The translations under genes and the position numbers were made by a program. A stretch of 64,000 nucleotides of DNA from an uncultured Anaeroplasmatales bacterium (GTDB lineage Bacteria; Bacillota_I; Bacilli_A; Acholeplasmatales; WRBM01), in contig CAYZIB010000003.1 in NCBI GenBank assembly GCA_964478425.1, positions 13,663 through 77,662 of the forward strand. Reading direction: 5' to 3'. Below, one piece after another: positions 1 to 64,000 of this stretch (its first letter is position 1; every line of letters begins with the position of its first letter). Below the pieces are notes generated by a model. The model had not been told where the DNA came from, ran no database searches, and was given only the letters and a program-made list of their open reading frames with translations.

Positions 1-1
1 A

Positions 2-1543
2 TCAATGCCTTTTGCTCAATGGCATTATCCATTTGAAAATAAAGAAAAATTTGAAAAAACATTCCCTGCTGATTTTATTAGTGAAGGTGTTGACCAAACT
101 AGAGGTTGGTTTTATACATTAATGGCAATTTCAACATTAATTTTTGATGAAGCTCCTTATAAAAATGTTTTAGTATTAGGACATGTTCAAGATGAATTTG
201 GTCAAAAAATGAGTAAAAGTAAAGGAAATGCAGTTGATCCATTTGATGCTTTAAAAACATATGGTGCAGATGCAATTAGATGGTACTTTTATTCAAATAG
301 TGCTCCTTGGCTTCCAAATAAATTTTATGGTGGGGCTGTTACTGAAGGACAAAGAAAAGTTATGGGTACTTTATGGAATACTTATGCATTTTATGTTTTA
401 TATGCTAATATTGATAATTTTGACCCGACTAAATATGAATTTGATTTTAATAAATTATCAATAATGGATAAATGGCTTATTTCTAAATTAAATTCAGCTA
501 TTAAACAAATTGATGAAAATTTAAGTAGTTATCATATTCCAGAAGCAACAAGTGTAGTAGAAAAATTTGTTGATGAATTATCAAATTGGTATGTTCGTAG
601 AAGTAGAGAAAGATTCTGGGCTAGTGGGATGGAACAAGATAAAATTAATGCATACTTAACTTTATATCACACATTAGTTTTATTTAGTAAAGCAATTTGT
701 CCAATGTTACCATTTATTACAGAACAAATCTATAATAATTTAGTTCTTAGTGTAGATCCTAATGCTTTAGAATCAATTCATTTATGTGATTATCCAACAG
801 TTAATGAAAAATATATTAATTTAGATCTTGAAACAAAAATGGAAGAAGTATTAGAAATTGTAGTATTAGGAAGAAATGCTAGAAATGCTGCTAATATTAA
901 AAATAGACAACCAATTAAAACAATGTATGTAAAAGCATTAGAATTAACTGGTGAATTTTTAGAAATTGTTAAAGAAGAATTAAATATTAAAGAAGTAAAA
1001 TTTGTTGAAGATGTTTCTAATTTTACTACTTATAAATTTAAACCTAAATTTGCTTCATTAAAAAATAAATGTGGTAATTTGATTGGAAAAATTCAAAAAG
1101 AATTACAAAATATTGATGGATTAAGTGCAATGAATGAATTAAATACTACAGGTTATTTAAAATTAGATGGTGTTGATTGTTTGCTTACTAAAGATGATTT
1201 TTTAATTGAAACAGAAAAAACTACAGGATATGAAGTTGTAAGTGATAATGATCTTGTAGTTGTATTAGATACTAATTTAACAAGTGAATTACTAGAAGAA
1301 GGTATGGTTAGAGAAATTATATCTAAAGTTCAAACAATGAGAAAAGAAGCTAATTTTGAAGTGATGGATCATATAAGTTTATATGTCATGGATAATGAAA
1401 AAGTTATTAATATTATTAATAAAAATATTAATTTAATTAAACAAGAAGTACTAGCAGATGATATAATATTTAATATGTTATCTGGTTATGAAAAGACATG
1501 GAATTTAAATGGTGAAGAAGTAAAATTTGCTGTAAAAAAATAA
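2..1543 (+). CDS. ileS: Isoleucine--tRNA ligase, C-terminal ~513 aa (5' end outside window)
   Basis: Frame is open to the window edge. WHYPFEN, DQTRGWFYT and KMSKSKGN (class I KMSKS) motifs are present. The long C-terminal extension is typical of type-2 IleRS. Confidence 0.9.
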   Translation, partial: SMPFAQWHYPFENKEKFEKTFPADFISEGVDQTRGWFYTLMAISTLIFDEAPYKNVLVLGHVQDEFGQKMSKSKGNAVDPFDALKTYGADAIRWYFYSNSAPWLPNKFYGGAVTEGQRKVMGTLWNTYAFYVLYANIDNFDPTKYEFDFNKLSIMDKWLISKLNSAIKQIDENLSSYHIPEATSVVEKFVDELSNWYVRRSRERFWASGMEQDKINAYLTLYHTLVLFSKAICPMLPFITEQIYNNLVLSVDPNALESIHLCDYPTVNEKYINLDLETKMEEVLEIVVLGRNARNAANIKNRQPIKTMYVKALELTGEFLEIVKEELNIKEVKFVEDVSNFTTYKFKPKFASLKNKCGNLIGKIQKELQNIDGLSAMNELNTTGYLKLDGVDCLLTKDDFLIETEKTTGYEVVSDNDLVVVLDTNLTSELLEEGMVREIISKVQTMRKEANFEVMDHISLYVMDNEKVINIINKNINLIKQEVLADDIIFNMLSGYEKTWNLNGEEVKFAVKK

Positions 1544-1554
1544 ATTTAAAATAA

Positions 1555-1584
1555 AAATACTTTCGTTTGAAAGTATTTTTTTTA
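1555..1584 (+). terminator. Rho-independent terminator of ileS
   Basis: 10-bp stem AAATACTTTC/GAAAGTATTT with a GTTT loop, followed by a T-run, 12 nt after the ileS stop. Confidence 0.8.
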
Positions 1585-1609
1585 TAAAAAAAATAGGTTA
1601 TTAACCTAT
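1585..1609 (-). terminator. Rho-independent terminator of the tRNA operon
   Basis: On the minus strand, stem ATAGGTT/AACCTAT is followed by T7 (the plus-strand A-run at 1586-1592), just downstream of tRNA-Arg. Confidence 0.6.
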
Positions 1610-1621
1610 TAATATTAGATA

Positions 1622-1698
1622 TGGCGCGCCTGGCAGAGATCGAATCCACAACCTTTTGATCCGTAGTCAAACGCTCTATCCAGTTGAGCTACAGGCGC
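1622..1698 (-). tRNA. tRNA-Arg (anticodon ACG)
   Basis: Hand-folded 77-nt cloverleaf: acceptor GCGCCTG/CAGGCGC, D arm GCTC..GAGC, anticodon stem TTTGA/TCAAA with loop CTACGGA, T loop TTCGATC, encoded CCA. Confidence 0.9.
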
Positions 1699-1702
1699 AT
1701 AA

Positions 1703-1779
1703 TGGCGGTCTGGACGAGACTTGAACTCGCGATCTCCAGTGTGACAGACTGACATGTTAACCAACTACACCACCAGACC
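1703..1779 (-). tRNA. tRNA-Asp (anticodon GTC)
   Basis: Hand-folded 77-nt cloverleaf: acceptor GGTCTGG/CCAGACC, anticodon loop CTGTCAC, T arm GCGAG-TTCAAGT-CTCGT, encoded CCA. Confidence 0.9.
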
Positions 1780-1791
1780 AATGCATGTAAT

Positions 1792-1819
1792 ATTATACCA
1801 TGTTTTTTTTATTTTGCAA
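1792..1819 (-). promoter_or_regulatory. Sigma-A type promoter of the tRNA-Asp/Arg operon
   Basis: Minus strand reads TTGCAA, a 16-nt spacer, then TGgTATAAT (extended -10). It ends 12 nt upstream of the tRNA-Asp 5' end. Confidence 0.7.
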
Positions 1820-1871
1820 TATTTATTTGTATTAAAAGATTAATTAGTATATAATTAAATTGGTGATTTAA

Positions 1872-3284
1872 ATGAAAAAGTTTTTAATTATAATTTTATG
1901 TTTATTTTTTGTAGGATGTAAAAATAATCCGAGTGATAAAAATGATGATAAAAATGATGAAAATGATATAATAGATAATAAAGTAGAAACAGTTCCTATA
2001 ATAAAAATAAATACAGATGAGGCTATAACATCCAAATATAATTATGTAAATGGAAAATTTAATTTAGAAGATGATATTATAGAAGAATATAATTTATCTG
2101 ATATAGATTTAAAAATTAGAAGAAGAGGAAATAGTTCTAATGGAATGCCCAAAAAATCTTATAGATTAAAATTTAATAAAAAAATAGATTTATTTGGATT
2201 TGGAGAAGCAAAAAATTGGGTATTGATTGCTAATTATATGGATAGATCATTAATGAGAAATTATTATGCATATACTATGTCTAGTATGATGGAAAATTTA
2301 GAATTTACTCCAAGATTAAAATATGTAGAAGTCTATATTAATGATGAATATATGGGATTATATACTTTATGTGATCAAATTCAAGCTCATGAAATAAGGG
2401 TAGATATTAAAGCTGATTTAGAAAGTTTAGGAGATGAAATACCATTTTTTGTTGAATTTGATTATTATACATTTCAATATAAACATAGTTTAGCAGATCC
2501 ATATTATTACTATGATCATTTTCCAGATGAAGATTTAGATAATTTACCTGATGCACCTTTAGAAAATGTTGATTATTTTGTAATTGGTAATAAAGAAAAC
2601 TATAATTCTAATGTTGGTAAAACTGATTATGGTTATCCTTTTTCTATGAAATATCCAGAAACATTGACTGAAGTTACAGAAAATCAAGCAAATTATATTA
2701 AAAATTATATAAATGAAACTAATTCTGCAATTTTAAATAATAAAGATATTGATAAATATATTGATATTAAATCATTTGCTGAATATTTTGCTATTCAAGA
2801 ATTATTTAAAAATCCAGATATTGGAGTTTCTTCTATTTATTATTATAAGAGAAATGGTGAGTTATTAAAAGCAGGTCCAATTTGGGATTTTGATTTATCG
2901 GTTGGTAATGCAAAGTATATTCAATATGGATATAATGGATTTTTAGCTGATTCAAATAGGGTTAATGATTGGTATGTACATTTAAGATTAAATAAAGAAT
3001 TTAAAAAAGAATTTGTTAATTGCTTGAATAATATTAAAGATAATTTATTACCAAAATTAATCAAAGAAGCTGAAAAACAAAAAGAAGTTATAAAAGAAGC
3101 ATATTATAGAAATTTTAGTAAATGGCAATTATTAGGAATATATGATGGCACAAGGGATTGGGCTGCACCTGAAGAGTTAATAAAATTAACAACAATAGAT
3201 GAACATGTTGATTATATTAATAATTATTTAACTAAAAGATGTAAATCATTATTAAAAAGTTTAGAGTTTGGGTATAAACAATGA
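1872..3284 (+). CDS. CotH kinase-family lipoprotein
   Basis: Signal peptide with lipobox (LFFVGC). CotH-like blocks are present: KKSYRLKF, NWVLIANYMDRSLMRNY, GPIWDFDLSVGN. Confidence 0.65.
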   Translation: MKKFLIIILCLFFVGCKNNPSDKNDDKNDENDIIDNKVETVPIIKINTDEAITSKYNYVNGKFNLEDDIIEEYNLSDIDLKIRRRGNSSNGMPKKSYRLKFNKKIDLFGFGEAKNWVLIANYMDRSLMRNYYAYTMSSMMENLEFTPRLKYVEVYINDEYMGLYTLCDQIQAHEIRVDIKADLESLGDEIPFFVEFDYYTFQYKHSLADPYYYYDHFPDEDLDNLPDAPLENVDYFVIGNKENYNSNVGKTDYGYPFSMKYPETLTEVTENQANYIKNYINETNSAILNNKDIDKYIDIKSFAEYFAIQELFKNPDIGVSSIYYYKRNGELLKAGPIWDFDLSVGNAKYIQYGYNGFLADSNRVNDWYVHLRLNKEFKKEFVNCLNNIKDNLLPKLIKEAEKQKEVIKEAYYRNFSKWQLLGIYDGTRDWAAPEELIKLTTIDEHVDYINNYLTKRCKSLLKSLEFGYKQ

Positions 3285-4831
3285 AAAAAATAATATTAGA
3301 GTTAAAAATTAATGTCGAAGATAACTTAAATAATAAATTAATAGAGTTATTAGGTAAAAATAATTTAATAAAATATGAAATTTTAAAAAAATCTATTGAT
3401 GCAAGAAAAAAAAATAATATCTTATTTTTATATAAAATAAGAGCATATGTTAATAATCCATTAAATTATAATATAGAAGAATTAAAAGAAGAAACTAAAT
3501 TAAAAGTTTTAAAAAATAAAAATGAATTACCAATTATAATAGTTGGATTAGGACCATCCGGATTGTTTAGTGCTTTAGAACTTGCTAAATCTAATGCTAA
3601 TGTAATTGTAATTGAAAGAGGTAAAGGTGTATTAGAAAGAGTAAAAGATGTAAACTTATTTAATAAAACAGGAGTTATAAACAATAATTCTAATATATCT
3701 TATGGAGCTGGTGGTGCTGGAACTTTTTCAGATGGTAAGTTAAATTCAGGAATTAAAAATAAAGATATTAATTATGTTTTAAAAACATTTCATGAATTTG
3801 GGGCAAAAGAAGATATTTTATATGATAGTATGCCTCATATTGGAAGCGATTATTTAATAAATGTTGTATTAAATATGACTAATTATTTAGAACAATTAGG
3901 AGTTAAAATATTATATCAACATGAATTAATTGATTTATTATTTGAAAATAATATTGTTGTTGGGTGTAAAGTGAAATTTGATGATCAAATTATAAATTTA
4001 CCATGTTCAAATATTATACTTGCTAGTGGACATGCATGTTTTGATACATTTTTAATGTATGAAAAATATTTTAATATGGTACCAAAAGCATTTTCTATGG
4101 GATTAAGAATTGAACATCCTCAAAAATTAATAAATCAAATTCAGTATGGTGATAAATATGCAAATGTATTAGGTAGTGCTAATTATAAACTAAATACTAA
4201 AGTATTAGATAGAGGTGTATATACTTTTTGTATGTGCCCTGGTGGAGAAGTAGTTATTAGTAGTATCGATAATAATTCAATATGTGTTAATGGAATGAGT
4301 TATCAAAAAAGAAATTTAGAAAATGCTAATAGCGCAATTTTAGTAGATGTTAAAGTAAGTGATTATTATAAAAACAATGTATTAGATGGATTTAGATTTA
4401 GAAATTATTATGAAAAAAAAACATTTGAATTAACGAATAAAATGTATGCTCCAGTCCAATTATTAAAAGATTTTTTAAATAATAAAGCAACAACCAAAAT
4501 TAAAAGTGTTAATCCAAGTGTAAAACCTGGATATGTATTAAGTGATTTAAATTTATGCTTACCAAATTTTGTTTCTGAAGCAATAAAAAAAGGAATATAT
4601 GATTTTGATAAAAAAATGAAAGGATTTTTATTTGATGATGCTGTATTAACAGGAATAGAAGCAAGATCATCTTCCCCTGTAAGAATATTAAGAGATGAGA
4701 ATTTTTGTTCTAATATTAAAAATGTTTTTCCGTGTGGAGAAGGTTGTGGATATGCAGGTGGAATTACTTCTGCAGCATGTGATGGAATAAAAGTAGCAAG
4801 AAAAATTATAGATATATTAAATGAAGAGTAA
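3281..4831 (+). CDS. FAD-dependent protein (COG2509-type NAD(P)/FAD oxidoreductase)
   Basis: Rossmann motif IIIVGLGPSGLFSA. Family blocks CMCPGGEVV, GIEARSSSPVRI and PCGEGCGYAGGITSAA are present. The start overlaps the upstream stop (ATGA). Confidence 0.7.
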   Translation: MKKIILELKINVEDNLNNKLIELLGKNNLIKYEILKKSIDARKKNNILFLYKIRAYVNNPLNYNIEELKEETKLKVLKNKNELPIIIVGLGPSGLFSALELAKSNANVIVIERGKGVLERVKDVNLFNKTGVINNNSNISYGAGGAGTFSDGKLNSGIKNKDINYVLKTFHEFGAKEDILYDSMPHIGSDYLINVVLNMTNYLEQLGVKILYQHELIDLLFENNIVVGCKVKFDDQIINLPCSNIILASGHACFDTFLMYEKYFNMVPKAFSMGLRIEHPQKLINQIQYGDKYANVLGSANYKLNTKVLDRGVYTFCMCPGGEVVISSIDNNSICVNGMSYQKRNLENANSAILVDVKVSDYYKNNVLDGFRFRNYYEKKTFELTNKMYAPVQLLKDFLNNKATTKIKSVNPSVKPGYVLSDLNLCLPNFVSEAIKKGIYDFDKKMKGFLFDDAVLTGIEARSSSPVRILRDENFCSNIKNVFPCGEGCGYAGGITSAACDGIKVARKIIDILNEE

Positions 4832-4834
4832 TAA

Positions 4835-4860
4835 AAAAATAGCTTTTTTAAGCTATTTTT
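4835..4860. terminator. Bidirectional terminator between convergent genes
   Basis: Perfect 10-bp stem AAAAATAGCT/AGCTATTTTT, with an A-run and a T-run on either side. Confidence 0.8.
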
Positions 4861-4863
4861 TGC

Positions 4864-5511
4864 TTATAATGAGTTATTTATATTAAAATTAATTTTCTTT
4901 TTATAAATATTAATTAAACTATCACCAATTAATATAGCAATCAAAGATATACATGTTCCTTTTAATAAATTAAATGGAAAATATATAAAACATATTGCAA
5001 GAAAATAATTATTTATACCTGTCATACTTTTTAGTGCATTTAATGTATTTTCATTTAAACCAATACCGAAAAAAGAAAATTCACCTAAAAATAATGGAGT
5101 TAAAATTGTGTAATTAGCTAAAGTCATAATTGTAGATACTAAAATTACAACTAAACTATATTTTAATATTTTTGATTTTATTGAATTTCCTTTAATGATT
5201 TTGTTTAAAAACCACAAACAAAATACATATGATAAAGATGCGATTAAAGCTGTAACATGTGCGACAAAAGGAATTGCGCCACCTGTTTGTGGACCCCTAA
5301 TAAGTAAATCGCAAAGTGTTTTTAATAAGGCAACTATAAATGCTTCTTTAAATCCAAATAATAAAAATGCAAATATAACTACAAAATCACTAAATTCGAT
5401 TTTTAAAAATGGAGCAATCGGATATGGAATTTGAATATAACTCATTAAAATTACTCCAATTGCAGATAATAATGCTAAAATTGTAAGTTTTAAAATACTC
5501 TTTTTCTTCAT
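4864..5511 (-). CDS. ribU: ECF transporter S component, riboflavin-specific
   Basis: 215-aa protein with about six TM helices and ECF S-component features. It lies directly downstream of an FMN riboswitch. An ecfA1A2T module sits at 18-20.6 kb. Confidence 0.8.
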   Translation of the reverse strand: MKKKSILKLTILALLSAIGVILMSYIQIPYPIAPFLKIEFSDFVVIFAFLLFGFKEAFIVALLKTLCDLLIRGPQTGGAIPFVAHVTALIASLSYVFCLWFLNKIIKGNSIKSKILKYSLVVILVSTIMTLANYTILTPLFLGEFSFFGIGLNENTLNALKSMTGINNYFLAICFIYFPFNLLKGTCISLIAILIGDSLINIYKKKINFNINNSL

Positions 5512-5531
5512 ATTTCCTCTTCTTTCTATAA

Positions 5532-5680
5532 TAAAAAAAACCCTTAAAAGGGCAATGAAAAAAGATAAAATTTTCTTCTTCCATCTAGACTTTAACTATC
5601 GGTTCTAGAATTTAACTAGATCAGCTTGCGCTCGCGGACTTTACCGCCGGTCTGGAATTACACCATGCCCTGAAGTTGTT
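5532..5680 (-). promoter_or_regulatory. FMN riboswitch (RFN element) with short terminator-like expression platform
   Basis: Minus strand reads CTTCAGGGCATGGTGTAATTCCAGACCGGCGGTAAAGTCCGCGAGCGCAAGCTGATCTAGTTAAATTCTAGAACCGATAGTTAAAGTCTAGATGGAAGAAG, which matches the conserved RFN core (aptamer about 5574-5678). A GCCC..GGGT hairpin plus T8 lies at about 5535-5553. Confidence 0.9.
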
Positions 5681-5683
5681 ATT

Positions 5684-5711
5684 ATTATAGCATATATAAA
5701 TTTATTTGCAA
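5684..5711 (-). promoter_or_regulatory. Promoter of riboswitch-ribU
   Basis: Minus strand reads TTGCAA, a 16-nt spacer, then TGcTATAAT, immediately upstream of the riboswitch. Confidence 0.7.
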
Positions 5712-5790
5712 CACTTAGATATTTTGTTATATAGAAAACGTTTTTATTATATAAAATATAAATTTTATATACTAAATACAACAAATTAAG

Positions 5791-5819
5791 TTGTTTATTT
5801 TAAAAAAATATGTTAAAAT
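5791..5819 (+). promoter_or_regulatory. Candidate promoter of the lipoprotein-apbE-rnf operon
   Basis: TTGTTT, a 17-nt spacer, then TGtTAAAAT (extended -10), about 55 nt upstream of the RBS AAAGGAAA. Confidence 0.4.
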
Positions 5820-5875
5820 TAATTGTTCGAATTGAATAAAAACATTATTCATGTAAAAAAAGAAAGGAAAACAAA

Positions 5876-6931
5876 ATGAAAAAATTATTATTAACATTAT
5901 TCGTTGCTTTTTCATTAACTGCATTAGTTGGTTGTGGAAGTAAAGCAAAAGAATACAAATTAGGTATGGGTGTTGTAGTAACTGATTCTGAATCAAAAGA
6001 TATAACAGCTCAAATTGATGCAACAGTTGCAACAGTTGTTTTAGATAGCAATAATAAAATCGTTGCATGTCGTTTAGATGTTGCTCAAAATAAAATTACA
6101 GTTAGTTCTTTAGGAAAAATTACTGTTCCTACTTCATTTAAATCAAAAGTTGAATTAGGTGATGATTATGGTATGTCTAATGCTGCAGGTTGGGGTATGG
6201 ACTGGAATGGTGATGGTGTTTCTTTAGAATGGTATAAACAAGCACAAGCTTTTGAAAACTATGTTGTTGGTAAAACAGCTGAAGAAGTAAAAAATATGCC
6301 TACACAAGTAGTTGAAGGTCATGGATATATTATTTCTAGTGAAGCTGATTTATTAGCTGCTGGATGTACTATCCAAATTACTGATTTTAAAGAAGCTGTT
6401 TATAAAGCATGTACTGATGAACAAGGTGTTTCATTTAAAACTTCTAAAAAATTTACATTAGGTGTTGGTGTTACATCATTTGATGATGGTTCAACAAGTG
6501 CAACAGCTGATGCAAATGGAACAATTAAAGTTTATTCTGATTTTGGTGCTACAGTTTTAGTTGATGGTAAAATCGCTGCTGCTTTAAATGATGCAATTCA
6601 ACCTCAATTTACTGTTACAGCAGATGGTACTTATACTTTTGCGTTTACAGCAACAAAAAGAGAATTAAAAGAAAATTATGGTATGGAAGCATATGGTCAA
6701 AATTTAGATGGTAATGGTGATGGTATTGTTAAAGAATGGTACGTACAATCATTAGCATTCTCTAAACATGTTGTTGGTATGACTGGTGAACAAGTTAAAA
6801 ACATGGAAACTAAAGCTAATGCAATTAATTACCAAATGTCAACTGATAAAGATTTATTAGCTGCAGGATGTACTATTCAAATTACTGATATTAAAGCTGT
6901 TGTTGCTAAAGCTTGCACTAACGCTCGTTAA
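5876..6931 (+). CDS. Lipoprotein with two tandem FMN_bind-like repeats (putative extracytoplasmic flavoprotein)
   Basis: Lipobox LVGC. There are two ~155-aa repeats, each ending in an identical DLLAAGCTIQITD block. The layout resembles FMN_bind (beta-strand core, then W-Y-x-Q-x-x-A-F-x-x-(Y/H)-V-V-G, then the motif). It is the first gene of the apbE-rnf operon. Confidence 0.55.
   Translation: MKKLLLTLFVAFSLTALVGCGSKAKEYKLGMGVVVTDSESKDITAQIDATVATVVLDSNNKIVACRLDVAQNKITVSSLGKITVPTSFKSKVELGDDYGMSNAAGWGMDWNGDGVSLEWYKQAQAFENYVVGKTAEEVKNMPTQVVEGHGYIISSEADLLAAGCTIQITDFKEAVYKACTDEQGVSFKTSKKFTLGVGVTSFDDGSTSATADANGTIKVYSDFGATVLVDGKIAAALNDAIQPQFTVTADGTYTFAFTATKRELKENYGMEAYGQNLDGNGDGIVKEWYVQSLAFSKHVVGMTGEQVKNMETKANAINYQMSTDKDLLAAGCTIQITDIKAVVAKACTNAR
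5954..6928 (+). repeat. Intragenic tandem duplication (repeat 1 at 5954-6418, repeat 2 at 6452-6928)
   Basis: Protein repeats aa 27-181 and aa 193-351 align along their length. The C-terminal block is near-identical even at nucleotide level (gatttattagctgc[t/a]ggatgtactat[c/t]caaattactgat). Confidence 0.8.
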
Positions 6932-6945
6932 TATTAAATTTGTAA

Positions 6946-8004
6946 ATGAGAAATACTACTAAAGTAAAAAAGTATTTCTGTTTGTTAATATTTATATGGC
7001 AACTTGTACTTTTTACAGGTTGCCATATTTCTAATAATAAAGAAAAAAATATTTGGCAAATACAATCATTTAATTGCTTTGATACTGTTTCAACAATCTA
7101 TAGTTATAGCTATGAAACAAAAGAAAGTTTTAATGAAAATGCAACAAGTGCTCTTGAATTATTATCTGAATACCATAAATTATTCGATATATATTATGAA
7201 TATCAAGGAATAAATAATTTAAAGACAATTAATGATAATCCAACTAAAGAAATAAAAGTAGATAAAAAATTAATTGATTTTCTTCTTTATACTAAAGAAA
7301 TATATGAATTAACAAATGGAAAAACAAATGTAATGTTAGGGCCTGTTTTAAAGTTATGGCATGATGCAAGAGAAAATGCAAGTTATAATCCAAATAATAA
7401 GTATATTCCATCTATTACTGAATTAGAAACTGCTAATTTATATACTGATATTAATTATTTAATAATTGATGAACAAAATAATACTATTAAACTAGATAAT
7501 CCTAATGCAAGAATTGATGTGGGAGCATTAGGAAAAGGATATGCAACAGAAATGGTTGCTAAAATGTTAATAGAAAAAGGAATAACAAGTTATGTTTTAG
7601 ATATTGGTGGAAATATTCGAATTATTGGTAGTAAACAAGATGGAACAGGATGGAATACTGGTATTAGAAGTCCTTTTGATAAGAGTAAATATGCTTTATA
7701 TTTAAATATAAAAGATATATCTTGTGTTACATCTGGAGATTATGAAAGATATTTTATTTATGAAAATAATAAATATCATCATATAATAGATCCTGTTACT
7801 TTAATGCCAGCAGATTATTTTTCATCGGTCACAATTTTATCAGAAAATAGTGGACTTGCTGATGCGTTATCAACTGCATTATTTTCTATGAATTATGAAG
7901 AAGGAAGATTACTAGTTGATAGTTTAGATAATGTTGAAGCTGTATGGATTTATAAAAATGGAAATATTATATATACTGATGGAGTAAATCCTATTAATTT
8001 ATAA
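6946..8004 (+). CDS. apbE: FAD:protein FMN transferase (ApbE family) lipoprotein
   Basis: Lipobox LFTGC. ApbE blocks GALGKGYA, DIGGNI, TSGDYERYF, HHIIDPVT and ADALSTALF are present. Confidence 0.9.
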   Translation: MRNTTKVKKYFCLLIFIWQLVLFTGCHISNNKEKNIWQIQSFNCFDTVSTIYSYSYETKESFNENATSALELLSEYHKLFDIYYEYQGINNLKTINDNPTKEIKVDKKLIDFLLYTKEIYELTNGKTNVMLGPVLKLWHDARENASYNPNNKYIPSITELETANLYTDINYLIIDEQNNTIKLDNPNARIDVGALGKGYATEMVAKMLIEKGITSYVLDIGGNIRIIGSKQDGTGWNTGIRSPFDKSKYALYLNIKDISCVTSGDYERYFIYENNKYHHIIDPVTLMPADYFSSVTILSENSGLADALSTALFSMNYEEGRLLVDSLDNVEAVWIYKNGNIIYTDGVNPINL

Positions 8005-8020
8005 AAGTGGAGGAAGTAAA

Positions 8021-9373
8021 ATGTTTAAAAAGAAAAATATTTCATCTTTACATTTACCACATAATAAAAATACAGCCGCATGTGTCCCTACAAGAATTAA
8101 AGATCCAAAAGAAGTAATATTACCTATGGATATGCATTCAGGACATGTAGCTGAACCTGTAGTAAATGTTGGTGATTATGTAAAAATTGGTCAATTAATA
8201 GCAAGAGAAGAAGGAAGATTTTCTTCTCCAGTACATGCTACTATATCAGGTACTGTAACAAAAATTGAACCGTTAAAAAGAGCTAATGGTAAAGAAGTAT
8301 TAGCTATTTATATTGAAAATGATTTTAAAAATGTAAAAGATGATTTAAAAGCCCCTGTTATTAATAACTGCGACGAGTTTTTAGAAGCTATTAGACAAAG
8401 TGGATGTGTTGGATTAGGTGGAGCAGCATTCCCTACATGGGCTAAATTAAATGAAATGCGTAATGGAGAATATACAGTTGATACAGTTTTAGTTAATGCA
8501 GCTGAATGTGAACCATATATAACAAGTGACCATAGAATGATGGTTGATAATCCAAACTTAATAGTTGATGGTGTTGAATATTTAAGAAAATATATGCATG
8601 AATATTTAAGTAATGCTAAATTTAAAATTTGTATTGAAAAAAATAAACCTGATGCTATTGAAACATTAAAAAAAGCTTTTAGTGGAAAAGATTATGTAGA
8701 AATAGTTGAATTAAAAGCAATTTATCCACAAGGAGCAAAACAAGTAATGCTTTATAATGCAACAGGAAGAGTAAGTATTGCTGGGAAAAGATTTCCTTAT
8801 TTCCATGCAATAATTATAAATGTAAGCTCACTTGCTAAAGTTGCAGAATATTTAAATACAGGTATGCCTCTTACAGAAAGAATCGTTACTGTAGATGGAC
8901 CGGCAGTAGCTAATCCAAAAAATTTAATTGCACCTATTGGTACACCTATAAATAATTTATTAGAAGAAACAGGATTAAAAAATGAAGCTGCTAAAGTTGT
9001 AGTAGGTGGTCCAATGAATGGTAATGCAGTTTTAAATACAACAGATCCAATTGTTAAAGTTTCAAATGCAATATTAGTATTTGATGAAAAAACTGCAGTT
9101 TTACCAGATCCAACTGTATGTATTCATTGTGGAAGATGTATTGATAAATGTCCAATTAATATAAATGTTCCAAAAGTTGAACTTGCAATGCGAGTTAAAG
9201 ATGATGAATTAAAAGAAAAATTATTAATTGAAACAGGAGTAAGACAATGCGTTGATTGTGGATGTTGTTCTTATGTATGTCCTGCTAATCGTCATTTATT
9301 ATCAACAAATCAAGATGCTAAATGGTGGTTAAAACAATATGATAAAGCTAAAAAAGAAGGAGGAAATAGATAA
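8021..9373 (+). CDS. rnfC: Rnf complex subunit C
   Basis: GLGGAAFPT nucleotide-binding block, and two ferredoxin motifs CIHCGRCIDKCP and CVDCGCCSYVCP. Confidence 0.9.
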   Translation: MFKKKNISSLHLPHNKNTAACVPTRIKDPKEVILPMDMHSGHVAEPVVNVGDYVKIGQLIAREEGRFSSPVHATISGTVTKIEPLKRANGKEVLAIYIENDFKNVKDDLKAPVINNCDEFLEAIRQSGCVGLGGAAFPTWAKLNEMRNGEYTVDTVLVNAAECEPYITSDHRMMVDNPNLIVDGVEYLRKYMHEYLSNAKFKICIEKNKPDAIETLKKAFSGKDYVEIVELKAIYPQGAKQVMLYNATGRVSIAGKRFPYFHAIIINVSSLAKVAEYLNTGMPLTERIVTVDGPAVANPKNLIAPIGTPINNLLEETGLKNEAAKVVVGGPMNGNAVLNTTDPIVKVSNAILVFDEKTAVLPDPTVCIHCGRCIDKCPININVPKVELAMRVKDDELKEKLLIETGVRQCVDCGCCSYVCPANRHLLSTNQDAKWWLKQYDKAKKEGGNR

Positions 9374-10347
9374 TGGAAAATCTTCATGTTTCTGCTGCTC
9401 CTCATATTAATAGTGGTGCTACAACACATAATGTAATGAAAGATGTTGCAATTGCTTTATTACCAGCAAGTATAGCTGCAGTTGTAATATTTGGATTACA
9501 AGCTTTATTAATTATATTAGTATGTGTTTTAAGTGCAGTTTTAAGTGAATATGTATTTAATTTAATTACAAAGAAAAAACAAACATTATATGATTTTAGT
9601 GCTGTTGTTACAGGATTAATATTAGCATTAAACTTAAGTACTAAAGTCCCTTTATGGCAATGTGCAATAGGAAGTGTATTTGCAATTATTGTTGTTAAAT
9701 GTTTATTTGGTGGTTTAGGAAAAAATATTGCAAACCCTGCAATAGCTGCAAGAGTATTTTTACTTTTTGCATTTGGTTTAACAGTTGCTGGTGGTGCACT
9801 TCCAATTTTAGGATCAGATAAAAGTTTTTTTGGAATTGCTTTTGGAAATAATACAGGTGATATTATTGTAAGTGGAGCAACACCATTAGTTAATTTAAAA
9901 AATGGAGAATATAATTTATTAACATTATTTTTAGGTAATCATGGTGGTACAATCGGTGAAACTTGTGTTATTGCTTTACTTTTAGGCTATATTTATTTAG
10001 TATATCGTAAAGTTATTAAATGGTATGTACCTTTTGCATTTGTTATGACTGTATTTGTTTTATATTTTGTTAAAACAGGTGATTTAGGAATTTCACTTGC
10101 ACAAGTATTAGCTGGTGGATTATTATTTGGGGCTATATTTATGGCAACAGATTATGTTACAACTCCATTATCTAATTTAGGAAAAGTAGTATTTTGTATT
10201 GGATGTGGAATATTAACATTTGCATTAAGAACTGGATTTTTAGGTTCATATCCTGAAGGTGTTTCTATTTCAATATTATTTATGAATATGTTAACACCAT
10301 TAATTGAAAAATTTACAACTCCGAAAACATTAGGAGGTATTAAATAA
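9373..10347 (+). CDS. rnfD: Rnf complex subunit D
   Basis: Polytopic NqrB/RnfD family protein with the flavinylation motif VSGATPL. Its start overlaps the rnfC stop. Confidence 0.9.
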   Translation: MENLHVSAAPHINSGATTHNVMKDVAIALLPASIAAVVIFGLQALLIILVCVLSAVLSEYVFNLITKKKQTLYDFSAVVTGLILALNLSTKVPLWQCAIGSVFAIIVVKCLFGGLGKNIANPAIAARVFLLFAFGLTVAGGALPILGSDKSFFGIAFGNNTGDIIVSGATPLVNLKNGEYNLLTLFLGNHGGTIGETCVIALLLGYIYLVYRKVIKWYVPFAFVMTVFVLYFVKTGDLGISLAQVLAGGLLFGAIFMATDYVTTPLSNLGKVVFCIGCGILTFALRTGFLGSYPEGVSISILFMNMLTPLIEKFTTPKTLGGIK

Positions 10348-11636
10348 TGAATAATAAAAAAGATTTATTTAAAGCAAGTATTATTATGGTATTAGTTGTT
10401 TTAATTTTTTCATTTGCAATGTGGGGATTAAATTTTTATACTGCACCATTAATTGAAAAAAACAAAGCAGGAAGTGCTAATGAAGTTTTAAATGCTGTTA
10501 TGCCTAATAATAATGGATTTACAGATATAACATCTACATTAACAATCAATTCTGAATCAGGTGTTTATGAAGTTCATAAAGAAAATAGTGGTGCTGGATA
10601 TGTTATTAAAGCACAAAAACAAGGATATTCAAAACTTGTAAGTGCTGTTTGTGGGATATCTAGTGATGGTAAAATTGTTGGATTAACATTTGATTCAAAT
10701 GGTGATTTTGATGTACCGAGTGCTTCAATTAATCAATTTATTGGACTTGATTCAGCATTAGCAGGTGTTGAATTAAAAAATGGAGCAACTTATTCAACTA
10801 CTGCATTAAAAGAATTAGTTGAAGCTGCATTTGATTTATTAGTTCAAAATAATATGATTACTGCAGGTGTTAAATCAGATGAACAAGTATTAGAAGAATT
10901 GTTACCTACTGTATTTAATAGTTTTGAAAAAGGATCTGAATTACCTTCTTCAGGTAATATTATAAAAGCTTATAAAGCATCTAATGAAACTGGTTTTGCT
11001 TATTTTGTAAGAAATAATGAAGAAACATTATTAGTAATTGTAAATAATGATTTATCAGCTAAATGTTATAAACCAACTCATAATGAAACAAATAATACTT
11101 ATGGATTAGAAGATGTTACTAATAATAATCAAAGTGTTATTGATCTTGTGATTAGTGATGTTGCTGATAAAGTTAGTAGTTTTAATACTAAATTAGAAAA
11201 TAAAGTTAAAACTTTATATAATGATGCAAGTGAAATTGAATTTATTACTTTAAATTCATTTAATACGATTGCTAAAGCATTAAAATTTAAAACAAATAAT
11301 AATTTATATTATGCATTCTATTCAAGAAGTATAAATTCATTTAATAGTACAATAATGGAAGTATTTGTAATAATTGATGAAGATGGTAAAATAGTTGAAA
11401 CTAGTGTTTCTCCATTCTTCCAAGAAGAACAATATTTCTTTGCGGTTAAAGATTTTAATAGTAAAAATTATACAGATTCATTAATAGGAAGAACAGATGA
11501 AATTATCTCTAATAATTTATTTGATAAAGATAATGAATTATATATTACAGGAGCTACATGTTCAACTAATGGATTAAAGAATGCTTATAAAGATGCATTT
11601 AATGTATTTAATAACATTAAAGGAGGTAATAATTAA
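10347..11636 (+). CDS. rnfG: Rnf complex subunit G, double-length with two FMN-binding motifs
   Basis: N-terminal TM anchor. Two FMN_bind-type endings are present: NGATYSTTALKELVEAA (T148) and TGATCSTNGLKNAYKDA (T404). The gene occupies the rnfG position between rnfD and rnfE. Confidence 0.8.
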   Translation: MNNKKDLFKASIIMVLVVLIFSFAMWGLNFYTAPLIEKNKAGSANEVLNAVMPNNNGFTDITSTLTINSESGVYEVHKENSGAGYVIKAQKQGYSKLVSAVCGISSDGKIVGLTFDSNGDFDVPSASINQFIGLDSALAGVELKNGATYSTTALKELVEAAFDLLVQNNMITAGVKSDEQVLEELLPTVFNSFEKGSELPSSGNIIKAYKASNETGFAYFVRNNEETLLVIVNNDLSAKCYKPTHNETNNTYGLEDVTNNNQSVIDLVISDVADKVSSFNTKLENKVKTLYNDASEIEFITLNSFNTIAKALKFKTNNNLYYAFYSRSINSFNSTIMEVFVIIDEDGKIVETSVSPFFQEEQYFFAVKDFNSKNYTDSLIGRTDEIISNNLFDKDNELYITGATCSTNGLKNAYKDAFNVFNNIKGGNN

Positions 11637-12232
11637 TGAAAATTTTAAGTAAATATTTATTAAGAGGAACTCCTGCGTTATTAATAACATTAGGAGCAGG
11701 ATTTGTAATGGCATCAAGTGCTGATGTTAGAGCAGGTTTAGGTATGGGTGTATGTATTACTATTGCTTTATTATTAAGTTCAATAGTAGTTTCTGGTTTA
11801 AGAAATGTTATACCAGAACGTTATCATCTTCCAATATATATATTAATTATGACAGGATTTGTTTCAATAATTGACATGTTAATGCAAGCATGGTTCCCTG
11901 AAGTATGTAATATGCTTGGAGTACATCTTGCAGCATTAAGTGTTTCAGCAGTAGTTTATCGTGATTGTGAAGAAGTTGCTGGTGTAAGTACAGAACAAAA
12001 ATCAATTTTAACAGCTTTACTTACTGGATTATTATTTTTAGCAATCATGGTTGTTTGTGCATTATTCCGTGAAGTATTAGGTAATGCATCTTTCTGTGGT
12101 ATTGAAATTGCGTTTTTAAAAGATTATAAAATTAGTGCATTAACTTCTGCATTTGGTGGATATTTACTTCTTGCAATTTGTGTTGCAGTATTAAAGAAAA
12201 TTGGTGCATTAATAACTAAGGAGGCTAAATAA
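11636..12232 (+). CDS. rnfE: Rnf complex subunit E
   Basis: 198-aa polytopic NqrD/RnfE-like protein, in the conserved position. Confidence 0.85.
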   Translation: MKILSKYLLRGTPALLITLGAGFVMASSADVRAGLGMGVCITIALLLSSIVVSGLRNVIPERYHLPIYILIMTGFVSIIDMLMQAWFPEVCNMLGVHLAALSVSAVVYRDCEEVAGVSTEQKSILTALLTGLLFLAIMVVCALFREVLGNASFCGIEIAFLKDYKISALTSAFGGYLLLAICVAVLKKIGALITKEAK

Positions 12233-12234
12233 TT

Positions 12235-12783
12235 ATGACATTTGAAGTTATTATTGGAATATTATTAGCTGGTATTTTATCAAATAACTATGCATTACTT
12301 CATTTTTTAGGAACAGGCGCTGTTATTGAAAATGAAAGATCAGATAAAAAATCATTAATTATAGGTTTAGGAACAACTCTTGTAATGGTTTTATCTACAT
12401 TAATTACATGGCCTTTAAATAAATATCTATTAAAAAATGTTCCATATTTACAAACAATGGCATTTGTAATTGTATTATTAATAGTAATTGAATTAATTCA
12501 CTTATATACTAAAAAACATCTTGAATCTTATTGTAAAGTTGATTTTATGAAATTTACAATAAATGGTGCTGTTTTAGGTTTATGTATTCATAATACAAGT
12601 TTAATGTTTTTAGAAGCATTATTAACTGCATTTAGTGTTGGAATTGGATTTACATTAACATTAATTGTATTTAGTGAATTAGAACAAAAAATAGATAAAG
12701 AAGCAGTGCCAAAATCATTTAGAGGATTACCTATTTTATTATTAATCGCTGGTTTAATGGCATTAGCGTTAATTGCATTTTAA
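12235..12783 (+). CDS. rnfA: Rnf complex subunit A
   Basis: 182-aa NqrE/RnfA-like protein (LSNNYALLHFLG.. start), in the conserved position. Confidence 0.85.
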   Translation: MTFEVIIGILLAGILSNNYALLHFLGTGAVIENERSDKKSLIIGLGTTLVMVLSTLITWPLNKYLLKNVPYLQTMAFVIVLLIVIELIHLYTKKHLESYCKVDFMKFTINGAVLGLCIHNTSLMFLEALLTAFSVGIGFTLTLIVFSELEQKIDKEAVPKSFRGLPILLLIAGLMALALIAF

Positions 12784-13133
12784 TGAAAAAAAAAGATATA
12801 ATTTTAATAGTTTCAATTTGTATTATAGCTTTATTAAGTTATGTTTTAATTCTTAATAATAAAAAACCAGGAGCAGAAGTAATTATTAGAGTTGATGGTG
12901 TTGAAGTTGCAAGATATAATTTAGATATTGATGGTACTTATGAATTAAATGGTGGTACTAATATATTAGTTATAAAAGATAAAGAAGCTTATTTAATTGA
13001 TGCAAATTGTCCTGATAAGTTATGTATAAACCAAGGTAAAATAAGTAAAAATGGAGAAACAATAACTTGTTTACCTAATAAATTAACAGTTACAGTCGTT
13101 GGAAATAAAAATGATGTGGAGATAATAAGCTAA
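12783..13133 (+). CDS. NusG domain II-containing (DUF1312-like) membrane-anchored protein
   Basis: N-terminal TM helix followed by the characteristic CPDKLCINQG...ITCLPNKL pattern. Its ATG overlaps the rnfA stop by 1 nt. Confidence 0.65.
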   Translation: MKKKDIILIVSICIIALLSYVLILNNKKPGAEVIIRVDGVEVARYNLDIDGTYELNGGTNILVIKDKEAYLIDANCPDKLCINQGKISKNGETITCLPNKLTVTVVGNKNDVEIIS

Positions 13134-13616
13134 ATGAAAAATCAAAAGATTGGATTACTTGGAGTTTTTACTGCTTTAGCAATGATTTTATCATTTGTTG
13201 AAAGTCAAATTCCTTCACTAGTTCCTGGAATTAAACTAGGATTACCTAATATTGCTATAATTATAATACTTTATCTATTTAGTGCTAAGGAAGCTTTTAT
13301 TGTAAGTATAATAAGAGTAATTCTAACAAGTTTATTATTTACATCTATTCCTACAATGATTTATAGTTTAGCAGGAGCAATATTAAGTTTAATATTCATG
13401 ATTATTTTAAAAAAATCGTTTGCTGTTATAACTGTTAGTATGATAGGAGCAATATTTCATAATATTGGTCAGATTTTAGTTGCAATTTTAATAACCAATA
13501 CTAATAGTTTAATATATTATTTACCTGTTTTAATTATAAGTGGATTAATATCAGGTATAATAATTGGACTAATTTCTGGGAATGCTGTTAATAAAATTAA
13601 AATGATTGAATTATAA
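13134..13616 (+). CDS. Gx transporter family protein (formerly heptaprenyl diphosphate synthase component I-like)
   Basis: 160-aa polytopic protein with a PGIKLGLPNI block. It starts immediately after the preceding stop. Confidence 0.65.
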   Translation: MKNQKIGLLGVFTALAMILSFVESQIPSLVPGIKLGLPNIAIIIILYLFSAKEAFIVSIIRVILTSLLFTSIPTMIYSLAGAILSLIFMIILKKSFAVITVSMIGAIFHNIGQILVAILITNTNSLIYYLPVLIISGLISGIIIGLISGNAVNKIKMIEL

Positions 13617-13653
13617 AAAAATAACTACAAAGTTAACTTTGTAGTTGTTTTTT
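13615..13653. terminator. Bidirectional terminator; copy A of the 24-bp perfect palindrome AACTACAAAGTTAACTTTGTAGTT (13623-13646)
   Basis: A 12-bp self-complementary arm pair is flanked by A7 upstream and a T-run downstream. It lies between the convergent Gx-transporter and TetR genes. Confidence 0.85.
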
Positions 13654-14245
13654 ATTTTACAGATCTTTTTTTTAAAAATTCAATAACCCAATATTTAGTA
13701 TAATCATATAATCCATCTAATGTTGTTGTTAAATATCCTCTACAATATTTAATATATTCACAAAATAATCCTTCTAAAAAAATTTTTATATCTAATTCAA
13801 GATAATCTTTATTAATTATTTTATTATCATTTATACATAATTCTAACATTTTATTTGAAGCAATAGTAGTTAGTTTTTGAGCTGTAAAAATAAAATCATT
13901 TGATTTACATAATAATTTGTAATTTTCATTATTTATTTTAATAAATTCAAATATTGAATCAATAAATTGTAAAATATCTTTTTGTTGAATTAAATAAGTT
14001 TTACTAAAAAAAGTATCAATTAATTCATTTTCATATTCTTCAGCTACTTCATATATATCAGTATAATGACTATAAAAAGTACCTCTACTAATATCAGCTT
14101 TTAAACATAATTCGCTTATAGAGATTTTACCTAATTCTTTTTTATCAGATAGCATTTCAGCAAAAGTTTTTCTTATTAAATTTCTTGTTTTTTTTGAGGA
14201 ATTATTTAAATTTTTTACTTTCATAGTACTTTCCTTTTTGAACAA
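13652..14245 (-). CDS. TetR/AcrR family transcriptional regulator
   Basis: N-terminal HTH ISISELCLKADISRGTFYSHY. It is divergent from the ABC genes. Confidence 0.8.
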   Translation of the reverse strand: MFKKESTMKVKNLNNSSKKTRNLIRKTFAEMLSDKKELGKISISELCLKADISRGTFYSHYTDIYEVAEEYENELIDTFFSKTYLIQQKDILQFIDSIFEFIKINNENYKLLCKSNDFIFTAQKLTTIASNKMLELCINDNKIINKDYLELDIKIFLEGLFCEYIKYCRGYLTTTLDGLYDYTKYWVIEFLKKRSVK

Positions 14246-14319
14246 TTTATTAATTTTTGTTTATATTTAAACTTTGATAAAAAAATTGTTCTTTTTTTAT
14301 TTTTTTGTTTATTATAATA

Positions 14320-14347
14320 TAACACCGTTCAAATGTCAACAGTGTTA
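14320..14347. promoter_or_regulatory. Candidate TetR operator (imperfect inverted repeat)
   Basis: TAACACCGTT-N8-AACAGTGTTA (9 of 10 positions complementary), located between a TATAAT box (14313-14318) and the RBS of the first ABC gene. Confidence 0.4.
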
Positions 14348-14363
14348 AAAAAGGAGGGTAAAT

Positions 14364-15314
14364 ATGGATGAAAATAAGATGATAGAAATAAAAAATCTAA
14401 CAAAAGATTATGGTTTTAATAGAGGTGTATTTGATTGTAATATCATAGTCAAAAAAGGAGAAGTATATGGATTTTTAGGACCAAATGGTGCTGGGAAATC
14501 CACAACTATTAGACATTTGATGGGTTTTTCTAAACCTGATAAAGGACTTTGTAAAATTTTAGGGAAAAATATGTTTTATGAGTATAATCAAATTTTAAAT
14601 AAAGTTGGTTATATTCCGGGAGAAATAGCTTTGCCACAAGGAATTACAGGAAAAGAATTTATAAAAATGATTCAAGATATGCAACAAATTCATAATGAAA
14701 ATAGACTTAAAAAAATGTTGGATATTTTTGAATTAAAAGATGATTTATTAAATTTAGATGTTAAAGAAATGAGTCTTGGAATAAAAAGAAAATTAGTAAT
14801 TGTAACAGCTTTTATGCATGATCCAGATGTGTTAATACTAGATGAACCAACAAGTGGTTTAGATCCAGTTATGCAAGAAAGATTTGTTATGTTAATTCAT
14901 GAAGAAAAAAAGAGAGGAAAAACTATTTTATTATCTAGTCATATTTTTTCAGAAATTGATGAGACATGCGATAAAATTGCAATCATAAAAGATGGTGTTA
15001 TTGTTAAAAAATTTGATGCTAATGATTTAAAACATGCATCAGTAAAATATTATACAATTAAGTTTAATAATACATTAGATAAAAATAATTTTATTATAAA
15101 TTCAAAACATATTAAATCATTAGAATTATTAGATGAATCAGAAGATGAAGTATATTTATCATTAGAAGATAATAATTTAAATGATTTAGTTTGCTTACTT
15201 TCTAATTTTAAAATAAAATCATTTTCAAATAAATTAGAATCATTAGAAGATTTTTTTATGAAATTTTATAATGATGATAAAAAATATGGAGGTGTATTTA
15301 ATGAATGTAATTGA
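14364..15314 (+). CDS. ABC transporter ATP-binding protein
   Basis: Walker A GPNGAGKST, signature-like block, Walker B LILDEPTSGLD. Confidence 0.85.
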   Translation: MDENKMIEIKNLTKDYGFNRGVFDCNIIVKKGEVYGFLGPNGAGKSTTIRHLMGFSKPDKGLCKILGKNMFYEYNQILNKVGYIPGEIALPQGITGKEFIKMIQDMQQIHNENRLKKMLDIFELKDDLLNLDVKEMSLGIKRKLVIVTAFMHDPDVLILDEPTSGLDPVMQERFVMLIHEEKKRGKTILLSSHIFSEIDETCDKIAIIKDGVIVKKFDANDLKHASVKYYTIKFNNTLDKNNFIINSKHIKSLELLDESEDEVYLSLEDNNLNDLVCLLSNFKIKSFSNKLESLEDFFMKFYNDDKKYGGVFNECN

Positions 15315-16209
15315 AATAAAAAATTTAACTAAGGATTATGGAAATAATAAAGGCGTTTTTGATTTAAACTTAACTATAAAAAAAGGTGAAATGATTGGTT
15401 ATGTAGGAACAAATGGAAGTGGAAAAACGACAACTATTAGAAATATTATGGGGTTTATAAAACCAACAAGTGGGGAGGTGCTTGTTAATGGTTTATCAAC
15501 ATGGAAATATCAAGATGAAATAGTAAAACAAATAGGTTATGTTCCAGGTGAAATTGCATTTCCAGACTTAAAAACAGGAAAAGATTTTTTAAAAAGTCAA
15601 CAAGAATTTTTAGGATTAAAAGATATGAATTATGCAGATCAATTGATTAAAAGATTAAAACTTGATCCAACTGCAAACTTAAAAAGAATGAGTAAAGGTA
15701 TGAAACAAAAAACAGCATTAGTTGCTGCATTAATGAATGATTCACCTATAATTATTCTTGATGAGCCTACAACTGGTCTTGATCCATTAATGAGAAAGAC
15801 TTTTTTAGATATTATAAAAGAAGAACATAAAAAAGGTAAAACAATTTTAATGAGTAGCCATAGTTTTGAAGAGTTAGAAAAAACATGTGATAAAGTAGTT
15901 TTAATTAATGAGGGTAGAATAGTTGATATATGTAATATGGATGATATAAATAACAGAAATACAAGAGAATTTAAGATAGAGTTTAATAATAATTTAGATT
16001 ATAAAAAATTTTTGTATGAAGATTATGTATTTATTAGATTACAAGAAAAATATAATCAAGTAACTATTAAATTAGAACAAAATAAAATAAATGATTTGTT
16101 TATTATTTTAAAAAATTATGATGTAAAATTTATTTCTGAAATACCATATACACTAGAAAGACATTTTAAAAATATATTATTAAAAAAAGAGGAGTGTAAA
16201 TATGTTTAG
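15301..16209 (+). CDS. ABC transporter ATP-binding protein (second ATPase)
   Basis: Walker A GTNGSGKTT and Walker B IILDEPTTGLD. The start is set at the ATG preceded by GGAGG, rather than the longer track ORF from 15271. Confidence 0.85.
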   Translation: MNVIEIKNLTKDYGNNKGVFDLNLTIKKGEMIGYVGTNGSGKTTTIRNIMGFIKPTSGEVLVNGLSTWKYQDEIVKQIGYVPGEIAFPDLKTGKDFLKSQQEFLGLKDMNYADQLIKRLKLDPTANLKRMSKGMKQKTALVAALMNDSPIIILDEPTTGLDPLMRKTFLDIIKEEHKKGKTILMSSHSFEELEKTCDKVVLINEGRIVDICNMDDINNRNTREFKIEFNNNLDYKKFLYEDYVFIRLQEKYNQVTIKLEQNKINDLFIILKNYDVKFISEIPYTLERHFKNILLKKEECKYV

Positions 16210-17977
16210 TAAAGCTTTATTTAAACAATCTATTAAGGCAAATAAAACAATGTGGTATGTAGTTACATTTGCAGTTTGTTTTATGCTTGCATGTGTTATG
16301 TTGATTTCTGGGAATGGAAATATAGGGAATGTTAAAAATGAAATACAAGATACAATTATAATAGAAGAATTAAATTCACAAATGCAGAAAAGAGGATTAT
16401 CATATTATTCTTATATAAATGATGGATTAGAAGAGTTTGATGTGTTATTTAGTAAAAATGAAAAAGATGTGTTAACGTATTTAATGTGGTTTAAAAATAT
16501 TCCTAATGAATCTGATGAGTCATATAATGAATATTTAAAAAATATGCCAATTATGGAAACACAATTAGGAAATAATTACCTATTAGAAGTAAGTGATTGG
16601 CAAAAAAATATGCCACAGCAAAAAGATTATCTATCAAGCGAAGAATATTTAAAAGCATTAGAAATTTGGGAAAATAATTCACCTATTTCTTTAGAGTATA
16701 CTACAAATTTGGTTTATACAAGTAGTATTAATGAATTAAAACAATATGTTATATTAAAAGCTAATGAAATGGGCTATATGGAAGATTCAAAAGAATTTGA
16801 AGAGATGTTTGGATGTATTATTTATGCGATTAATCCTAATAATATGTTCGATGATTTTTATAATTTGAATAATGAAATAGTTGATGATTATGATATTACA
16901 TATCTTATAAATAATGTATTAACAAAATCTATTGATGAGATAGTTTATTCAAGCACGAGAATAGATTATAGATTAAAAAGAGCTAATAATCATGCTTCAA
17001 TATTTTTAGCAGGAAATATGATTAATAAAGATAATGTTAGTTTATTACTTGAAGAATTAAAAAGTTATGGAATCACTGAAGAAAAATATAATAATTTTGG
17101 ATATACTTATGATTATATAAAAAATTTATCCAATAAAGCTATAATTACATATCAAGCACAAATAGAATATGAAATTGATTTAATTAATCAAAAATATAAT
17201 GGAAATGTATTAGATGAAGAATATATTAATGAAGTTAATAATAAAAAAAATGAATTAGCAAATGAAATTTCATCAAGTTTTTTACAAACATTACCGAAAA
17301 CTGTATCAGATGCATTAGAAGAAATAGGGAAAGCAGACTTATATACATTAATAGTTGGTTCTATTTTTTATAAACTTGCAGGATTATTGTTACCTATTAT
17401 TTTTATGATAATGGTGTCAAATAATTTAATAGTAGGTCAAGTAGATAGTGGCCAAATGGCATATATTTTATCAACATCAACTAAAAGAAAAACAATTGTG
17501 TTTACTCAAAGTATGTATTTAATAATTTCACTTTTAGCAATGTTTATTTGTACAACTATTACAAGTGTTGTTTGTTTAAGTATTGTTCCTGAAAATGTTG
17601 ATTTAACATATAGTAATTTAATATTACTTAATCTTGGAGCATTTTTAGTATTATTTGCCTTGTCTGGTTTATGTTTTTTTACATCATGTTATTTTGATAG
17701 AAGTAAATATCAAATGGCTATTGGTGGAGGATTAAGTATTTTCGCTTTAGTTGCTGCTATGCTTGGATTATTTGGAAGTCCTGCAATACCTGCTGTTATC
17801 AGATTAAATTCATTAAATTATTTTAATTATGTTACTATTATTTCTTTATTTGATGTAATTAAAATAATTGAAGGGAATAATATTTTTATTTTAAAATTAA
17901 TTATATTATTAATTTTAGGAATTATTGGATATGTCTTAGGAAGTATTAAGTTTGATAAAAAGGATTTACCTTTATAA
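16202..17977 (+). CDS. ABC transporter permease with a large extracytoplasmic domain
   Basis: N-terminal TM helix, a ~330-aa hydrophilic region, then ~5 C-terminal TM helices. It overlaps the upstream ATPase gene. Confidence 0.65.
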   Translation: MFSKALFKQSIKANKTMWYVVTFAVCFMLACVMLISGNGNIGNVKNEIQDTIIIEELNSQMQKRGLSYYSYINDGLEEFDVLFSKNEKDVLTYLMWFKNIPNESDESYNEYLKNMPIMETQLGNNYLLEVSDWQKNMPQQKDYLSSEEYLKALEIWENNSPISLEYTTNLVYTSSINELKQYVILKANEMGYMEDSKEFEEMFGCIIYAINPNNMFDDFYNLNNEIVDDYDITYLINNVLTKSIDEIVYSSTRIDYRLKRANNHASIFLAGNMINKDNVSLLLEELKSYGITEEKYNNFGYTYDYIKNLSNKAIITYQAQIEYEIDLINQKYNGNVLDEEYINEVNNKKNELANEISSSFLQTLPKTVSDALEEIGKADLYTLIVGSIFYKLAGLLLPIIFMIMVSNNLIVGQVDSGQMAYILSTSTKRKTIVFTQSMYLIISLLAMFICTTITSVVCLSIVPENVDLTYSNLILLNLGAFLVLFALSGLCFFTSCYFDRSKYQMAIGGGLSIFALVAAMLGLFGSPAIPAVIRLNSLNYFNYVTIISLFDVIKIIEGNNIFILKLIILLILGIIGYVLGSIKFDKKDLPL

Positions 17978-17983
17978 AATGAC

Positions 17984-18012
17984 AACTACAAAGTTAACTT
18001 TGTAGTTTTTTT
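17984..18012 (+). terminator. Terminator; copy B of the same 24-bp perfect palindrome (17984-18007)
   Basis: The sequence AACTACAAAGTTAACTTTGTAGTT is identical to copy A and is followed by T7. Confidence 0.85.
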
Positions 18013-18013
18013 A

Positions 18014-18042
18014 TTGTAAAAAGGCTATATAAATGATAAAAT
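18014..18042 (+). promoter_or_regulatory. Candidate promoter of the ecf operon
   Basis: TTGTAA, a 17-nt spacer, then TGaTAAAAT (extended -10). Confidence 0.5.
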
Positions 18043-18061
18043 TAATAAAGTGGTGATTTAT

Positions 18062-18865
18062 ATGTTAGAGTTAAAAAATATTAATTTTGAGTATAAAAAC
18101 AATAAAAAAATATTAGATAATGTTTCATTTAAAGTTGATGATGGAAAATTTTTATGTATATTAGGACATAATGGAAGTGGTAAATCAACTCTAGCAAAAA
18201 TTATAATGGGTTTAATTAAGCCAACAAATGGAACAATATTATATAATAATCAAATAATTAATGAAGAAAATATCTGTGATATTAGAAAAAAATTTGGAAT
18301 AGTATTTCAAAACCCAGATAATCAATTTATTGGATTAACGGTAAAAGATGATCTTGCTTTTGGACTTGAAAATAGATTATTAAGTAAAAAAATAATACTT
18401 GAAAAAATAAATAAATATGCAAAAGAATTAAATATTTTAGATTTGCTAGAAAAAAATCCTAATAATTTAAGTGGTGGAGAAAAACAAAAAGTTGCAATCG
18501 CTGGAATATTAGCATTAGATACAGAATTAATAATATTTGATGAAGCAACATCTATGCTTGATCCAAAAAGTGTAAATGAATTATTACAAGAGATAAAAAA
18601 ATTAAAAAATAGAAAAACAATTATATATATAACTCATAACATAGAAGAAGCACTTTTTGCTGATGAAATATTACTTTTAGATCAAGGTAAAGTTATAATA
18701 AATGATTCAATTAATAAAATATTTAATAATATTAACTTATTAGAAGAGTATAATCTTAAAGTTCCTGATACATTAAAATTAATTTCTATGTTAAATAATG
18801 AATCAGATAAAGAAAAATATAGGGAGGTAATTGATTATTTATGGGAATTAACATACAACAATTAA
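18062..18865 (+). CDS. ecfA1: Energy-coupling factor transporter ATPase
   Basis: Walker A GHNGSGKST, LSGGEKQKVAIAG, IIFDEATSMLD. It is the first gene of an A-A'-T triad. The start is taken at ATG 18062. Confidence 0.85.
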   Translation: MLELKNINFEYKNNKKILDNVSFKVDDGKFLCILGHNGSGKSTLAKIIMGLIKPTNGTILYNNQIINEENICDIRKKFGIVFQNPDNQFIGLTVKDDLAFGLENRLLSKKIILEKINKYAKELNILDLLEKNPNNLSGGEKQKVAIAGILALDTELIIFDEATSMLDPKSVNELLQEIKKLKNRKTIIYITHNIEEALFADEILLLDQGKVIINDSINKIFNNINLLEEYNLKVPDTLKLISMLNNESDKEKYREVIDYLWELTYNN

Positions 18866-19680
18866 ATTTTTCATACCAAAAATCTTCATATATTTTAAAA
18901 AATATTAACTTAAAAATTGACTCTAAAAATGAATTTATAACCATTATAGGATCATCAGGAAGTGGTAAATCAACTTTAATTCAAATTTTTAACGGATTAT
19001 TAAAAACAAATGAAGGATTAGTTAATGTTTATGATGTTAAAATAAATGATAAAACAAATAATTTAAAAAGAATAAGAAAAAAAGTAGGACTTGTTTTTCA
19101 ATTTCCTGAACATCAATTATTTTTAGATACAGTTTTAAAAGATGTTTCTTATGGACCTAAAAATTTTTCTATTAAAAATTATAAGGAACAGGCAATAAAT
19201 GCTTTAAACATGGTTAAATTAGATGAATCATATTATGATTTAAATCCTTTTAATTTGAGTGGTGGAGAACAAAGAAAGGTTGCTATTGCAGGAGTTTTAG
19301 CAAGCAATCCTGATATTATTATTTTAGATGAACCAACAGTGGGATTAGATTATGAATCTAAAATAGATTTGTTAAATTTATTAATTAATTTAAATAAAGA
19401 ATATCATAAATCAATTATTATTGTAACTCATGATATGGATTTAGTTGGTAAGTATGCAAAAAGAGTAGTTGTTTTAGAAAATGGAAATATAATATTTGAT
19501 GGTAATAAATTTGATTTATTTAAAAATAATGATATTATGAAGAATTACTCATTAGATTATCCTAATCAAGTTTTAATATTAAAAAAAATAAAAGAAAAAT
19601 TTAATAATGAAAAAATAGATGAATTTAAATATGATATTAATGATGTATATAATGAAATAAAGAGGGTTTATAATGAATAA
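18841..19680 (+). CDS. ecfA2: Energy-coupling factor transporter ATPase
   Basis: Walker A GSSGSGKST, LSGGEQRKVAIAG, IILDEPTVGLD. Confidence 0.85.
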   Translation: MGINIQQLNFSYQKSSYILKNINLKIDSKNEFITIIGSSGSGKSTLIQIFNGLLKTNEGLVNVYDVKINDKTNNLKRIRKKVGLVFQFPEHQLFLDTVLKDVSYGPKNFSIKNYKEQAINALNMVKLDESYYDLNPFNLSGGEQRKVAIAGVLASNPDIIILDEPTVGLDYESKIDLLNLLINLNKEYHKSIIIVTHDMDLVGKYAKRVVVLENGNIIFDGNKFDLFKNNDIMKNYSLDYPNQVLILKKIKEKFNNEKIDEFKYDINDVYNEIKRVYNE

Positions 19681-20644
19681 TGAAAAAATAATTTTTGGAC
19701 AATATATTAATACTAATTCATTTATTCATAAACTTGATCCAAGATTAAAAATTATTTTAACTTTTGTTTTTATTTTAAGCTTATTTATTGTTAAAAACAT
19801 ATATATATTATTTATATTAACATTTTTTTTACTTTTATTAATATTTTTAACGAAGATTAATTTTACTAGGTTTATTAAGAGTATAAGTAAAATGTCTTAT
19901 ATATTGATTTTTACTTTTGTTATGCAAATTATTGATAATCAAAATGGAAATTTATTAGCGAGTTATAATTTTGATTTAAATATAATTAATTTATTAGTTA
20001 TAGTTATATTTTTAGTGTTTTTTATTTTTTTTGTAAAATATATAAGGCATTATAAAATATCGTTATTTATTTTATTTTCTTTAGCTTTATTTTATTTGCA
20101 AACCATTCAACATAATTCATATACGATATTATTTTATAATATTAAAATATATGAAGAAGGATTAACTGAAGCAATATTTATAATGCTAAGATTAATTGAT
20201 TTTATAATTTTATCTGGGATATTAACATATACAACTAAACCAACTGAAATTAATTTAGCCTTAGATAAGATTTTAAAACCATTTAATAAAATATTTAATG
20301 TTAATGCTTTTACAATGATTATTTCAATTGCATTAAGATTTATTCCTAATTTGCTTACAGAAACAGAAAAAGTTTTAAAAGCTCAAAGTGCAAGAGGATT
20401 TGATTATAAAGAAGCAAATTTAATAGAAAAAATTAAAGAAATTACAAATTTAGTGATCCCTCTTTTTGTTATTTCATATAAAAAAGGGATGGATTTAACT
20501 TATGCAATGATTAGTAGAGGATATGATGAAACAAAAGCAAGAAGTAGTATATATGAATTAAAATATACAAGAAAAGATATATTTACTTACTTAATTACTA
20601 TTGGTTTTTTATGTTTTTTATTGATATTTAATTTTATATTATAG
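19673..20644 (+). CDS. ecfT: Energy-coupling factor transporter transmembrane (T) component, with ~50-aa hydrophobic insertion
   Basis: HKLDPRLK start, and ALRFIPNL...KAQSARG coupling helices (the two A-R-G type motifs). It is 323 aa, against about 265 aa for typical EcfT. Confidence 0.8.
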   Translation: MNNEKIIFGQYINTNSFIHKLDPRLKIILTFVFILSLFIVKNIYILFILTFFLLLLIFLTKINFTRFIKSISKMSYILIFTFVMQIIDNQNGNLLASYNFDLNIINLLVIVIFLVFFIFFVKYIRHYKISLFILFSLALFYLQTIQHNSYTILFYNIKIYEEGLTEAIFIMLRLIDFIILSGILTYTTKPTEINLALDKILKPFNKIFNVNAFTMIISIALRFIPNLLTETEKVLKAQSARGFDYKEANLIEKIKEITNLVIPLFVISYKKGMDLTYAMISRGYDETKARSSIYELKYTRKDIFTYLITIGFLCFLLIFNFIL

Positions 20645-20654
20645 AGGTATTTTT

Positions 20655-21317
20655 ATGGATGAATTTTTAAAAATGATCAGTGGAAAATTATATAATTCGC
20701 AAGAAAAAAATATAATAAAACTTCATGATAAGGGTATGTATTTATGCGAAAAATTTAACAAAATTTCAGTAAAAAGAAAAAAGCAAAAACAAAAGGCATT
20801 AATAAAGTTAATACCTAGTGCAAAAAATAAAAATTTATGTGTTTTTGCGCCTTTTTATTGTGAATATGGTAAAAATATTTTTGTAGGGAATAATTGTTTT
20901 ATTAATTATAATTGTGTTTTTTTAGATGTATCACCAATCACTTTAAATGATAATGTATGGATAGGACCGAATGTAACATTTGCTACTCCTAATCATCCTT
21001 TATTAGTTAGTGAAAGAATAAATTGTAATTATCCAGATGGATATCATGATTTAGAATTTTCTAAAGAAATAAAAGTCGATAGCGGAACATGGATATGCGC
21101 CAATGTTTTAATTATTGGTGGAGTTAAAATTGGGAAAAATTGTGTGATTAAAGCTGGAAGTGTTGTAACACATGATATTCCTGATAATGCTATTGTATCT
21201 GGTATGCCTGCTAAAGTAGAAAGATTTATAGATGAATTAGATAAAATAAATGTATGGGAAACATATATTAATGAATCTTATCCTTTATCACAAAGACAAA
21301 AAGAAAGAAGTAAATAA
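20655..21317 (+). CDS. Sugar O-acetyltransferase (Maa/LacA hexapeptide family)
   Basis: N-terminal Mac-type region and left-handed beta-helix hexapeptide repeats (VWIGPNV, ICANVLIIGGVKIG, VIKAGSVV). Confidence 0.75.
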   Translation: MDEFLKMISGKLYNSQEKNIIKLHDKGMYLCEKFNKISVKRKKQKQKALIKLIPSAKNKNLCVFAPFYCEYGKNIFVGNNCFINYNCVFLDVSPITLNDNVWIGPNVTFATPNHPLLVSERINCNYPDGYHDLEFSKEIKVDSGTWICANVLIIGGVKIGKNCVIKAGSVVTHDIPDNAIVSGMPAKVERFIDELDKINVWETYINESYPLSQRQKERSK

Positions 21318-21318
21318 A

Positions 21319-23046
21319 ATGAAATATATATTAAGTTTAATTAAAAAAGATAAAATAAAAGCTATTTTATCTCCGACTTTTAAATTAATTGAAGCTGTTT
21401 TAGAATTATTAATCCCATTAGTTATTGCTTCATTGATTGATAATGGTATTAAATTAAATAATCATGAGCATGTTATTAAAATGGGTGTTTTACTTGTTAT
21501 ATTACCAATTATAGGGTTATTGTTTTCATTGACAGCACAATATTTTGCTGCTGTATGTGCAGTTAATGTATCTAAAAATATGAGACATGATTTATTTAAT
21601 AAGATACAATCATTATCGTTTAATGAATATGACAAAATTGGAACAAGCAAATTAATAACAATCATAACAAGCGATGTAAATCAAATTCAAGTAGGAGTTA
21701 ATTTAACATTAAGATTATTATTAAGAAGTCCGATTGTAGTTTTAGGATCAACTATAATGGCTTTTGTAGTTAATATAAAATTAGGATTAATTTTTTTAGT
21801 AGTAACTATTTTATTGTGGATAATAATTTATTTTATTATGAATAAAACTATTCCAATGCATCAAACTGTTCAAAAAGCATTAGATAAAGTATTAAAATCT
21901 ACAAGAGAAAATTTAACAGGTGTTAGAGTTATTAGAAGTTTTAATAATGAAGAAAAAGAAGAATTAGAGTTTAATAATTATTTAAATGAATTAAATTATA
22001 GTCAAATAAATGTTGGTAAAATATCTGCTTTACTTAATCCTATTACTTATTTATTATTAAATATAGCAATCATTATATTAATTTATTTAGGAGCAATCGA
22101 AGTAAATATTGGAAATTTAACTCAAGGAAAAGTTATTGCATTATATGATTATATGTCACTTTTTTTAGTTGAATTAATTAAATTTGCTAACTTATTAATT
22201 AATGTTAATAAAGCAATAGCTTCAAGTAAGAGAGTAACAGAAATAGTTAATTTAAAATCAAGTTTAAATTTTAATAATAACAAAAATGAAAATAAAAATG
22301 GTTTTATTGTTTTTGATAATGTTTCATTAACATATAAAAATAGTGTTAAAGAATCTTTAAAAAATATAACTTTTCAAGTTAATAAAGGCGAAACAGTTGG
22401 AATAATAGGTTCAACTGGAAGTGGGAAAACTAGTTTAGTTAATTTAATAGGTCATTTTTATGATGCAACTAAAGGTACAGTTTATGTTGATTATAAAGAT
22501 GTAAAATCATATGACTTAACAAGCTTAAGAGATAAAATAGGTTATGTATTACAAAAACCAGTATTATTTAAAGGAACAATCAAAGAAAATTTAAAATGGG
22601 GAAATAAAAATGCATCTGATGAAGAAATAATAGAAAGTATTAATTTATCTTGTGCTAGTGAAATTCTTTTAAAAAAAGAAGATGGAATTAATAGTATAAT
22701 TGAAAGTAATGGAAAAAACTTAAGTGGTGGTCAAAAACAAAGATTAAGTATTTCTAGAGCCCTAATTAAGAAACCTGAAATATTAATATTAGATGATTCA
22801 ACTTCAGCTTTAGATTATAAAACAGAATCAATAGTTAGATCAAATTTAAATAATTTGAAAGGAAAAATAACTATTTTTATTGTTTCTCAAAGAACTACTT
22901 CGATAAAACATGCAGATAAAATAATTGTTTTAGAAAAAGGAGAAATGGTTGGATATGGAACACATCTAGAATTATTAAATAATTGTCCTATTTATAAAGA
23001 AATACATGAAACATGTGTTAATATGGAGGGTAAAAATGAAAAATAA
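21319..23046 (+). CDS. ABC exporter, fused permease/ATPase (half of a heterodimer)
   Basis: Six-TM type-I exporter domain. Walker A GSTGSGKTS, LSGGQKQRLSISRA, LILDDSTSALD. The start is set at the ATG after the upstream stop. Confidence 0.85.
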   Translation: MKYILSLIKKDKIKAILSPTFKLIEAVLELLIPLVIASLIDNGIKLNNHEHVIKMGVLLVILPIIGLLFSLTAQYFAAVCAVNVSKNMRHDLFNKIQSLSFNEYDKIGTSKLITIITSDVNQIQVGVNLTLRLLLRSPIVVLGSTIMAFVVNIKLGLIFLVVTILLWIIIYFIMNKTIPMHQTVQKALDKVLKSTRENLTGVRVIRSFNNEEKEELEFNNYLNELNYSQINVGKISALLNPITYLLLNIAIIILIYLGAIEVNIGNLTQGKVIALYDYMSLFLVELIKFANLLINVNKAIASSKRVTEIVNLKSSLNFNNNKNENKNGFIVFDNVSLTYKNSVKESLKNITFQVNKGETVGIIGSTGSGKTSLVNLIGHFYDATKGTVYVDYKDVKSYDLTSLRDKIGYVLQKPVLFKGTIKENLKWGNKNASDEEIIESINLSCASEILLKKEDGINSIIESNGKNLSGGQKQRLSISRALIKKPEILILDDSTSALDYKTESIVRSNLNNLKGKITIFIVSQRTTSIKHADKIIVLEKGEMVGYGTHLELLNNCPIYKEIHETCVNMEGKNEK

Positions 23047-24769
23047 TACTTTAAAAAAATTATTTGCATATTTAAAAGACTTTAAATATAAAATTACTTT
23101 ATCCTTATTACTTTCAATTATTATTGTTGCTTCAACTATAATTTTACCAATTATTATAGGTAATTCTATTGATTTGATTATTGAAAAAAATAATGTTGAT
23201 TTTGTTAATCTAAAAATAAATATTATTTATATGTTTGTAATAATAATTATTACATCTATAACCAAATTTTTATTAGATTATTTAAACAATAGTATAACAT
23301 TTAGTGTTAGTAAAAAATTAAGAAGTAATTTAATAAATAAAATTCAAAAATTACCATTATCATATTTAGATACCCATGAAACAGGTAGTATAGTTTCAAC
23401 TATCATTAATGATGTTGAAACATTTCAAGATGGGTTATTATTAGGATTTCAACAATTTTTTACAGCAATATTAACTATTTTATCAATTTTAGTTATTATG
23501 GTTCATTATAATTTATATATTGCTTTAGTAGTTGTATTATTAACTCCTTTATCAATTTTTATATCTAAATTTATTTCTAAGAGAGTTTATCATAAATTTA
23601 AAGAACAAGCTAATTTAAGAGCAAATCAAACAGCGTTTATTGAATCAATGATTAATAATCAAAAAGTTGTTCATGCATATAATCATCAAGATGATAATTT
23701 AAAGGAATTTGATTTAAATAATGAAATTTTAGCTGATGTAATGTTAAAAGCAACATTTTATTCAGCATTAACCAATCCATTTACTAGGTTTGTTAATGCA
23801 ATGGTTTATGCAGCAGTTGCTTTATTAGGAGCAATTTTAATTTTTAGTGGGAAATATGATTTGACAATTGGAATATTAACTATATTATTAAGTTATGCAA
23901 GTCAGTATGCAAAACCATTTAATGAAATTAGTAGTGTTATAACTGAAATGCAAAATGCATTTGCATGTATAAATCGAATATTTAATTTATTAGAATTAGA
24001 AGAAATGGAAAATGAAAATAATTTATTAAATGTTAACCTAAAAGGTGATGTTTTAATTAAAAATGCTTATTTTAGTTATGATCCTAATAAACCTTTAATT
24101 ACAGATTTTAATATAGATATTAAATGTGGACAAAAAGTAGCAATCGTAGGACCTACTGGATGTGGTAAAACAACTTTAATTAATTTATTAATGAAATTTT
24201 ATAAATTGAATAGTGGTAATATTTATTTTGATGGTATTGGAATAGATGAAATAAAAAAAGAAAGTTTAAGAAATAATATTGGAATGGTTTTGCAAGATAC
24301 ATGGTTAAAAAGTGGTACTATAAAAGAAAATATTTGTTTTGGTAAATCTGATGCAAGTGATTTAGAGATTTATGAAGCGTTAGAACTTGCAAATTGTATG
24401 TCTTTTATTGAAAAATTACCTGATGGTATAAATACATCATTAAATGAAAATGGTGGAATGTTATCTGAAGGACAAAAACAATTATTATGTATTGCTAGAC
24501 TAATGATTTTAAAACCAAAAATTTTAATTTTAGATGAGGCAACATCTAATATTGATACAAGAACAGAAATTAAAACTCAAAAAGCTTTTAATTTATTAAT
24601 GAAAGATAAAACAACTTTTATTGTTGCACATAGATTAAGTACAATTAAAAATGCTGATATTATAATAGTATTAAATGATGGACATATTATGGAAATAGGT
24701 AATCATGAAACACTTATTAATAATAAAGGTTTTTATTATGAACTTTACATGTCACAATTTCAAAATTAA
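23036..24769 (+). CDS. ABC exporter, fused permease/ATPase (second half)
   Basis: Walker A GPTGCGKTT, LSEGQKQLLCIAR, LILDEATSNID. The start is preceded by GGAGGG and overlaps the upstream gene. Confidence 0.85.
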   Translation: MKNNTLKKLFAYLKDFKYKITLSLLLSIIIVASTIILPIIIGNSIDLIIEKNNVDFVNLKINIIYMFVIIIITSITKFLLDYLNNSITFSVSKKLRSNLINKIQKLPLSYLDTHETGSIVSTIINDVETFQDGLLLGFQQFFTAILTILSILVIMVHYNLYIALVVVLLTPLSIFISKFISKRVYHKFKEQANLRANQTAFIESMINNQKVVHAYNHQDDNLKEFDLNNEILADVMLKATFYSALTNPFTRFVNAMVYAAVALLGAILIFSGKYDLTIGILTILLSYASQYAKPFNEISSVITEMQNAFACINRIFNLLELEEMENENNLLNVNLKGDVLIKNAYFSYDPNKPLITDFNIDIKCGQKVAIVGPTGCGKTTLINLLMKFYKLNSGNIYFDGIGIDEIKKESLRNNIGMVLQDTWLKSGTIKENICFGKSDASDLEIYEALELANCMSFIEKLPDGINTSLNENGGMLSEGQKQLLCIARLMILKPKILILDEATSNIDTRTEIKTQKAFNLLMKDKTTFIVAHRLSTIKNADIIIVLNDGHIMEIGNHETLINNKGFYYELYMSQFQN

Positions 24770-24796
24770 ATAAATGTTTAGGCATTTATTTTTTTG
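24768..24796 (+). terminator. Weak AT-rich terminator
   Basis: Stem AAATAAATG/CATTTATTT followed by a T-run. Confidence 0.5.
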
Positions 24797-24840
24797 TTTT
24801 AAAAGAAAACATTTACATTTTTAAAAATAAAATTTTGATG

Positions 24841-24868
24841 TTGAAAATTAATTGATTTATGATATACT
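24841..24868 (+). promoter_or_regulatory. Promoter of the rex-adhE-hydrogenase operon
   Basis: TTGAAA, a 16-nt spacer, then TGaTATACT (extended -10). Confidence 0.6.
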
Positions 24869-24918
24869 TAAATCGGTAAAAAAATACCGGTAAATAAATA
24901 TCGAAAGAATGTGATAGT

Positions 24919-25554
24919 TTGAAAGAAAAAAATGCATCAAAAAATCAATTGCGAAGACTACCTTTTTATTTATCATATTTAAGAGAAAAAGAAAAAGAAG
25001 GAGTAGAAGTTATATCTTCACCTATAATTGCTGCAAGCCTTAATTTGAGCGAAGAGCAAGTAAGAAAAGATCTTAATTTGGTAAGTAGTAGAAGTGGAAA
25101 GCCTAAAATAGGGCGAGATATTAAATTGTTAATATTTGATATTGAAGAGTATTTAGGTTATCGTGATTCAAGAAAAGCTATATTAGTAGGTGCAGGTCAC
25201 TTAGGTAGAGCATTAATGGCACATGATGGATTTAAATCTTATGGACTTGATATTGTGTGTGCTTTTGATAATGATATTAATAAATCAAATTGCATTTTTC
25301 ATGGGAAAAATATTTATCCGATGAATGAATTAGAAGAAAAATTAAAAGAATTAAATATTCATATAGGAATTATTACAGTTCCTCAAAAGTATGCTCAAGG
25401 AATATGTGATTTATTAGTTAAATGTGGGGTAAAAGGAATTTGGAATTTTACATCTCAAGTATTAGATGTTCCAGATGGGATTATAGTTCAAAACGAAAAT
25501 ATGGCATCAAGTTTAGCTGTACTTTCTAATAAACTTAAAGAAACATTATATTAA
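24919..25554 (+). CDS. rex: Redox-sensing transcriptional repressor Rex
   Basis: RRLPFYLSYL winged-helix N-terminus and NAD(H) Rossmann motif ILVGAGHLGRAL. The start is TTG. Confidence 0.85.
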   Translation: MKEKNASKNQLRRLPFYLSYLREKEKEGVEVISSPIIAASLNLSEEQVRKDLNLVSSRSGKPKIGRDIKLLIFDIEEYLGYRDSRKAILVGAGHLGRALMAHDGFKSYGLDIVCAFDNDINKSNCIFHGKNIYPMNELEEKLKELNIHIGIITVPQKYAQGICDLLVKCGVKGIWNFTSQVLDVPDGIIVQNENMASSLAVLSNKLKETLY

Positions 25555-25568
25555 TAAGGAGAATTAAG

Positions 25569-28169
25569 ATGGAAGAAATAAATGTTAATGAAATGATTGA
25601 TACTTTAGTTAAAAAGGCTAATGTTGCATTAGAAGAATTTAGAACATTAAATCAAGAACAAGTAAATTATATTGTTGCTAAATGTAGTGTTGCTGGTTTA
25701 GATCATCATGGACAACTTGCCCAAAGTGCAATCGAAGAAACTAAAAGAGGAGTATTCGAAGATAAAGCAACAAAAAATTTATTTGCATGTGAATATGTAG
25801 TTAATAATATGAGATATTTGAAAACTGCAGGAATAATAAGTGAAGATAGTGTAACTGGAATTGTAGAAGTAGCAGATCCAGTTGGTGTTGTATGTGGAGT
25901 TACACCAGTAACAAACCCAACTTCTACTGTTATTTTTAAATCTTTAATTTGTTTAAAAACAAGAAATCCGATTATTTTTGGATTCCATCCAAGTGCACAA
26001 CAATGTTCAAAAGAAGCAGCCAAAATTATTTATGATGCAGCTATAAAAGCTGGTGCACCTAAAAATTGTATTCAATGGATTGAATATCCTTCAATGGAAG
26101 CAACAAGTGCTTTAATGAATCATCCAAATGTTGCAACTATTTTAGCAACAGGTGGAAATGCAATGGTTAAAGCTGCATATTCTTGTGGTAAACCTGCATT
26201 AGGTGTTGGTGCTGGTAATGTTCCTTCATACATTGAAAAAACTGCTAAAATTAAACAAGCTGTTAATGATATTGTATTAAGTAAAACATTTGATAATGGT
26301 ATGATTTGTGCTTCAGAACAAGCAGTAATTGTTGATAAAGAAATTTATAAAGAAGTAATTTCTGAATTTGAAAAATATCATGCATATTTTGTATCAAAAG
26401 AAGAAAAATCATTATTAGAAAAATATATGTTTGGTTTAAAAACAGATCCAAAAGATGTAAATGCTACTTTAAATCCAAATATTGTTGGAAAAAGTGCAAG
26501 CTGGATTGCAAAAGAAGCAGGATTTAATGTTCCTGATAATACAACAATTTTAATTGCACAATGTAAAGAAGTAGGTCCTAATGAACCATTAACAAGAGAA
26601 AAATTATCACCAGTATTAGCTTTCTTAAAAGCTGAAAATACAAATGATGGTATTTCTAAAGCATGTAAAATGGTTGAATTTAATGGTTTAGGTCATAGTG
26701 CAGCTATTCATACTGAAAGTAAAGAAATTAGTGAAGAATTTGGTAAACAAGTTAAAGCAATGCGTGTAATTTGGAATTCTCCTTCAACATTTGGTGGAAT
26801 TGGAAATGTATATAACTCATTTTTACCTTCATTAACACTTGGATGTGGTTCTTATGGGAAAAACTCAGTAGGTGGTAATGTTAGTGCTGTTAACTTATTA
26901 AATATTAAAAAAATTGGAAAGAGAAGAAATAATATGCAATGGTTTAAAGTACCTTCAAAAATTTATTTTGAAAGAAATTCAATCGAATATTTAAAAGATA
27001 TGCGTGAAATTAATAAAGCATTTGTGGTTACTGATAGAAGTATGGTTGATTTAGGATATGTAAATAAAGTTACAGAACAATTAAATTTAAGATTAAATAC
27101 TGTTCAAGTTCAATTATTCTGTGATGTTGAACCAGATCCAGATATTACAACAGTAAAAAGAGGACTAGAATTAATGGAATCATTTAGACCAGATGTTATA
27201 ATTGCTCTTGGTGGTGGTTCTGTTATGGATGCTGCTAAAGGTATGTGGTTATTCTATGAACATCCTGAAGTAAACTTTGATGATTTAAAACAAAAATTTA
27301 TGGATATAAGAAAAAGAGCATTTAAATATCCTGAATTAGGTAAAAAAAGTAAATTAGTATGTATTCCTACTACATCAGGAACAGGTAGTGAAGTTACTCC
27401 GTTTGCTGTAATAAGTAATAAAGCTGAAAATCGTAAATACCCATTAGCAGATTATTCATTAACACCAACTGTTGCAATCTGTGATCCAGAATTTACAACA
27501 AGCTTACCTGCAGGTGTTACTGCAGATACAGGAATGGATGTATTAACACATGCAATAGAAGCATATGTTTCTGTGCTTGCAAGTGATTTTACCGATGGTC
27601 TTGCATTACAAGCAATTCAAATGGTATTTGAATATTTACCTAGAGCTGTAAAAAACGGTAAAAATGATTTAGAAGCTAGAGAAAAAATGCATAATGCATC
27701 AACTATAGCTGGTATGGCGTTTGCTAATGCATTTTTAGGAATGAATCACTCATTAGCACATAAAATAGGTGCTGAATTCCATGTACCTCATGGTAAAGCA
27801 AATGCTATATTATTACCACATGTTATAAGATATAATGGAATTGTGCCTGAAAAATTATCAGTATGGCCAAAATATGATTATTATAAAGCAAATTTAAAAT
27901 ATCAAAAAATTGCGATGCTTTTAGGACTTCCAGCAAGTACTCCTGAAGAAGGTGTTGAAAGTTTAGTAAGTGCTGTTATGTCATTAGCAAAAGAAATTGG
28001 CATTAACATGAATTTTGAATCTACTGGTATTAAAGAAGAAGATTGGAATGCTAGTTTAAGAAAAATTGCATTATTAGCTTATGAAGATCAATGTTCACCA
28101 GCTAATCCAAAAGTACCTATGATTGAAGATATGATTGAAATATTGAAAAAATCTTATAAAGGAAATTAA
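25569..28169 (+). CDS. adhE: Bifunctional acetaldehyde-CoA/alcohol dehydrogenase
   Basis: 866-aa fusion of ALDH (catalytic MICASEQ) and Fe-ADH ([10 protein letters not shown]; HxxxH metal site). RBS AAGGAG. Confidence 0.95.
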
Positions 28170-28189
28170 TTTTAGGGAGGTTTTAAAAA

Positions 28190-29593
28190 ATGCGTAAATT
28201 TGATACAGAAGTTCAATATCTTAAATATCGCGTTTTAAAATCTGTTTCTAAAATGGCATTTGATAATACATTAGTAAAAGGATTATCAGATATTCCAAAA
28301 GAAATTATACCTGGGCCAAAACCTAGTACAAGATGTTGCATATATAAAGAACGAGCAATAGTTAATGAAAGAGTTAAATTAGCATTGGGAGGGAATAAAA
28401 ATAATCCTAATGTTATTGAAGTAATAGATATTGCTTGTGATGAATGCCCTGTTGCAGGATATAAAGTAAGTGATTCCTGCAGAGGGTGTATTGCTCATAG
28501 ATGTGAAACTGTATGTAAGGTAGGAGCGATCTATTTTGATAAAAATCAAAAAGCTCATATTGATAAAGATAAATGTATAGAATGTGGAGCATGTTCAAAA
28601 GTATGTCCATATTCAGCAATTACTAATAGTAAAAGACCATGTGAAAATGCATGTAAAGTAGGAGCAATTAGTATGGATGCTAATAGGACAGCTTCTATTA
28701 ATAATGATAAATGTATAGAATGTGGAGCATGTGTTTATCAATGTCCATTTGGGGCTATAATGGATAAATCATTTATATTAGATGTTATTGAAATGTTAAA
28801 AACAGAAGAAGTATGTGCAATAATTGCTCCTTCTATTGCTGCTCAATTTACTCAAGTAACATTTAAACAAGTTATTACAGGAATAAAACAATTAGGGTTT
28901 AAGCATGTTTATGAGGCTGCGTTAGGCGCTGATTTAGTTAGTTATTATGAAGCAAAAGAATTAGTTGAAAAAGGATTTTTAACTACATCATGTTGTCCTG
29001 CGTTTGTTAATTATATTAAAAAATATTATCCTAATTTAGTTCCTAATATATCAAGTAACTTAAGTCCAATGGCAATTATGGGTAAAGTAATAAAAGAACA
29101 AAACCCGAATATTAAAACTGTTTTTATTGGACCTTGTACAGCAAAAAAAGGCGAATTTAGAACTGATAAAGTAAAAAACTATATTGATTCAGTTATAACT
29201 TTTGAAGAATTATATGCATTATTTGGGGCTAAAAATATTGAATTAGAAAGTTTAGAAGAAACAGAAATTAGTGATGCTACAGTATTTGGTAGATCATTTG
29301 CAAGATCTAATGGAGTTATTGAAGCTGTAAAAGAATCTATTAAAGAACAAAATTTAGATTTTGATTTTAAACCAATAAGTTGTGATGGAATTGAAAATTT
29401 AAAAATTGCCTTATTAAAAGCTGGTAAGGGATTATTACCTAATAATTTTATTGAAGGTATGGTATGTAATGGAGGTTGTATTGGTGGACCTTGTGCTGTT
29501 ACTCATGCTTTAAAAGATAGAACTCAGATAGATAAATATGCAAGCGAATCAAAAAAGAATAATATAATTGAGAACATTAAAAATATTAAATAA
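28190..29593 (+). CDS. [FeFe]-hydrogenase family protein (monomeric type, multiple N-terminal Fe-S motifs)
   Basis: H-cluster motifs TSCCPAF, GPCTAKKGE and MVCNGGCIGGPC, plus two CxxCxxCxxxCP ferredoxin motifs and extra Cys clusters. RBS GGGAGG. Confidence 0.8.
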   Translation: MRKFDTEVQYLKYRVLKSVSKMAFDNTLVKGLSDIPKEIIPGPKPSTRCCIYKERAIVNERVKLALGGNKNNPNVIEVIDIACDECPVAGYKVSDSCRGCIAHRCETVCKVGAIYFDKNQKAHIDKDKCIECGACSKVCPYSAITNSKRPCENACKVGAISMDANRTASINNDKCIECGACVYQCPFGAIMDKSFILDVIEMLKTEEVCAIIAPSIAAQFTQVTFKQVITGIKQLGFKHVYEAALGADLVSYYEAKELVEKGFLTTSCCPAFVNYIKKYYPNLVPNISSNLSPMAIMGKVIKEQNPNIKTVFIGPCTAKKGEFRTDKVKNYIDSVITFEELYALFGAKNIELESLEETEISDATVFGRSFARSNGVIEAVKESIKEQNLDFDFKPISCDGIENLKIALLKAGKGLLPNNFIEGMVCNGGCIGGPCAVTHALKDRTQIDKYASESKKNNIIENIKNIK

Positions 29594-29599
29594 AAAAAT

Positions 29600-29636
29600 A
29601 GAAAATGTAGAAAAAAAGTTTTACATTTTCTTTTTA
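29600..29636 (+). terminator. Rho-independent terminator
   Basis: Stem AGAAAATGTA/TACATTTTCT followed by a T-run. Confidence 0.75.
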
Positions 29637-29727
29637 ATTATAATATGTTAAGATAATAACTTGATTTTATCTAGAAAAAAGGTTAAAATAAATAAGAATA
29701 TTTTTATACAAAAAGGAGATTTAAATT

Positions 29728-30285
29728 ATGGCAATAGAAGCTGGAGATTTTAGAACAGGATTAACATTAATAATTGATGGTAAATTATATGTTGTTCTTG
29801 AATTTATGCATGTTAAACCTGGTAAAGGTGCTGCAATTTTAAAAACAAAATTAAAAGATTTAAGAACAGGAACAGTATTAGAAAGAAACTTTAATACAAA
29901 CACTAAATTTGAACAAGCTTTAATCGAAACAAAGGCTTGCCAATATTCATATGAATCTGCAGGAACATATTATTTTATGGATATGGAATCATTTGATACA
30001 TATGAAATACTTGGAGAAGTAATTGGTGATTGTAAATATTATATTTTAGAAGGTATGGATATCAATTTACGCTTTTTTGAAAATGAAGTATTAGATATCG
30101 TATTACCTGATAAAGTAGAATTAGAAGTAACAGAAACTACACCTGCAGTAGCAGGAGCATCTTCTACATCTACTAAAGATGCAGTACTTGAAACTGGATT
30201 AAGAATCAGAGTTCCTCAATTTATTAAAGAAGGAGATAAAGTTGTTATTTCAACTGCTGATGGTTCTTATTGCGGTAGAGCATAA
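29728..30285 (+). CDS. efp: Elongation factor P
   Basis: 185 aa with the conserved KPGKGAA loop (Lys33). RBS AAAGGAG. Confidence 0.95.
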   Translation: MAIEAGDFRTGLTLIIDGKLYVVLEFMHVKPGKGAAILKTKLKDLRTGTVLERNFNTNTKFEQALIETKACQYSYESAGTYYFMDMESFDTYEILGEVIGDCKYYILEGMDINLRFFENEVLDIVLPDKVELEVTETTPAVAGASSTSTKDAVLETGLRIRVPQFIKEGDKVVISTADGSYCGRA

Positions 30286-30290
30286 TAACA

Positions 30291-31034
30291 ATGAATAAGG
30301 TTGTTTTAGTTACTGGTAGTAGCACGGGAATAGGTGCTGGTATTATATATGAACTTGCAAAATCAGGGTATGATTGTGTTATAAATTATAATAATTCTAA
30401 AGAAGAAGCATTTAAACTATTTGAAACAATAAAAAAATTTAATGTTAGATGTTTAGTAATTAAATGTGATGTAAGCAATGAAAAAGAAGTAGAAAATATG
30501 TTTAATTTAATCGAAGATGAATTAGGTGGAGTTGACATATTAGTTAATAATGCAGCCTGTGATATACCTAATATTTTTAACCAAAAAAATGTTTCTGATT
30601 TTAAAAAAACATTAGATATTAACCTTATTGGTCCATTTTTAACAAGTAAAAGAGCAAAAAAATATATGATGGAAAAAAAATGGGGTAGAATTATAAATAT
30701 TTCTTCAACAAATGGAATTAATACATATTATCCGATGGGTTTAGAATATGATGCATCAAAAGCAGGATTAAATTCATTAACTCATAATCTTGCTATAGAA
30801 TTTGCACCATATGTTACTGTAAATGCTGTTTGTCCTGGATTGATCAATACATATAATGAAATAAAAGATTACGATGATGAATTTATGCAAATGGAATTAG
30901 ATAAAATTTTAGTAAGAAGAATTGGAAAAGTTGAAGAAGTAGCAAAATTAGTTAAATTTTTAATTAGTGATGATGCAAGTTATATTAATAATTCGATAAT
31001 AAGAATTGATGGTGGACAATACAATAGTAATTAA
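30291..31034 (+). CDS. Classical SDR oxidoreductase (FabG/YmfI-like)
   Basis: TGSSTGIGAG cofactor motif, NNAA, and the catalytic S...YDASK. It starts 5 nt after efp. Confidence 0.8.
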   Translation: MNKVVLVTGSSTGIGAGIIYELAKSGYDCVINYNNSKEEAFKLFETIKKFNVRCLVIKCDVSNEKEVENMFNLIEDELGGVDILVNNAACDIPNIFNQKNVSDFKKTLDINLIGPFLTSKRAKKYMMEKKWGRIINISSTNGINTYYPMGLEYDASKAGLNSLTHNLAIEFAPYVTVNAVCPGLINTYNEIKDYDDEFMQMELDKILVRRIGKVEEVAKLVKFLISDDASYINNSIIRIDGGQYNSN

Positions 31035-31042
31035 AAAATAAT

Positions 31043-31070
31043 TTGAAATTTTTAAAAAATTTGGTATAAT
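31043..31070 (+). promoter_or_regulatory. Candidate promoter upstream of the MATE leader
   Basis: TTGAAA, a 16-nt spacer, then TGgTATAAT. Confidence 0.55.
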
Positions 31071-31092
31071 AAAAGTATCAATGTGTAACAAA

Positions 31093-31139
31093 AATGTGTA
31101 AATCCAATTGATTTGGATATACACATTTTTTTATTTTTG
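31093..31139 (+). terminator. Strong terminator hairpin inside the MATE 5' leader (candidate attenuator)
   Basis: Composite stem AATGTGTA-A-ATCCAA / TTGGAT-A-TACACATT followed by TTTTTTATTTTT. It ends at the GGAGG RBS. Confidence 0.65.
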
Positions 31140-31148
31140 GAGGTTTAT

Positions 31149-32513
31149 ATGGAAGAAAATATATTAAAAAAAGAAAAAATAAATAAGTTGTTTTTAAATA
31201 TTGGAATACCAATGATTATATCGATGGTACTACAAGCATTATATAATGTTATAGATAGTATTTTTGTTGCTAATATTAAAGATATTGGTCCATTAGCAAA
31301 CGAAGCTTTAACATATGCATTTCCAATTCAAATTTTAATAATTGCAATAGGTGTTGGAACAGGAGTTGGACTTAATACATTATTATCCAAAAATCTTGGA
31401 GAAAATAATAAAAATAAGGTAAATGAAGTAGCGGGTAATGGAATATTCTTAGGAATAGTTATTTATTTGATATTTTTAATTTTTGGAATATTTGGATCTG
31501 GTAAATTTATTAAGTTATTTTCAAATGATAATCAAATTATATCTATGGGTAAAAATTATTTAATGATTTGTACTGTATTTTCATTTGGACAAATTGGATT
31601 TACAATTTATGAAAGATTATTACAAGCAACAGGTAAAGCAAAATATTCTACTATAGCTCAGATAAGTGGAGCAGTTATTAATATAGTTTTCGATTATGTT
31701 TTTATTTTTATATTTAATCTAGATGTAATTGGTGCTGCGATTGCGACTGTTTTAGGTCAAATTGTTTCGTTAATAATTTCAATTTATTTTCATTATCATA
31801 AAAATAAAGAAATTGATGGGAATGTTAAATATATTAAATTTAATAAAAATATATTTAAAGAAATATATAAAATAGGATTTACAGCAATGATTATGCAAGG
31901 TTTATTAGCTTTGATGATGGCTATAATTAATAAAATATTAGGATTATCAAATGTTAGTTCTAATTTACTTGTTGGTTCGTTTGGAATATATTATAAAATT
32001 CAACAGATTGCATTATTTTCTTGCTTTGGATTATCTAATACAATGATTACTATTTTGTCTTTTAATTATGGTTTAAAAGATAAAAAAAGAATTAATGAAT
32101 CAATTAAATATGGAATTTTATATACTTTTATTGTTACTATTATAATTACAGTTTTATTTTTTATTATAGCTAAACCATTATCTTTATTATTTTCTATTGG
32201 AAGTAATAATGAAGAAGAACTAATTATTGTTTGTAAAAAAGCAACTAGAATTGGCTCTTTAGGATTTTGTTTTATGGGATATACTATTATTATTCAAGGA
32301 ATATTTCAGGCTTTAAAATGCTCTATTAAACCTTTAATAACAGCATTGTTAAGATTAATTATATTTGTTATTCCAATTGCATATTATTTTGTTTTAAAAG
32401 AAAATGTTTTAGATATTTTTTGGTATACATTTCCTATTTCTGAATTTTTAACGGCAATTATATCTTATTTTATGTTAAAATATGAAATAAATAAAAAAAT
32501 CAATATATTATAA
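31149..32513 (+). CDS. MATE family efflux transporter
   Basis: 12-TM protein with a MATE-like N-terminus (IPMIISMVLQALYNVIDSIFV). The start is set at the ATG behind GGAGG. Confidence 0.85.
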   Translation: MEENILKKEKINKLFLNIGIPMIISMVLQALYNVIDSIFVANIKDIGPLANEALTYAFPIQILIIAIGVGTGVGLNTLLSKNLGENNKNKVNEVAGNGIFLGIVIYLIFLIFGIFGSGKFIKLFSNDNQIISMGKNYLMICTVFSFGQIGFTIYERLLQATGKAKYSTIAQISGAVINIVFDYVFIFIFNLDVIGAAIATVLGQIVSLIISIYFHYHKNKEIDGNVKYIKFNKNIFKEIYKIGFTAMIMQGLLALMMAIINKILGLSNVSSNLLVGSFGIYYKIQQIALFSCFGLSNTMITILSFNYGLKDKKRINESIKYGILYTFIVTIIITVLFFIIAKPLSLLFSIGSNNEEELIIVCKKATRIGSLGFCFMGYTIIIQGIFQALKCSIKPLITALLRLIIFVIPIAYYFVLKENVLDIFWYTFPISEFLTAIISYFMLKYEINKKINIL

Positions 32514-32517
32514 AAAA

Positions 32518-32550
32518 AGCTTCAATTATCTAAAAAGATAAATTGAAGCT
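32518..32550. terminator. Bidirectional terminator (MATE / rnj)
   Basis: Stem AGCTTCAATT/AATTGAAGCT flanked by A- and T-runs. Confidence 0.8.
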
Positions 32551-32553
32551 TTT

Positions 32554-34224
32554 TTAATCTAGTTTCATAATTATTGGAATTATGATTGGTTTTCTTTCTG
32601 TAGCATCAAAAATTATTTTTCCTATAAAATCAATTAAATTATTTTTTAAATTATTAATATTAATTGTTTTATATTTTTTTAATTGATTTAATAAATATTC
32701 TTTAGATTGTTTTAATATGTTTTGAGTTAAATATTCACTATTTTTTAAATAAATAAATCCTTTAGAAATAAATGTTGGTTCATTAATTAATTGCTTTGTT
32801 TTTCCGTCAATTACAAAACAAATAGAAAATAATCCATCTTCTTGAAGCATTTTTCTTTCTTTTAAAACAGCATTTTCTAATCCACTAAAATCTAATCCAT
32901 CAATATAAATATTACTAGTTGGAACTTTACCTTTAATATAGCATTTATTATTTGTAATATTTAAAACATCTCCGTTATTCATCACAAATGTATTTTCTTT
33001 TTTAATTCCACATTTCATAGCAGTATTAGCATGCATTTTAAGCATTCTATATTCACCATGTATTGGCATAAAATATTCAGGTCTTAAAAGATTAAATAGC
33101 ATCTTTTGATCTCCAATAGAAGCATGACCTGTTGTATGAGTATCGGTTAAATTAGAATTAACTATAACGCTTGCTCCTCTTTTATATAGTTGGTTAATAG
33201 TGTTATTAACATAACCTGCGTTTCCAGGTATAGGATTAGAAGAAAAAATTATTGTATCATTAGGTTGAATTTTAATTTGTCTATGGGAACCATTTGCAAT
33301 TCTGCTTAAAGCTGCCATTGCTTCGCCTTGAGAACCTGTACAAAGCAATGTTAATTCGTTATCTTTATATTTATTAATTTGACTTGGTTCAATAAAGACA
33401 TTTTTTTTATTAGGAATATATCCTAAATTAAGACCAACTTCTAATGTTTTTGTCATACTTCTTCCAAAAACTGCAACTTTACGATTATTTTCAATTGAAG
33501 CTTCAACAATTTGTTGAATACGGTATACATTTGAAGCAAAAGTAGCAATTATTACTCTACCTTCTAAAATACCAAATAATTGTTTAATATTTTCAGTTAC
33601 TTTTCTTTCGCTACTTGTAAATCCATCATGTTCTGAATTAGTACTATCGGCTAAAAGTAATTTAACTCCCTCTTTTCCTAAGTTAGCTAATTTTTCAAAT
33701 TCAATTCCAGGTCCAACAGGTGTTAAATCAATTTTATAGTCTCCTGAATGTAAAATATTTCCAAATGGTGTTTTAAAACAAATAGCATAAGCATCAGGAA
33801 TAGAATGAGTTACTCTTATAAAGGAAATTGTGATATCTTTAAATTTAAAAACAGAATTATTGTTATAAGGTATGATATTGCATGTGCAATGATGTTCAGC
33901 AATTTTTGAATTAATTAAATCAATTGCAATACCTGAAGCATAAATGTTTTTAATAGAAACTTGTTTTAATAAATAAGGAATTGATCCAATATGATCTTCA
34001 TGTCCGTGAGTAATAAAAAGACCCACAATTTTTTCTTGATTTAAAATTAAATATTCAAAATCAGGAATAACTAAATCTACGCCTAAAAGTTGTTCATCAG
34101 GGAAAATTAATCCGGAATCAATAATAAAAATTTGATTATTATATTCTAACACATAACAATTTTTTCCGACTTCACATAATCCGCCTAAGGCAAATAGTTT
34201 TAATTCTTTACTTGCTTTTTCCAT
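32554..34224 (-). CDS. rnjA: Ribonuclease J
   Basis: Metallo-beta-lactamase HGHEDHIG, beta-CASP and C-terminal domain. 556 aa. Confidence 0.9.
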   Translation of the reverse strand: MEKASKELKLFALGGLCEVGKNCYVLEYNNQIFIIDSGLIFPDEQLLGVDLVIPDFEYLILNQEKIVGLFITHGHEDHIGSIPYLLKQVSIKNIYASGIAIDLINSKIAEHHCTCNIIPYNNNSVFKFKDITISFIRVTHSIPDAYAICFKTPFGNILHSGDYKIDLTPVGPGIEFEKLANLGKEGVKLLLADSTNSEHDGFTSSERKVTENIKQLFGILEGRVIIATFASNVYRIQQIVEASIENNRKVAVFGRSMTKTLEVGLNLGYIPNKKNVFIEPSQINKYKDNELTLLCTGSQGEAMAALSRIANGSHRQIKIQPNDTIIFSSNPIPGNAGYVNNTINQLYKRGASVIVNSNLTDTHTTGHASIGDQKMLFNLLRPEYFMPIHGEYRMLKMHANTAMKCGIKKENTFVMNNGDVLNITNNKCYIKGKVPTSNIYIDGLDFSGLENAVLKERKMLQEDGLFSICFVIDGKTKQLINEPTFISKGFIYLKNSEYLTQNILKQSKEYLLNQLKKYKTININNLKNNLIDFIGKIIFDATERKPIIIPIIMKLD

Positions 34225-34424
34225 TTTTTTTCTCCTTTCTTTTTTTAACTTAAATTATTATACAATAATAAACTTATAATTAAAAGTTTTTTTAAAAAAA
34301 ATTATTGTAATTAATTTAAATTTTTTAAAAAAATGATGATTTTAATAAGTTAGTTTTAGTATATGTCAAATATAAAAAAATATTGTATATTTATATAAAT
34401 ATATCAAATTAACATTAAGAAGTA

Positions 34425-34452
34425 TTGCTAAAAAAAAAATATATGATATAAT
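34425..34452 (+). promoter_or_regulatory. Promoter of the rimP-nusA-infB operon
   Basis: TTGCTA, a 16-nt spacer, then TGaTATAAT. It ends only 12 nt before the annotated rimP ATG. Confidence 0.6.
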
Positions 34453-34464
34453 TAAATTAGTAAT

Positions 34465-34947
34465 ATGAGTGAGTTATTGAATTCACTCGTTTTTATTAAA
34501 GGATGTGATATTATTAAAGATTTGGAAAAAATAATAATAGAATATTTAAAACAGCAAAAACTAAAATTAGTAAGCATGAAATTTATTACTGAATTTGGTA
34601 ATAAAATTTTACAAATACTAATTGATAAAGAAGATGAAACATTTGTTAATACTGATGAATTAACACAAGTTAATAATTATATTAGTAGTTATTTAGACGA
34701 ACATGATTTATTTGATTTTAATTATTTATTAGAAGTTTCATCATGTGGTGCAGAAAAGGAAATTCATTTAGAAAATTTAAAACATCATATAGGATCATAT
34801 GTAACAATTAATGATAATATTGTTGGAACAATTTTAGAAGTAGATGATCTAAATTTAATTTTAAAACAAAATTTAAAAGGAAGAATAAAAAAGATAAATA
34901 TTCCTTTAAATGAAATAAAAAAAACAAAATTAACAATAAAATTTTAG
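34465..34947 (+). CDS. rimP: Ribosome maturation factor RimP (start codon uncertain)
   Basis: LEVSSCGAEKE block and the position upstream of nusA. There is no SD sequence before the ATG. Confidence 0.75.
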   Translation: MSELLNSLVFIKGCDIIKDLEKIIIEYLKQQKLKLVSMKFITEFGNKILQILIDKEDETFVNTDELTQVNNYISSYLDEHDLFDFNYLLEVSSCGAEKEIHLENLKHHIGSYVTINDNIVGTILEVDDLNLILKQNLKGRIKKINIPLNEIKKTKLTIKF

Positions 34948-34958
34948 CGAGGTAAATT

Positions 34959-36035
34959 ATGGTTAGTAAAGAGTTTTTTAAACAATTAGAAATTGTGGCA
35001 GAAGAAAAAGGAATTAGTGTTGATGATTTAATTGAAGCATTTAAAAAAAGTTTAATGAATGCTTTTAAAAGAACATATGGGCATCAATCAGCAAGAATTA
35101 AAATTAAACCTGAAAAACATGAAATAATGATTTATTCAAGATATTTAGTAGTTTCAGAAAAAAAAGAAGATCCTGAAAATGAAATAGAACAAATGTTATT
35201 ACAAGATGCTAAAAAAATTTCAAGCAAATATAAAGTTGGAGATGTTATTGAAATTCCAGTAAATCCAAAAGAATTTGGAAGATTTGCAGCATCTATTGCA
35301 AAACAAGTATTTAATCAATCAGTTAAAACTATTGAAAAAGAAAATGCATATCAATATTTTAAAGGTTTTGAACATGAAATGATGAATGCTTTAATTGTTC
35401 AAAAAAATGAAAATAATTTTATTCTTGATTTAGGACAAGAAATAACAACTGTTTTACCAGATAAACAATTAATGCCTACAGATAAAGAAAATTATAATGA
35501 AGGCGATAAAATAAATGTTTATATAACAAATGTTGAACAAACAACAAAAGGTCCAAGAATTTTTGTTTCAAGAACTGATAGTAGACTTGTTGTTAGATTA
35601 TTTGAATCAAATGTTCCTGAAATTAAAGAAGGAATAATTGAAATAATGGGAATAGCAAGAGAACCTGGTGAAAAAACAAAAATAGGTGTTTATTCAAATG
35701 ATAGTAATGTTGAACCTATTGGAGCATGTGTTGGAGAAAAAGGATCAAGAATTAAAAATGTTGTTGCTGCATTAAGTGGTGAAAAAATTGAAATGTTTAA
35801 ATATGATAATGATCCAGAAACATTAATTAAAAATGCATTATATCCTGCAAAAGTAAAATCTGTTTGTGATATAAATCTTAAAAAGAAAACAGCATTAGTA
35901 ATTGTTGAAGATGAATCATATAATCTAGCAATAGGATATAAAGGTATAAATAAACGCCTTGTTTGTGGAGCTACTAATTGGCATATTGAAATTAGAAGTG
36001 TAATGCAAATGAATGAAGAAGGAATTGAATTTTAA
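34959..36035 (+). CDS. nusA: Transcription termination/antitermination factor NusA
   Basis: N-terminal domain, S1 domain and two KH domains. RBS GCGAGG. Confidence 0.95.
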   Translation: MVSKEFFKQLEIVAEEKGISVDDLIEAFKKSLMNAFKRTYGHQSARIKIKPEKHEIMIYSRYLVVSEKKEDPENEIEQMLLQDAKKISSKYKVGDVIEIPVNPKEFGRFAASIAKQVFNQSVKTIEKENAYQYFKGFEHEMMNALIVQKNENNFILDLGQEITTVLPDKQLMPTDKENYNEGDKINVYITNVEQTTKGPRIFVSRTDSRLVVRLFESNVPEIKEGIIEIMGIAREPGEKTKIGVYSNDSNVEPIGACVGEKGSRIKNVVAALSGEKIEMFKYDNDPETLIKNALYPAKVKSVCDINLKKKTALVIVEDESYNLAIGYKGINKRLVCGATNWHIEIRSVMQMNEEGIEF

Positions 36036-36292
36036 TGAAAAAGATTCCTCTTAGAACATGTTGTGTAACAAAAAAACAATTTCCTAAAAAAGAATTAGTA
36101 AGAATAGTTAAAAATAAAGAAAATGAAGTTTTTGTTGATTTAACTGGAAAAGCTAATGGCAGAGGTGCTTATTTAAATTTAAGTTTATCTGTAATTGAAA
36201 AAGCAAAAAAAACTAATTGTTTAGGAGTTAAATTAGAAACTACTATTCCTGATAGTATTTATGATGAATTAAAGGAATTATTAAATGAATGA
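36035..36292 (+). CDS. rnpM: YlxR/RnpM family RNA-binding protein (DUF448)
   Basis: PLRTCCVTKK...GRGAYL signature, in the conserved position after nusA. Confidence 0.8.
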   Translation: MKKIPLRTCCVTKKQFPKKELVRIVKNKENEVFVDLTGKANGRGAYLNLSLSVIEKAKKTNCLGVKLETTIPDSIYDELKELLNE

Positions 36293-36581
36293 TAAATTTT
36301 TTAGTTTTATAGGACTAATGTTTAAAGCAAATAGAGTTATTGTAGGGGCAGATAAAGTTTTAGATGGAATTAAAAATAAAAAAGTTTTTCTTGTAATTTT
36401 AACTGATAATACATTGACGAATACTAAAAAAATGATTTTAGATAAAACAAAATATTATAATATTCCAATTATTATAGATGTTTGTGCTTTAAAGTTAAAT
36501 CATTTTATTGGTAAAGATAATGTTAAAGTTATTGGAATAACAGATACAAATGTGGCAAATAAAATTTTAAACATGCAATAA
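36285..36581 (+). CDS. ylxQ: L7Ae-family RNA-binding protein (YlxQ-like)
   Basis: About 98 aa, in the conserved position between ylxR and infB. Confidence 0.65.
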   Translation: MNDKFFSFIGLMFKANRVIVGADKVLDGIKNKKVFLVILTDNTLTNTKKMILDKTKYYNIPIIIDVCALKLNHFIGKDNVKVIGITDTNVANKILNMQ

Positions 36582-36603
36582 TTCAAAAGAAAGAGGTGAT
36601 TTT

Positions 36604-38427
36604 ATGGCAAAAAAACCCATAAAAAAAGAAAACAGAATATCAAATGTGCCTAGAAAAGATGCAAATAAAAAATCTAAATCTGTATTAATTTATAAAGAAG
36701 GATTAACATTACAAGAAGTTGCTGCATCTTTAGAAAAAACACCAGTTGAAATTATAAAATCATTAATGAAATTAGGTTATATGATGACACAAAATCAAAT
36801 AATGACTAAAGATATTTGTGAATTATTGTGTCTAGAATTAGGAATTGAAATAAAAGATGAAGTAGTAACAGATATTGAAAGATTTGATGAATTTGATATT
36901 GTAGATGATGAAAAAGATTTAGTTAAAAGACCACCAGTAGTCACTATCATGGGACATGTTGATCATGGAAAAACTACATTACTTGACCATATTAGACATT
37001 CAAGAGTAGTAACTCAAGAAGCAGGTGGAATTACTCAACATATTGGGGCATATCAAATAAAAAGAAATAATAACTTAATAACATTTATAGATACTCCTGG
37101 TCATGCTGCATTTTCAGAAATGCGTGCAAGAGGAGCAAAAGTAACAGATATAACAGTATTAGTTGTTGCTGCTGATGATGGAGTTATGCCTCAAACAGAA
37201 GAAGCTATAGCTCATGCTAAAGCAGCTAAAGTTCCAATTATTGTTGCAATTAATAAAATGGATAAACCAAGTGCTAATCCTGAAAGAGTAATGCAAGAAT
37301 TATCAAGATTTGATCTTTTACCAGAAGCATGGGGTGGAGATACTATTTATTGTGAAATATCTGCATTATCTGGGAAAGGTGTAGACAATTTATTAGATAT
37401 GATTGAACTTTTAGCGGAAGTTGAAGATTATAAAGCTAATCCTAATAGACTTGCAATTGGTTCAGTAATTGAAGCTAAAATGGATAAAGGAAGAGGTCCT
37501 GTAGCAACATTGATTATTCAAAATGGTACATTAAAAGTTCATGATAATATTGTTATTGGTACAACTTATGGTAAGATTAGAACAATGCAAGATGATACAG
37601 GAAGAAAATATGAAACAGCATTACCTTCACAAGCAGTTGAAGTTACTGGGTTAAATGAAGTTCCTAAAGCCGGAGATAAATTTATGGTTTTACTTGATGA
37701 AAAACAAGCTAAACAAACTGCAGAAGCAAGATTCCATAAGGAATGGGTAAAAGAAAGAGGAACAAATAAAATAGCTTCTTTAGAAGATATGTTTAAAGAA
37801 ATTAAAGATGGTGAATTTAAAGAATTAAATTTAATTGTTAAAGCAGATACACAAGGATCTGCTGAAGCAATAAGAGGATCTTTAGAAAAATTAGGAATGG
37901 AAGATGTAAAAGTTAATATTATAAGATGTAGTGTTGGGGCTATAACTGATACTGATGTAACACTTGCTACTGTTTCTAATGCTATTATAATGGGATTTAA
38001 TATAAGACCAAATGGTACTGTAAGAGAAATTGCTAAAGATAAAGGTGTTGAAATTAGATTTTATAATATTATTTATACAATGATTGACGATATTAAACAA
38101 GCAGTTAAAGGTATGCTTGAACCTATATATGAAGAAATTGTAACTGGTATGTGCGATGTTAGAAATCTATTTAAAATTTCCAAGGTAGGAACAGTTGCTG
38201 GATGTTATGTTACAAATGGATATATAGAAAGAAATTCACTTGTTAGAATTCTTAGAAATGGTGTTGTTGTTTATGAAGGGAAAATGGCTTCATTAAAACG
38301 ATTTAAAGATGATGTTAAAGAAGTTAAACAAGGATATGAATGTGGAATTATGATTGAAAATTTTAATGATATAAAAGAAAATGATATCATTGAAGCATCA
38401 GTTATGAAAGAAGTTGAACGTAAATGA
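36604..38427 (+). CDS. infB: Translation initiation factor IF-2
   Basis: GTPase motifs [14 protein letters not shown] and NKMD. RBS AGAGGTGA. Confidence 0.95.
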
Positions 38428-38777
38428 GTGTAAATACTGATAAAATTGCTAAATTAATTCAAAAGGAAGCTGCTGATATATTTTTAAATGAAATTAAAGA
38501 TACCAAAGTAGGTTATATTACAATAACTGATTGTGAAGTTACAAATGATTTATCTTATGCCTATGTTTATTATTCAGTAATCGGGGATAATGAAAAAGTT
38601 TTAGCAACTAAAAAGGCAGTTGAAAAATCAAAAGGATTTGTAAGAAAACAAATTGCATCAAGATTAAAAAATTTAAGAAAAATGCCAGAATTAATTTTTA
38701 GGTATGATGAATCATTAGCATATGGAAATAAAATTGAAACGATATTAAATACTTTAGATATCAAAGATGAAGAATAA
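38424..38777 (+). CDS. rbfA: Ribosome-binding factor A
   Basis: 117 aa with a KH-like RbfA pattern (ITITDCEVTNDLSYAYVYYS). It overlaps the infB stop (ATGA). Confidence 0.9.
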   Translation: MSVNTDKIAKLIQKEAADIFLNEIKDTKVGYITITDCEVTNDLSYAYVYYSVIGDNEKVLATKKAVEKSKGFVRKQIASRLKNLRKMPELIFRYDESLAYGNKIETILNTLDIKDEE

Positions 38778-38781
38778 AAAT

Positions 38782-38814
38782 GCATTTAAGGTGTTTCCTT
38801 AAATGCTTTTTTTT
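38782..38814 (+). terminator. Rho-independent terminator of the nusA-infB operon
   Basis: Stem GCATTTAAGG/CCTTAAATGC followed by T8. Confidence 0.85.
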
Positions 38815-38901
38815 ATGCTTTTTACAATAATTTTTTTATAATTAATTATAAAACTATTTTCTTTAAGTTAAAATATGTTAAAATATTAAGGAGGTGTTAT
38901 T

Positions 38902-39873
38902 ATGCAATTTTTAGGTAAAGATATAATTAATTCAACAAATTTTATAAGCTATGGAAGATACGATATATTAGATAATGACCTAATATATTACTATACAGCA
39001 AGTGGATTTAGATGTAATTTAAAAGGAACAATTAATCTTGAAATTGAAGCATCAAATTATTCTGATGATATTAAAAGGCCATATATCACAGTGTTTATTA
39101 ATAAAAAACCAACAAGAATCGGACTTTTTTCCGAAATTAATAATTTAACATTTGATGTAGATGGATTATTTGAATTATTCAAATCAACTGAAGGCAGTCA
39201 GTCTATAATTAAAATTAAAAAAGTAATTATTAATGGCAGTTTTTTAGAATTAACAAAAAAGAATAAAAAAGCCTTAGTTTTTGGAGATTCTTATACATGT
39301 GGATTTGGAAGTTTATCTAATAACGAAGAAGATCCATTTATAACTAAAGAAGAAGATGGAATGAATACATATGCATTTTTAGCTTTATATGAATTAGGAT
39401 ATGATATTGAAGAGGTTGCTATAAGTGGACATGCACTATATAAAAGTCCTTATGCCGATAAAACAATTCCTGAATATTATAAAGAAATATCTGATACTAA
39501 TAATAAAAAATTTATTCCAAATGATTCTAAGGATTTAATAGTTATAAATCTTGGTACAAATGATTCAATTTATTTTAATGAAGGTCATTTTGATTTAATT
39601 GATGAATATGGTAAAGCTTATTTAAAGTTTTTAGATACTTTAAAAAAAGATTATCCAAATGCTAAAATTGTTATGATCGGATATGACATTCAAAAAGAAG
39701 TTAATAATCAAATTAAAAAAGTAAAAGAAAATACTGTTTATAATGATGTATATCATTTAGAACTTGTAGCTCATGATAAATCTATAGAAGGATTTGGATC
39801 TTTAGGACATCCTAAAAAAATAACACATGAAAGATGGAGTAAAGTTTTAAAAGAATTTATAGGTAATATTTAA
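38902..39873 (+). CDS. SGNH/GDSL hydrolase with N-terminal beta-sandwich (CE2-like acetylesterase)
   Basis: GDSYTCGFG block I, NLGTND block III, and a C-terminal His block. Confidence 0.6.
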   Translation: MQFLGKDIINSTNFISYGRYDILDNDLIYYYTASGFRCNLKGTINLEIEASNYSDDIKRPYITVFINKKPTRIGLFSEINNLTFDVDGLFELFKSTEGSQSIIKIKKVIINGSFLELTKKNKKALVFGDSYTCGFGSLSNNEEDPFITKEEDGMNTYAFLALYELGYDIEEVAISGHALYKSPYADKTIPEYYKEISDTNNKKFIPNDSKDLIVINLGTNDSIYFNEGHFDLIDEYGKAYLKFLDTLKKDYPNAKIVMIGYDIQKEVNNQIKKVKENTVYNDVYHLELVAHDKSIEGFGSLGHPKKITHERWSKVLKEFIGNI

Positions 39874-42155
39874 TGATAGCAAGCATAATTGTTGATGTTA
39901 ATAATTCAAATGTCAATAAGACATTTGATTATATTATCAAAGAAGAATTTAAAGATATAATTAAAATTGGATCTAGAGTAATCGTAAATTTTAAAAATAG
40001 ATTTGTTTTAGGTTTTGTTTTAGATATTCATAATAATACGTTATATGCAACAAAGTATATTGATGAATTAATTGATATATATCCAGTTTTATCTTTAGAA
40101 ATGATTGAAATTGTCAAAAAGTTTTCTAATAGAGGAAATAATTTAATAATTTCTTTTATTAAAACTATTTTACCTAATGTTTTAAATATAAAAGTAAAAA
40201 AGACTTTTAAAGTTATTAATTATGATAAACTTAATAAAGAATTATTGCCATTGGTTAAAGATGATTATATTTTATTAGATCAAAAGTATTTAAAAATTAT
40301 TAAAGATGAAATAGATAATTTAAATATTGCTGAAAAATATTCATATAATTTAGAAAAAATTAAAAAAGAAAAATATATTAAATTAAATGATATTTTTGAT
40401 GAAAAGAAAATAAAGAACATTCAACAAAAACAAATTATTGAATATTTAAAAATTAATGGAGATACATTAAAACAAAAATTAGATACTATAAGTAGTAGTT
40501 CTCTTAAAACGTTAGAAAAAAATGGAATTATTAAAATATACGAATCTGATGGATATCGTAAAATAGAAAATCTATATAAAGAAGAAGAAAAAAGTATTAT
40601 ATTAACAAATGAACAATTAAATGTATTAAATAAAATAAATTTAAATAGTAATGAGAAATATTTATTATACGGAGTAACTAATAGTGGAAAAACAGAAGTT
40701 TATTTAAATTTGATTAGTGAAGTATTAAAAAATAATAAACAAGCTATTATGCTCGTTCCAGAAATAAGTCTTACGCCACAAATTATTTCAAGATTTAAAA
40801 ATAGATTTCCTGATTTAATTTCTGTTTTTCATAGTGGATTGTCAGATTATGAACGTTTTGATGAATATAGAAAAATTTTAGATGGAAAAAGTAAAATTGT
40901 GATAGGAACTAGAAGCGCAATTTTTATGCCGTTTAAAAATTTGGGTTTAATAATATTTGATGAAGAACATGATGAATCATATATTCAAACTGATTATCCA
41001 AGTTATGATGCAAGAGAAATTGCAGAATTTAGATCAAGATATCACAATTGTCCAGTACTTTATGCAAGTGCTACCCCTAAAGTAACTAGTTATTATAATG
41101 CATTAAATAATAATTATAAATTATTAAAAATGCAAAATAAGATTAATAGTATGCCAATTATAAAACAAACAATTGATATGACTGATGAATTTAAGAATAA
41201 TAATTTAAGTATATTTTCAAAGTATTTACAAGAAAAAATTATAGATAGATTAAATAAGCATGAACAAATATTATTATTATTAAATAAAAAAGGGCATAAT
41301 CAATTTGTAATGTGTAGAGAATGTGGGCATGTTTTAAAATGTGATCATTGTGATGTATCATATACATATTATAAATCTGATGATACATTAAGATGTTTAT
41401 ATTGTGGTAAAAAAATAAAAAATATAAATATTTGTCCTAAATGTAATAGCAAATATATTAGATATGTTGGAGTTGGAACAGAAAAAGTTGAAGAAGAATT
41501 AAAAAAATTATTTAGTAATATAAAAGTTTTAAGACTTGATAAAGATACTGTAATGAAAAAAAATTCTTATGAAAAATATTTATCTGACTTTAACAATAAA
41601 AAATATGATTGTTTAGTTGGAACTCAAATGATTTCTAAAGGTCATGATTTTAGTAATGTGACATTAGTTGCAATAATTAATGCTGATTTAAGTTTAGCTT
41701 ATCCTGATTATTTAGCTAAAGAAAAAACTTTTGATTTAATAAGTCAAATGGTTGGTAGATGTGGTAGAAATAAACAAGGAGAAGTGATTATTCAAACTTA
41801 TAATAAAAATAACAATATAATAAAATATGCAACTAATCAAGATTACATTAAATTTTATAATGATGAGATAATCTATCGAAAAATAGGTAATTATCCACCA
41901 TTTTATAATTTTTATGAAATAATTTTTAAAGGTATAAATCAAAAAGATGTTTTAAATTATGCTTTAAAAATTAAAAATGACTTTCTAAATGAATTTAAAA
42001 ATGAAATAGTTATTGGACCAAGTAGTAATTTCATTGAAAAAATCAAAGATAATTATTTATTTACAATGAAAATAAAAACAAATAAAAATATCGATGATTT
42101 TTTAAATAAAATACTTAATAAACCCAATATTATAGTAGATATTATAAAAAAGTAG
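39873..42155 (+). CDS. priA: Primosomal protein N' (replication restart helicase PriA)
   Basis: Walker A GVTNSGKTEVY, IFDEEHD, and a Cys-rich zinc region CRECGH..CDHCD..CLYCG..CPKCN. Confidence 0.9.
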   Translation: MIASIIVDVNNSNVNKTFDYIIKEEFKDIIKIGSRVIVNFKNRFVLGFVLDIHNNTLYATKYIDELIDIYPVLSLEMIEIVKKFSNRGNNLIISFIKTILPNVLNIKVKKTFKVINYDKLNKELLPLVKDDYILLDQKYLKIIKDEIDNLNIAEKYSYNLEKIKKEKYIKLNDIFDEKKIKNIQQKQIIEYLKINGDTLKQKLDTISSSSLKTLEKNGIIKIYESDGYRKIENLYKEEEKSIILTNEQLNVLNKINLNSNEKYLLYGVTNSGKTEVYLNLISEVLKNNKQAIMLVPEISLTPQIISRFKNRFPDLISVFHSGLSDYERFDEYRKILDGKSKIVIGTRSAIFMPFKNLGLIIFDEEHDESYIQTDYPSYDAREIAEFRSRYHNCPVLYASATPKVTSYYNALNNNYKLLKMQNKINSMPIIKQTIDMTDEFKNNNLSIFSKYLQEKIIDRLNKHEQILLLLNKKGHNQFVMCRECGHVLKCDHCDVSYTYYKSDDTLRCLYCGKKIKNINICPKCNSKYIRYVGVGTEKVEEELKKLFSNIKVLRLDKDTVMKKNSYEKYLSDFNNKKYDCLVGTQMISKGHDFSNVTLVAIINADLSLAYPDYLAKEKTFDLISQMVGRCGRNKQGEVIIQTYNKNNNIIKYATNQDYIKFYNDEIIYRKIGNYPPFYNFYEIIFKGINQKDVLNYALKIKNDFLNEFKNEIVIGPSSNFIEKIKDNYLFTMKIKTNKNIDDFLNKILNKPNIIVDIIKK

Positions 42156-42165
42156 GTGCTTTAAA

Positions 42166-43092
42166 ATGAAAATAGTTTTTATGGGAACTCCTGAATTTAG
42201 CGTAAATGTTTTAAATGCTTTAATTTTAAAATATGATGTTGTTGGAGTAGTTACAAAAAAAGATGCGTTAGTAGGAAAAAAACAAATTTTAACGATGTCA
42301 CCAGTAAAAAAAGTTGCATTAGAAAATAATATTTTATGTTTAGAACTCGAAAATTTAAAAGAAGAGTATAAAAAAATAACTGATTTAAAACCAGATTTAA
42401 TTATTACATGTGCGTATGGAAAAATGTTAAATCAAGAATTACTTGCTTATCCTAAATATGGATGTATAAATGTTCATGCTTCACTTCTTCCTAAACTTAG
42501 AGGAGGGGCACCTATTCATAAATCAATAATTTATGGTGAAAAATATACAGGTATAACAATCATGTATATGGCAAAAAAAATGGATGCTGGAGATATTTTA
42601 GTTCAAGATAAAGTTGAAATATTAGATGAGGATAATGTTAAAACATTAGAAGATAAATTAAGTGTTTTAGGGGCTAAATTGTTAATTGATAATTTAGATG
42701 ATATTATTAATAAAAAAATATTACCTATAAAACAAAATGAAAATGAGGCAACATTTGCTTATAATATTACAAGAGAAGAAGAAAAAATTGATTTTAATAA
42801 GCCGTTAAAAGATGTTTATAATCAAATAAGAGGATTATATCCTAGTCCTATAGGTTATGCTAATTTAGGTAAAACTAGTATCAAAATTTTAAAGGCATTA
42901 AAAACAGAATTAAAACCTAATGGAATACCTGGAAGTATTTTTTATAATAAAAAACAATTATTTGTAAATGTATTAGATGGGGTTATTGAAATAAAAGAAT
43001 TAATTGTTGTTGGGAAAAGTAAAAATTTAGCACATGAATTTATTAATGGGCAAGGTAAAAAATTATTACAAGAAGAAAATATATTTAATTAA
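42166..43092 (+). CDS. fmt: Methionyl-tRNA formyltransferase
   Basis: MKIVFMGTPEF N-terminus, HASLLPKLRGGAPI catalytic block, and the C-terminal OB-like domain. Confidence 0.9.
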   Translation: MKIVFMGTPEFSVNVLNALILKYDVVGVVTKKDALVGKKQILTMSPVKKVALENNILCLELENLKEEYKKITDLKPDLIITCAYGKMLNQELLAYPKYGCINVHASLLPKLRGGAPIHKSIIYGEKYTGITIMYMAKKMDAGDILVQDKVEILDEDNVKTLEDKLSVLGAKLLIDNLDDIINKKILPIKQNENEATFAYNITREEEKIDFNKPLKDVYNQIRGLYPSPIGYANLGKTSIKILKALKTELKPNGIPGSIFYNKKQLFVNVLDGVIEIKELIVVGKSKNLAHEFINGQGKKLLQEENIFN

Positions 43093-43106
43093 AAGGAGAG
43101 AAGATT

Positions 43107-43664
43107 ATGCCAAAATTAACTTATACAAGAGAAGAAATGCTAAAAATTAATACTGAAACATTACTAGATAGAGGAGTTACAATTGAAGATATTGCATTAA
43201 TTGCATATAATCAACAAAAAAAATATGCAGATAATATTGATTTTGAAATATGTGTTGAATCTGTAAAAAAAATATTATCATATCGTGATACGTTTCATCA
43301 TATTCAATTAGGTGTACAAATTGATGTTGCTGTAGAAAAAAAATTATTCACAGGTCCAATTCAAGATATTTTATATTATGATTTAGGATTATTTGGAATT
43401 GACGAAGTTGTAGGATTAGATATTGCTGGAAATTATGGTGCTGTAGGTAAAACAAATTTTGGTGATATTGATGTTAATAAACCTGGTATTTGTAAAAAAT
43501 TAAATGATGAAGGTAAAACATTAAAAAGATGTCATACTTTTTTAGATGATATTGTTGGTGCAATTGCAGCTGCTGCATCTACAAGAGTTGCACAAATTAT
43601 GCTAGAAGTAGCTGCTTCTAATGATCCAAATGTTAAAATATCATCTTTATTTGATGAAGAATAA
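43107..43664 (+). CDS. PgpA/YutG-like phosphatidylglycerophosphatase A family protein
   Basis: Resembles soluble YutG-type proteins (CHTFLDDIVGAIAAAAS, NFGDIDVNKPGI), judged from recalled family features only. Confidence 0.55.
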   Translation: MPKLTYTREEMLKINTETLLDRGVTIEDIALIAYNQQKKYADNIDFEICVESVKKILSYRDTFHHIQLGVQIDVAVEKKLFTGPIQDILYYDLGLFGIDEVVGLDIAGNYGAVGKTNFGDIDVNKPGICKKLNDEGKTLKRCHTFLDDIVGAIAAAASTRVAQIMLEVAASNDPNVKISSLFDEE

Positions 43665-44974
43665 TGAAAAAAATATTTAAAAAAATAATTAATAAATGGA
43701 ATGAATTATTTAGTTTTGAATTAGGTGTAGATATAACAAATGATACACAAGTTCTTTTTAGAAGAAATGTTGTTGTAAAAAATATTATATTTTTATCTAA
43801 CTTAGTTTATTCAATAATTCTTCTTGTAATATCAATAGCAGAAGTAGAAGTAGGAAATTTGGTTTTAACAATATTGTTTTTTCCATTAACATTTCTTATT
43901 AACTTAACATTAAAAAAAATGATATATAATGATAAAACAAACTTAATAAAACAGCAAATAGCAATGTATATTGGCTGTTTTTATATGTTTGTTTCTGCTT
44001 TGGTAATTTATTTAAGATTAACTATAGGTGTAAGTGATAATTTTAGATATTTAGAGTTTGTTGGATATCTTTTAATATATATTTCACTATTAGTTTCATC
44101 TTTATATCAAGATAAAAAAGTATTAATGACCGTATTTTTTTGGATGTTTATTATTATTACTATTTTACATTTTACAGTAACTCATGGAATTTATAAAAAA
44201 GATTATGCAAATAGTTTAGATAGTATTTTAAAAATTTTTAAAGATCAAGAGTTTAAAGACATATTACTTAGAACGATAATTTTATTGTTATACATGGTAA
44301 TTCTTTATTCAATTACAGCAATTGGTCAATATATGCAACAAAAAAGAAAAGAAGAATTGATTAAAAGACAAAATGTACAAAATGATTTTAAAAGAATTGT
44401 AAGTGAATTATTTAATGCGGTTTTAGGAAATAAAACTAAGTTAAATGATGAATTAAAATATATAGACTTACTTAAAAAAATGAGTATTAATTTAGCAAAC
44501 AAATTAATGTTTAATAAAAACGAATTAGAAATATTAAAAGAGTATTCTGATATTCATATAAAAGAATATGATACGATTAATAATCTTTTTAGTTTAGATA
44601 ATAAGATGCTTAATGAACAAGAATTTGAAGAATTAAAAATAAAAACTGAAACAGGCGAAAAAATAGTCAAAAGAATACAATTAAAACAAAAATGTGAGGA
44701 TATATTAAGAGCACATACAGAAGGTTATTATAATGATGGATTTATTTTAAATATGAATCAAATTCAAAAAAATAAAATTTCTGATATTATTTTACTATGT
44801 GATTTATATATTTCATTAAGAAGTTTTAAAAATTATAAAAGACCATATCCTAATAGAAGAACAATGGATTTATTAGATAAAGAATTTAGATGTTATTTTG
44901 ATTTAGAATTATTAAATACATTTTTTAAATTTGGTAATGAATTTGAAACTATGTTCAATGAGTATTCTTTGTAA
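43664..44974 (+). CDS. Polytopic membrane protein with a degenerate C-terminal HD-GYP-like domain
   Basis: About 7 N-terminal TM helices. The C-terminus aligns by eye to HD-GYP, but HD is replaced by SDIH and HHExxDGxGYP by AHTEGYYNDGF, while the C-terminal DxxxxL(R/T)SxxxYK-like block is kept. Confidence 0.5.
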   Translation: MKKIFKKIINKWNELFSFELGVDITNDTQVLFRRNVVVKNIIFLSNLVYSIILLVISIAEVEVGNLVLTILFFPLTFLINLTLKKMIYNDKTNLIKQQIAMYIGCFYMFVSALVIYLRLTIGVSDNFRYLEFVGYLLIYISLLVSSLYQDKKVLMTVFFWMFIIITILHFTVTHGIYKKDYANSLDSILKIFKDQEFKDILLRTIILLLYMVILYSITAIGQYMQQKRKEELIKRQNVQNDFKRIVSELFNAVLGNKTKLNDELKYIDLLKKMSINLANKLMFNKNELEILKEYSDIHIKEYDTINNLFSLDNKMLNEQEFEELKIKTETGEKIVKRIQLKQKCEDILRAHTEGYYNDGFILNMNQIQKNKISDIILLCDLYISLRSFKNYKRPYPNRRTMDLLDKEFRCYFDLELLNTFFKFGNEFETMFNEYSL

Positions 44975-44995
44975 ACGCTTTAAAATTTTAAAGAA

Positions 44996-45019
44996 AAAGG
45001 GATGAACCCTTTTTTTTTG
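44996..45019 (+). terminator. Rho-independent terminator
   Basis: Stem AAGGG/CCCTT followed by T9. Confidence 0.6.
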
Positions 45020-45079
45020 TTTAATATTGTTATATAATAATATGTGTTTAAATTTTTTTAAATTTAATGGAGGGAAATT

Positions 45080-48000
45080 ATGACAAAAAAAGAAATCAAA
45101 GCGATGGATGGTAACCAAGCTGCCGCTTATGCTTCTTATGCTTTTACAGAAGTAGCTGGTATATATCCTATCACTCCTTCATCACCTATGGCTGAGTATA
45201 CAGATGAATGGGCTAGTCAAGGAATGAAGAACTTATTTGGTATGCCTGTAAAAATTGTTGAAATGCAATCAGAAGCAGGAGCTGCTGGAACTGTTCATGG
45301 TTCATTACAAGCAGGTGCATTAACAACAACTTATACTGCATCTCAAGGGTTATTATTAAAAATACCTAATATGTATAAAATAGCTGGACAATTATTACCA
45401 GGTGTAATTCATGTTTCAGCAAGAGCTTTAGCTGCTCAAAGTTTAGCTATTTTCGGAGATCATCAAGATGTTATGGCTTGTAGACAAACTGGATTTGCAA
45501 TGCTTGCAACTTCATCAGTTCAACAAGTTATGGATTTAGCTGGTGTTGCTCATTTAAGTGCAATTAAATCAAGAGTACCTTTCTTACATTTCTTTGATGG
45601 ATTTAGAACTTCTCATGAAGTTAATACTGTTGAGGTAATGCCTTATGAAGTATTCGATCGTTTATTAGATAGAGAAGCTGTTAAAAAATTTAGAGAAGAT
45701 TGCTTAAATCCTGCTAATCCTAAAACAAGAGGAACAGCACAAAATGACGATGTTTATTTTCAAACAAGAGAATTACAAAATTCATATTACAAAAATGTTC
45801 CAGATGTTGTAAATAGTTATATGGAAGAAATCTCTAAAGAAACAGGAAGAGATTATAAACCATTTACTTATTATGGAGCAAAAGATGCAACTGATATTAT
45901 AGTTGCTATGGGATCTGTAACTGAAGCAATTAAAGAAGTTGTAGATTATATGGTTTCTAAAGGAGAAAAAGTTGGGGTTATAACTTGTCACTTATATCGT
46001 CCATTTAGTGAAAAATATTATTTTAATGTTTGTCCATCTACAGTTAAAAGAATTGCTGTATTAGATAGAACTATTGAACCAGGTTCAATTGGAGAACCAT
46101 TATATTTAGATGTTAAAGCATTATATTATGGAAAAGAAAATGCACCAGTAATTATTGGTGGAAGATATGGATTATCTTCTAAAGATACAACTCCTGATAT
46201 GATTTATGCTATTTATAAAAATTTAAGAGGAGAACAAAAAGATAGATTTACTGTTGGTATTAATGATGATGTTTCATATTCTTCATTAGATTGCAGCGAA
46301 GAAATTGATGTTCAAGATAAAGATACAACTGAATTATTATTCTTTGGATTAGGTTCAGATGGTACTGTTGGTGCATGTAAAAATACATCAAAAATTATTG
46401 GGGACAATACAGATTTATATTCTCAAAGCTATGCAGCATATGACTCTAAAAAATCTGGTGGATCAACAAGATTACATTTAAGATTTGGTAAAAACCCAAT
46501 TAGAAGTACATATTTAGTTAATAAACCTCACTTTGTATCATGTTCAACTGATGCATATTTAGGAAAATTTGATATGATTAAGGGTTTAAGAGATGGTGGA
46601 ACATTCTTATTAAATACTGTTACTCCTAAAGAAGAAATTGAAGAATTCTTACCTAATAGTGTTAAAATTCAATTAGCTAAAAAACATGCTAAATTCTATA
46701 TTATAAATGCAGTTGATTTAGCTGTTCAAATTGGTCTTGGTAGAAGAACAAATACAATTATGCAAAGTGCGTTCTTTAAATTAAATGAACATATTATGCC
46801 ATATGAAAAAGCTCAAGAATTAATGAAAAAATACGCTGCTAAAACATATGCTAAAAAAGGTGAAGCAATTATTAAATTAAATTATGATGCAATTGACGCA
46901 GGTGCTAGTGGTTTAGTTGAAATTGAAGTTAAAGATTCATGGGCTAATTTAACACCAGAAACTAAAACTGTTGATTTAAATAGACCTGAATTTGTTAGAG
47001 AAATTGCTGATGTTATAAATGCTATTGAAGGAGATTCATTACCTGTAAGTGCATTTAAAAAATATCCTGATGGACATATGATTAATGGTTCTGCAGCATA
47101 TGAAAAACGTGGTGTTGCTAATGATGTTCCAAGTTGGATAAGTGAAAATTGTATTCAATGTAACCAATGTGCATTTGTTTGTCCACATGCAACAATTAGA
47201 CCATTCCTAGCAAACGAAGAAGAAGTTAAAAATGCAAGTGAAGGAACAAAATTCTTAAAAGCAGTTGGAAAAGGATTAGAAACATATAAATATACATTAC
47301 AAGTATCAGTATTAGATTGTACTGGATGTGGAGTTTGTGTAAGTGTTTGTCCTGCTCCAAAAGGAAAAGCATTACAAATGAAACCAATTCATGAAGAAAT
47401 TGCTGCTGGTAGTCAAGAAATTGCTAATTATTTTTACAATAATGTTTCATATAAAGATCAAGTTACTGGAAAAGAAACTGCTAAAAATGTTCAATTTGCT
47501 CAACCATTATTTGAATTTTCAGGTGCTTGTGCAGGATGTGGAGAAACTCCATATGTAAAAGCAGTAAGTCAATTATTTGGTGATCATATGATCGTAGCAA
47601 ACGCAACTGGATGTTCTTCTATTTATGGTGGATCATATCCAAGCTCACCTTATACAAAAAATAAAGAAGGTAGAGGAGTTGCGTGGGCAAACTCATTATT
47701 TGAAGATAACGCAGAATTTGGATTCGGTATGCATATAGCATATGAAACAATGCGTGATAGATTACAAACAATTTTATTAAATAATAAAGAAAATATGCCA
47801 AGTGAATTAGTAGAATTAGTAGAAGCTTGGGCAAATAATAGAAATAGTTATGATGAAACTAAGAAATTAGCTCCAAGTATTATTTCTGGATTAGAAAATA
47901 TCGATGCTGATTTTGCTAAAGACGCATTAGAATTAAAAGATTATTTAGTTAAAGCATCTCAATGGATTTTTGGTGGAGATGGATGGGCTTATGACATCGG

Positions 48001-48616
48001 ATATGGTGGATTAGACCATGTTATAGCTAATAATGAAGATGTAAATATTTTAGTAGTAGATACAGAAGTTTACTCAAATACTGGTGGACAAAGTTCTAAA
48101 TCAAGTCGTCCAGCTTCAATAGCTAAATTTACTGCTGCTGGTAAAAAAGCTAGAAAGAAAGATTTAGCTGCTATTGCAATGAGTTATGGACATGTATATG
48201 TTGCAACTATTTCACATGGTGCTTCTCAAGCTCAAGTTATTAAAGCATTAAAAGAAGCTGAAAGCTATAATGGACCAAGTTTAGTTATTGCATATTCTCC
48301 ATGTATTGCACATGCTATTAAAAATGGATTAGTTAATTCACAAAAACAAGCTAAATTAGCAACTGAATGTGGATATTGGCCAACATTTAGATATGACCCA
48401 AGAAGAGAAGAATTAGGATTAAATCCTTTCCAAATGGATTCTAAAGAACCTAATTGGGATTTATATTTTGATTTTTTAATGAGCGAAGGAAGATATGCTC
48501 AATTATCAAAAATCAATCCTACTCATGCTGAAGAATTATTAAAAGCTAACTTAGAAGATGCAAAACGTCGTTATAAAATGTATCAACGCTATTTAGCTAT
48601 GGATTATTCAAAATAA
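45080..48616 (+). CDS. nifJ: Pyruvate:ferredoxin (flavodoxin) oxidoreductase, single-polypeptide type
   Basis: 1178 aa. Two ferredoxin motifs CIQCNQCAFVCP and CTGCGVCVSVCP, and the TPP site GGDGWAYDIG. RBS GGAGGG. Confidence 0.95.
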   Translation: MTKKEIKAMDGNQAAAYASYAFTEVAGIYPITPSSPMAEYTDEWASQGMKNLFGMPVKIVEMQSEAGAAGTVHGSLQAGALTTTYTASQGLLLKIPNMYKIAGQLLPGVIHVSARALAAQSLAIFGDHQDVMACRQTGFAMLATSSVQQVMDLAGVAHLSAIKSRVPFLHFFDGFRTSHEVNTVEVMPYEVFDRLLDREAVKKFREDCLNPANPKTRGTAQNDDVYFQTRELQNSYYKNVPDVVNSYMEEISKETGRDYKPFTYYGAKDATDIIVAMGSVTEAIKEVVDYMVSKGEKVGVITCHLYRPFSEKYYFNVCPSTVKRIAVLDRTIEPGSIGEPLYLDVKALYYGKENAPVIIGGRYGLSSKDTTPDMIYAIYKNLRGEQKDRFTVGINDDVSYSSLDCSEEIDVQDKDTTELLFFGLGSDGTVGACKNTSKIIGDNTDLYSQSYAAYDSKKSGGSTRLHLRFGKNPIRSTYLVNKPHFVSCSTDAYLGKFDMIKGLRDGGTFLLNTVTPKEEIEEFLPNSVKIQLAKKHAKFYIINAVDLAVQIGLGRRTNTIMQSAFFKLNEHIMPYEKAQELMKKYAAKTYAKKGEAIIKLNYDAIDAGASGLVEIEVKDSWANLTPETKTVDLNRPEFVREIADVINAIEGDSLPVSAFKKYPDGHMINGSAAYEKRGVANDVPSWISENCIQCNQCAFVCPHATIRPFLANEEEVKNASEGTKFLKAVGKGLETYKYTLQVSVLDCTGCGVCVSVCPAPKGKALQMKPIHEEIAAGSQEIANYFYNNVSYKDQVTGKETAKNVQFAQPLFEFSGACAGCGETPYVKAVSQLFGDHMIVANATGCSSIYGGSYPSSPYTKNKEGRGVAWANSLFEDNAEFGFGMHIAYETMRDRLQTILLNNKENMPSELVELVEAWANNRNSYDETKKLAPSIISGLENIDADFAKDALELKDYLVKASQWIFGGDGWAYDIGYGGLDHVIANNEDVNILVVDTEVYSNTGGQSSKSSRPASIAKFTAAGKKARKKDLAAIAMSYGHVYVATISHGASQAQVIKALKEAESYNGPSLVIAYSPCIAHAIKNGLVNSQKQAKLATECGYWPTFRYDPRREELGLNPFQMDSKEPNWDLYFDFLMSEGRYAQLSKINPTHAEELLKANLEDAKRRYKMYQRYLAMDYSK

Positions 48617-48625
48617 AAAATTTAA

Positions 48626-48652
48626 ATACCGATTTTAATCGGTATTTTTTTT
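48626..48652 (+). terminator. Rho-independent terminator of PFOR
   Basis: Stem ATACCGAT/ATCGGTAT followed by T8. Confidence 0.8.
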
Positions 48653-48672
48653 AAAAAAAATTATCATTTCAT

Positions 48673-48701
48673 TTGATTATATTTATTATATTGTATATAA
48701 T
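48673..48701 (+). promoter_or_regulatory. Candidate promoter of the suf operon
   Basis: TTGATT, a 17-nt spacer, then TATAAT. Confidence 0.5.
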
Positions 48702-48728
48702 ATATAATGTTGAAATTGAGGTGTTTTT

Positions 48729-49541
48729 ATGAGTAAACATTTAAAAATAGTTGATTTATATGCAAAAACATTAGATGGTAAAGAAATTTTAAAAGGAATC
48801 AATTTATCGATTAATGTTGGAGAAGTACATGCAATTATGGGTCCAAATGGAGCTGGTAAATCAACATTATCAAATGTTATAATGGGTAATCCTAAATATA
48901 TTGTTACAAAAGGAGATATATTAGTAGATGATGTCTCTATTTTAAATATGACTGTAGATGAAAGAGCAAAATTAGGAATTTTTCTTGCAATGCAAAATCC
49001 AATAGAAATATCTGGTGTTACTAATAGTGATTTTATAAGAGCAAGCATGAAGGCTATTAATAAAAAAGAATTATCTTTATTTAAATTTATTAAAGCATAT
49101 GATGATGCTTGTAAAGATTTAAAAATGAAAGAAGATTTTCAACATCGTTATGTAAATGAAGGATTTAGTGGTGGAGAAAAAAAGAAAAATGAAATATTAC
49201 AAATGAAACTTATAAAACCAAATTTTGCTATTTTAGATGAAATAGATTCAGGTCTTGATGTTGATGCGTTAAAGATTGTATCTGATAATGTAAATTCATT
49301 AAGAGGAGAAGATTTTTCATGTTTAATGATAACACATTATGAAAGATTACTTGATTATATAAAACCTGATTATGCTCATGTTTTAATAAATGGTAAAATT
49401 GTTGTTAGTGGTAAAGATGAATTAATTAAAAGAATAGATCAAGAGGGTTACGATTGGATTAAAAGAGAATATAATATCATAGAAGAACCAAAAACATATA
49501 CTAATGTATTAGGTACTTGTGGAGTAAAAAAACGTGGATAG
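48729..49541 (+). CDS. sufC: Fe-S cluster assembly ATPase SufC
   Basis: Walker A GPNGAGKST, and FSGGEKKKNEILQ. Confidence 0.9.
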   Translation: MSKHLKIVDLYAKTLDGKEILKGINLSINVGEVHAIMGPNGAGKSTLSNVIMGNPKYIVTKGDILVDDVSILNMTVDERAKLGIFLAMQNPIEISGVTNSDFIRASMKAINKKELSLFKFIKAYDDACKDLKMKEDFQHRYVNEGFSGGEKKKNEILQMKLIKPNFAILDEIDSGLDVDALKIVSDNVNSLRGEDFSCLMITHYERLLDYIKPDYAHVLINGKIVVSGKDELIKRIDQEGYDWIKREYNIIEEPKTYTNVLGTCGVKKRG

Positions 49542-50388
49542 TATAATTTTAAATGATAATAAAATGTTTTTTTATAGTTTAGAAAATAAAAAAGGAATTT
49601 TAATTGATTCAAATAGAATTGATATTTTTAAAGAGTATTCTGGAAATTTAAAATTTGATTTTGTTTTTGATTATAATGAAACAATTTTAGTATATATTCA
49701 TGAAGGTGTTTTAATAAATATATATGAAACAGTTAACTCAAATGATTTAAAAATTGATTTTTATATAGAAGAAAATGCTAATGTTAATTATTATTCTTTA
49801 GAAAAAGGTGAATGTATTAATAAAAATATTAATTTGTCTAATAACGCAAATTTAAATTACTTTCAATATTTGGTTAGTTTGAATAAATTAAATAATGTAC
49901 ATAATTTTAATTTGAATGAAGAAAATGCTAATTTGAATGTGAACTTCTTAGATATTGCATATGAAAACGAAATTCATGATAATAAATTAAAAATTAATCA
50001 TTTAGCTAAAAATACAACTGCAGATTTAATTTTTTATGCTGCTAGTAAAGATAAATCAAATATTAATGTTGAAGCGATAAATCATATTTTAAAGGATATG
50101 AAAAATTCAAAATCTACTCAAAAAACAAGAGGAATTGTTTTAAATGATACCGGAAAAATTAAATCCTTACCTATTTTATATATTGATGAATTTGATTCTA
50201 TTGCTAAGCATGGTACAACCATTGGTAAAATATCTGATGAAGGATTATTTTATTTAATGAGTAGAGGAATAAGTAAAGAAGAAGCTTTAAAATTGATTGT
50301 GCAAGGGTTTGTTGATCCTTTAATAAAAGAAATTTCTGATGATGAATTCAAAAAACGCGTTTTATTATTTATAAATAATAAGTTATAA
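49534..50388 (+). CDS. sufD: Fe-S cluster assembly protein SufD (short form; start uncertain, GTG 49534 or ATG 49564)
   Basis: C-terminal SufB/D beta-helix block [26 protein letters not shown], in the conserved position. Confidence 0.75.
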   Translation: MDSIILNDNKMFFYSLENKKGILIDSNRIDIFKEYSGNLKFDFVFDYNETILVYIHEGVLINIYETVNSNDLKIDFYIEENANVNYYSLEKGECINKNINLSNNANLNYFQYLVSLNKLNNVHNFNLNEENANLNVNFLDIAYENEIHDNKLKINHLAKNTTADLIFYAASKDKSNINVEAINHILKDMKNSKSTQKTRGIVLNDTGKIKSLPILYIDEFDSIAKHGTTIGKISDEGLFYLMSRGISKEEALKLIVQGFVDPLIKEISDDEFKKRVLLFINNKL

Positions 50389-50399
50389 GGTGTGATTTT

Positions 50400-51617
50400 A
50401 TGTTAGATGTAAAAAAAATAAGAAGTTATTTTCCTATTTATAATTCTAATCCAGATTTAGTTTATTTAGATAGTGGAGCTTCAAGTTTAAAATTAAAAAA
50501 TGTAATTGATAAAATTGATGATTATTATAATAACTATGGTGTAAATGTACATAGGGGTGTATATAAATTAAGTTATGATGCTACTAATATGTATGATATA
50601 TCAAGAAATCGAATTGCAAAATTTATTAATGCAGATAAAGACGAAATCATTTTTACAAGAGGAACAACTAATAGTTTAAATATGGTTAGTATTGCATTAA
50701 GAGATTTATTAAATGAAGATGATATTGTTTTATCATCAATATTAGAACATCATTCATCAATAATGCCATATATGGAAAATGAATTAAGAAAAAAAGGAAA
50801 ATTAAAATACATTCCATTAGATGAAAAAAGAAAAATTACATTTGAAAATTTTAAAAAAGTAATGAATGATAAAGTAAAAGTTATTGCTTTAAATCATGTT
50901 TCTAATACTATGGGGTATTTAACACCAATAAAAGAAATTATCTCTTATGCAAGACAAATTAATAAGGATGTTATTGTTGTTATTGATGGTGCTCAAAGCA
51001 TACCACATATGAAAATAGATGTTAAAGACTTAGATTGTGATTTTTTTGCTTTTTCAGCACATAAAATGTTAGGACCGACAGGTCTTGGTGTTTTATATGG
51101 TAAAAAAAGTATATTAAAGAAAATTAGACCAGTTGAATTTGGTGGAGATATGGCATTAAATGTTGATATAGATAAATTCTCATTTTATGATGCACCACAA
51201 AAATTTGAGGCTGGAACACCAATTATTGCACAAGCAATTGCTTTAAAGGAAGCATGTGATTTTTTAGATGAAATTGGTTTTGATAATATAAAAATGCATG
51301 AGCAAGAATTATTAAAATATACTTTAGATAAGTTAAAAAATATTTCTGGTGTCAAAGTATATAATTATGATACAGATGAAGGAATTATATTATTTAATAT
51401 AAGTGGAGTTCATCCTCATGATGCAGCAAGTATATTTGATAAAAATAATATTTGCATAAGAGCAGGACACCATTGTGCACAATTAATTACAAAAGATTTA
51501 AAAACAGAGTTTGATGCTACGTTAAGAGCAAGTTTTTATATTTATAACGATTTAACTGATTGTGATAAATTTATTAGTAGTGTAGTTGAAGCAATTGATT
51601 TTTTTAAAAATTTTTAA
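50400..51617 (+). CDS. sufS: Cysteine desulfurase SufS
   Basis: PLP lysine block FSAHKMLGPTGLG and catalytic RAGHHCAQ. Confidence 0.9.
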   Translation: MLDVKKIRSYFPIYNSNPDLVYLDSGASSLKLKNVIDKIDDYYNNYGVNVHRGVYKLSYDATNMYDISRNRIAKFINADKDEIIFTRGTTNSLNMVSIALRDLLNEDDIVLSSILEHHSSIMPYMENELRKKGKLKYIPLDEKRKITFENFKKVMNDKVKVIALNHVSNTMGYLTPIKEIISYARQINKDVIVVIDGAQSIPHMKIDVKDLDCDFFAFSAHKMLGPTGLGVLYGKKSILKKIRPVEFGGDMALNVDIDKFSFYDAPQKFEAGTPIIAQAIALKEACDFLDEIGFDNIKMHEQELLKYTLDKLKNISGVKVYNYDTDEGIILFNISGVHPHDAASIFDKNNICIRAGHHCAQLITKDLKTEFDATLRASFYIYNDLTDCDKFISSVVEAIDFFKNF

Positions 51618-51629
51618 GGAAGTGGAAAT

Positions 51630-52064
51630 ATGTCAATACAAGATTTATACCGTAAAGTAATTATGGAACATTATAAAAGTCCATTAAATAAGGGATTACT
51701 TGATGATCCAACATATAAAACTATCAATTTGCATAATCCAAGTTGTGGTGATGAAATAAATATTCAAGTAAAAGTAGAAAATGGTATTATAAAAGACATT
51801 AGACAAGATGGTAAGGGTTGTAGTATATGTTGCTCATCTGCTAGTGTAATGACTGATACATTAATGAATTTAACATTAGATGAAGCTATGAAAGTAATTA
51901 AAGATTTTTTCGAATTAGTTCAAGGACATGAAGTAGAAAATGAAGAAGCATTAAAAGAAGCTATAGTATATCAAGGTGTAAGTTCATTTCCTGCTAGAAT
52001 AAAATGTGCTACTTTATCTTGGCATGCTATTGAAAAAGGATTATTAGGTGAAAAAGATGAATGA
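51630..52064 (+). CDS. sufU: Zinc-dependent sulfurtransferase SufU
   Basis: [20 protein letters not shown], and the C-terminal KCATLSW. Confidence 0.85.
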
Positions 52065-53463
52065 TGATAAAACAATAAAAGATTTAATGGGAGATTATAA
52101 GTACGGATTTAAAACTGAAGTTGATAATTATACATCTTCAGGCAAAGGATTAAATGAAGATGTAATAAGATTTATTAGTAAACAAAAAAATGAACCTGAA
52201 TGGATGCTTGATTTTAGACTTAAAGCTTATGAATCTTTTAAAAAATTAGATAATCCAAATTGGGGACCAGATTTATCTCATATAGATTTTGATGAATATA
52301 CATATTATATTAAATCAAGTAAAAATACAGAAAATAACTGGGATAATGTTCCAGAAAAAATTAAAGATACATTTGATAAATTAGGAATTCCAGAAGCAGA
52401 ACAACAATATTTAGGTGGAGTTACAACTCAATTTGAAAGTGAAGCAGTTTATCATAATACTTTAAAAGAATTAGAAGATTTAGGAGTTATATTTCTTGAT
52501 ACAGATTCTGCTTTGAAACAATATCCTGAACTTTTTAAAGAATATTTTGGAAAAGTTGTTAGTTATCGTGATAATAAATATGCAAGTTTAAATAGTGCGG
52601 TTTGGTCTGGAGGATCATTTATTTATATTCCTAAAGATGTCAAAATTGAAAAACCTCTTCAATCATATTTTAGAATAAATTCTGAACAAATGGGGCAATT
52701 TGAAAGAACATTAATTATTGTTGATGAAGGTGGGTATTTAAATTATGTTGAAGGTTGCACAGCACCAAGATATAGTGAATCAAGCCTACATGCTGCAGTT
52801 GTTGAAATTTATATTAAAAAAGGTGGATATTGTAGATATTCAACTGTGCAAAATTGGAGTAATAATATAATAAATTTAGTTACTAAAAGAGCATTAGTTA
52901 AAGAAGATGCTCATATGGAATGGATAGATGGAAATATTGGTAGTGGCCTTAATATGAAATATCCATGTTGCATATTAGAAGGAGATAGAGCAAAAGGAAC
53001 ATGTGTTACAATTGCTTTTGCGGCTAATAAACAATTACAAGACACAGGAGCTAAAATGATTCATTTAGGAAAAGATACAAGTTCAAGTATTATATCTAAA
53101 TCTATTGCTTGTTTAGGTGGAATTGTTAATTATCGTGGATTAGTTAAGCAAGGGAAAAATGCTAAAGGAGCAAGAAGTCACGTTGAATGTGATACGTTAT
53201 TATTAGATGATAAATCAAAAAGTGATACTATTCCAACAAATATAGGAGAAAATGATGATTTATTTTTAGAACATGAAGCAACCGTGTCTAAGGTATCTGA
53301 TGAACAATTGTTTTACTTAATGAGTAGAGGATTAAGTGAAAAAGATGCAACAGAAATGATTATAATGGGATTTATTGAGCCTTTTGCAAAGGAATTACCG
53401 ATGGAATATGCTGTTGAGTTAAATCAATTAATTAAATTAGAAATGAAAAATTCTAATGGATAA
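52057..53463 (+). CDS. sufB: Fe-S cluster assembly protein SufB
   Basis: SufB blocks ([34 protein letters not shown]). The start is set at the ATG overlapping the sufU stop, behind AGGTGA. Confidence 0.9.
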
Positions 53464-53470
53464 AATTTAA

Positions 53471-53500
53471 AAAAGTTCAAATTTTAATGAACTTTTTTTA
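53471..53500 (+). terminator. Rho-independent terminator of the suf operon
   Basis: Stem AAAAGTTCA/TGAACTTTT followed by a T-run. Confidence 0.75.
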
Positions 53501-53554
53501 TTTTTATAAAACATTTATAACTTGTTTACATATAATATATAGAGTGATTATAAA

Positions 53555-54274
53555 ATGAGTTATATTAAAATTAATAATTTAAAAATAAATTATGTTATAA
53601 AAAATAATAATAGTAATATTACAATATTATTTTTACATGGTTGGGGAAAAAATTTAGAGTCATTTAATAACGTAATTAAATATATTGATTATAATTACAT
53701 ATTAATTGATTTACCAGGATTTGGTAAAAGTAGTATTTTATACCCATTAAATATTTTAGAATATACACAAATTTTAAGAGAATTTATTATTAAATTAAAA
53801 TTAAATAATTTAATTATTGTTGGACATTCTTTTGGAGGTAGAATAGCTTTAAAATATGCAAGTAAATATGATTTATTAGGATTAATTTTAGTTGATAGTG
53901 CAGGAATAAAACCTAAAAGAAATATTTGGTATTATTTAAAAATTTATTTATATAAAATATTAAAAAAATGTAAAATTAAAAATAATTTTGGTTCAAATGA
54001 TTATAAAAATGCTAATAATATTATGAAGCAAACTTTAATTTATGCAGTAAATGAAGATTTAGTAAATGTTATAAAAGATATTAAGGTAAAAACTATTTTA
54101 ATATGGGGAGTAAATGATAATATAACGCCAATAAAAGATGCAATATTAATCAATAAATTACTTAAAAATTCGATTCTATATAAAATTCCAAATGCAAATC
54201 ATTTTCCTTTTAATGATAATATAAATTTATTTATGGAATATTTTAATATGGGAGTAAGAATGATATGTTCTTAA
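53555..54274 (+). CDS. Alpha/beta hydrolase
   Basis: HGWG oxyanion block, nucleophile elbow GHSFGG, and a C-terminal His (NANHFP). Confidence 0.7.
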   Translation: MSYIKINNLKINYVIKNNNSNITILFLHGWGKNLESFNNVIKYIDYNYILIDLPGFGKSSILYPLNILEYTQILREFIIKLKLNNLIIVGHSFGGRIALKYASKYDLLGLILVDSAGIKPKRNIWYYLKIYLYKILKKCKIKNNFGSNDYKNANNIMKQTLIYAVNEDLVNVIKDIKVKTILIWGVNDNITPIKDAILINKLLKNSILYKIPNANHFPFNDNINLFMEYFNMGVRMICS

Positions 54275-55677
54275 TATTATATAATTTAAGTTATTTTCAA
54301 GAATGTAGTTATGATTTTAAAAAATATTTTAAATATTATTTTAAAAAAGGAATTAAATTTAATATTATTATAGTATTAATGTTTATTTTAAGCTTCTTTG
54401 TTTTACCAATTTATAAATTATTAATACATTTAATTTTAAATTTTATTATATTATATAAATTAAAAAATAAAAAAGTAAAATTTGTTTTAACTAAAAGAAT
54501 TATTAGATTAATAATAGTTTCAATTATTTTATATATTTTAAATTATATTTATTTAAATTATCTTTTATTTTATTTGTTTAATAATGCTTTTTTAATATTT
54601 GATTATATTATTTTATTGCCAATTGAAAAAATTATTTATAAGTATTATTTTAATAAAACAAAAAAATTTTTTAATGAGTATAAAGGAATAAAAATTGGTA
54701 TTACAGGTAGTTTTGGAAAAACTACAACAAAAAACTTTTTATATGAAATATTAAAAAGTAAATACACAGTTTATAAAACTCCAAAATCTTATAATACCCC
54801 AATGGGAATATCTAAAATAATTAAAGATATAAATCCATTATATGATATTGTTATAATTGAAATGGGAGCATCCAAATCAAATGATATTACTGAATTAATG
54901 GATTTGGTAAATCCAGATATTGGAATTCTAACTTCTATTGGTATACAACATTTAAATACCTTTAAAACACTTAATAATATTATAAATGAAAAAACAAAAA
55001 TTGTTGATTTATTAAAAAAAGATAAAATAGGAATTTGTTGTTTTGAAAATGAATATATAAGAAAATATGCTTTTAATAAAAATGTTATATCATATGGTTA
55101 TAATTATGGGATTTATAAAATCAAATTAATTGATGACAAACTATATTTATTTATAGATAATAAGTTATTTGATATTTATGAAACAAAAATATATGGTAAA
55201 TATAATTATCTTAATATTGCTTCAGCAATCATTGCTTCAAAAATTTTAAATATTGATAAAGAAAAAATAAAAGAATCTGTTTATAATTTAAAACCAGTTA
55301 AAAATAGGATGGAGTTAAAGATTTATAATGAAAAAATAAAAATTATTGATGATTCATATAATTCTAATTTAGAAGGAGCAATTCAATCGTTAGATTATTT
55401 AAATGAATTTAATTGTGAAAAATGGATAATAACACCAGGTTTTGTAGAATCAGATATGTGTAAAAAAAATAATCACTTGATCTTGTCAAAAAAAATAAAT
55501 CAGGTATGCTCTAATGTTATTTTAATCAATAAAAAAAATACTAGTGATTTTTTAATTGATCAAAATATTAATTTATATAGGTTTGAAAAATTTATAGATG
55601 GATTTAATTTTTTCATAAAAAATTGTAAAAATGAAGCAGTTATTTTAATTTTAAATGATTTACCTGATAATTATTAA
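54265..55677 (+). CDS. murF: Mur ligase family protein, MurF-like, with N-terminal ~4-TM segment
   Basis: P-loop GITGSFGKTTTK, and central/C-terminal Mur-ligase blocks (EMGASK, DDSYNSN). The first ~135 aa are hydrophobic helices. It is adjacent to ddl. Confidence 0.6.
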   Translation: MFLILYNLSYFQECSYDFKKYFKYYFKKGIKFNIIIVLMFILSFFVLPIYKLLIHLILNFIILYKLKNKKVKFVLTKRIIRLIIVSIILYILNYIYLNYLLFYLFNNAFLIFDYIILLPIEKIIYKYYFNKTKKFFNEYKGIKIGITGSFGKTTTKNFLYEILKSKYTVYKTPKSYNTPMGISKIIKDINPLYDIVIIEMGASKSNDITELMDLVNPDIGILTSIGIQHLNTFKTLNNIINEKTKIVDLLKKDKIGICCFENEYIRKYAFNKNVISYGYNYGIYKIKLIDDKLYLFIDNKLFDIYETKIYGKYNYLNIASAIIASKILNIDKEKIKESVYNLKPVKNRMELKIYNEKIKIIDDSYNSNLEGAIQSLDYLNEFNCEKWIITPGFVESDMCKKNNHLILSKKINQVCSNVILINKKNTSDFLIDQNINLYRFEKFIDGFNFFIKNCKNEAVILILNDLPDNY

Positions 55678-55689
55678 AAGGGGGATAAA

Positions 55690-56697
55690 ATGGTAAATTT
55701 ATTACTAGTTTATGGTGGAAAAAGTGTTGAACATGATATATCAAAATTAACTATGGAAATTATTAAACAATATTTAGATAAGACTAAATATAATTTATAT
55801 TATCTTTATATAACCAAAAATAATGATTTAAAATTTAAAAAAGATAAAAAAAAGAAATTTAAAGATGCAAAATTTAAAAAAAATCATATTAATAATAAAA
55901 AAATTGATTGTGCTTTATTATTGATGCATGGTACAAATGGTGAAGATGGAAAAATTCAAGCATTATTAGAATTTTATTGTATTAATTATGTAGGAAGTAG
56001 AGTTGTTAATTCTGGAATAATGCAAGATAAATGTTATATGAAAATGATCTTAAAAGCAAATGATATAGATACACTTGATTACGATATTTTAAAAGAAGAT
56101 GAAGAAAAAAATAAAAATTATATATATCCGATTATTTTAAAACCAGCAAATTTAGGTTCTTCAATTGGAATAGAAGTAGTATATGATAAAAATGAATTAT
56201 ATAAAAAAGTATTAAATTGTTTTAAATATGATGATAAATTATTAATTGAAAAATATTTAAATGAATTTAGTGAATATAATATTGCAGTTCTTGGGAATAG
56301 TTATATAGGTTATAGATTATCAAGAATAGAAAAAATATATAAAACTGATGAAATATTAGATTTTTCAGATAAATATATAAATCAAGTTAAAAAAGAATAT
56401 ATAAATTTAGATCCTTTATTAAAAGAACAAATTGAAAATATAGCGTTAAAGGTTGCAAAAATATTTGATATTTCAGGTGTAGTAAGAATTGATTTTATTG
56501 TAGCAAACGATATTATTTATGTTAATGAAATTAATAGTATTCCAGGTAGTTTGGCATTTTATTTGTTTGATATCGAGCCTACTAAATTTTTAGATATTTT
56601 AATCAAAAATTCGTTTTTTTATAATAATAAAATTAATGAAAAATGTTTTTATTTTGAAAGTGATGTTTTAAAGAAAAAAAATACTATTAAAAAATAA
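55690..56697 (+). CDS. ddl: D-alanine--D-alanine ligase
   Basis: YGGKSVEHDIS, HGTNGEDGKIQ, an ATP-grasp fold, omega-loop KY, and RIDF...NEINSIPG. Confidence 0.85.
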   Translation: MVNLLLVYGGKSVEHDISKLTMEIIKQYLDKTKYNLYYLYITKNNDLKFKKDKKKKFKDAKFKKNHINNKKIDCALLLMHGTNGEDGKIQALLEFYCINYVGSRVVNSGIMQDKCYMKMILKANDIDTLDYDILKEDEEKNKNYIYPIILKPANLGSSIGIEVVYDKNELYKKVLNCFKYDDKLLIEKYLNEFSEYNIAVLGNSYIGYRLSRIEKIYKTDEILDFSDKYINQVKKEYINLDPLLKEQIENIALKVAKIFDISGVVRIDFIVANDIIYVNEINSIPGSLAFYLFDIEPTKFLDILIKNSFFYNNKINEKCFYFESDVLKKKNTIKK

Positions 56698-56730
56698 ATA
56701 TTTATTATATAATAAATATGGTGATGAGTT

Positions 56731-57312
56731 TTGAAGTATTTTTTAATTAAATTTCATAATAGAATAAAAAATAGTATTATGAATGAACTTAAAGAAGGAC
56801 TATTTTTAAATTATGAAGAAATTATTTTAGATGTTAATTTATCTTGCATAAAAATAAAAAATAATATCGAAGAAGATATAAAAAATTTATCTAAAATGAT
56901 TAATACAGAGTTATCCATAGATGAACAATTTAATATTTTTGAATCAAGAAATTTTGAAAATGAAATTGAAATGGAAAATAATATAGTTTATTTTAAAGAA
57001 TTATTTTTAAACAATATATTTTCTGTAAGTAATCCATATTTTAATGAAATGAGATTGCTAGAAAATAAATATAACAATAATTTTGCTGAAGAAACTAAAA
57101 AAATTATTTTTGGTAAATATTATAATAATCATGAATTTTTAAATAGTATTAAGGTTTTTTTGGAATGTAATATGAATACAACAAAAGCAAGCGAATTATT
57201 ATATTTACATAGAAATACTTTATTAAATAGATTAGATAAATTTTCATTATATACAGGATATGATATAAGAAATTTTAAAGAAGCATGCTTTTTATATCAA
57301 ATGTTAAAATAA
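56731..57312 (+). CDS. PucR/CdaR-type C-terminal HTH domain protein
   Basis: C-terminal TKASELLYLHRNTLLNRLDKF helix-turn-helix. The start is TTG. Confidence 0.55.
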   Translation: MKYFLIKFHNRIKNSIMNELKEGLFLNYEEIILDVNLSCIKIKNNIEEDIKNLSKMINTELSIDEQFNIFESRNFENEIEMENNIVYFKELFLNNIFSVSNPYFNEMRLLENKYNNNFAEETKKIIFGKYYNNHEFLNSIKVFLECNMNTTKASELLYLHRNTLLNRLDKFSLYTGYDIRNFKEACFLYQMLK

Positions 57313-57335
57313 TCCTAAAATTAGGATTTTTTTTA
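57312..57335 (+). terminator. Rho-independent terminator
   Basis: Stem ATCCTAA/TTAGGAT followed by T8. Confidence 0.7.
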
Positions 57336-57411
57336 TTAACTGTGCAATGTGCATATATATATAATTTAATTTTTGTAATATAATATATTTGATAATAAAA
57401 GGAGAATAATT

Positions 57412-58521
57412 ATGGCTGAATTACGTTTAGAAAATATTAATAAAATTTATCCTAATGGTGTACAAGCTGTTTTTGATTTTAATTTAAGCATTAAGGATAA
57501 AGAATTTATCGTATTTGTTGGTCCATCAGGATGCGGTAAATCAACAACTTTAAGAATGATCGCTGGACTAGAAGAAATATCATCAGGTGAATTATATATT
57601 GATGATGTATTAATGAATGATGTTGCACCTAAAGATAGAAATATCGCAATGGTTTTCCAAAGTTATGCTTTATACCCTCATATGAGTGTATATGATAACA
57701 TGGCATTTGGTTTAAAATTAAGAAAAATCCCTAAAGATGAAATTCATCGTAAAGTTACACATGCTGCAGAAATTTTAGGTTTAACTCCTTATTTAGATAG
57801 AAAACCTAAAGCTTTATCTGGAGGTCAAAGACAACGTGTTGCATTAGGTAGAGCAATTGTTCGTGATGCAAAAGTATTCTTAATGGATGAACCTTTATCA
57901 AACTTAGATGCAAAATTAAGAGTTCAAATGCGTAGTGAATTAATTAAATTACATAATCAAATTGCAACTACTACAATTTACGTTACTCATGACCAAATTG
58001 AAGCAATGACAATGGCTAGTAGAATAGTTGTTATGAAAGATGGATATATTCAACAAGTAGGTGCACCAAAAGATATTTATGATAATCCAAATAATCTTTT
58101 TGTTGCAGGATTTATTGGAACTCCACCAATGAACTTTGTTGATGGTAGAGTTACAAGAGATGGATATTTTTATAATGATCAAATTAGAGTAAAAGTTCCT
58201 GAAGAAAAAATGACTATATTAAAATCAAATCAATTCATTGAAAAAGATGTTATTTTAGGAATTAGACCTGAAGATATTTTTGATAGTGAACAAGCAATTG
58301 AAACATATAATGATGCAGTAATTGATGTTACTGTTGATGTTGCAGAATTATTAGGTGCTAATACAAATGTTTATGCTACAATAATTGATAGATCTGTATG
58401 TGCTTCTGTTGATGCAAGAGCAGATATAAAAATTGGCGATAGATTAAAACTTGCTATTAACATGAACAAATGTCATTTCTTTAATCCAGAAACTGAAAAG
58501 AGATTGGTTGAAATATTTTAA
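57412..58521 (+). CDS. Orphan carbohydrate-type ABC ATPase (MalK/MsmX/UgpC family)
   Basis: Walker A GPSGCGKST, LSGGQRQRVALGRA, FLMDEPLSNLD, and a C-terminal TOBE-like regulatory domain. No permease gene is adjacent. Confidence 0.85.
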   Translation: MAELRLENINKIYPNGVQAVFDFNLSIKDKEFIVFVGPSGCGKSTTLRMIAGLEEISSGELYIDDVLMNDVAPKDRNIAMVFQSYALYPHMSVYDNMAFGLKLRKIPKDEIHRKVTHAAEILGLTPYLDRKPKALSGGQRQRVALGRAIVRDAKVFLMDEPLSNLDAKLRVQMRSELIKLHNQIATTTIYVTHDQIEAMTMASRIVVMKDGYIQQVGAPKDIYDNPNNLFVAGFIGTPPMNFVDGRVTRDGYFYNDQIRVKVPEEKMTILKSNQFIEKDVILGIRPEDIFDSEQAIETYNDAVIDVTVDVAELLGANTNVYATIIDRSVCASVDARADIKIGDRLKLAINMNKCHFFNPETEKRLVEIF

Positions 58522-58524
58522 TAA

Positions 58525-58550
58525 AAGGCTAAATAGCCTTTTTCTTTTTT
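58525..58550 (+). terminator. Rho-independent terminator
   Basis: Stem AAGGCT/AGCCTT followed by a T-rich run. Confidence 0.7.
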
Positions 58551-58556
58551 TAGAAA

Positions 58557-58976
58557 ATGTTGTTATATTTGTATAATTTAAATTATGATTGCTTTCAAAT
58601 TTTTGAAAACAAAACTGAAAAAATATGTAATAAGACAATTAATTGGGTGATTAATGATATTTGTAAACAAAATTTATTTGAGTATGCTGGCTATATAAAA
58701 GCATGTAAAAGTATTTTAAATTTAGGATATAATATTCCAGTTTATTTAAATAATAATTTAATTTTATTTTGTTTAGGAAACAAGAAAAAATTTGATAATA
58801 TGTGGATTAATTATAAAGCAATAAAAGGTCTTTTTAAAGACGAGTTTAATAATACAGTAATATTATTTCAAAATAATTTAAAACTTAAAGTTGAAACTGA
58901 ATATAATAAAGTTTTAAAAATAATAAAAAAGTGTAAAATAATTGAAGATTATAAAAATTCTAAAGCGATTTCATAA
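58557..58976 (+). CDS. ComK-family protein (short; start uncertain)
   Basis: By-eye alignment to the ComK core: C-x-x-x-(F/L)-x-x-(S/Y)-x-G; K/N-(I/P)-P-(I/V); (I/L)-(L/F)-F-(P/C); W-I-(S/N); then the T-V-x-F-x-N strand. Confidence 0.45.
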   Translation: MLLYLYNLNYDCFQIFENKTEKICNKTINWVINDICKQNLFEYAGYIKACKSILNLGYNIPVYLNNNLILFCLGNKKKFDNMWINYKAIKGLFKDEFNNTVILFQNNLKLKVETEYNKVLKIIKKCKIIEDYKNSKAIS

Positions 58977-59045
58977 GTTTTATTATAGATTAAATATATA
59001 AAATATGATATAATTTTATTGCGAAAAACTAAAGGAGAAAAGAAT

Positions 59046-60242
59046 ATGGCAAAAAAAACTTTATTAGATTTAAAAAATTTAGAAGGAAAAAAAGTATTAA
59101 TTAGAGTAGATTTTAATGTTCCTATGAAAGATGGTGTAATAACTGATGATAACCGTATTGTTCAAGCATTACCAACAATTAAATATGTTTTGGAACAAAA
59201 CGCAAAAGTTATTGTATTTTCTCATTTAGGACGTGTAGAAACAGAAGAAGACAAAAAGAAAAGAACTCTTATGCCTGTTGCTAAGAGATTACAAGAATTG
59301 TTAAATCAAAATGTAAAATTTGTTCCATTTACAAGAGGTCCTGAATTAGAAGGTGCAATTGCATCTTTACAAAATGGAGAAATTTTGATGTTTGAAAACA
59401 CTCGTTTTGAAGATTTAGATGGTAAAAAAGAATCTAAAAACAATCCTGAATTAGGAAAATATTGGGCTTCACTTGGAGATGTATTTGTAAATGATGCATT
59501 TGGTACAGCTCACCGTGCTCATGCTTCTAATGTTGGTATTTCTTCAAATATTGCAGAAGCTGCTGCTGGATTTTTATTAGAAAAAGAAATTAAATTTTTA
59601 GGAGATGCAGTTGACAATCCTAAAAGACCATTTGTTGCAATTTTAGGTGGTGCAAAAGTATCAGATAAAATTGGTGTAATTGATAATTTAATTAATAAAG
59701 CCGATAAAATTATTGTTGGTGGAGGAATGATGTTTACTTTCTTAAAAGCATTAGGATATAATGTTGGATTAAGTAAATGTGAATTAGACAAAGTTGAACT
59801 TGCTAAAGAATTATTAGATAAAGCAAATGGTAAAATTGTTTTACCAGTAGATACACTTGCTGCAAAAGCATTTGATAATGATGCAAGTTATAGAGTTGCT
59901 GATTGCGATGATATCCATGATGATGAAATGGGACTTGATATTGGACCTAAATCAGTTAATTTATTTAAAGAAGTTTTACAAGGAGCAAAAACAGTTGTTT
60001 GGAATGGACCAATGGGTGTATTTGAAATGAGTAATTTTGCTAACGGAACAAAACAAGTTTGTGAAGCTATTGCTAATTTAGAAGGAGCAAACACTGTTGT
60101 TGGTGGTGGAGATAGTGCTGCTGCTGCAATTCAAATGGGATATGAAAAGAAATTTACTCATATTTCAACAGGTGGAGGAGCTTCTTTAGAATATTTAGAA
60201 GGAATCGCATTACCTGGTATTGTTGCTGTTAATGATAAATAA
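59046..60242 (+). CDS. pgk: Phosphoglycerate kinase
   Basis: RVDFNVP, FENTRF, and GGGDSAAA. The start is set at the ATG behind AAAGGAG. Confidence 0.95.
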
Positions 60243-60288
60243 TTTTATTTGTTACAAAATAAAAAATGTGTTTTAGGAAGGATTAAAT

Positions 60289-61050
60289 ATGAATAAATTA
60301 AGAGTTCCAGTTATAGCTGGAAATTGGAAAATGAATAAAGTAAGAGATGATGCTTTACAATTCATCTATGCTGTAAATCAAGAAATGCCTAATAATAAGG
60401 TTGTTGAAACAGTTATTTGTGCTCCAAGTATTTTACTTAGATGTTTAGTTAAAAGACAAGGAGAATTTTTAAGAATCGGTGCTCAAAACATGCATTATGA
60501 AGAAAACGGGGCATATACAGGAGAAATTTCACCTTCAATGCTTAAAACAACCGGTGTTGAATATTGTGTTATTGGTCATAGTGAAAGAAGACAAATGTTT
60601 AATGAAACAGATGAAACAGTTAATTTAAAAGTTAAATCTGCAATTAATCATGAAATTACAGCTATTGCTTGTTGTGGTGAAACTTTAGAAGAAAGAGAAA
60701 CTAATCAAGAAAAAGTAGTTTTAAAAAGACAAGTTGAAGCAATGTTTAAAGATATTCAAAGCGAAGATGCAGTTAAAGTAATTGTTGCATATGAACCTAT
60801 TTGGGCAATTGGAACAGGTAAAACTGCTACAAGTGAAGTTGCTGATGAAACATGTGGATATGTTAGAAGTGTAATTGAAGGATTATATGGGAAAGATGTA
60901 TCTGAAAAAGTAAGAATATTATATGGTGGATCAGTTAAACCAAGTAATGTTAGTGAATTATTAGCAAAAGAAAATATTGATGGTGCATTAGTTGGTGGTG
61001 CATCTCTTGATTCAGCTAGTTTTGTTAAATTAGTTAAAGCAGCAGAATAA
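60289..61050 (+). CDS. tpiA: Triosephosphate isomerase
   Basis: AGNWKMN, GHSERR, AYEPIWAIGTG, and YGGSV. Confidence 0.95.
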   Translation: MNKLRVPVIAGNWKMNKVRDDALQFIYAVNQEMPNNKVVETVICAPSILLRCLVKRQGEFLRIGAQNMHYEENGAYTGEISPSMLKTTGVEYCVIGHSERRQMFNETDETVNLKVKSAINHEITAIACCGETLEERETNQEKVVLKRQVEAMFKDIQSEDAVKVIVAYEPIWAIGTGKTATSEVADETCGYVRSVIEGLYGKDVSEKVRILYGGSVKPSNVSELLAKENIDGALVGGASLDSASFVKLVKAAE

Positions 61051-61056
61051 AAATTA

Positions 61057-61089
61057 AGTTGTTAGAGCATTTTCTAACAACTTTTTTTA
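61057..61089 (+). terminator. Rho-independent terminator of pgk-tpiA
   Basis: Stem AGTTGTTAGA/TCTAACAACT followed by T7. Confidence 0.85.
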
Positions 61090-61120
61090 TTTTATGTTAT
61101 AATAAAAAAAGGTGAAAAAA

Positions 61121-62062
61121 ATGAAAAAAATATTTGTATTAGTTATTATGTTATTACTAGTTTTTAATTTTTTTGGTTGTAAAAAAAATGATGAAACAGA
61201 AGTTAAAATGATTTATCCAAGTGGAGCTCCTGCATTATCGCTAGTAGATATATTAGATGATAATTCTTTAAATTTAAAAAGTGAAATGGTAAGTGGAGCT
61301 GATAGTTTAGCAGCTGCATTTACATCAAAAAGTCATGATATAATAATTGCCCCTTTTAATTTAGGTGTAAAGTTATATAATACGAAAAGTGATTATGGAT
61401 ATTTGTATTGTGCAACAATTACTATGGGAAATACATATTTAATTTCTAATACTGATTTAACATTTGATGTTAATAATCTTAATAATTTTAAATTATACGC
61501 ATTTGGAGAAGGAACTATTAATGAGTTTTTAATAAATTATGTGTTAAATAAAAATAATTTAAATATTGATATTAATTATTTATCTAGTACAGAAGAAACA
61601 AAAAACGCCTATTTATTAAGCAAAAAATCCAATGAAGCATATTTGGTTGCAGAACCTTATTTATCAGTTATTTTAAGAGAAAAGTCTGAAACAAAAGTAA
61701 TTGATTTACAAAATATTTATCATAGTAATTCTAATTATAATTATATTCAAGCAGGTATATTTATTAAAAAAGAATTTATTAATAATAATAAAGTTTATGT
61801 AAAAAATTTTTTAAATAAATTAGAAAAATCAATTGATAGTTATAGCAAAAATGAAACTAATGCAATAAATAAGGCAATAAATTTAAATATATTTAAAAAT
61901 GCAGAAGTGTTAAAACAAGCAATTAAAAGACTTAATTTAAAATATGAAAAAGGAATTAATAGTAAAGATAGTATTAATTATTTATGCCAAGAAATGATTG
62001 ATTTAAATTTAGGAAAGTTAATAGGAAATAAATTAGTAGATGAATCTTTTTTCTATAATTAA
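61121..62062 (+). CDS. ABC transporter substrate-binding lipoprotein (NitT/TauT-type context)
   Basis: Lipobox FFGC. It overlaps the downstream permease gene. The start is set at the ATG behind AGGTGA. Confidence 0.5.
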   Translation: MKKIFVLVIMLLLVFNFFGCKKNDETEVKMIYPSGAPALSLVDILDDNSLNLKSEMVSGADSLAAAFTSKSHDIIIAPFNLGVKLYNTKSDYGYLYCATITMGNTYLISNTDLTFDVNNLNNFKLYAFGEGTINEFLINYVLNKNNLNIDINYLSSTEETKNAYLLSKKSNEAYLVAEPYLSVILREKSETKVIDLQNIYHSNSNYNYIQAGIFIKKEFINNNKVYVKNFLNKLEKSIDSYSKNETNAINKAINLNIFKNAEVLKQAIKRLNLKYEKGINSKDSINYLCQEMIDLNLGKLIGNKLVDESFFYN

Positions 62063-62798
62063 AAAAAATAAAAAAGCATATATTTTATTATCTTTAATAT
62101 TTATTTTATTATTTTGGCAAATTTTAAGTACTAAATTTGATTTTAATCTAATTTTTCCAACTCCATATTTAGTGTTTAAATCATTAATTGATTTATTAAA
62201 AGAAAAAAATACATATTTTATTATTTATAATACTTTAATAAAAATAGTATTTTCATGTTTTTTTTCATTAATTATTGCAAGTTTTCTTGGAATTTTATCA
62301 GGATTAAATGAAAAAATAGAATTTTTTTTAAAACCAGTAGTTGAAATATTAAGATGTGTTCCTGTGGTTGCTGTAATAATTATTTTATTTATTTATTTTG
62401 GAAATTTAAAAACACCTTATATTATATCTTTTTTAATGATTTTTCCAATTTCATATGAATGTTATTTAGAAGGAATAAAAAAAGTACATAAAAAATTTAA
62501 TAGTTATTATAAATTAGATTCAAATTTTAATTTGCTTGTATTATTTAAAGTTTATTTACCATTAATTAAAAATGATATATTAACTAATTTAACTCAAATT
62601 ATAGGATTAGCGATAAAAGTAGTGGTTGCTGCTGAGCTTATTGTATTAAGTCCTAATTCTATTGGAAAAGAAATAGTTATGCTTAAAAATGATTTGCATT
62701 ATAGCAAGGTATTTGCTTGGGTTATAATTTTAATAGTGGTTAATATGTTATTAAATAAAATAAAAGATTTGGTAAGTAATAAAAAAGAAGTATTTTAA
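62040..62798 (+). CDS. ABC transporter permease (binding-protein-dependent, NitT/TauT-like)
   Basis: Six TM helices and a conserved cytoplasmic-loop region (ILRCVPVVAVIIILFIYFG). Confidence 0.7.
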   Translation: MNLFSIIKKNKKAYILLSLIFILLFWQILSTKFDFNLIFPTPYLVFKSLIDLLKEKNTYFIIYNTLIKIVFSCFFSLIIASFLGILSGLNEKIEFFLKPVVEILRCVPVVAVIIILFIYFGNLKTPYIISFLMIFPISYECYLEGIKKVHKKFNSYYKLDSNFNLLVLFKVYLPLIKNDILTNLTQIIGLAIKVVVAAELIVLSPNSIGKEIVMLKNDLHYSKVFAWVIILIVVNMLLNKIKDLVSNKKEVF

Positions 62799-62812
62799 TT
62801 ACTTCTTTTTTT
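62785..62812 (+). terminator. Rho-independent terminator
   Basis: Stem AAGAAGTA/TACTTCTT followed by a T-run. The stop codon lies in the loop. Confidence 0.7.
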
Positions 62813-62813
62813 A

Positions 62814-62843
62814 TAAAAAAAAATAATCGCAAAACGCGATTAT
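62814..62843 (-). terminator. Rho-independent terminator of rpsD
   Basis: On the minus strand, stem ATAATCGC/GCGATTAT is followed by T8+. It overlaps the rpsD stop. Confidence 0.8.
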
Positions 62844-63439
62844 CTGTTGTAATATTCAACTATTAATGAATCTTGAATATCAGTTAAAACTTCAGTTCTT
62901 TCAGGATATCTAACAAAAGTACCAACCATATTATTTTCATCATAACTTAAGAATTCTAATCTTGAAGTTGTAGCTTCTAATGCTTCTAACACGATTTTTA
63001 ATTTTTTTGATGCATCTTTTAATGAAACAGTATCATTTGCAGTTAATCTGTAACTAGGAATATTAACTTTTTTACCATTTACTAAAACATGTCCATGGTT
63101 AACTAATTGTCTAGCTTGAGCACGAGTTTTAGCAAATCCTAAACGATAAACTACATTATCTAAACGAGATTCTAATAACTTGATGAAGTTATCACCAGTT
63201 TTACCTTTCATTTTTTGAGCATCGTTAAATGTTTTGTTAAATTGTTTTTCGTTTACACCATAAGTAAAACGAACTTTTTGTTTTTCTTGTAATTGAATAC
63301 CATATTCTGTTAATTTACTTCTTTTTAATCCATGTTGACCAGGAGCATATGCTCTTTTTTGAAGTTCTTTACCATTTTCTAAAATAGAGTAGTTCAATCT
63401 TCTAGAAATTTTCCATTTTGGTCCTGTGTATTTTGACAT
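62840..63439 (-). CDS. rpsD: 30S ribosomal protein S4
   Basis: 199 aa with YTGPKWKISRR at the N-terminus and an S4 RNA-binding domain (RLDNVVYRLGFA..RQLVNHGH). RBS AAAGGAGGA. Confidence 0.95.
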   Translation of the reverse strand: MSKYTGPKWKISRRLNYSILENGKELQKRAYAPGQHGLKRSKLTEYGIQLQEKQKVRFTYGVNEKQFNKTFNDAQKMKGKTGDNFIKLLESRLDNVVYRLGFAKTRAQARQLVNHGHVLVNGKKVNIPSYRLTANDTVSLKDASKKLKIVLEALEATTSRLEFLSYDENNMVGTFVRYPERTEVLTDIQDSLIVEYYNR

Positions 63440-63629
63440 TTTATTTTCCTCCTTTTTATTATTAGGTAAAAGGATTCGTTTATTATCTAAATAGAGTATA
63501 ATATATTAGTTAGTTTCATCATCTAGCTAGATTACTTCTAGACCATATAGGTATATTATAATTATCTATTCATTAATAAAAGCTATTTTACCAACATAAA
63601 TATTATATCAATAATCTGATTATTGTCAA
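63440..63629 (-). promoter_or_regulatory. rpsD promoter and ~150-nt 5' leader
   Basis: Minus strand reads TTGACA (63624-63629), a 16-nt spacer, then TGaTATAAT (-10 at 63602-63607). The long leader contains the palindrome ATCTAGCTAGAT. Confidence 0.65.
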
Positions 63630-63631
63630 TA

Positions 63632-64000
63632 TTATTTAATAAAATAATCAAGTTTATTATATATAATATAATTTAATGCATGATTCTTATAAAAATTATT
63701 TGTATTTTGAATTAATAATAAGCATTCTTCTATTTGAGATGTATAATTTATGTTATTTAAAAATCCATTTTTATCGTTAATATCAATTTCTAATGTTAAA
63801 ATTTCTTTATTTAATTCTGATGAAATTGGTTTAGTATATTGATCTTTTGCTTTAATTTTTAATTCTTTTTCAGCTTTTAATGCTAAATTTAGATAATAAT
63901 TATCAATCATAAATGAATTTTGAATGCTTGAATTTGCTAATTCAAAATTAGTATTTTGTTTAATTTGCTTATTTAAAATTAAATCTAATGGTTTATAATT
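63632..64000 (-). CDS. Hypothetical protein, 3' part (frame stays open to the window edge upstream of the track's ATG at 63910)
   Basis: I translated the 90 nt upstream of the ATG and found no stop, so the gene probably begins outside the window. No recognisable motif. Confidence 0.3.
   Translation of the reverse strand, partial: NYKPLDLILNKQIKQNTNFELANSSIQNSFMIDNYYLNLALKAEKELKIKAKDQYTKPISSELNKEILTLEIDINDKNGFLNNINYTSQIEECLLLIQNTNNFYKNHALNYIIYNKLDYFIK

Follow-up and report, generated by a model that had tools for sequence, protein, structure and literature searches.

The window, as we call the whole 64-kb stretch of DNA analysed here, encodes an RnfG subunit of double length that has two FMN_bind domains and very probably carries two covalent flavins. 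Its gene belongs to an Rnf-derived cassette in which neither RnfB nor the cysteine ligands of the intramembrane [2Fe-2S] cluster were found. We think it fairly likely that in this complex a linear path from NADH to the outside of the cell replaces the ferredoxin:NAD+ route. The earlier note on this DNA had drawn attention to the long RnfG and had overlooked the missing RnfB and [2Fe-2S] ligands; with these gone, the role of the second flavin changes.

Architecture of the Long RnfG

The rnfG gene (Table 1) starts with ATG and ends with TAA; its start shares one base with the stop of rnfD, and it abuts rnfE. Solved RnfG chains comprise 187–207 aa and one NqrC chain 251 aa versus 429 aa here, which agrees with the size stated in the earlier note, about twice the normal length. 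The same note had assigned to the protein one N-terminal transmembrane (TM) anchor, and we recovered it: the segment is the sole hydrophobic one (no other 19-residue window exceeds a hydropathy of 1.6), in alignments it falls on the TM helix of solved RnfG structures, and the AF2 model has a helix over residues 4–51. The AF2 model of RnfG alone, which had been suggested as a check, is confident throughout (pLDDT 90.1, pTM 0.79), and its best Foldseek matches are the RnfG chains 7zc6_G, 9eri_G and 8rb9_G with a probability of 1.0.

Two PF04205 (FMN_bind) hits had been expected. On the whole protein the profile indeed matches two stretches (37.9 bits). When the halves were scanned separately, residues 337–418 scored 24.3 bits, over the cut-off, and residues 93–162 scored 18.7 bits (E 2.7e-3), under the cut-off of 22 bits. 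The latter match covers the full profile (1–76/77) within module N alone; we therefore rejected the idea of one FMN_bind domain interrupted by an insertion.

The first module (N) is of the canonical RnfG type. It matches 7zc6_G with a phmmer E-value of 8.6e-8, the match to 9eri_G spans query residues 5–182, and short RnfGs from classical operons match this module only. Homology between the first and the last module (C) is visible only by profile comparison: BLASTP of one half against the other gave one 20-residue match (E 0.034), while hhalign aligned the two modules with a probability of 98.6% (E 5e-16) and placed T148 on T404, so the match is not due to chance. In the AF2 model each of these threonines starts the last helix of its own module, the second helix extending over residues 404–425.

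The middle part (M) is not a plain linker; it forms a beta-rich domain of its own, only weakly similar to the FMN_bind sheet. It is devoid of a flavin motif and had no match in the Pfam scan; hhalign gave 73% over 39 columns against module N, which is weak and not significant, and 0.4% against module C. In RnfG relatives of about 630 aa, which carry three FMN_bind modules, N and M have been duplicated together.

One could suspect that the long reading frame is an artefact, i.e., an assembly or frameshift fusion or a chance repetition of the motif. There is practically no room for this: at least 74 independent genome assemblies (66 protein clusters) show the same architecture, two independent sources have yielded the identical protein, and the confidence of the AF2 model extends over the whole chain. 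An assembly or fusion artefact is thus refuted by the conservation across genomes.

Table 1. Position and main properties of the genes and protein segments discussed (numbering of the window).
Feature	Position	Strand	Properties
ECF S-component gene (4864-5511) behind FMN riboswitch (5569-5681)	4864..5681	-	divergent
Two-repeat lipoprotein	5876..6931	+	lipobox Cys20; candidate partner of the extra RnfG module
ApbE flavin transferase, lipoprotein	6946..8004	+	lipobox LFTGC; Pfam ApbE 215 bits; N-terminal sequence
RnfC	8021..9373	+	NADH/FMN module and two 4Fe-4S motifs; TIGR01945 369.8 bits, above cut-off
RnfD	9373..10347	+	flavinylation site SGAT170 (nt 9880-9882); TIGR01946 283.8 bits, above cut-off
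Long RnfG, 429 aa	10347..11636	+	TM anchor, FMN_bind 1, middle beta domain, FMN_bind 2
Single N-terminal TM anchor of RnfG, residues ~5-33	10359..10445	+	hydropathy, AF2, alignment to solved RnfG
Module N of RnfG, residues 40-172	10464..10862	+	canonical RnfG-type FMN_bind; candidate site NGAT148 (ACT, nt 10788-10790)
Module M of RnfG, residues 173-292	10863..11222	+	conserved linker AGVKSDEQ, six-strand beta domain, two helices (AF2 secondary structure)
Module C of RnfG, residues 293-429	11223..11633	+	second FMN_bind; candidate site TGAT404 (ACA, nt 11556-11558); Pfam, hhalign
RnfE-like subunit	11636..12232	+	both [2Fe-2S] Cys absent: Gly22 (nt 11699-11701), Ala105 (nt 11948-11950)
RnfA-like subunit	12235..12783	+	both [2Fe-2S] Cys absent: Gly28 (nt 12316-12318), Gly111 (nt 12565-12567)
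NusG_II-domain protein	12783..13133	+	N-terminal anchor; Pfam PF07009 104.6 bits
Hpre_diP_synt_I / Gx-type polytopic membrane protein	13134..13616	+	Pfam PF07456 129.8 bits; conserved cassette end

Candidate Flavinylation Sites

The two peptides quoted in the earlier note are present in RnfG, and the codons of Thr148 and Thr404 lie exactly where it had placed them. Two outcomes had been named beforehand on which the idea of a di-flavin RnfG could fail: a single FMN_bind domain with an unrelated insertion in the middle, and lack of conservation of Thr148 among long-form homologues. Among 74 long homologues taken from different species genomes, both positions are Thr or Ser without exception, and this, together with the two FMN_bind modules, supports the idea. 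Ala precedes the position of T404 in 71 of the 74, and conservation of Ala403 and Gly146 is 90% or higher. The context of the first site varies as G-[A/S/C/V]-T, Val or Cys preceding the Thr in many homologues. The Asp at position -6 of the consensus D-x-x-[S/T]-G-A-[S/T] is absent at both sites; at the first, Glu occupies -6 and Asn -3.

These deviations would fit a mono-flavin RnfG, in which one of the FMN_bind modules is degenerate, with a structural or docking role, and forms part of a large extracytosolic appendage. Such a reading could also refer to module N, which by itself stays under the Pfam cut-off, and to the middle domain, a possibly degenerate flavin-less beta module that the lineage tolerates. 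We nevertheless regard it as quite improbable, given the conservation of Thr/Ser, Ala403 and Gly146 just described and the tolerance of the flavinylation reaction itself: in a model substrate, mutation of the Asp had minor effects only, and a change of A to V left about 50% flavinylation (PMC12052999). Natural variants of the motif occur in solved Rnf subunits, GST in Acetobacterium woodii RnfG and TAT in Clostridium tetanomorphum RnfD, and the three-module relatives keep the Thr in all three modules. From this architecture and the conservation of both threonines we infer the attachment of two flavins.

The idea of a two-flavin RnfG is not new in itself. Méheust et al. (2021, eLife; PMC8238504) already note "multi-flavinylated RnfGs" and define a multi-flavinylated protein as an extracytosolic one with more than one FMN_bind domain; the long RnfG has two, each with a candidate Thr/Ser. 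A description of the cassette context of the long RnfG was not found in the literature.

Composition of the Cassette

The cassette consists of nine genes, coding for the two-repeat lipoprotein, ApbE, RnfC, RnfD, RnfG, RnfE, RnfA, the NusG_II protein and the Gx-type membrane protein. We found the same nine-gene cassette in about 75 species-representative genomes; it is a conserved cassette of gut Firmicutes, the relatives found being Clostridia and Bacilli-type MAGs. Bacteria of these types have a single membrane; taking the relatives as such, we prefer "extracytosolic" to the wording "periplasm-side" of the earlier note.

The NADH-side part of the complex agrees with canonical Rnf, as regards both the NADH/FMN and 4Fe-4S module of RnfC and the flavinylation Thr of RnfD. 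RnfC matches the Pfam families RnfC_N, Complex1_51K and Fer4 and contains the CxxCxxCxxxC motif twice. RnfD (324 aa) aligns with 7zc6_D (E 2.5e-80) and in Pfam matches PF03116 only, with no fused NqrF-type NAD-binding domain (PF00175); its flavinylation position is Thr in 79 of 80 loci and Ser in the remaining one. The NusG_II gene is found also beside ApbE in classical Rnf loci (e.g., L067) and in other flavinylation clusters.

Upstream of the cassette lies an FMN riboswitch (Rfam RF00050, 100.3 bits) in front of an ECF S-component gene. Its product matches Pfam ECF_trnsprt (70.3 bits) and, weakly, ECF-ribofla_trS, and is a probable riboflavin importer. It should be mentioned that the window also encodes PFOR and an [FeFe] hydrogenase, and reduced ferredoxin is therefore made.

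Absence of RnfB from the Locus and of the [2Fe-2S] Ligands

According to a 2025 review (PMC12174285), four Cys of RnfA and RnfE hold the intramembrane [2Fe-2S], the cofactors of the transmembrane subunits are strictly conserved, and RnfG carries one covalent FMN. At two points the locus departs from this canonical organization. First, all four Cys ligands have been lost in the window and are replaced by Gly or Ala (Table 1), the calls for RnfE being based on an 80-locus alignment and on alignments to the solved 7zc6_E and 9eri_E. Both subunits stay under their NCBIfam cut-offs, with 92.9 versus 213.4 for rnfE and 104.1 versus 229.3 for rnfA. Second, phmmer with three RnfB query sequences revealed no RnfB accompanying the complex in the 64-kb window, and phmmer found none in 64 related loci within flanks of up to 10 kb per side (less where contigs end). 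A literature search for RnfB-less Rnf returned nothing relevant.

The two losses go together. None of the 64 RnfB-less loci retains more than one of the four ligands, a count that does not represent 64 independent events, since these loci may share one or two losses only; all 16 loci with RnfB keep CCCC. In every locus with intact ligands rnfB adjoins rnfA. RnfB and all four Cys are kept in 13 more distant long-RnfG cassettes. Within the RnfB-less group RnfA and RnfE remain conserved (57–62% identity to the window), and in the subgroup of the window three lineage-specific cysteines, RnfE C141 (nt 12056-12058) and RnfA C100 and C117, are conserved in 45 of 48 loci. Another RnfB-less subgroup, with 14 loci, lacks both the canonical and the lineage-specific set. 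The lineage-specific triad might be a relocated redox or metal site that would keep a cytoplasmic input.

Such a site is what one would look for if the complex were still a canonical ferredoxin:NAD+ Rnf with a side branch. RnfB would then be encoded elsewhere, or ferredoxin would dock directly; the redox centre of RnfA/E would be built on the triad, and the second RnfG flavin would serve as an optional side route to acceptors outside, the role that Méheust et al. suggested for multi-flavinylated RnfGs. Conservation of the triad and the selection still acting on RnfA and RnfE are consistent with this arrangement, as are the reduced ferredoxin supplied by PFOR and the hydrogenase and the 13 loci that pair the extra module with a complete Rnf; moreover, the RnfB search covered 64 kb of the genome, and rnfB could lie elsewhere. 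We consider this arrangement unlikely, however, because every canonical ligand in the window is Gly or Ala, and rnfB, a neighbour of rnfA wherever the ligands are intact, is missing from the window and from the fetched flanks of the 64 loci. Besides, three cysteines are one fewer than a normal cluster site has, and the 14-locus subgroup dispenses with both sets.

The Two-Repeat Lipoprotein

The first gene of the cassette encodes a lipoprotein with two homologous repeats of 165 aa (hhalign 100%, E 7e-48), each closing with an invariant [A/S]-G-C-[T/S] followed by a helix. In the window both sites read A-G-C-T (C164/T165, nt 6365-6370; C332/T333, nt 6869-6874). Without exception, 67 cassette homologues have [G/S]-C-[T/S] at these sites, and the motif predominates in the family at large. 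Sixty-six long-RnfG loci include the gene; none of the three short-RnfG loci has it.

The repeats have no Pfam match, and a Foldseek comparison of the AF2 model (pLDDT 92) with the PDB gave nothing significant. Profile similarity to the RnfG modules is weak (hhalign 89.8% and 70.9%), and so is the match to 2kzx_A (E 0.13), in which AGCT is aligned on the FMN_bind SGAT; to the middle domain of RnfG the repeats showed no similarity by hhalign. In its size and in having two repeats the protein agrees with what has been published on FMN-bind2, the comparison being by description only. The lipoprotein is possibly a flavoprotein, with G-C-T as a candidate flavin site. The long chain of flavins including this protein, as envisaged in the earlier note, is plausible.

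Comparison with Known Systems

Like canonical RnfG and NqrC (7ZC6_G, 9ERI_G, 8RB9_G, 8A1U_C), the long RnfG combines an N-terminal TM anchor and a linker helix with an FMN_bind domain outside the cytosol, whose terminal helix begins at the Thr. As for the canonical RnfG subunit, its gene is located between rnfD and rnfE in the rnf operon and it is served by ApbE. Unlike them, it is of double length and contains besides a beta domain and another FMN_bind domain with a Thr of its own, and it is far under the NCBIfam rnfG (TIGR01947) cut-off, reaching 36 bits versus 102 with only residues 12–113 matched. In addition, canonical RnfG takes its electrons from the [2Fe-2S] of RnfA/E, whereas here the ligands of this cluster are absent.

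The flavin-based extracellular electron transfer system of Listeria comprises Ndh2, EetA/B, FmnB and PplA. The cassette resembles it in its ApbE-type transferase, in a surface lipoprotein with two possibly FMN_bind-like repeats, which would be the analogue of PplA, and in the probable flavin importer nearby. In contrast, Ndh2 and EetA/B are not among the nine annotated cassette genes, and the conduit would be formed here by RnfC, RnfD and RnfG. The cassette lipoprotein, in which FMN_bind is not detected, also differs from PplA by G-C-T in place of G-A-T.

Close published counterparts are the multi-flavinylated RnfGs and other proteins of Méheust et al. (2021; PMC8238504) and Huang et al. (2024; PMC11334425). 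They are likewise extracytosolic, with more than one FMN_bind domain and encoded in an rnf cluster, and are proposed to deliver electrons to alternative extracytosolic acceptors, as we suggest below. The texts of these papers make no mention of the N-M-C plan, of missing [2Fe-2S] ligands or of a GC[T/S] lipoprotein conserved alongside. As the 2021 survey defines RNF clusters by the presence of RnfB, the RnfB-less cassettes fall outside its RNF class.

The survey also describes two-subunit NQR/RNF-like systems of Actinobacteria or CPR, composed of an RnfD fused to an NqrF-type NAD-binding domain and an RnfG-like subunit. Our proposal shares their predicted logic, in which electrons of NAD(P)H flow one way, by an RnfD-type membrane subunit, to a flavinylated RnfG-like protein outside the cytosol. 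The cassette of the gut Firmicutes differs from them: its RnfD is unfused and keeps the flavinylation Thr, a separate RnfC is the NADH module, and RnfA and RnfE are retained.

Proposed Electron Path and Its Meaning

In canonical Rnf electrons make a U-turn, from RnfB through the [2Fe-2S] in RnfA/E to RnfG and then through RnfD to RnfC. With RnfB absent from the locus and the four ligands lost, this U-turn cannot run here. We propose a linear one-way path instead. RnfC, with its retained NADH site, FMN and two 4Fe-4S clusters, would take electrons from NADH and pass them through RnfD (riboflavin and covalent FMN) to a first FMN on Thr148 of the membrane-anchored extracytosolic RnfG and on to a second FMN on Thr404 in the paralogous domain, beyond the intervening non-flavin beta domain. 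The operon's own ApbE lipoprotein would attach both RnfG flavins. The chain would have its new exit at the second flavin domain, from which electrons might reach the two-repeat lipoprotein conserved with the cassette, an external acceptor, or both. Ion pumping may be retained.

A wider interpretation, which we put forward as a tentative one, is that an Rnf devoid of RnfB and of [2Fe-2S], with two to three covalent flavins on RnfG and possibly two more on the G-C-T lipoprotein, constitutes an unrecognised system of NADH-driven, possibly quinone-independent extracellular electron export. It could have a respiratory or redox-balancing function and be widespread in uncultured gut and rumen Firmicutes, and the Cys triad could indicate a new metal or regulatory site.

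The usual view of Rnf is that of a reversible ferredoxin:NAD+ ion pump whose cofactor set is fixed. A widespread natural variant appears to have dropped the ferredoxin half and lengthened the outward flavin subunit, and this cassette probably sends electrons from NADH outward rather than linking ferredoxin and NAD+. An rnf operon without rnfB and the four Cys should not be named ferredoxin:NAD+ oxidoreductase. If the linear path is true, many uncultured gut and rumen Clostridia and their relatives would dispose of NADH electrons outside the cell, and the variant would offer a natural dissection of the Rnf parts that serve transmembrane electron transfer and those that serve ion coupling. Short chains in which a single anchored subunit bears two to three covalent FMN could then be studied as flavin analogues of multihaem wires.

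The Long RnfG Contains Two FMN_bind Modules

The window has a G+C content of 24.4% and reads well with translation table 11. At its start, the rnfG orf shares one base with the stop of rnfD, and rnfE lies directly downstream. The earlier note described RnfG as a double-length protein with two candidate flavinylation sites, and both peptides that it quoted were found in the product, with Thr148 and Thr404 at the positions expected. The sole hydrophobic segment comprises residues ~5–33; therefore, given the topology of RnfG, the remainder of the protein lies outside the cytoplasmic membrane.

Features of the window and residues discussed in the text
Feature	Position	Strand	Remarks
Two tRNA genes	1625–1779	-	upstream of the riboflavin-transporter gene
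CotH-kinase-family gene, then gene for FAD-dependent protein	1872–4831	+	FAD-depend_C domain in the latter
ECF S-component gene	4864–5511	-	immediately downstream of FMN riboswitch
FMN riboswitch	5569–5681	-	Rfam, 100 bits
Two-repeat lipoprotein	5876–6931		lipobox Cys20; no Pfam domain
RnfG orf	10347–11636	+	ATG start, TAA stop, 429 aa
RnfG Thr148	10788–10790
RnfG Thr404	11556–11558
RnfE and RnfA genes	11636–12783
RnfE Gly22	11699–11701
RnfE Ala105	11948–11950
RnfE C141	12056–12058
RnfA Gly28	12316–12318
RnfA C100	12532–12534
RnfA Gly111	12565–12567
RnfA C117	12583–12585
NusG_II and Hpre_diP_synt_I (Gx-type) gene pair	12783–13616		cassette end
[FeFe] hydrogenase large-subunit-type protein; pyruvate:ferredoxin oxidoreductase	28190–29593 and 45080–48616

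The Pfam FMN_bind profile matched full-length RnfG in two stretches (37.9 bits). When the halves were scanned separately, residues 337–418 exceeded the cut-off of 22 bits (24.3 bits), and residues 93–162, which cover the full profile (1–76/77), were slightly under it (18.7 bits, E 2.7e-3). The NCBIfam rnfG profile matched residues 12–113 only, with a score far under its cut-off. The N-terminal 180 residues align to RnfG from solved Rnf structures (7zc6_G, E 8.6e-8; 9eri_G, over query residues 5–182).

The AlphaFold model, for which the input alignment comprised 51 homologues, was confident (pLDDT 90.1, pTM 0.79). In this model a plan of five strands, a loop and a helix occurs twice (residues 58–167 and 295–425), the last helix of each module begins at its candidate Thr, and a six-strand domain with two helices is predicted between the modules (residues 195–290). 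RnfG chains ranked first and NqrC next when the model was compared with PDB by Foldseek. In profile–profile comparison, module N (residues 40–172) matched module C (293–429) with 98.6% probability (E 5e-16), T148 falling on T404; the likeness of the middle module M (173–292) was weak and confined to the sheet of N (73% over 39 columns). On these results, a single FMN_bind domain with an unrelated insertion was ruled out. The two FMN_bind domains predicted earlier are thus borne out by the paired Pfam stretches and the profile match.

Both Candidate Sites Are Conserved

The protein search revealed 66 clusters of RnfG relatives, the majority of 400–450 aa and several of 630–668 aa, and a scan of species-representative genomes revealed 80 related loci. 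Nearly all of these loci come from MAGs of gut or rumen origin, with the labels Clostridia, Oscillospiraceae, Christensenellaceae or Eubacteriales; Coprobacillus sp. CAG:698 was also among them. Non-conservation of Thr148, named beforehand as an argument against two flavins, was not found, since 74 long RnfGs have Thr at both sites, apart from a single Ser at each.

In these 74 proteins site 1 is G-[A/S/C/V]-T and site 2 is mostly [G/T]-A-T. Such variants have precedents: RnfG of A. woodii has GST at the corresponding position, and RnfD of C. tetanomorphum, to which FMN is covalently attached, has TTATPL as compared with SGATPL in RnfD of the window. In the substrate tested, mutation of the Asp of the ApbE motif had minor effects only, and ~50% of flavinylation was left after G-to-A or A-to-V changes (ApbE review, PMC12052999). 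The di-flavin reading of RnfG is supported to the limit of sequence evidence.

Relatives of ~630–670 aa follow the plan N-M-N-M-C and carry three candidate flavinylation Thr (proteins P0001, P0002, P0003, P0005 and P0008; loci L002, L021, L027, L030 and L032); they are putative tri-flavin RnfGs. Short RnfGs of classical operons match module N alone.

Absence of RnfB from the Loci Coincides with Loss of the Cluster Ligands

Searches with RnfB of three classical loci revealed no RnfB in the 64-kb window or in the fetched flanks (up to 10 kb per side, less at contig ends) of 64 closer loci. Among long-RnfG loci, it was found in 13 distant ones only, between rnfA and the NusG_II gene.

The ligands of the intramembrane [2Fe-2S] cluster of RnfA/RnfE are four Cys, one per half-helix (review PMC12174285). 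In RnfE of the window Gly22 and Ala105 stand where LGxCP and NC are expected, and in RnfA the ligand positions are occupied by Gly28 and Gly111, as seen both in the alignment of 80 loci and in alignments to solved RnfA/RnfE. All four Cys are kept in 16 of 16 loci with RnfB, and at least three are lost in 64 of 64 loci without it; this coincidence has no exception among the 80 loci and may go back to as few as one or two losses in ancestors. Three lines of evidence, (i) the absence of RnfB, (ii) the loss of the Cys ligands and (iii) their correlation, suggest that the RnfB-less cassettes have lost the ferredoxin branch.

RnfC of the window is intact, and the flavinylation Thr of RnfD is kept in 79 of 80 loci, with Ser in the remaining one. 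Identity of RnfA/E to those of the window is 57–62% in the RnfB-less group and 32–35% in RnfB-containing loci (64 and 55%, respectively, for RnfD). Judged by their sequences, RnfA and RnfE of the RnfB-less group are kept up yet shifted. It should be mentioned that a Cys triad (RnfE C141, RnfA C100 and C117, the last adjoining His119) is present in 45 of 48 loci of the window's RnfB-less subgroup and in none of the loci with RnfB; possibly, a metal or redox site has been relocated to these residues.

The window also encodes a hydrogenase and a pyruvate:ferredoxin oxidoreductase; therefore, the organism makes and consumes reduced ferredoxin, which seems to be unusable by its Rnf-like complex.

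The Two-Repeat Lipoprotein and the Surrounding Cassette

The lipoprotein consists of two homologous ~165-aa repeats (hhalign 100%, E 7e-48), each closing with [A/S]-G-C-[T/S] followed by a helix (A-G-C-T at C164/T165 and C332/T333 in the window). All 67 cassette homologues keep the motif without change, and it predominates among the best 148 members of a wider family (1528 representatives at E <= 1e-3 in a 50%-identity library). Some family members are far longer and match in as many as four stretches.

Pfam recognised no domain in the repeats, and Foldseek found no PDB neighbour of the lipoprotein model, which was a confident one (pLDDT 92.2). Profile comparison linked repeat 1 with the sheet region of RnfG module N (89.8%) and with module C (70.9%, AGCT on AGAT). 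The closest PDB sequence match was 2kzx_A (E 0.13, AGCT on SGAT), a fragment which Pfam assigns to FMN_bind in its own right. These links to FMN_bind are consistent though weak; G-C-T is also site 1 in 13 long RnfGs. The lipoprotein resembles 'FMN-bind2' proteins, as described in the literature, in size and in its plan of two repeats. Possibly, the family is FMN_bind-like, with G-C-[T/S] as a hallmark in place of G-A-T. The lipoprotein occurs in 66 long-RnfG loci, and all three short-RnfG loci lack it; it is likely the partner of the extra RnfG module.

The cassette common to all long-RnfG loci comprises the two-repeat lipoprotein, ApbE, RnfC, RnfD, long RnfG, RnfE, RnfA, a NusG_II protein and an Hpre_diP_synt_I (Gx-type) membrane protein. 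Genes of the last two families seem to be accessory to extracytosolic flavinylation in general; the Méheust 2021 supplement (PMC8238504) places them in unrelated flavinylation clusters too. Among classical Rnf loci, both adjoin apbE in L067, and Hpre_diP_synt_I alone does so in L068. The ECF S-component behind the FMN riboswitch is probably a riboflavin importer that would supply the flavinylation system; riboswitch and gene are oriented divergently to the lipoprotein-ApbE-rnf cassette.

Proposed Electron Path and Novelty

The RnfG flavin of canonical Rnf connects the RnfA/E cluster with the flavin of RnfD as an electron shuttle. Without RnfB and the cluster ligands, FMN1 of RnfG would be left with RnfD as its sole exchange partner, and the second flavin domain would offer the chain an onward route. 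Given the apparent loss of the ferredoxin branch and this second domain, we propose a path from NADH to the outside, in which electrons would pass through RnfC, RnfD, FMN(T148) and FMN(T404) to the lipoprotein or an external acceptor. Two-subunit 'NQR/RNF-like' systems and Listeria flavin-based extracellular electron transfer follow a similar logic, although the window complex is a member of neither. The long RnfG and the lipoprotein also occur in distant relatives in which RnfB and all four Cys are kept; this suggests that the extra module began as a side branch, before loss of the ferredoxin half.

The observation on RnfG made in the earlier note is confirmed and its di-flavin interpretation supported. 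A passage in Méheust et al. (PMC8238504) already mentions RnfGs with several flavins, so that the idea as such is not new, and RnfG alone is another case within a class already noted; the cassette around it is the more unusual part. The RNF class of that study required RnfB in the cluster (methods), and no description of an Rnf variant lacking RnfB and the ligands was found in the literature searched. With its G-C-T lipoprotein and di- or tri-flavin candidate RnfGs, and without RnfB and the [2Fe-2S] ligands, the cassette is predicted to be a new variant of Rnf, and one that is readily testable.
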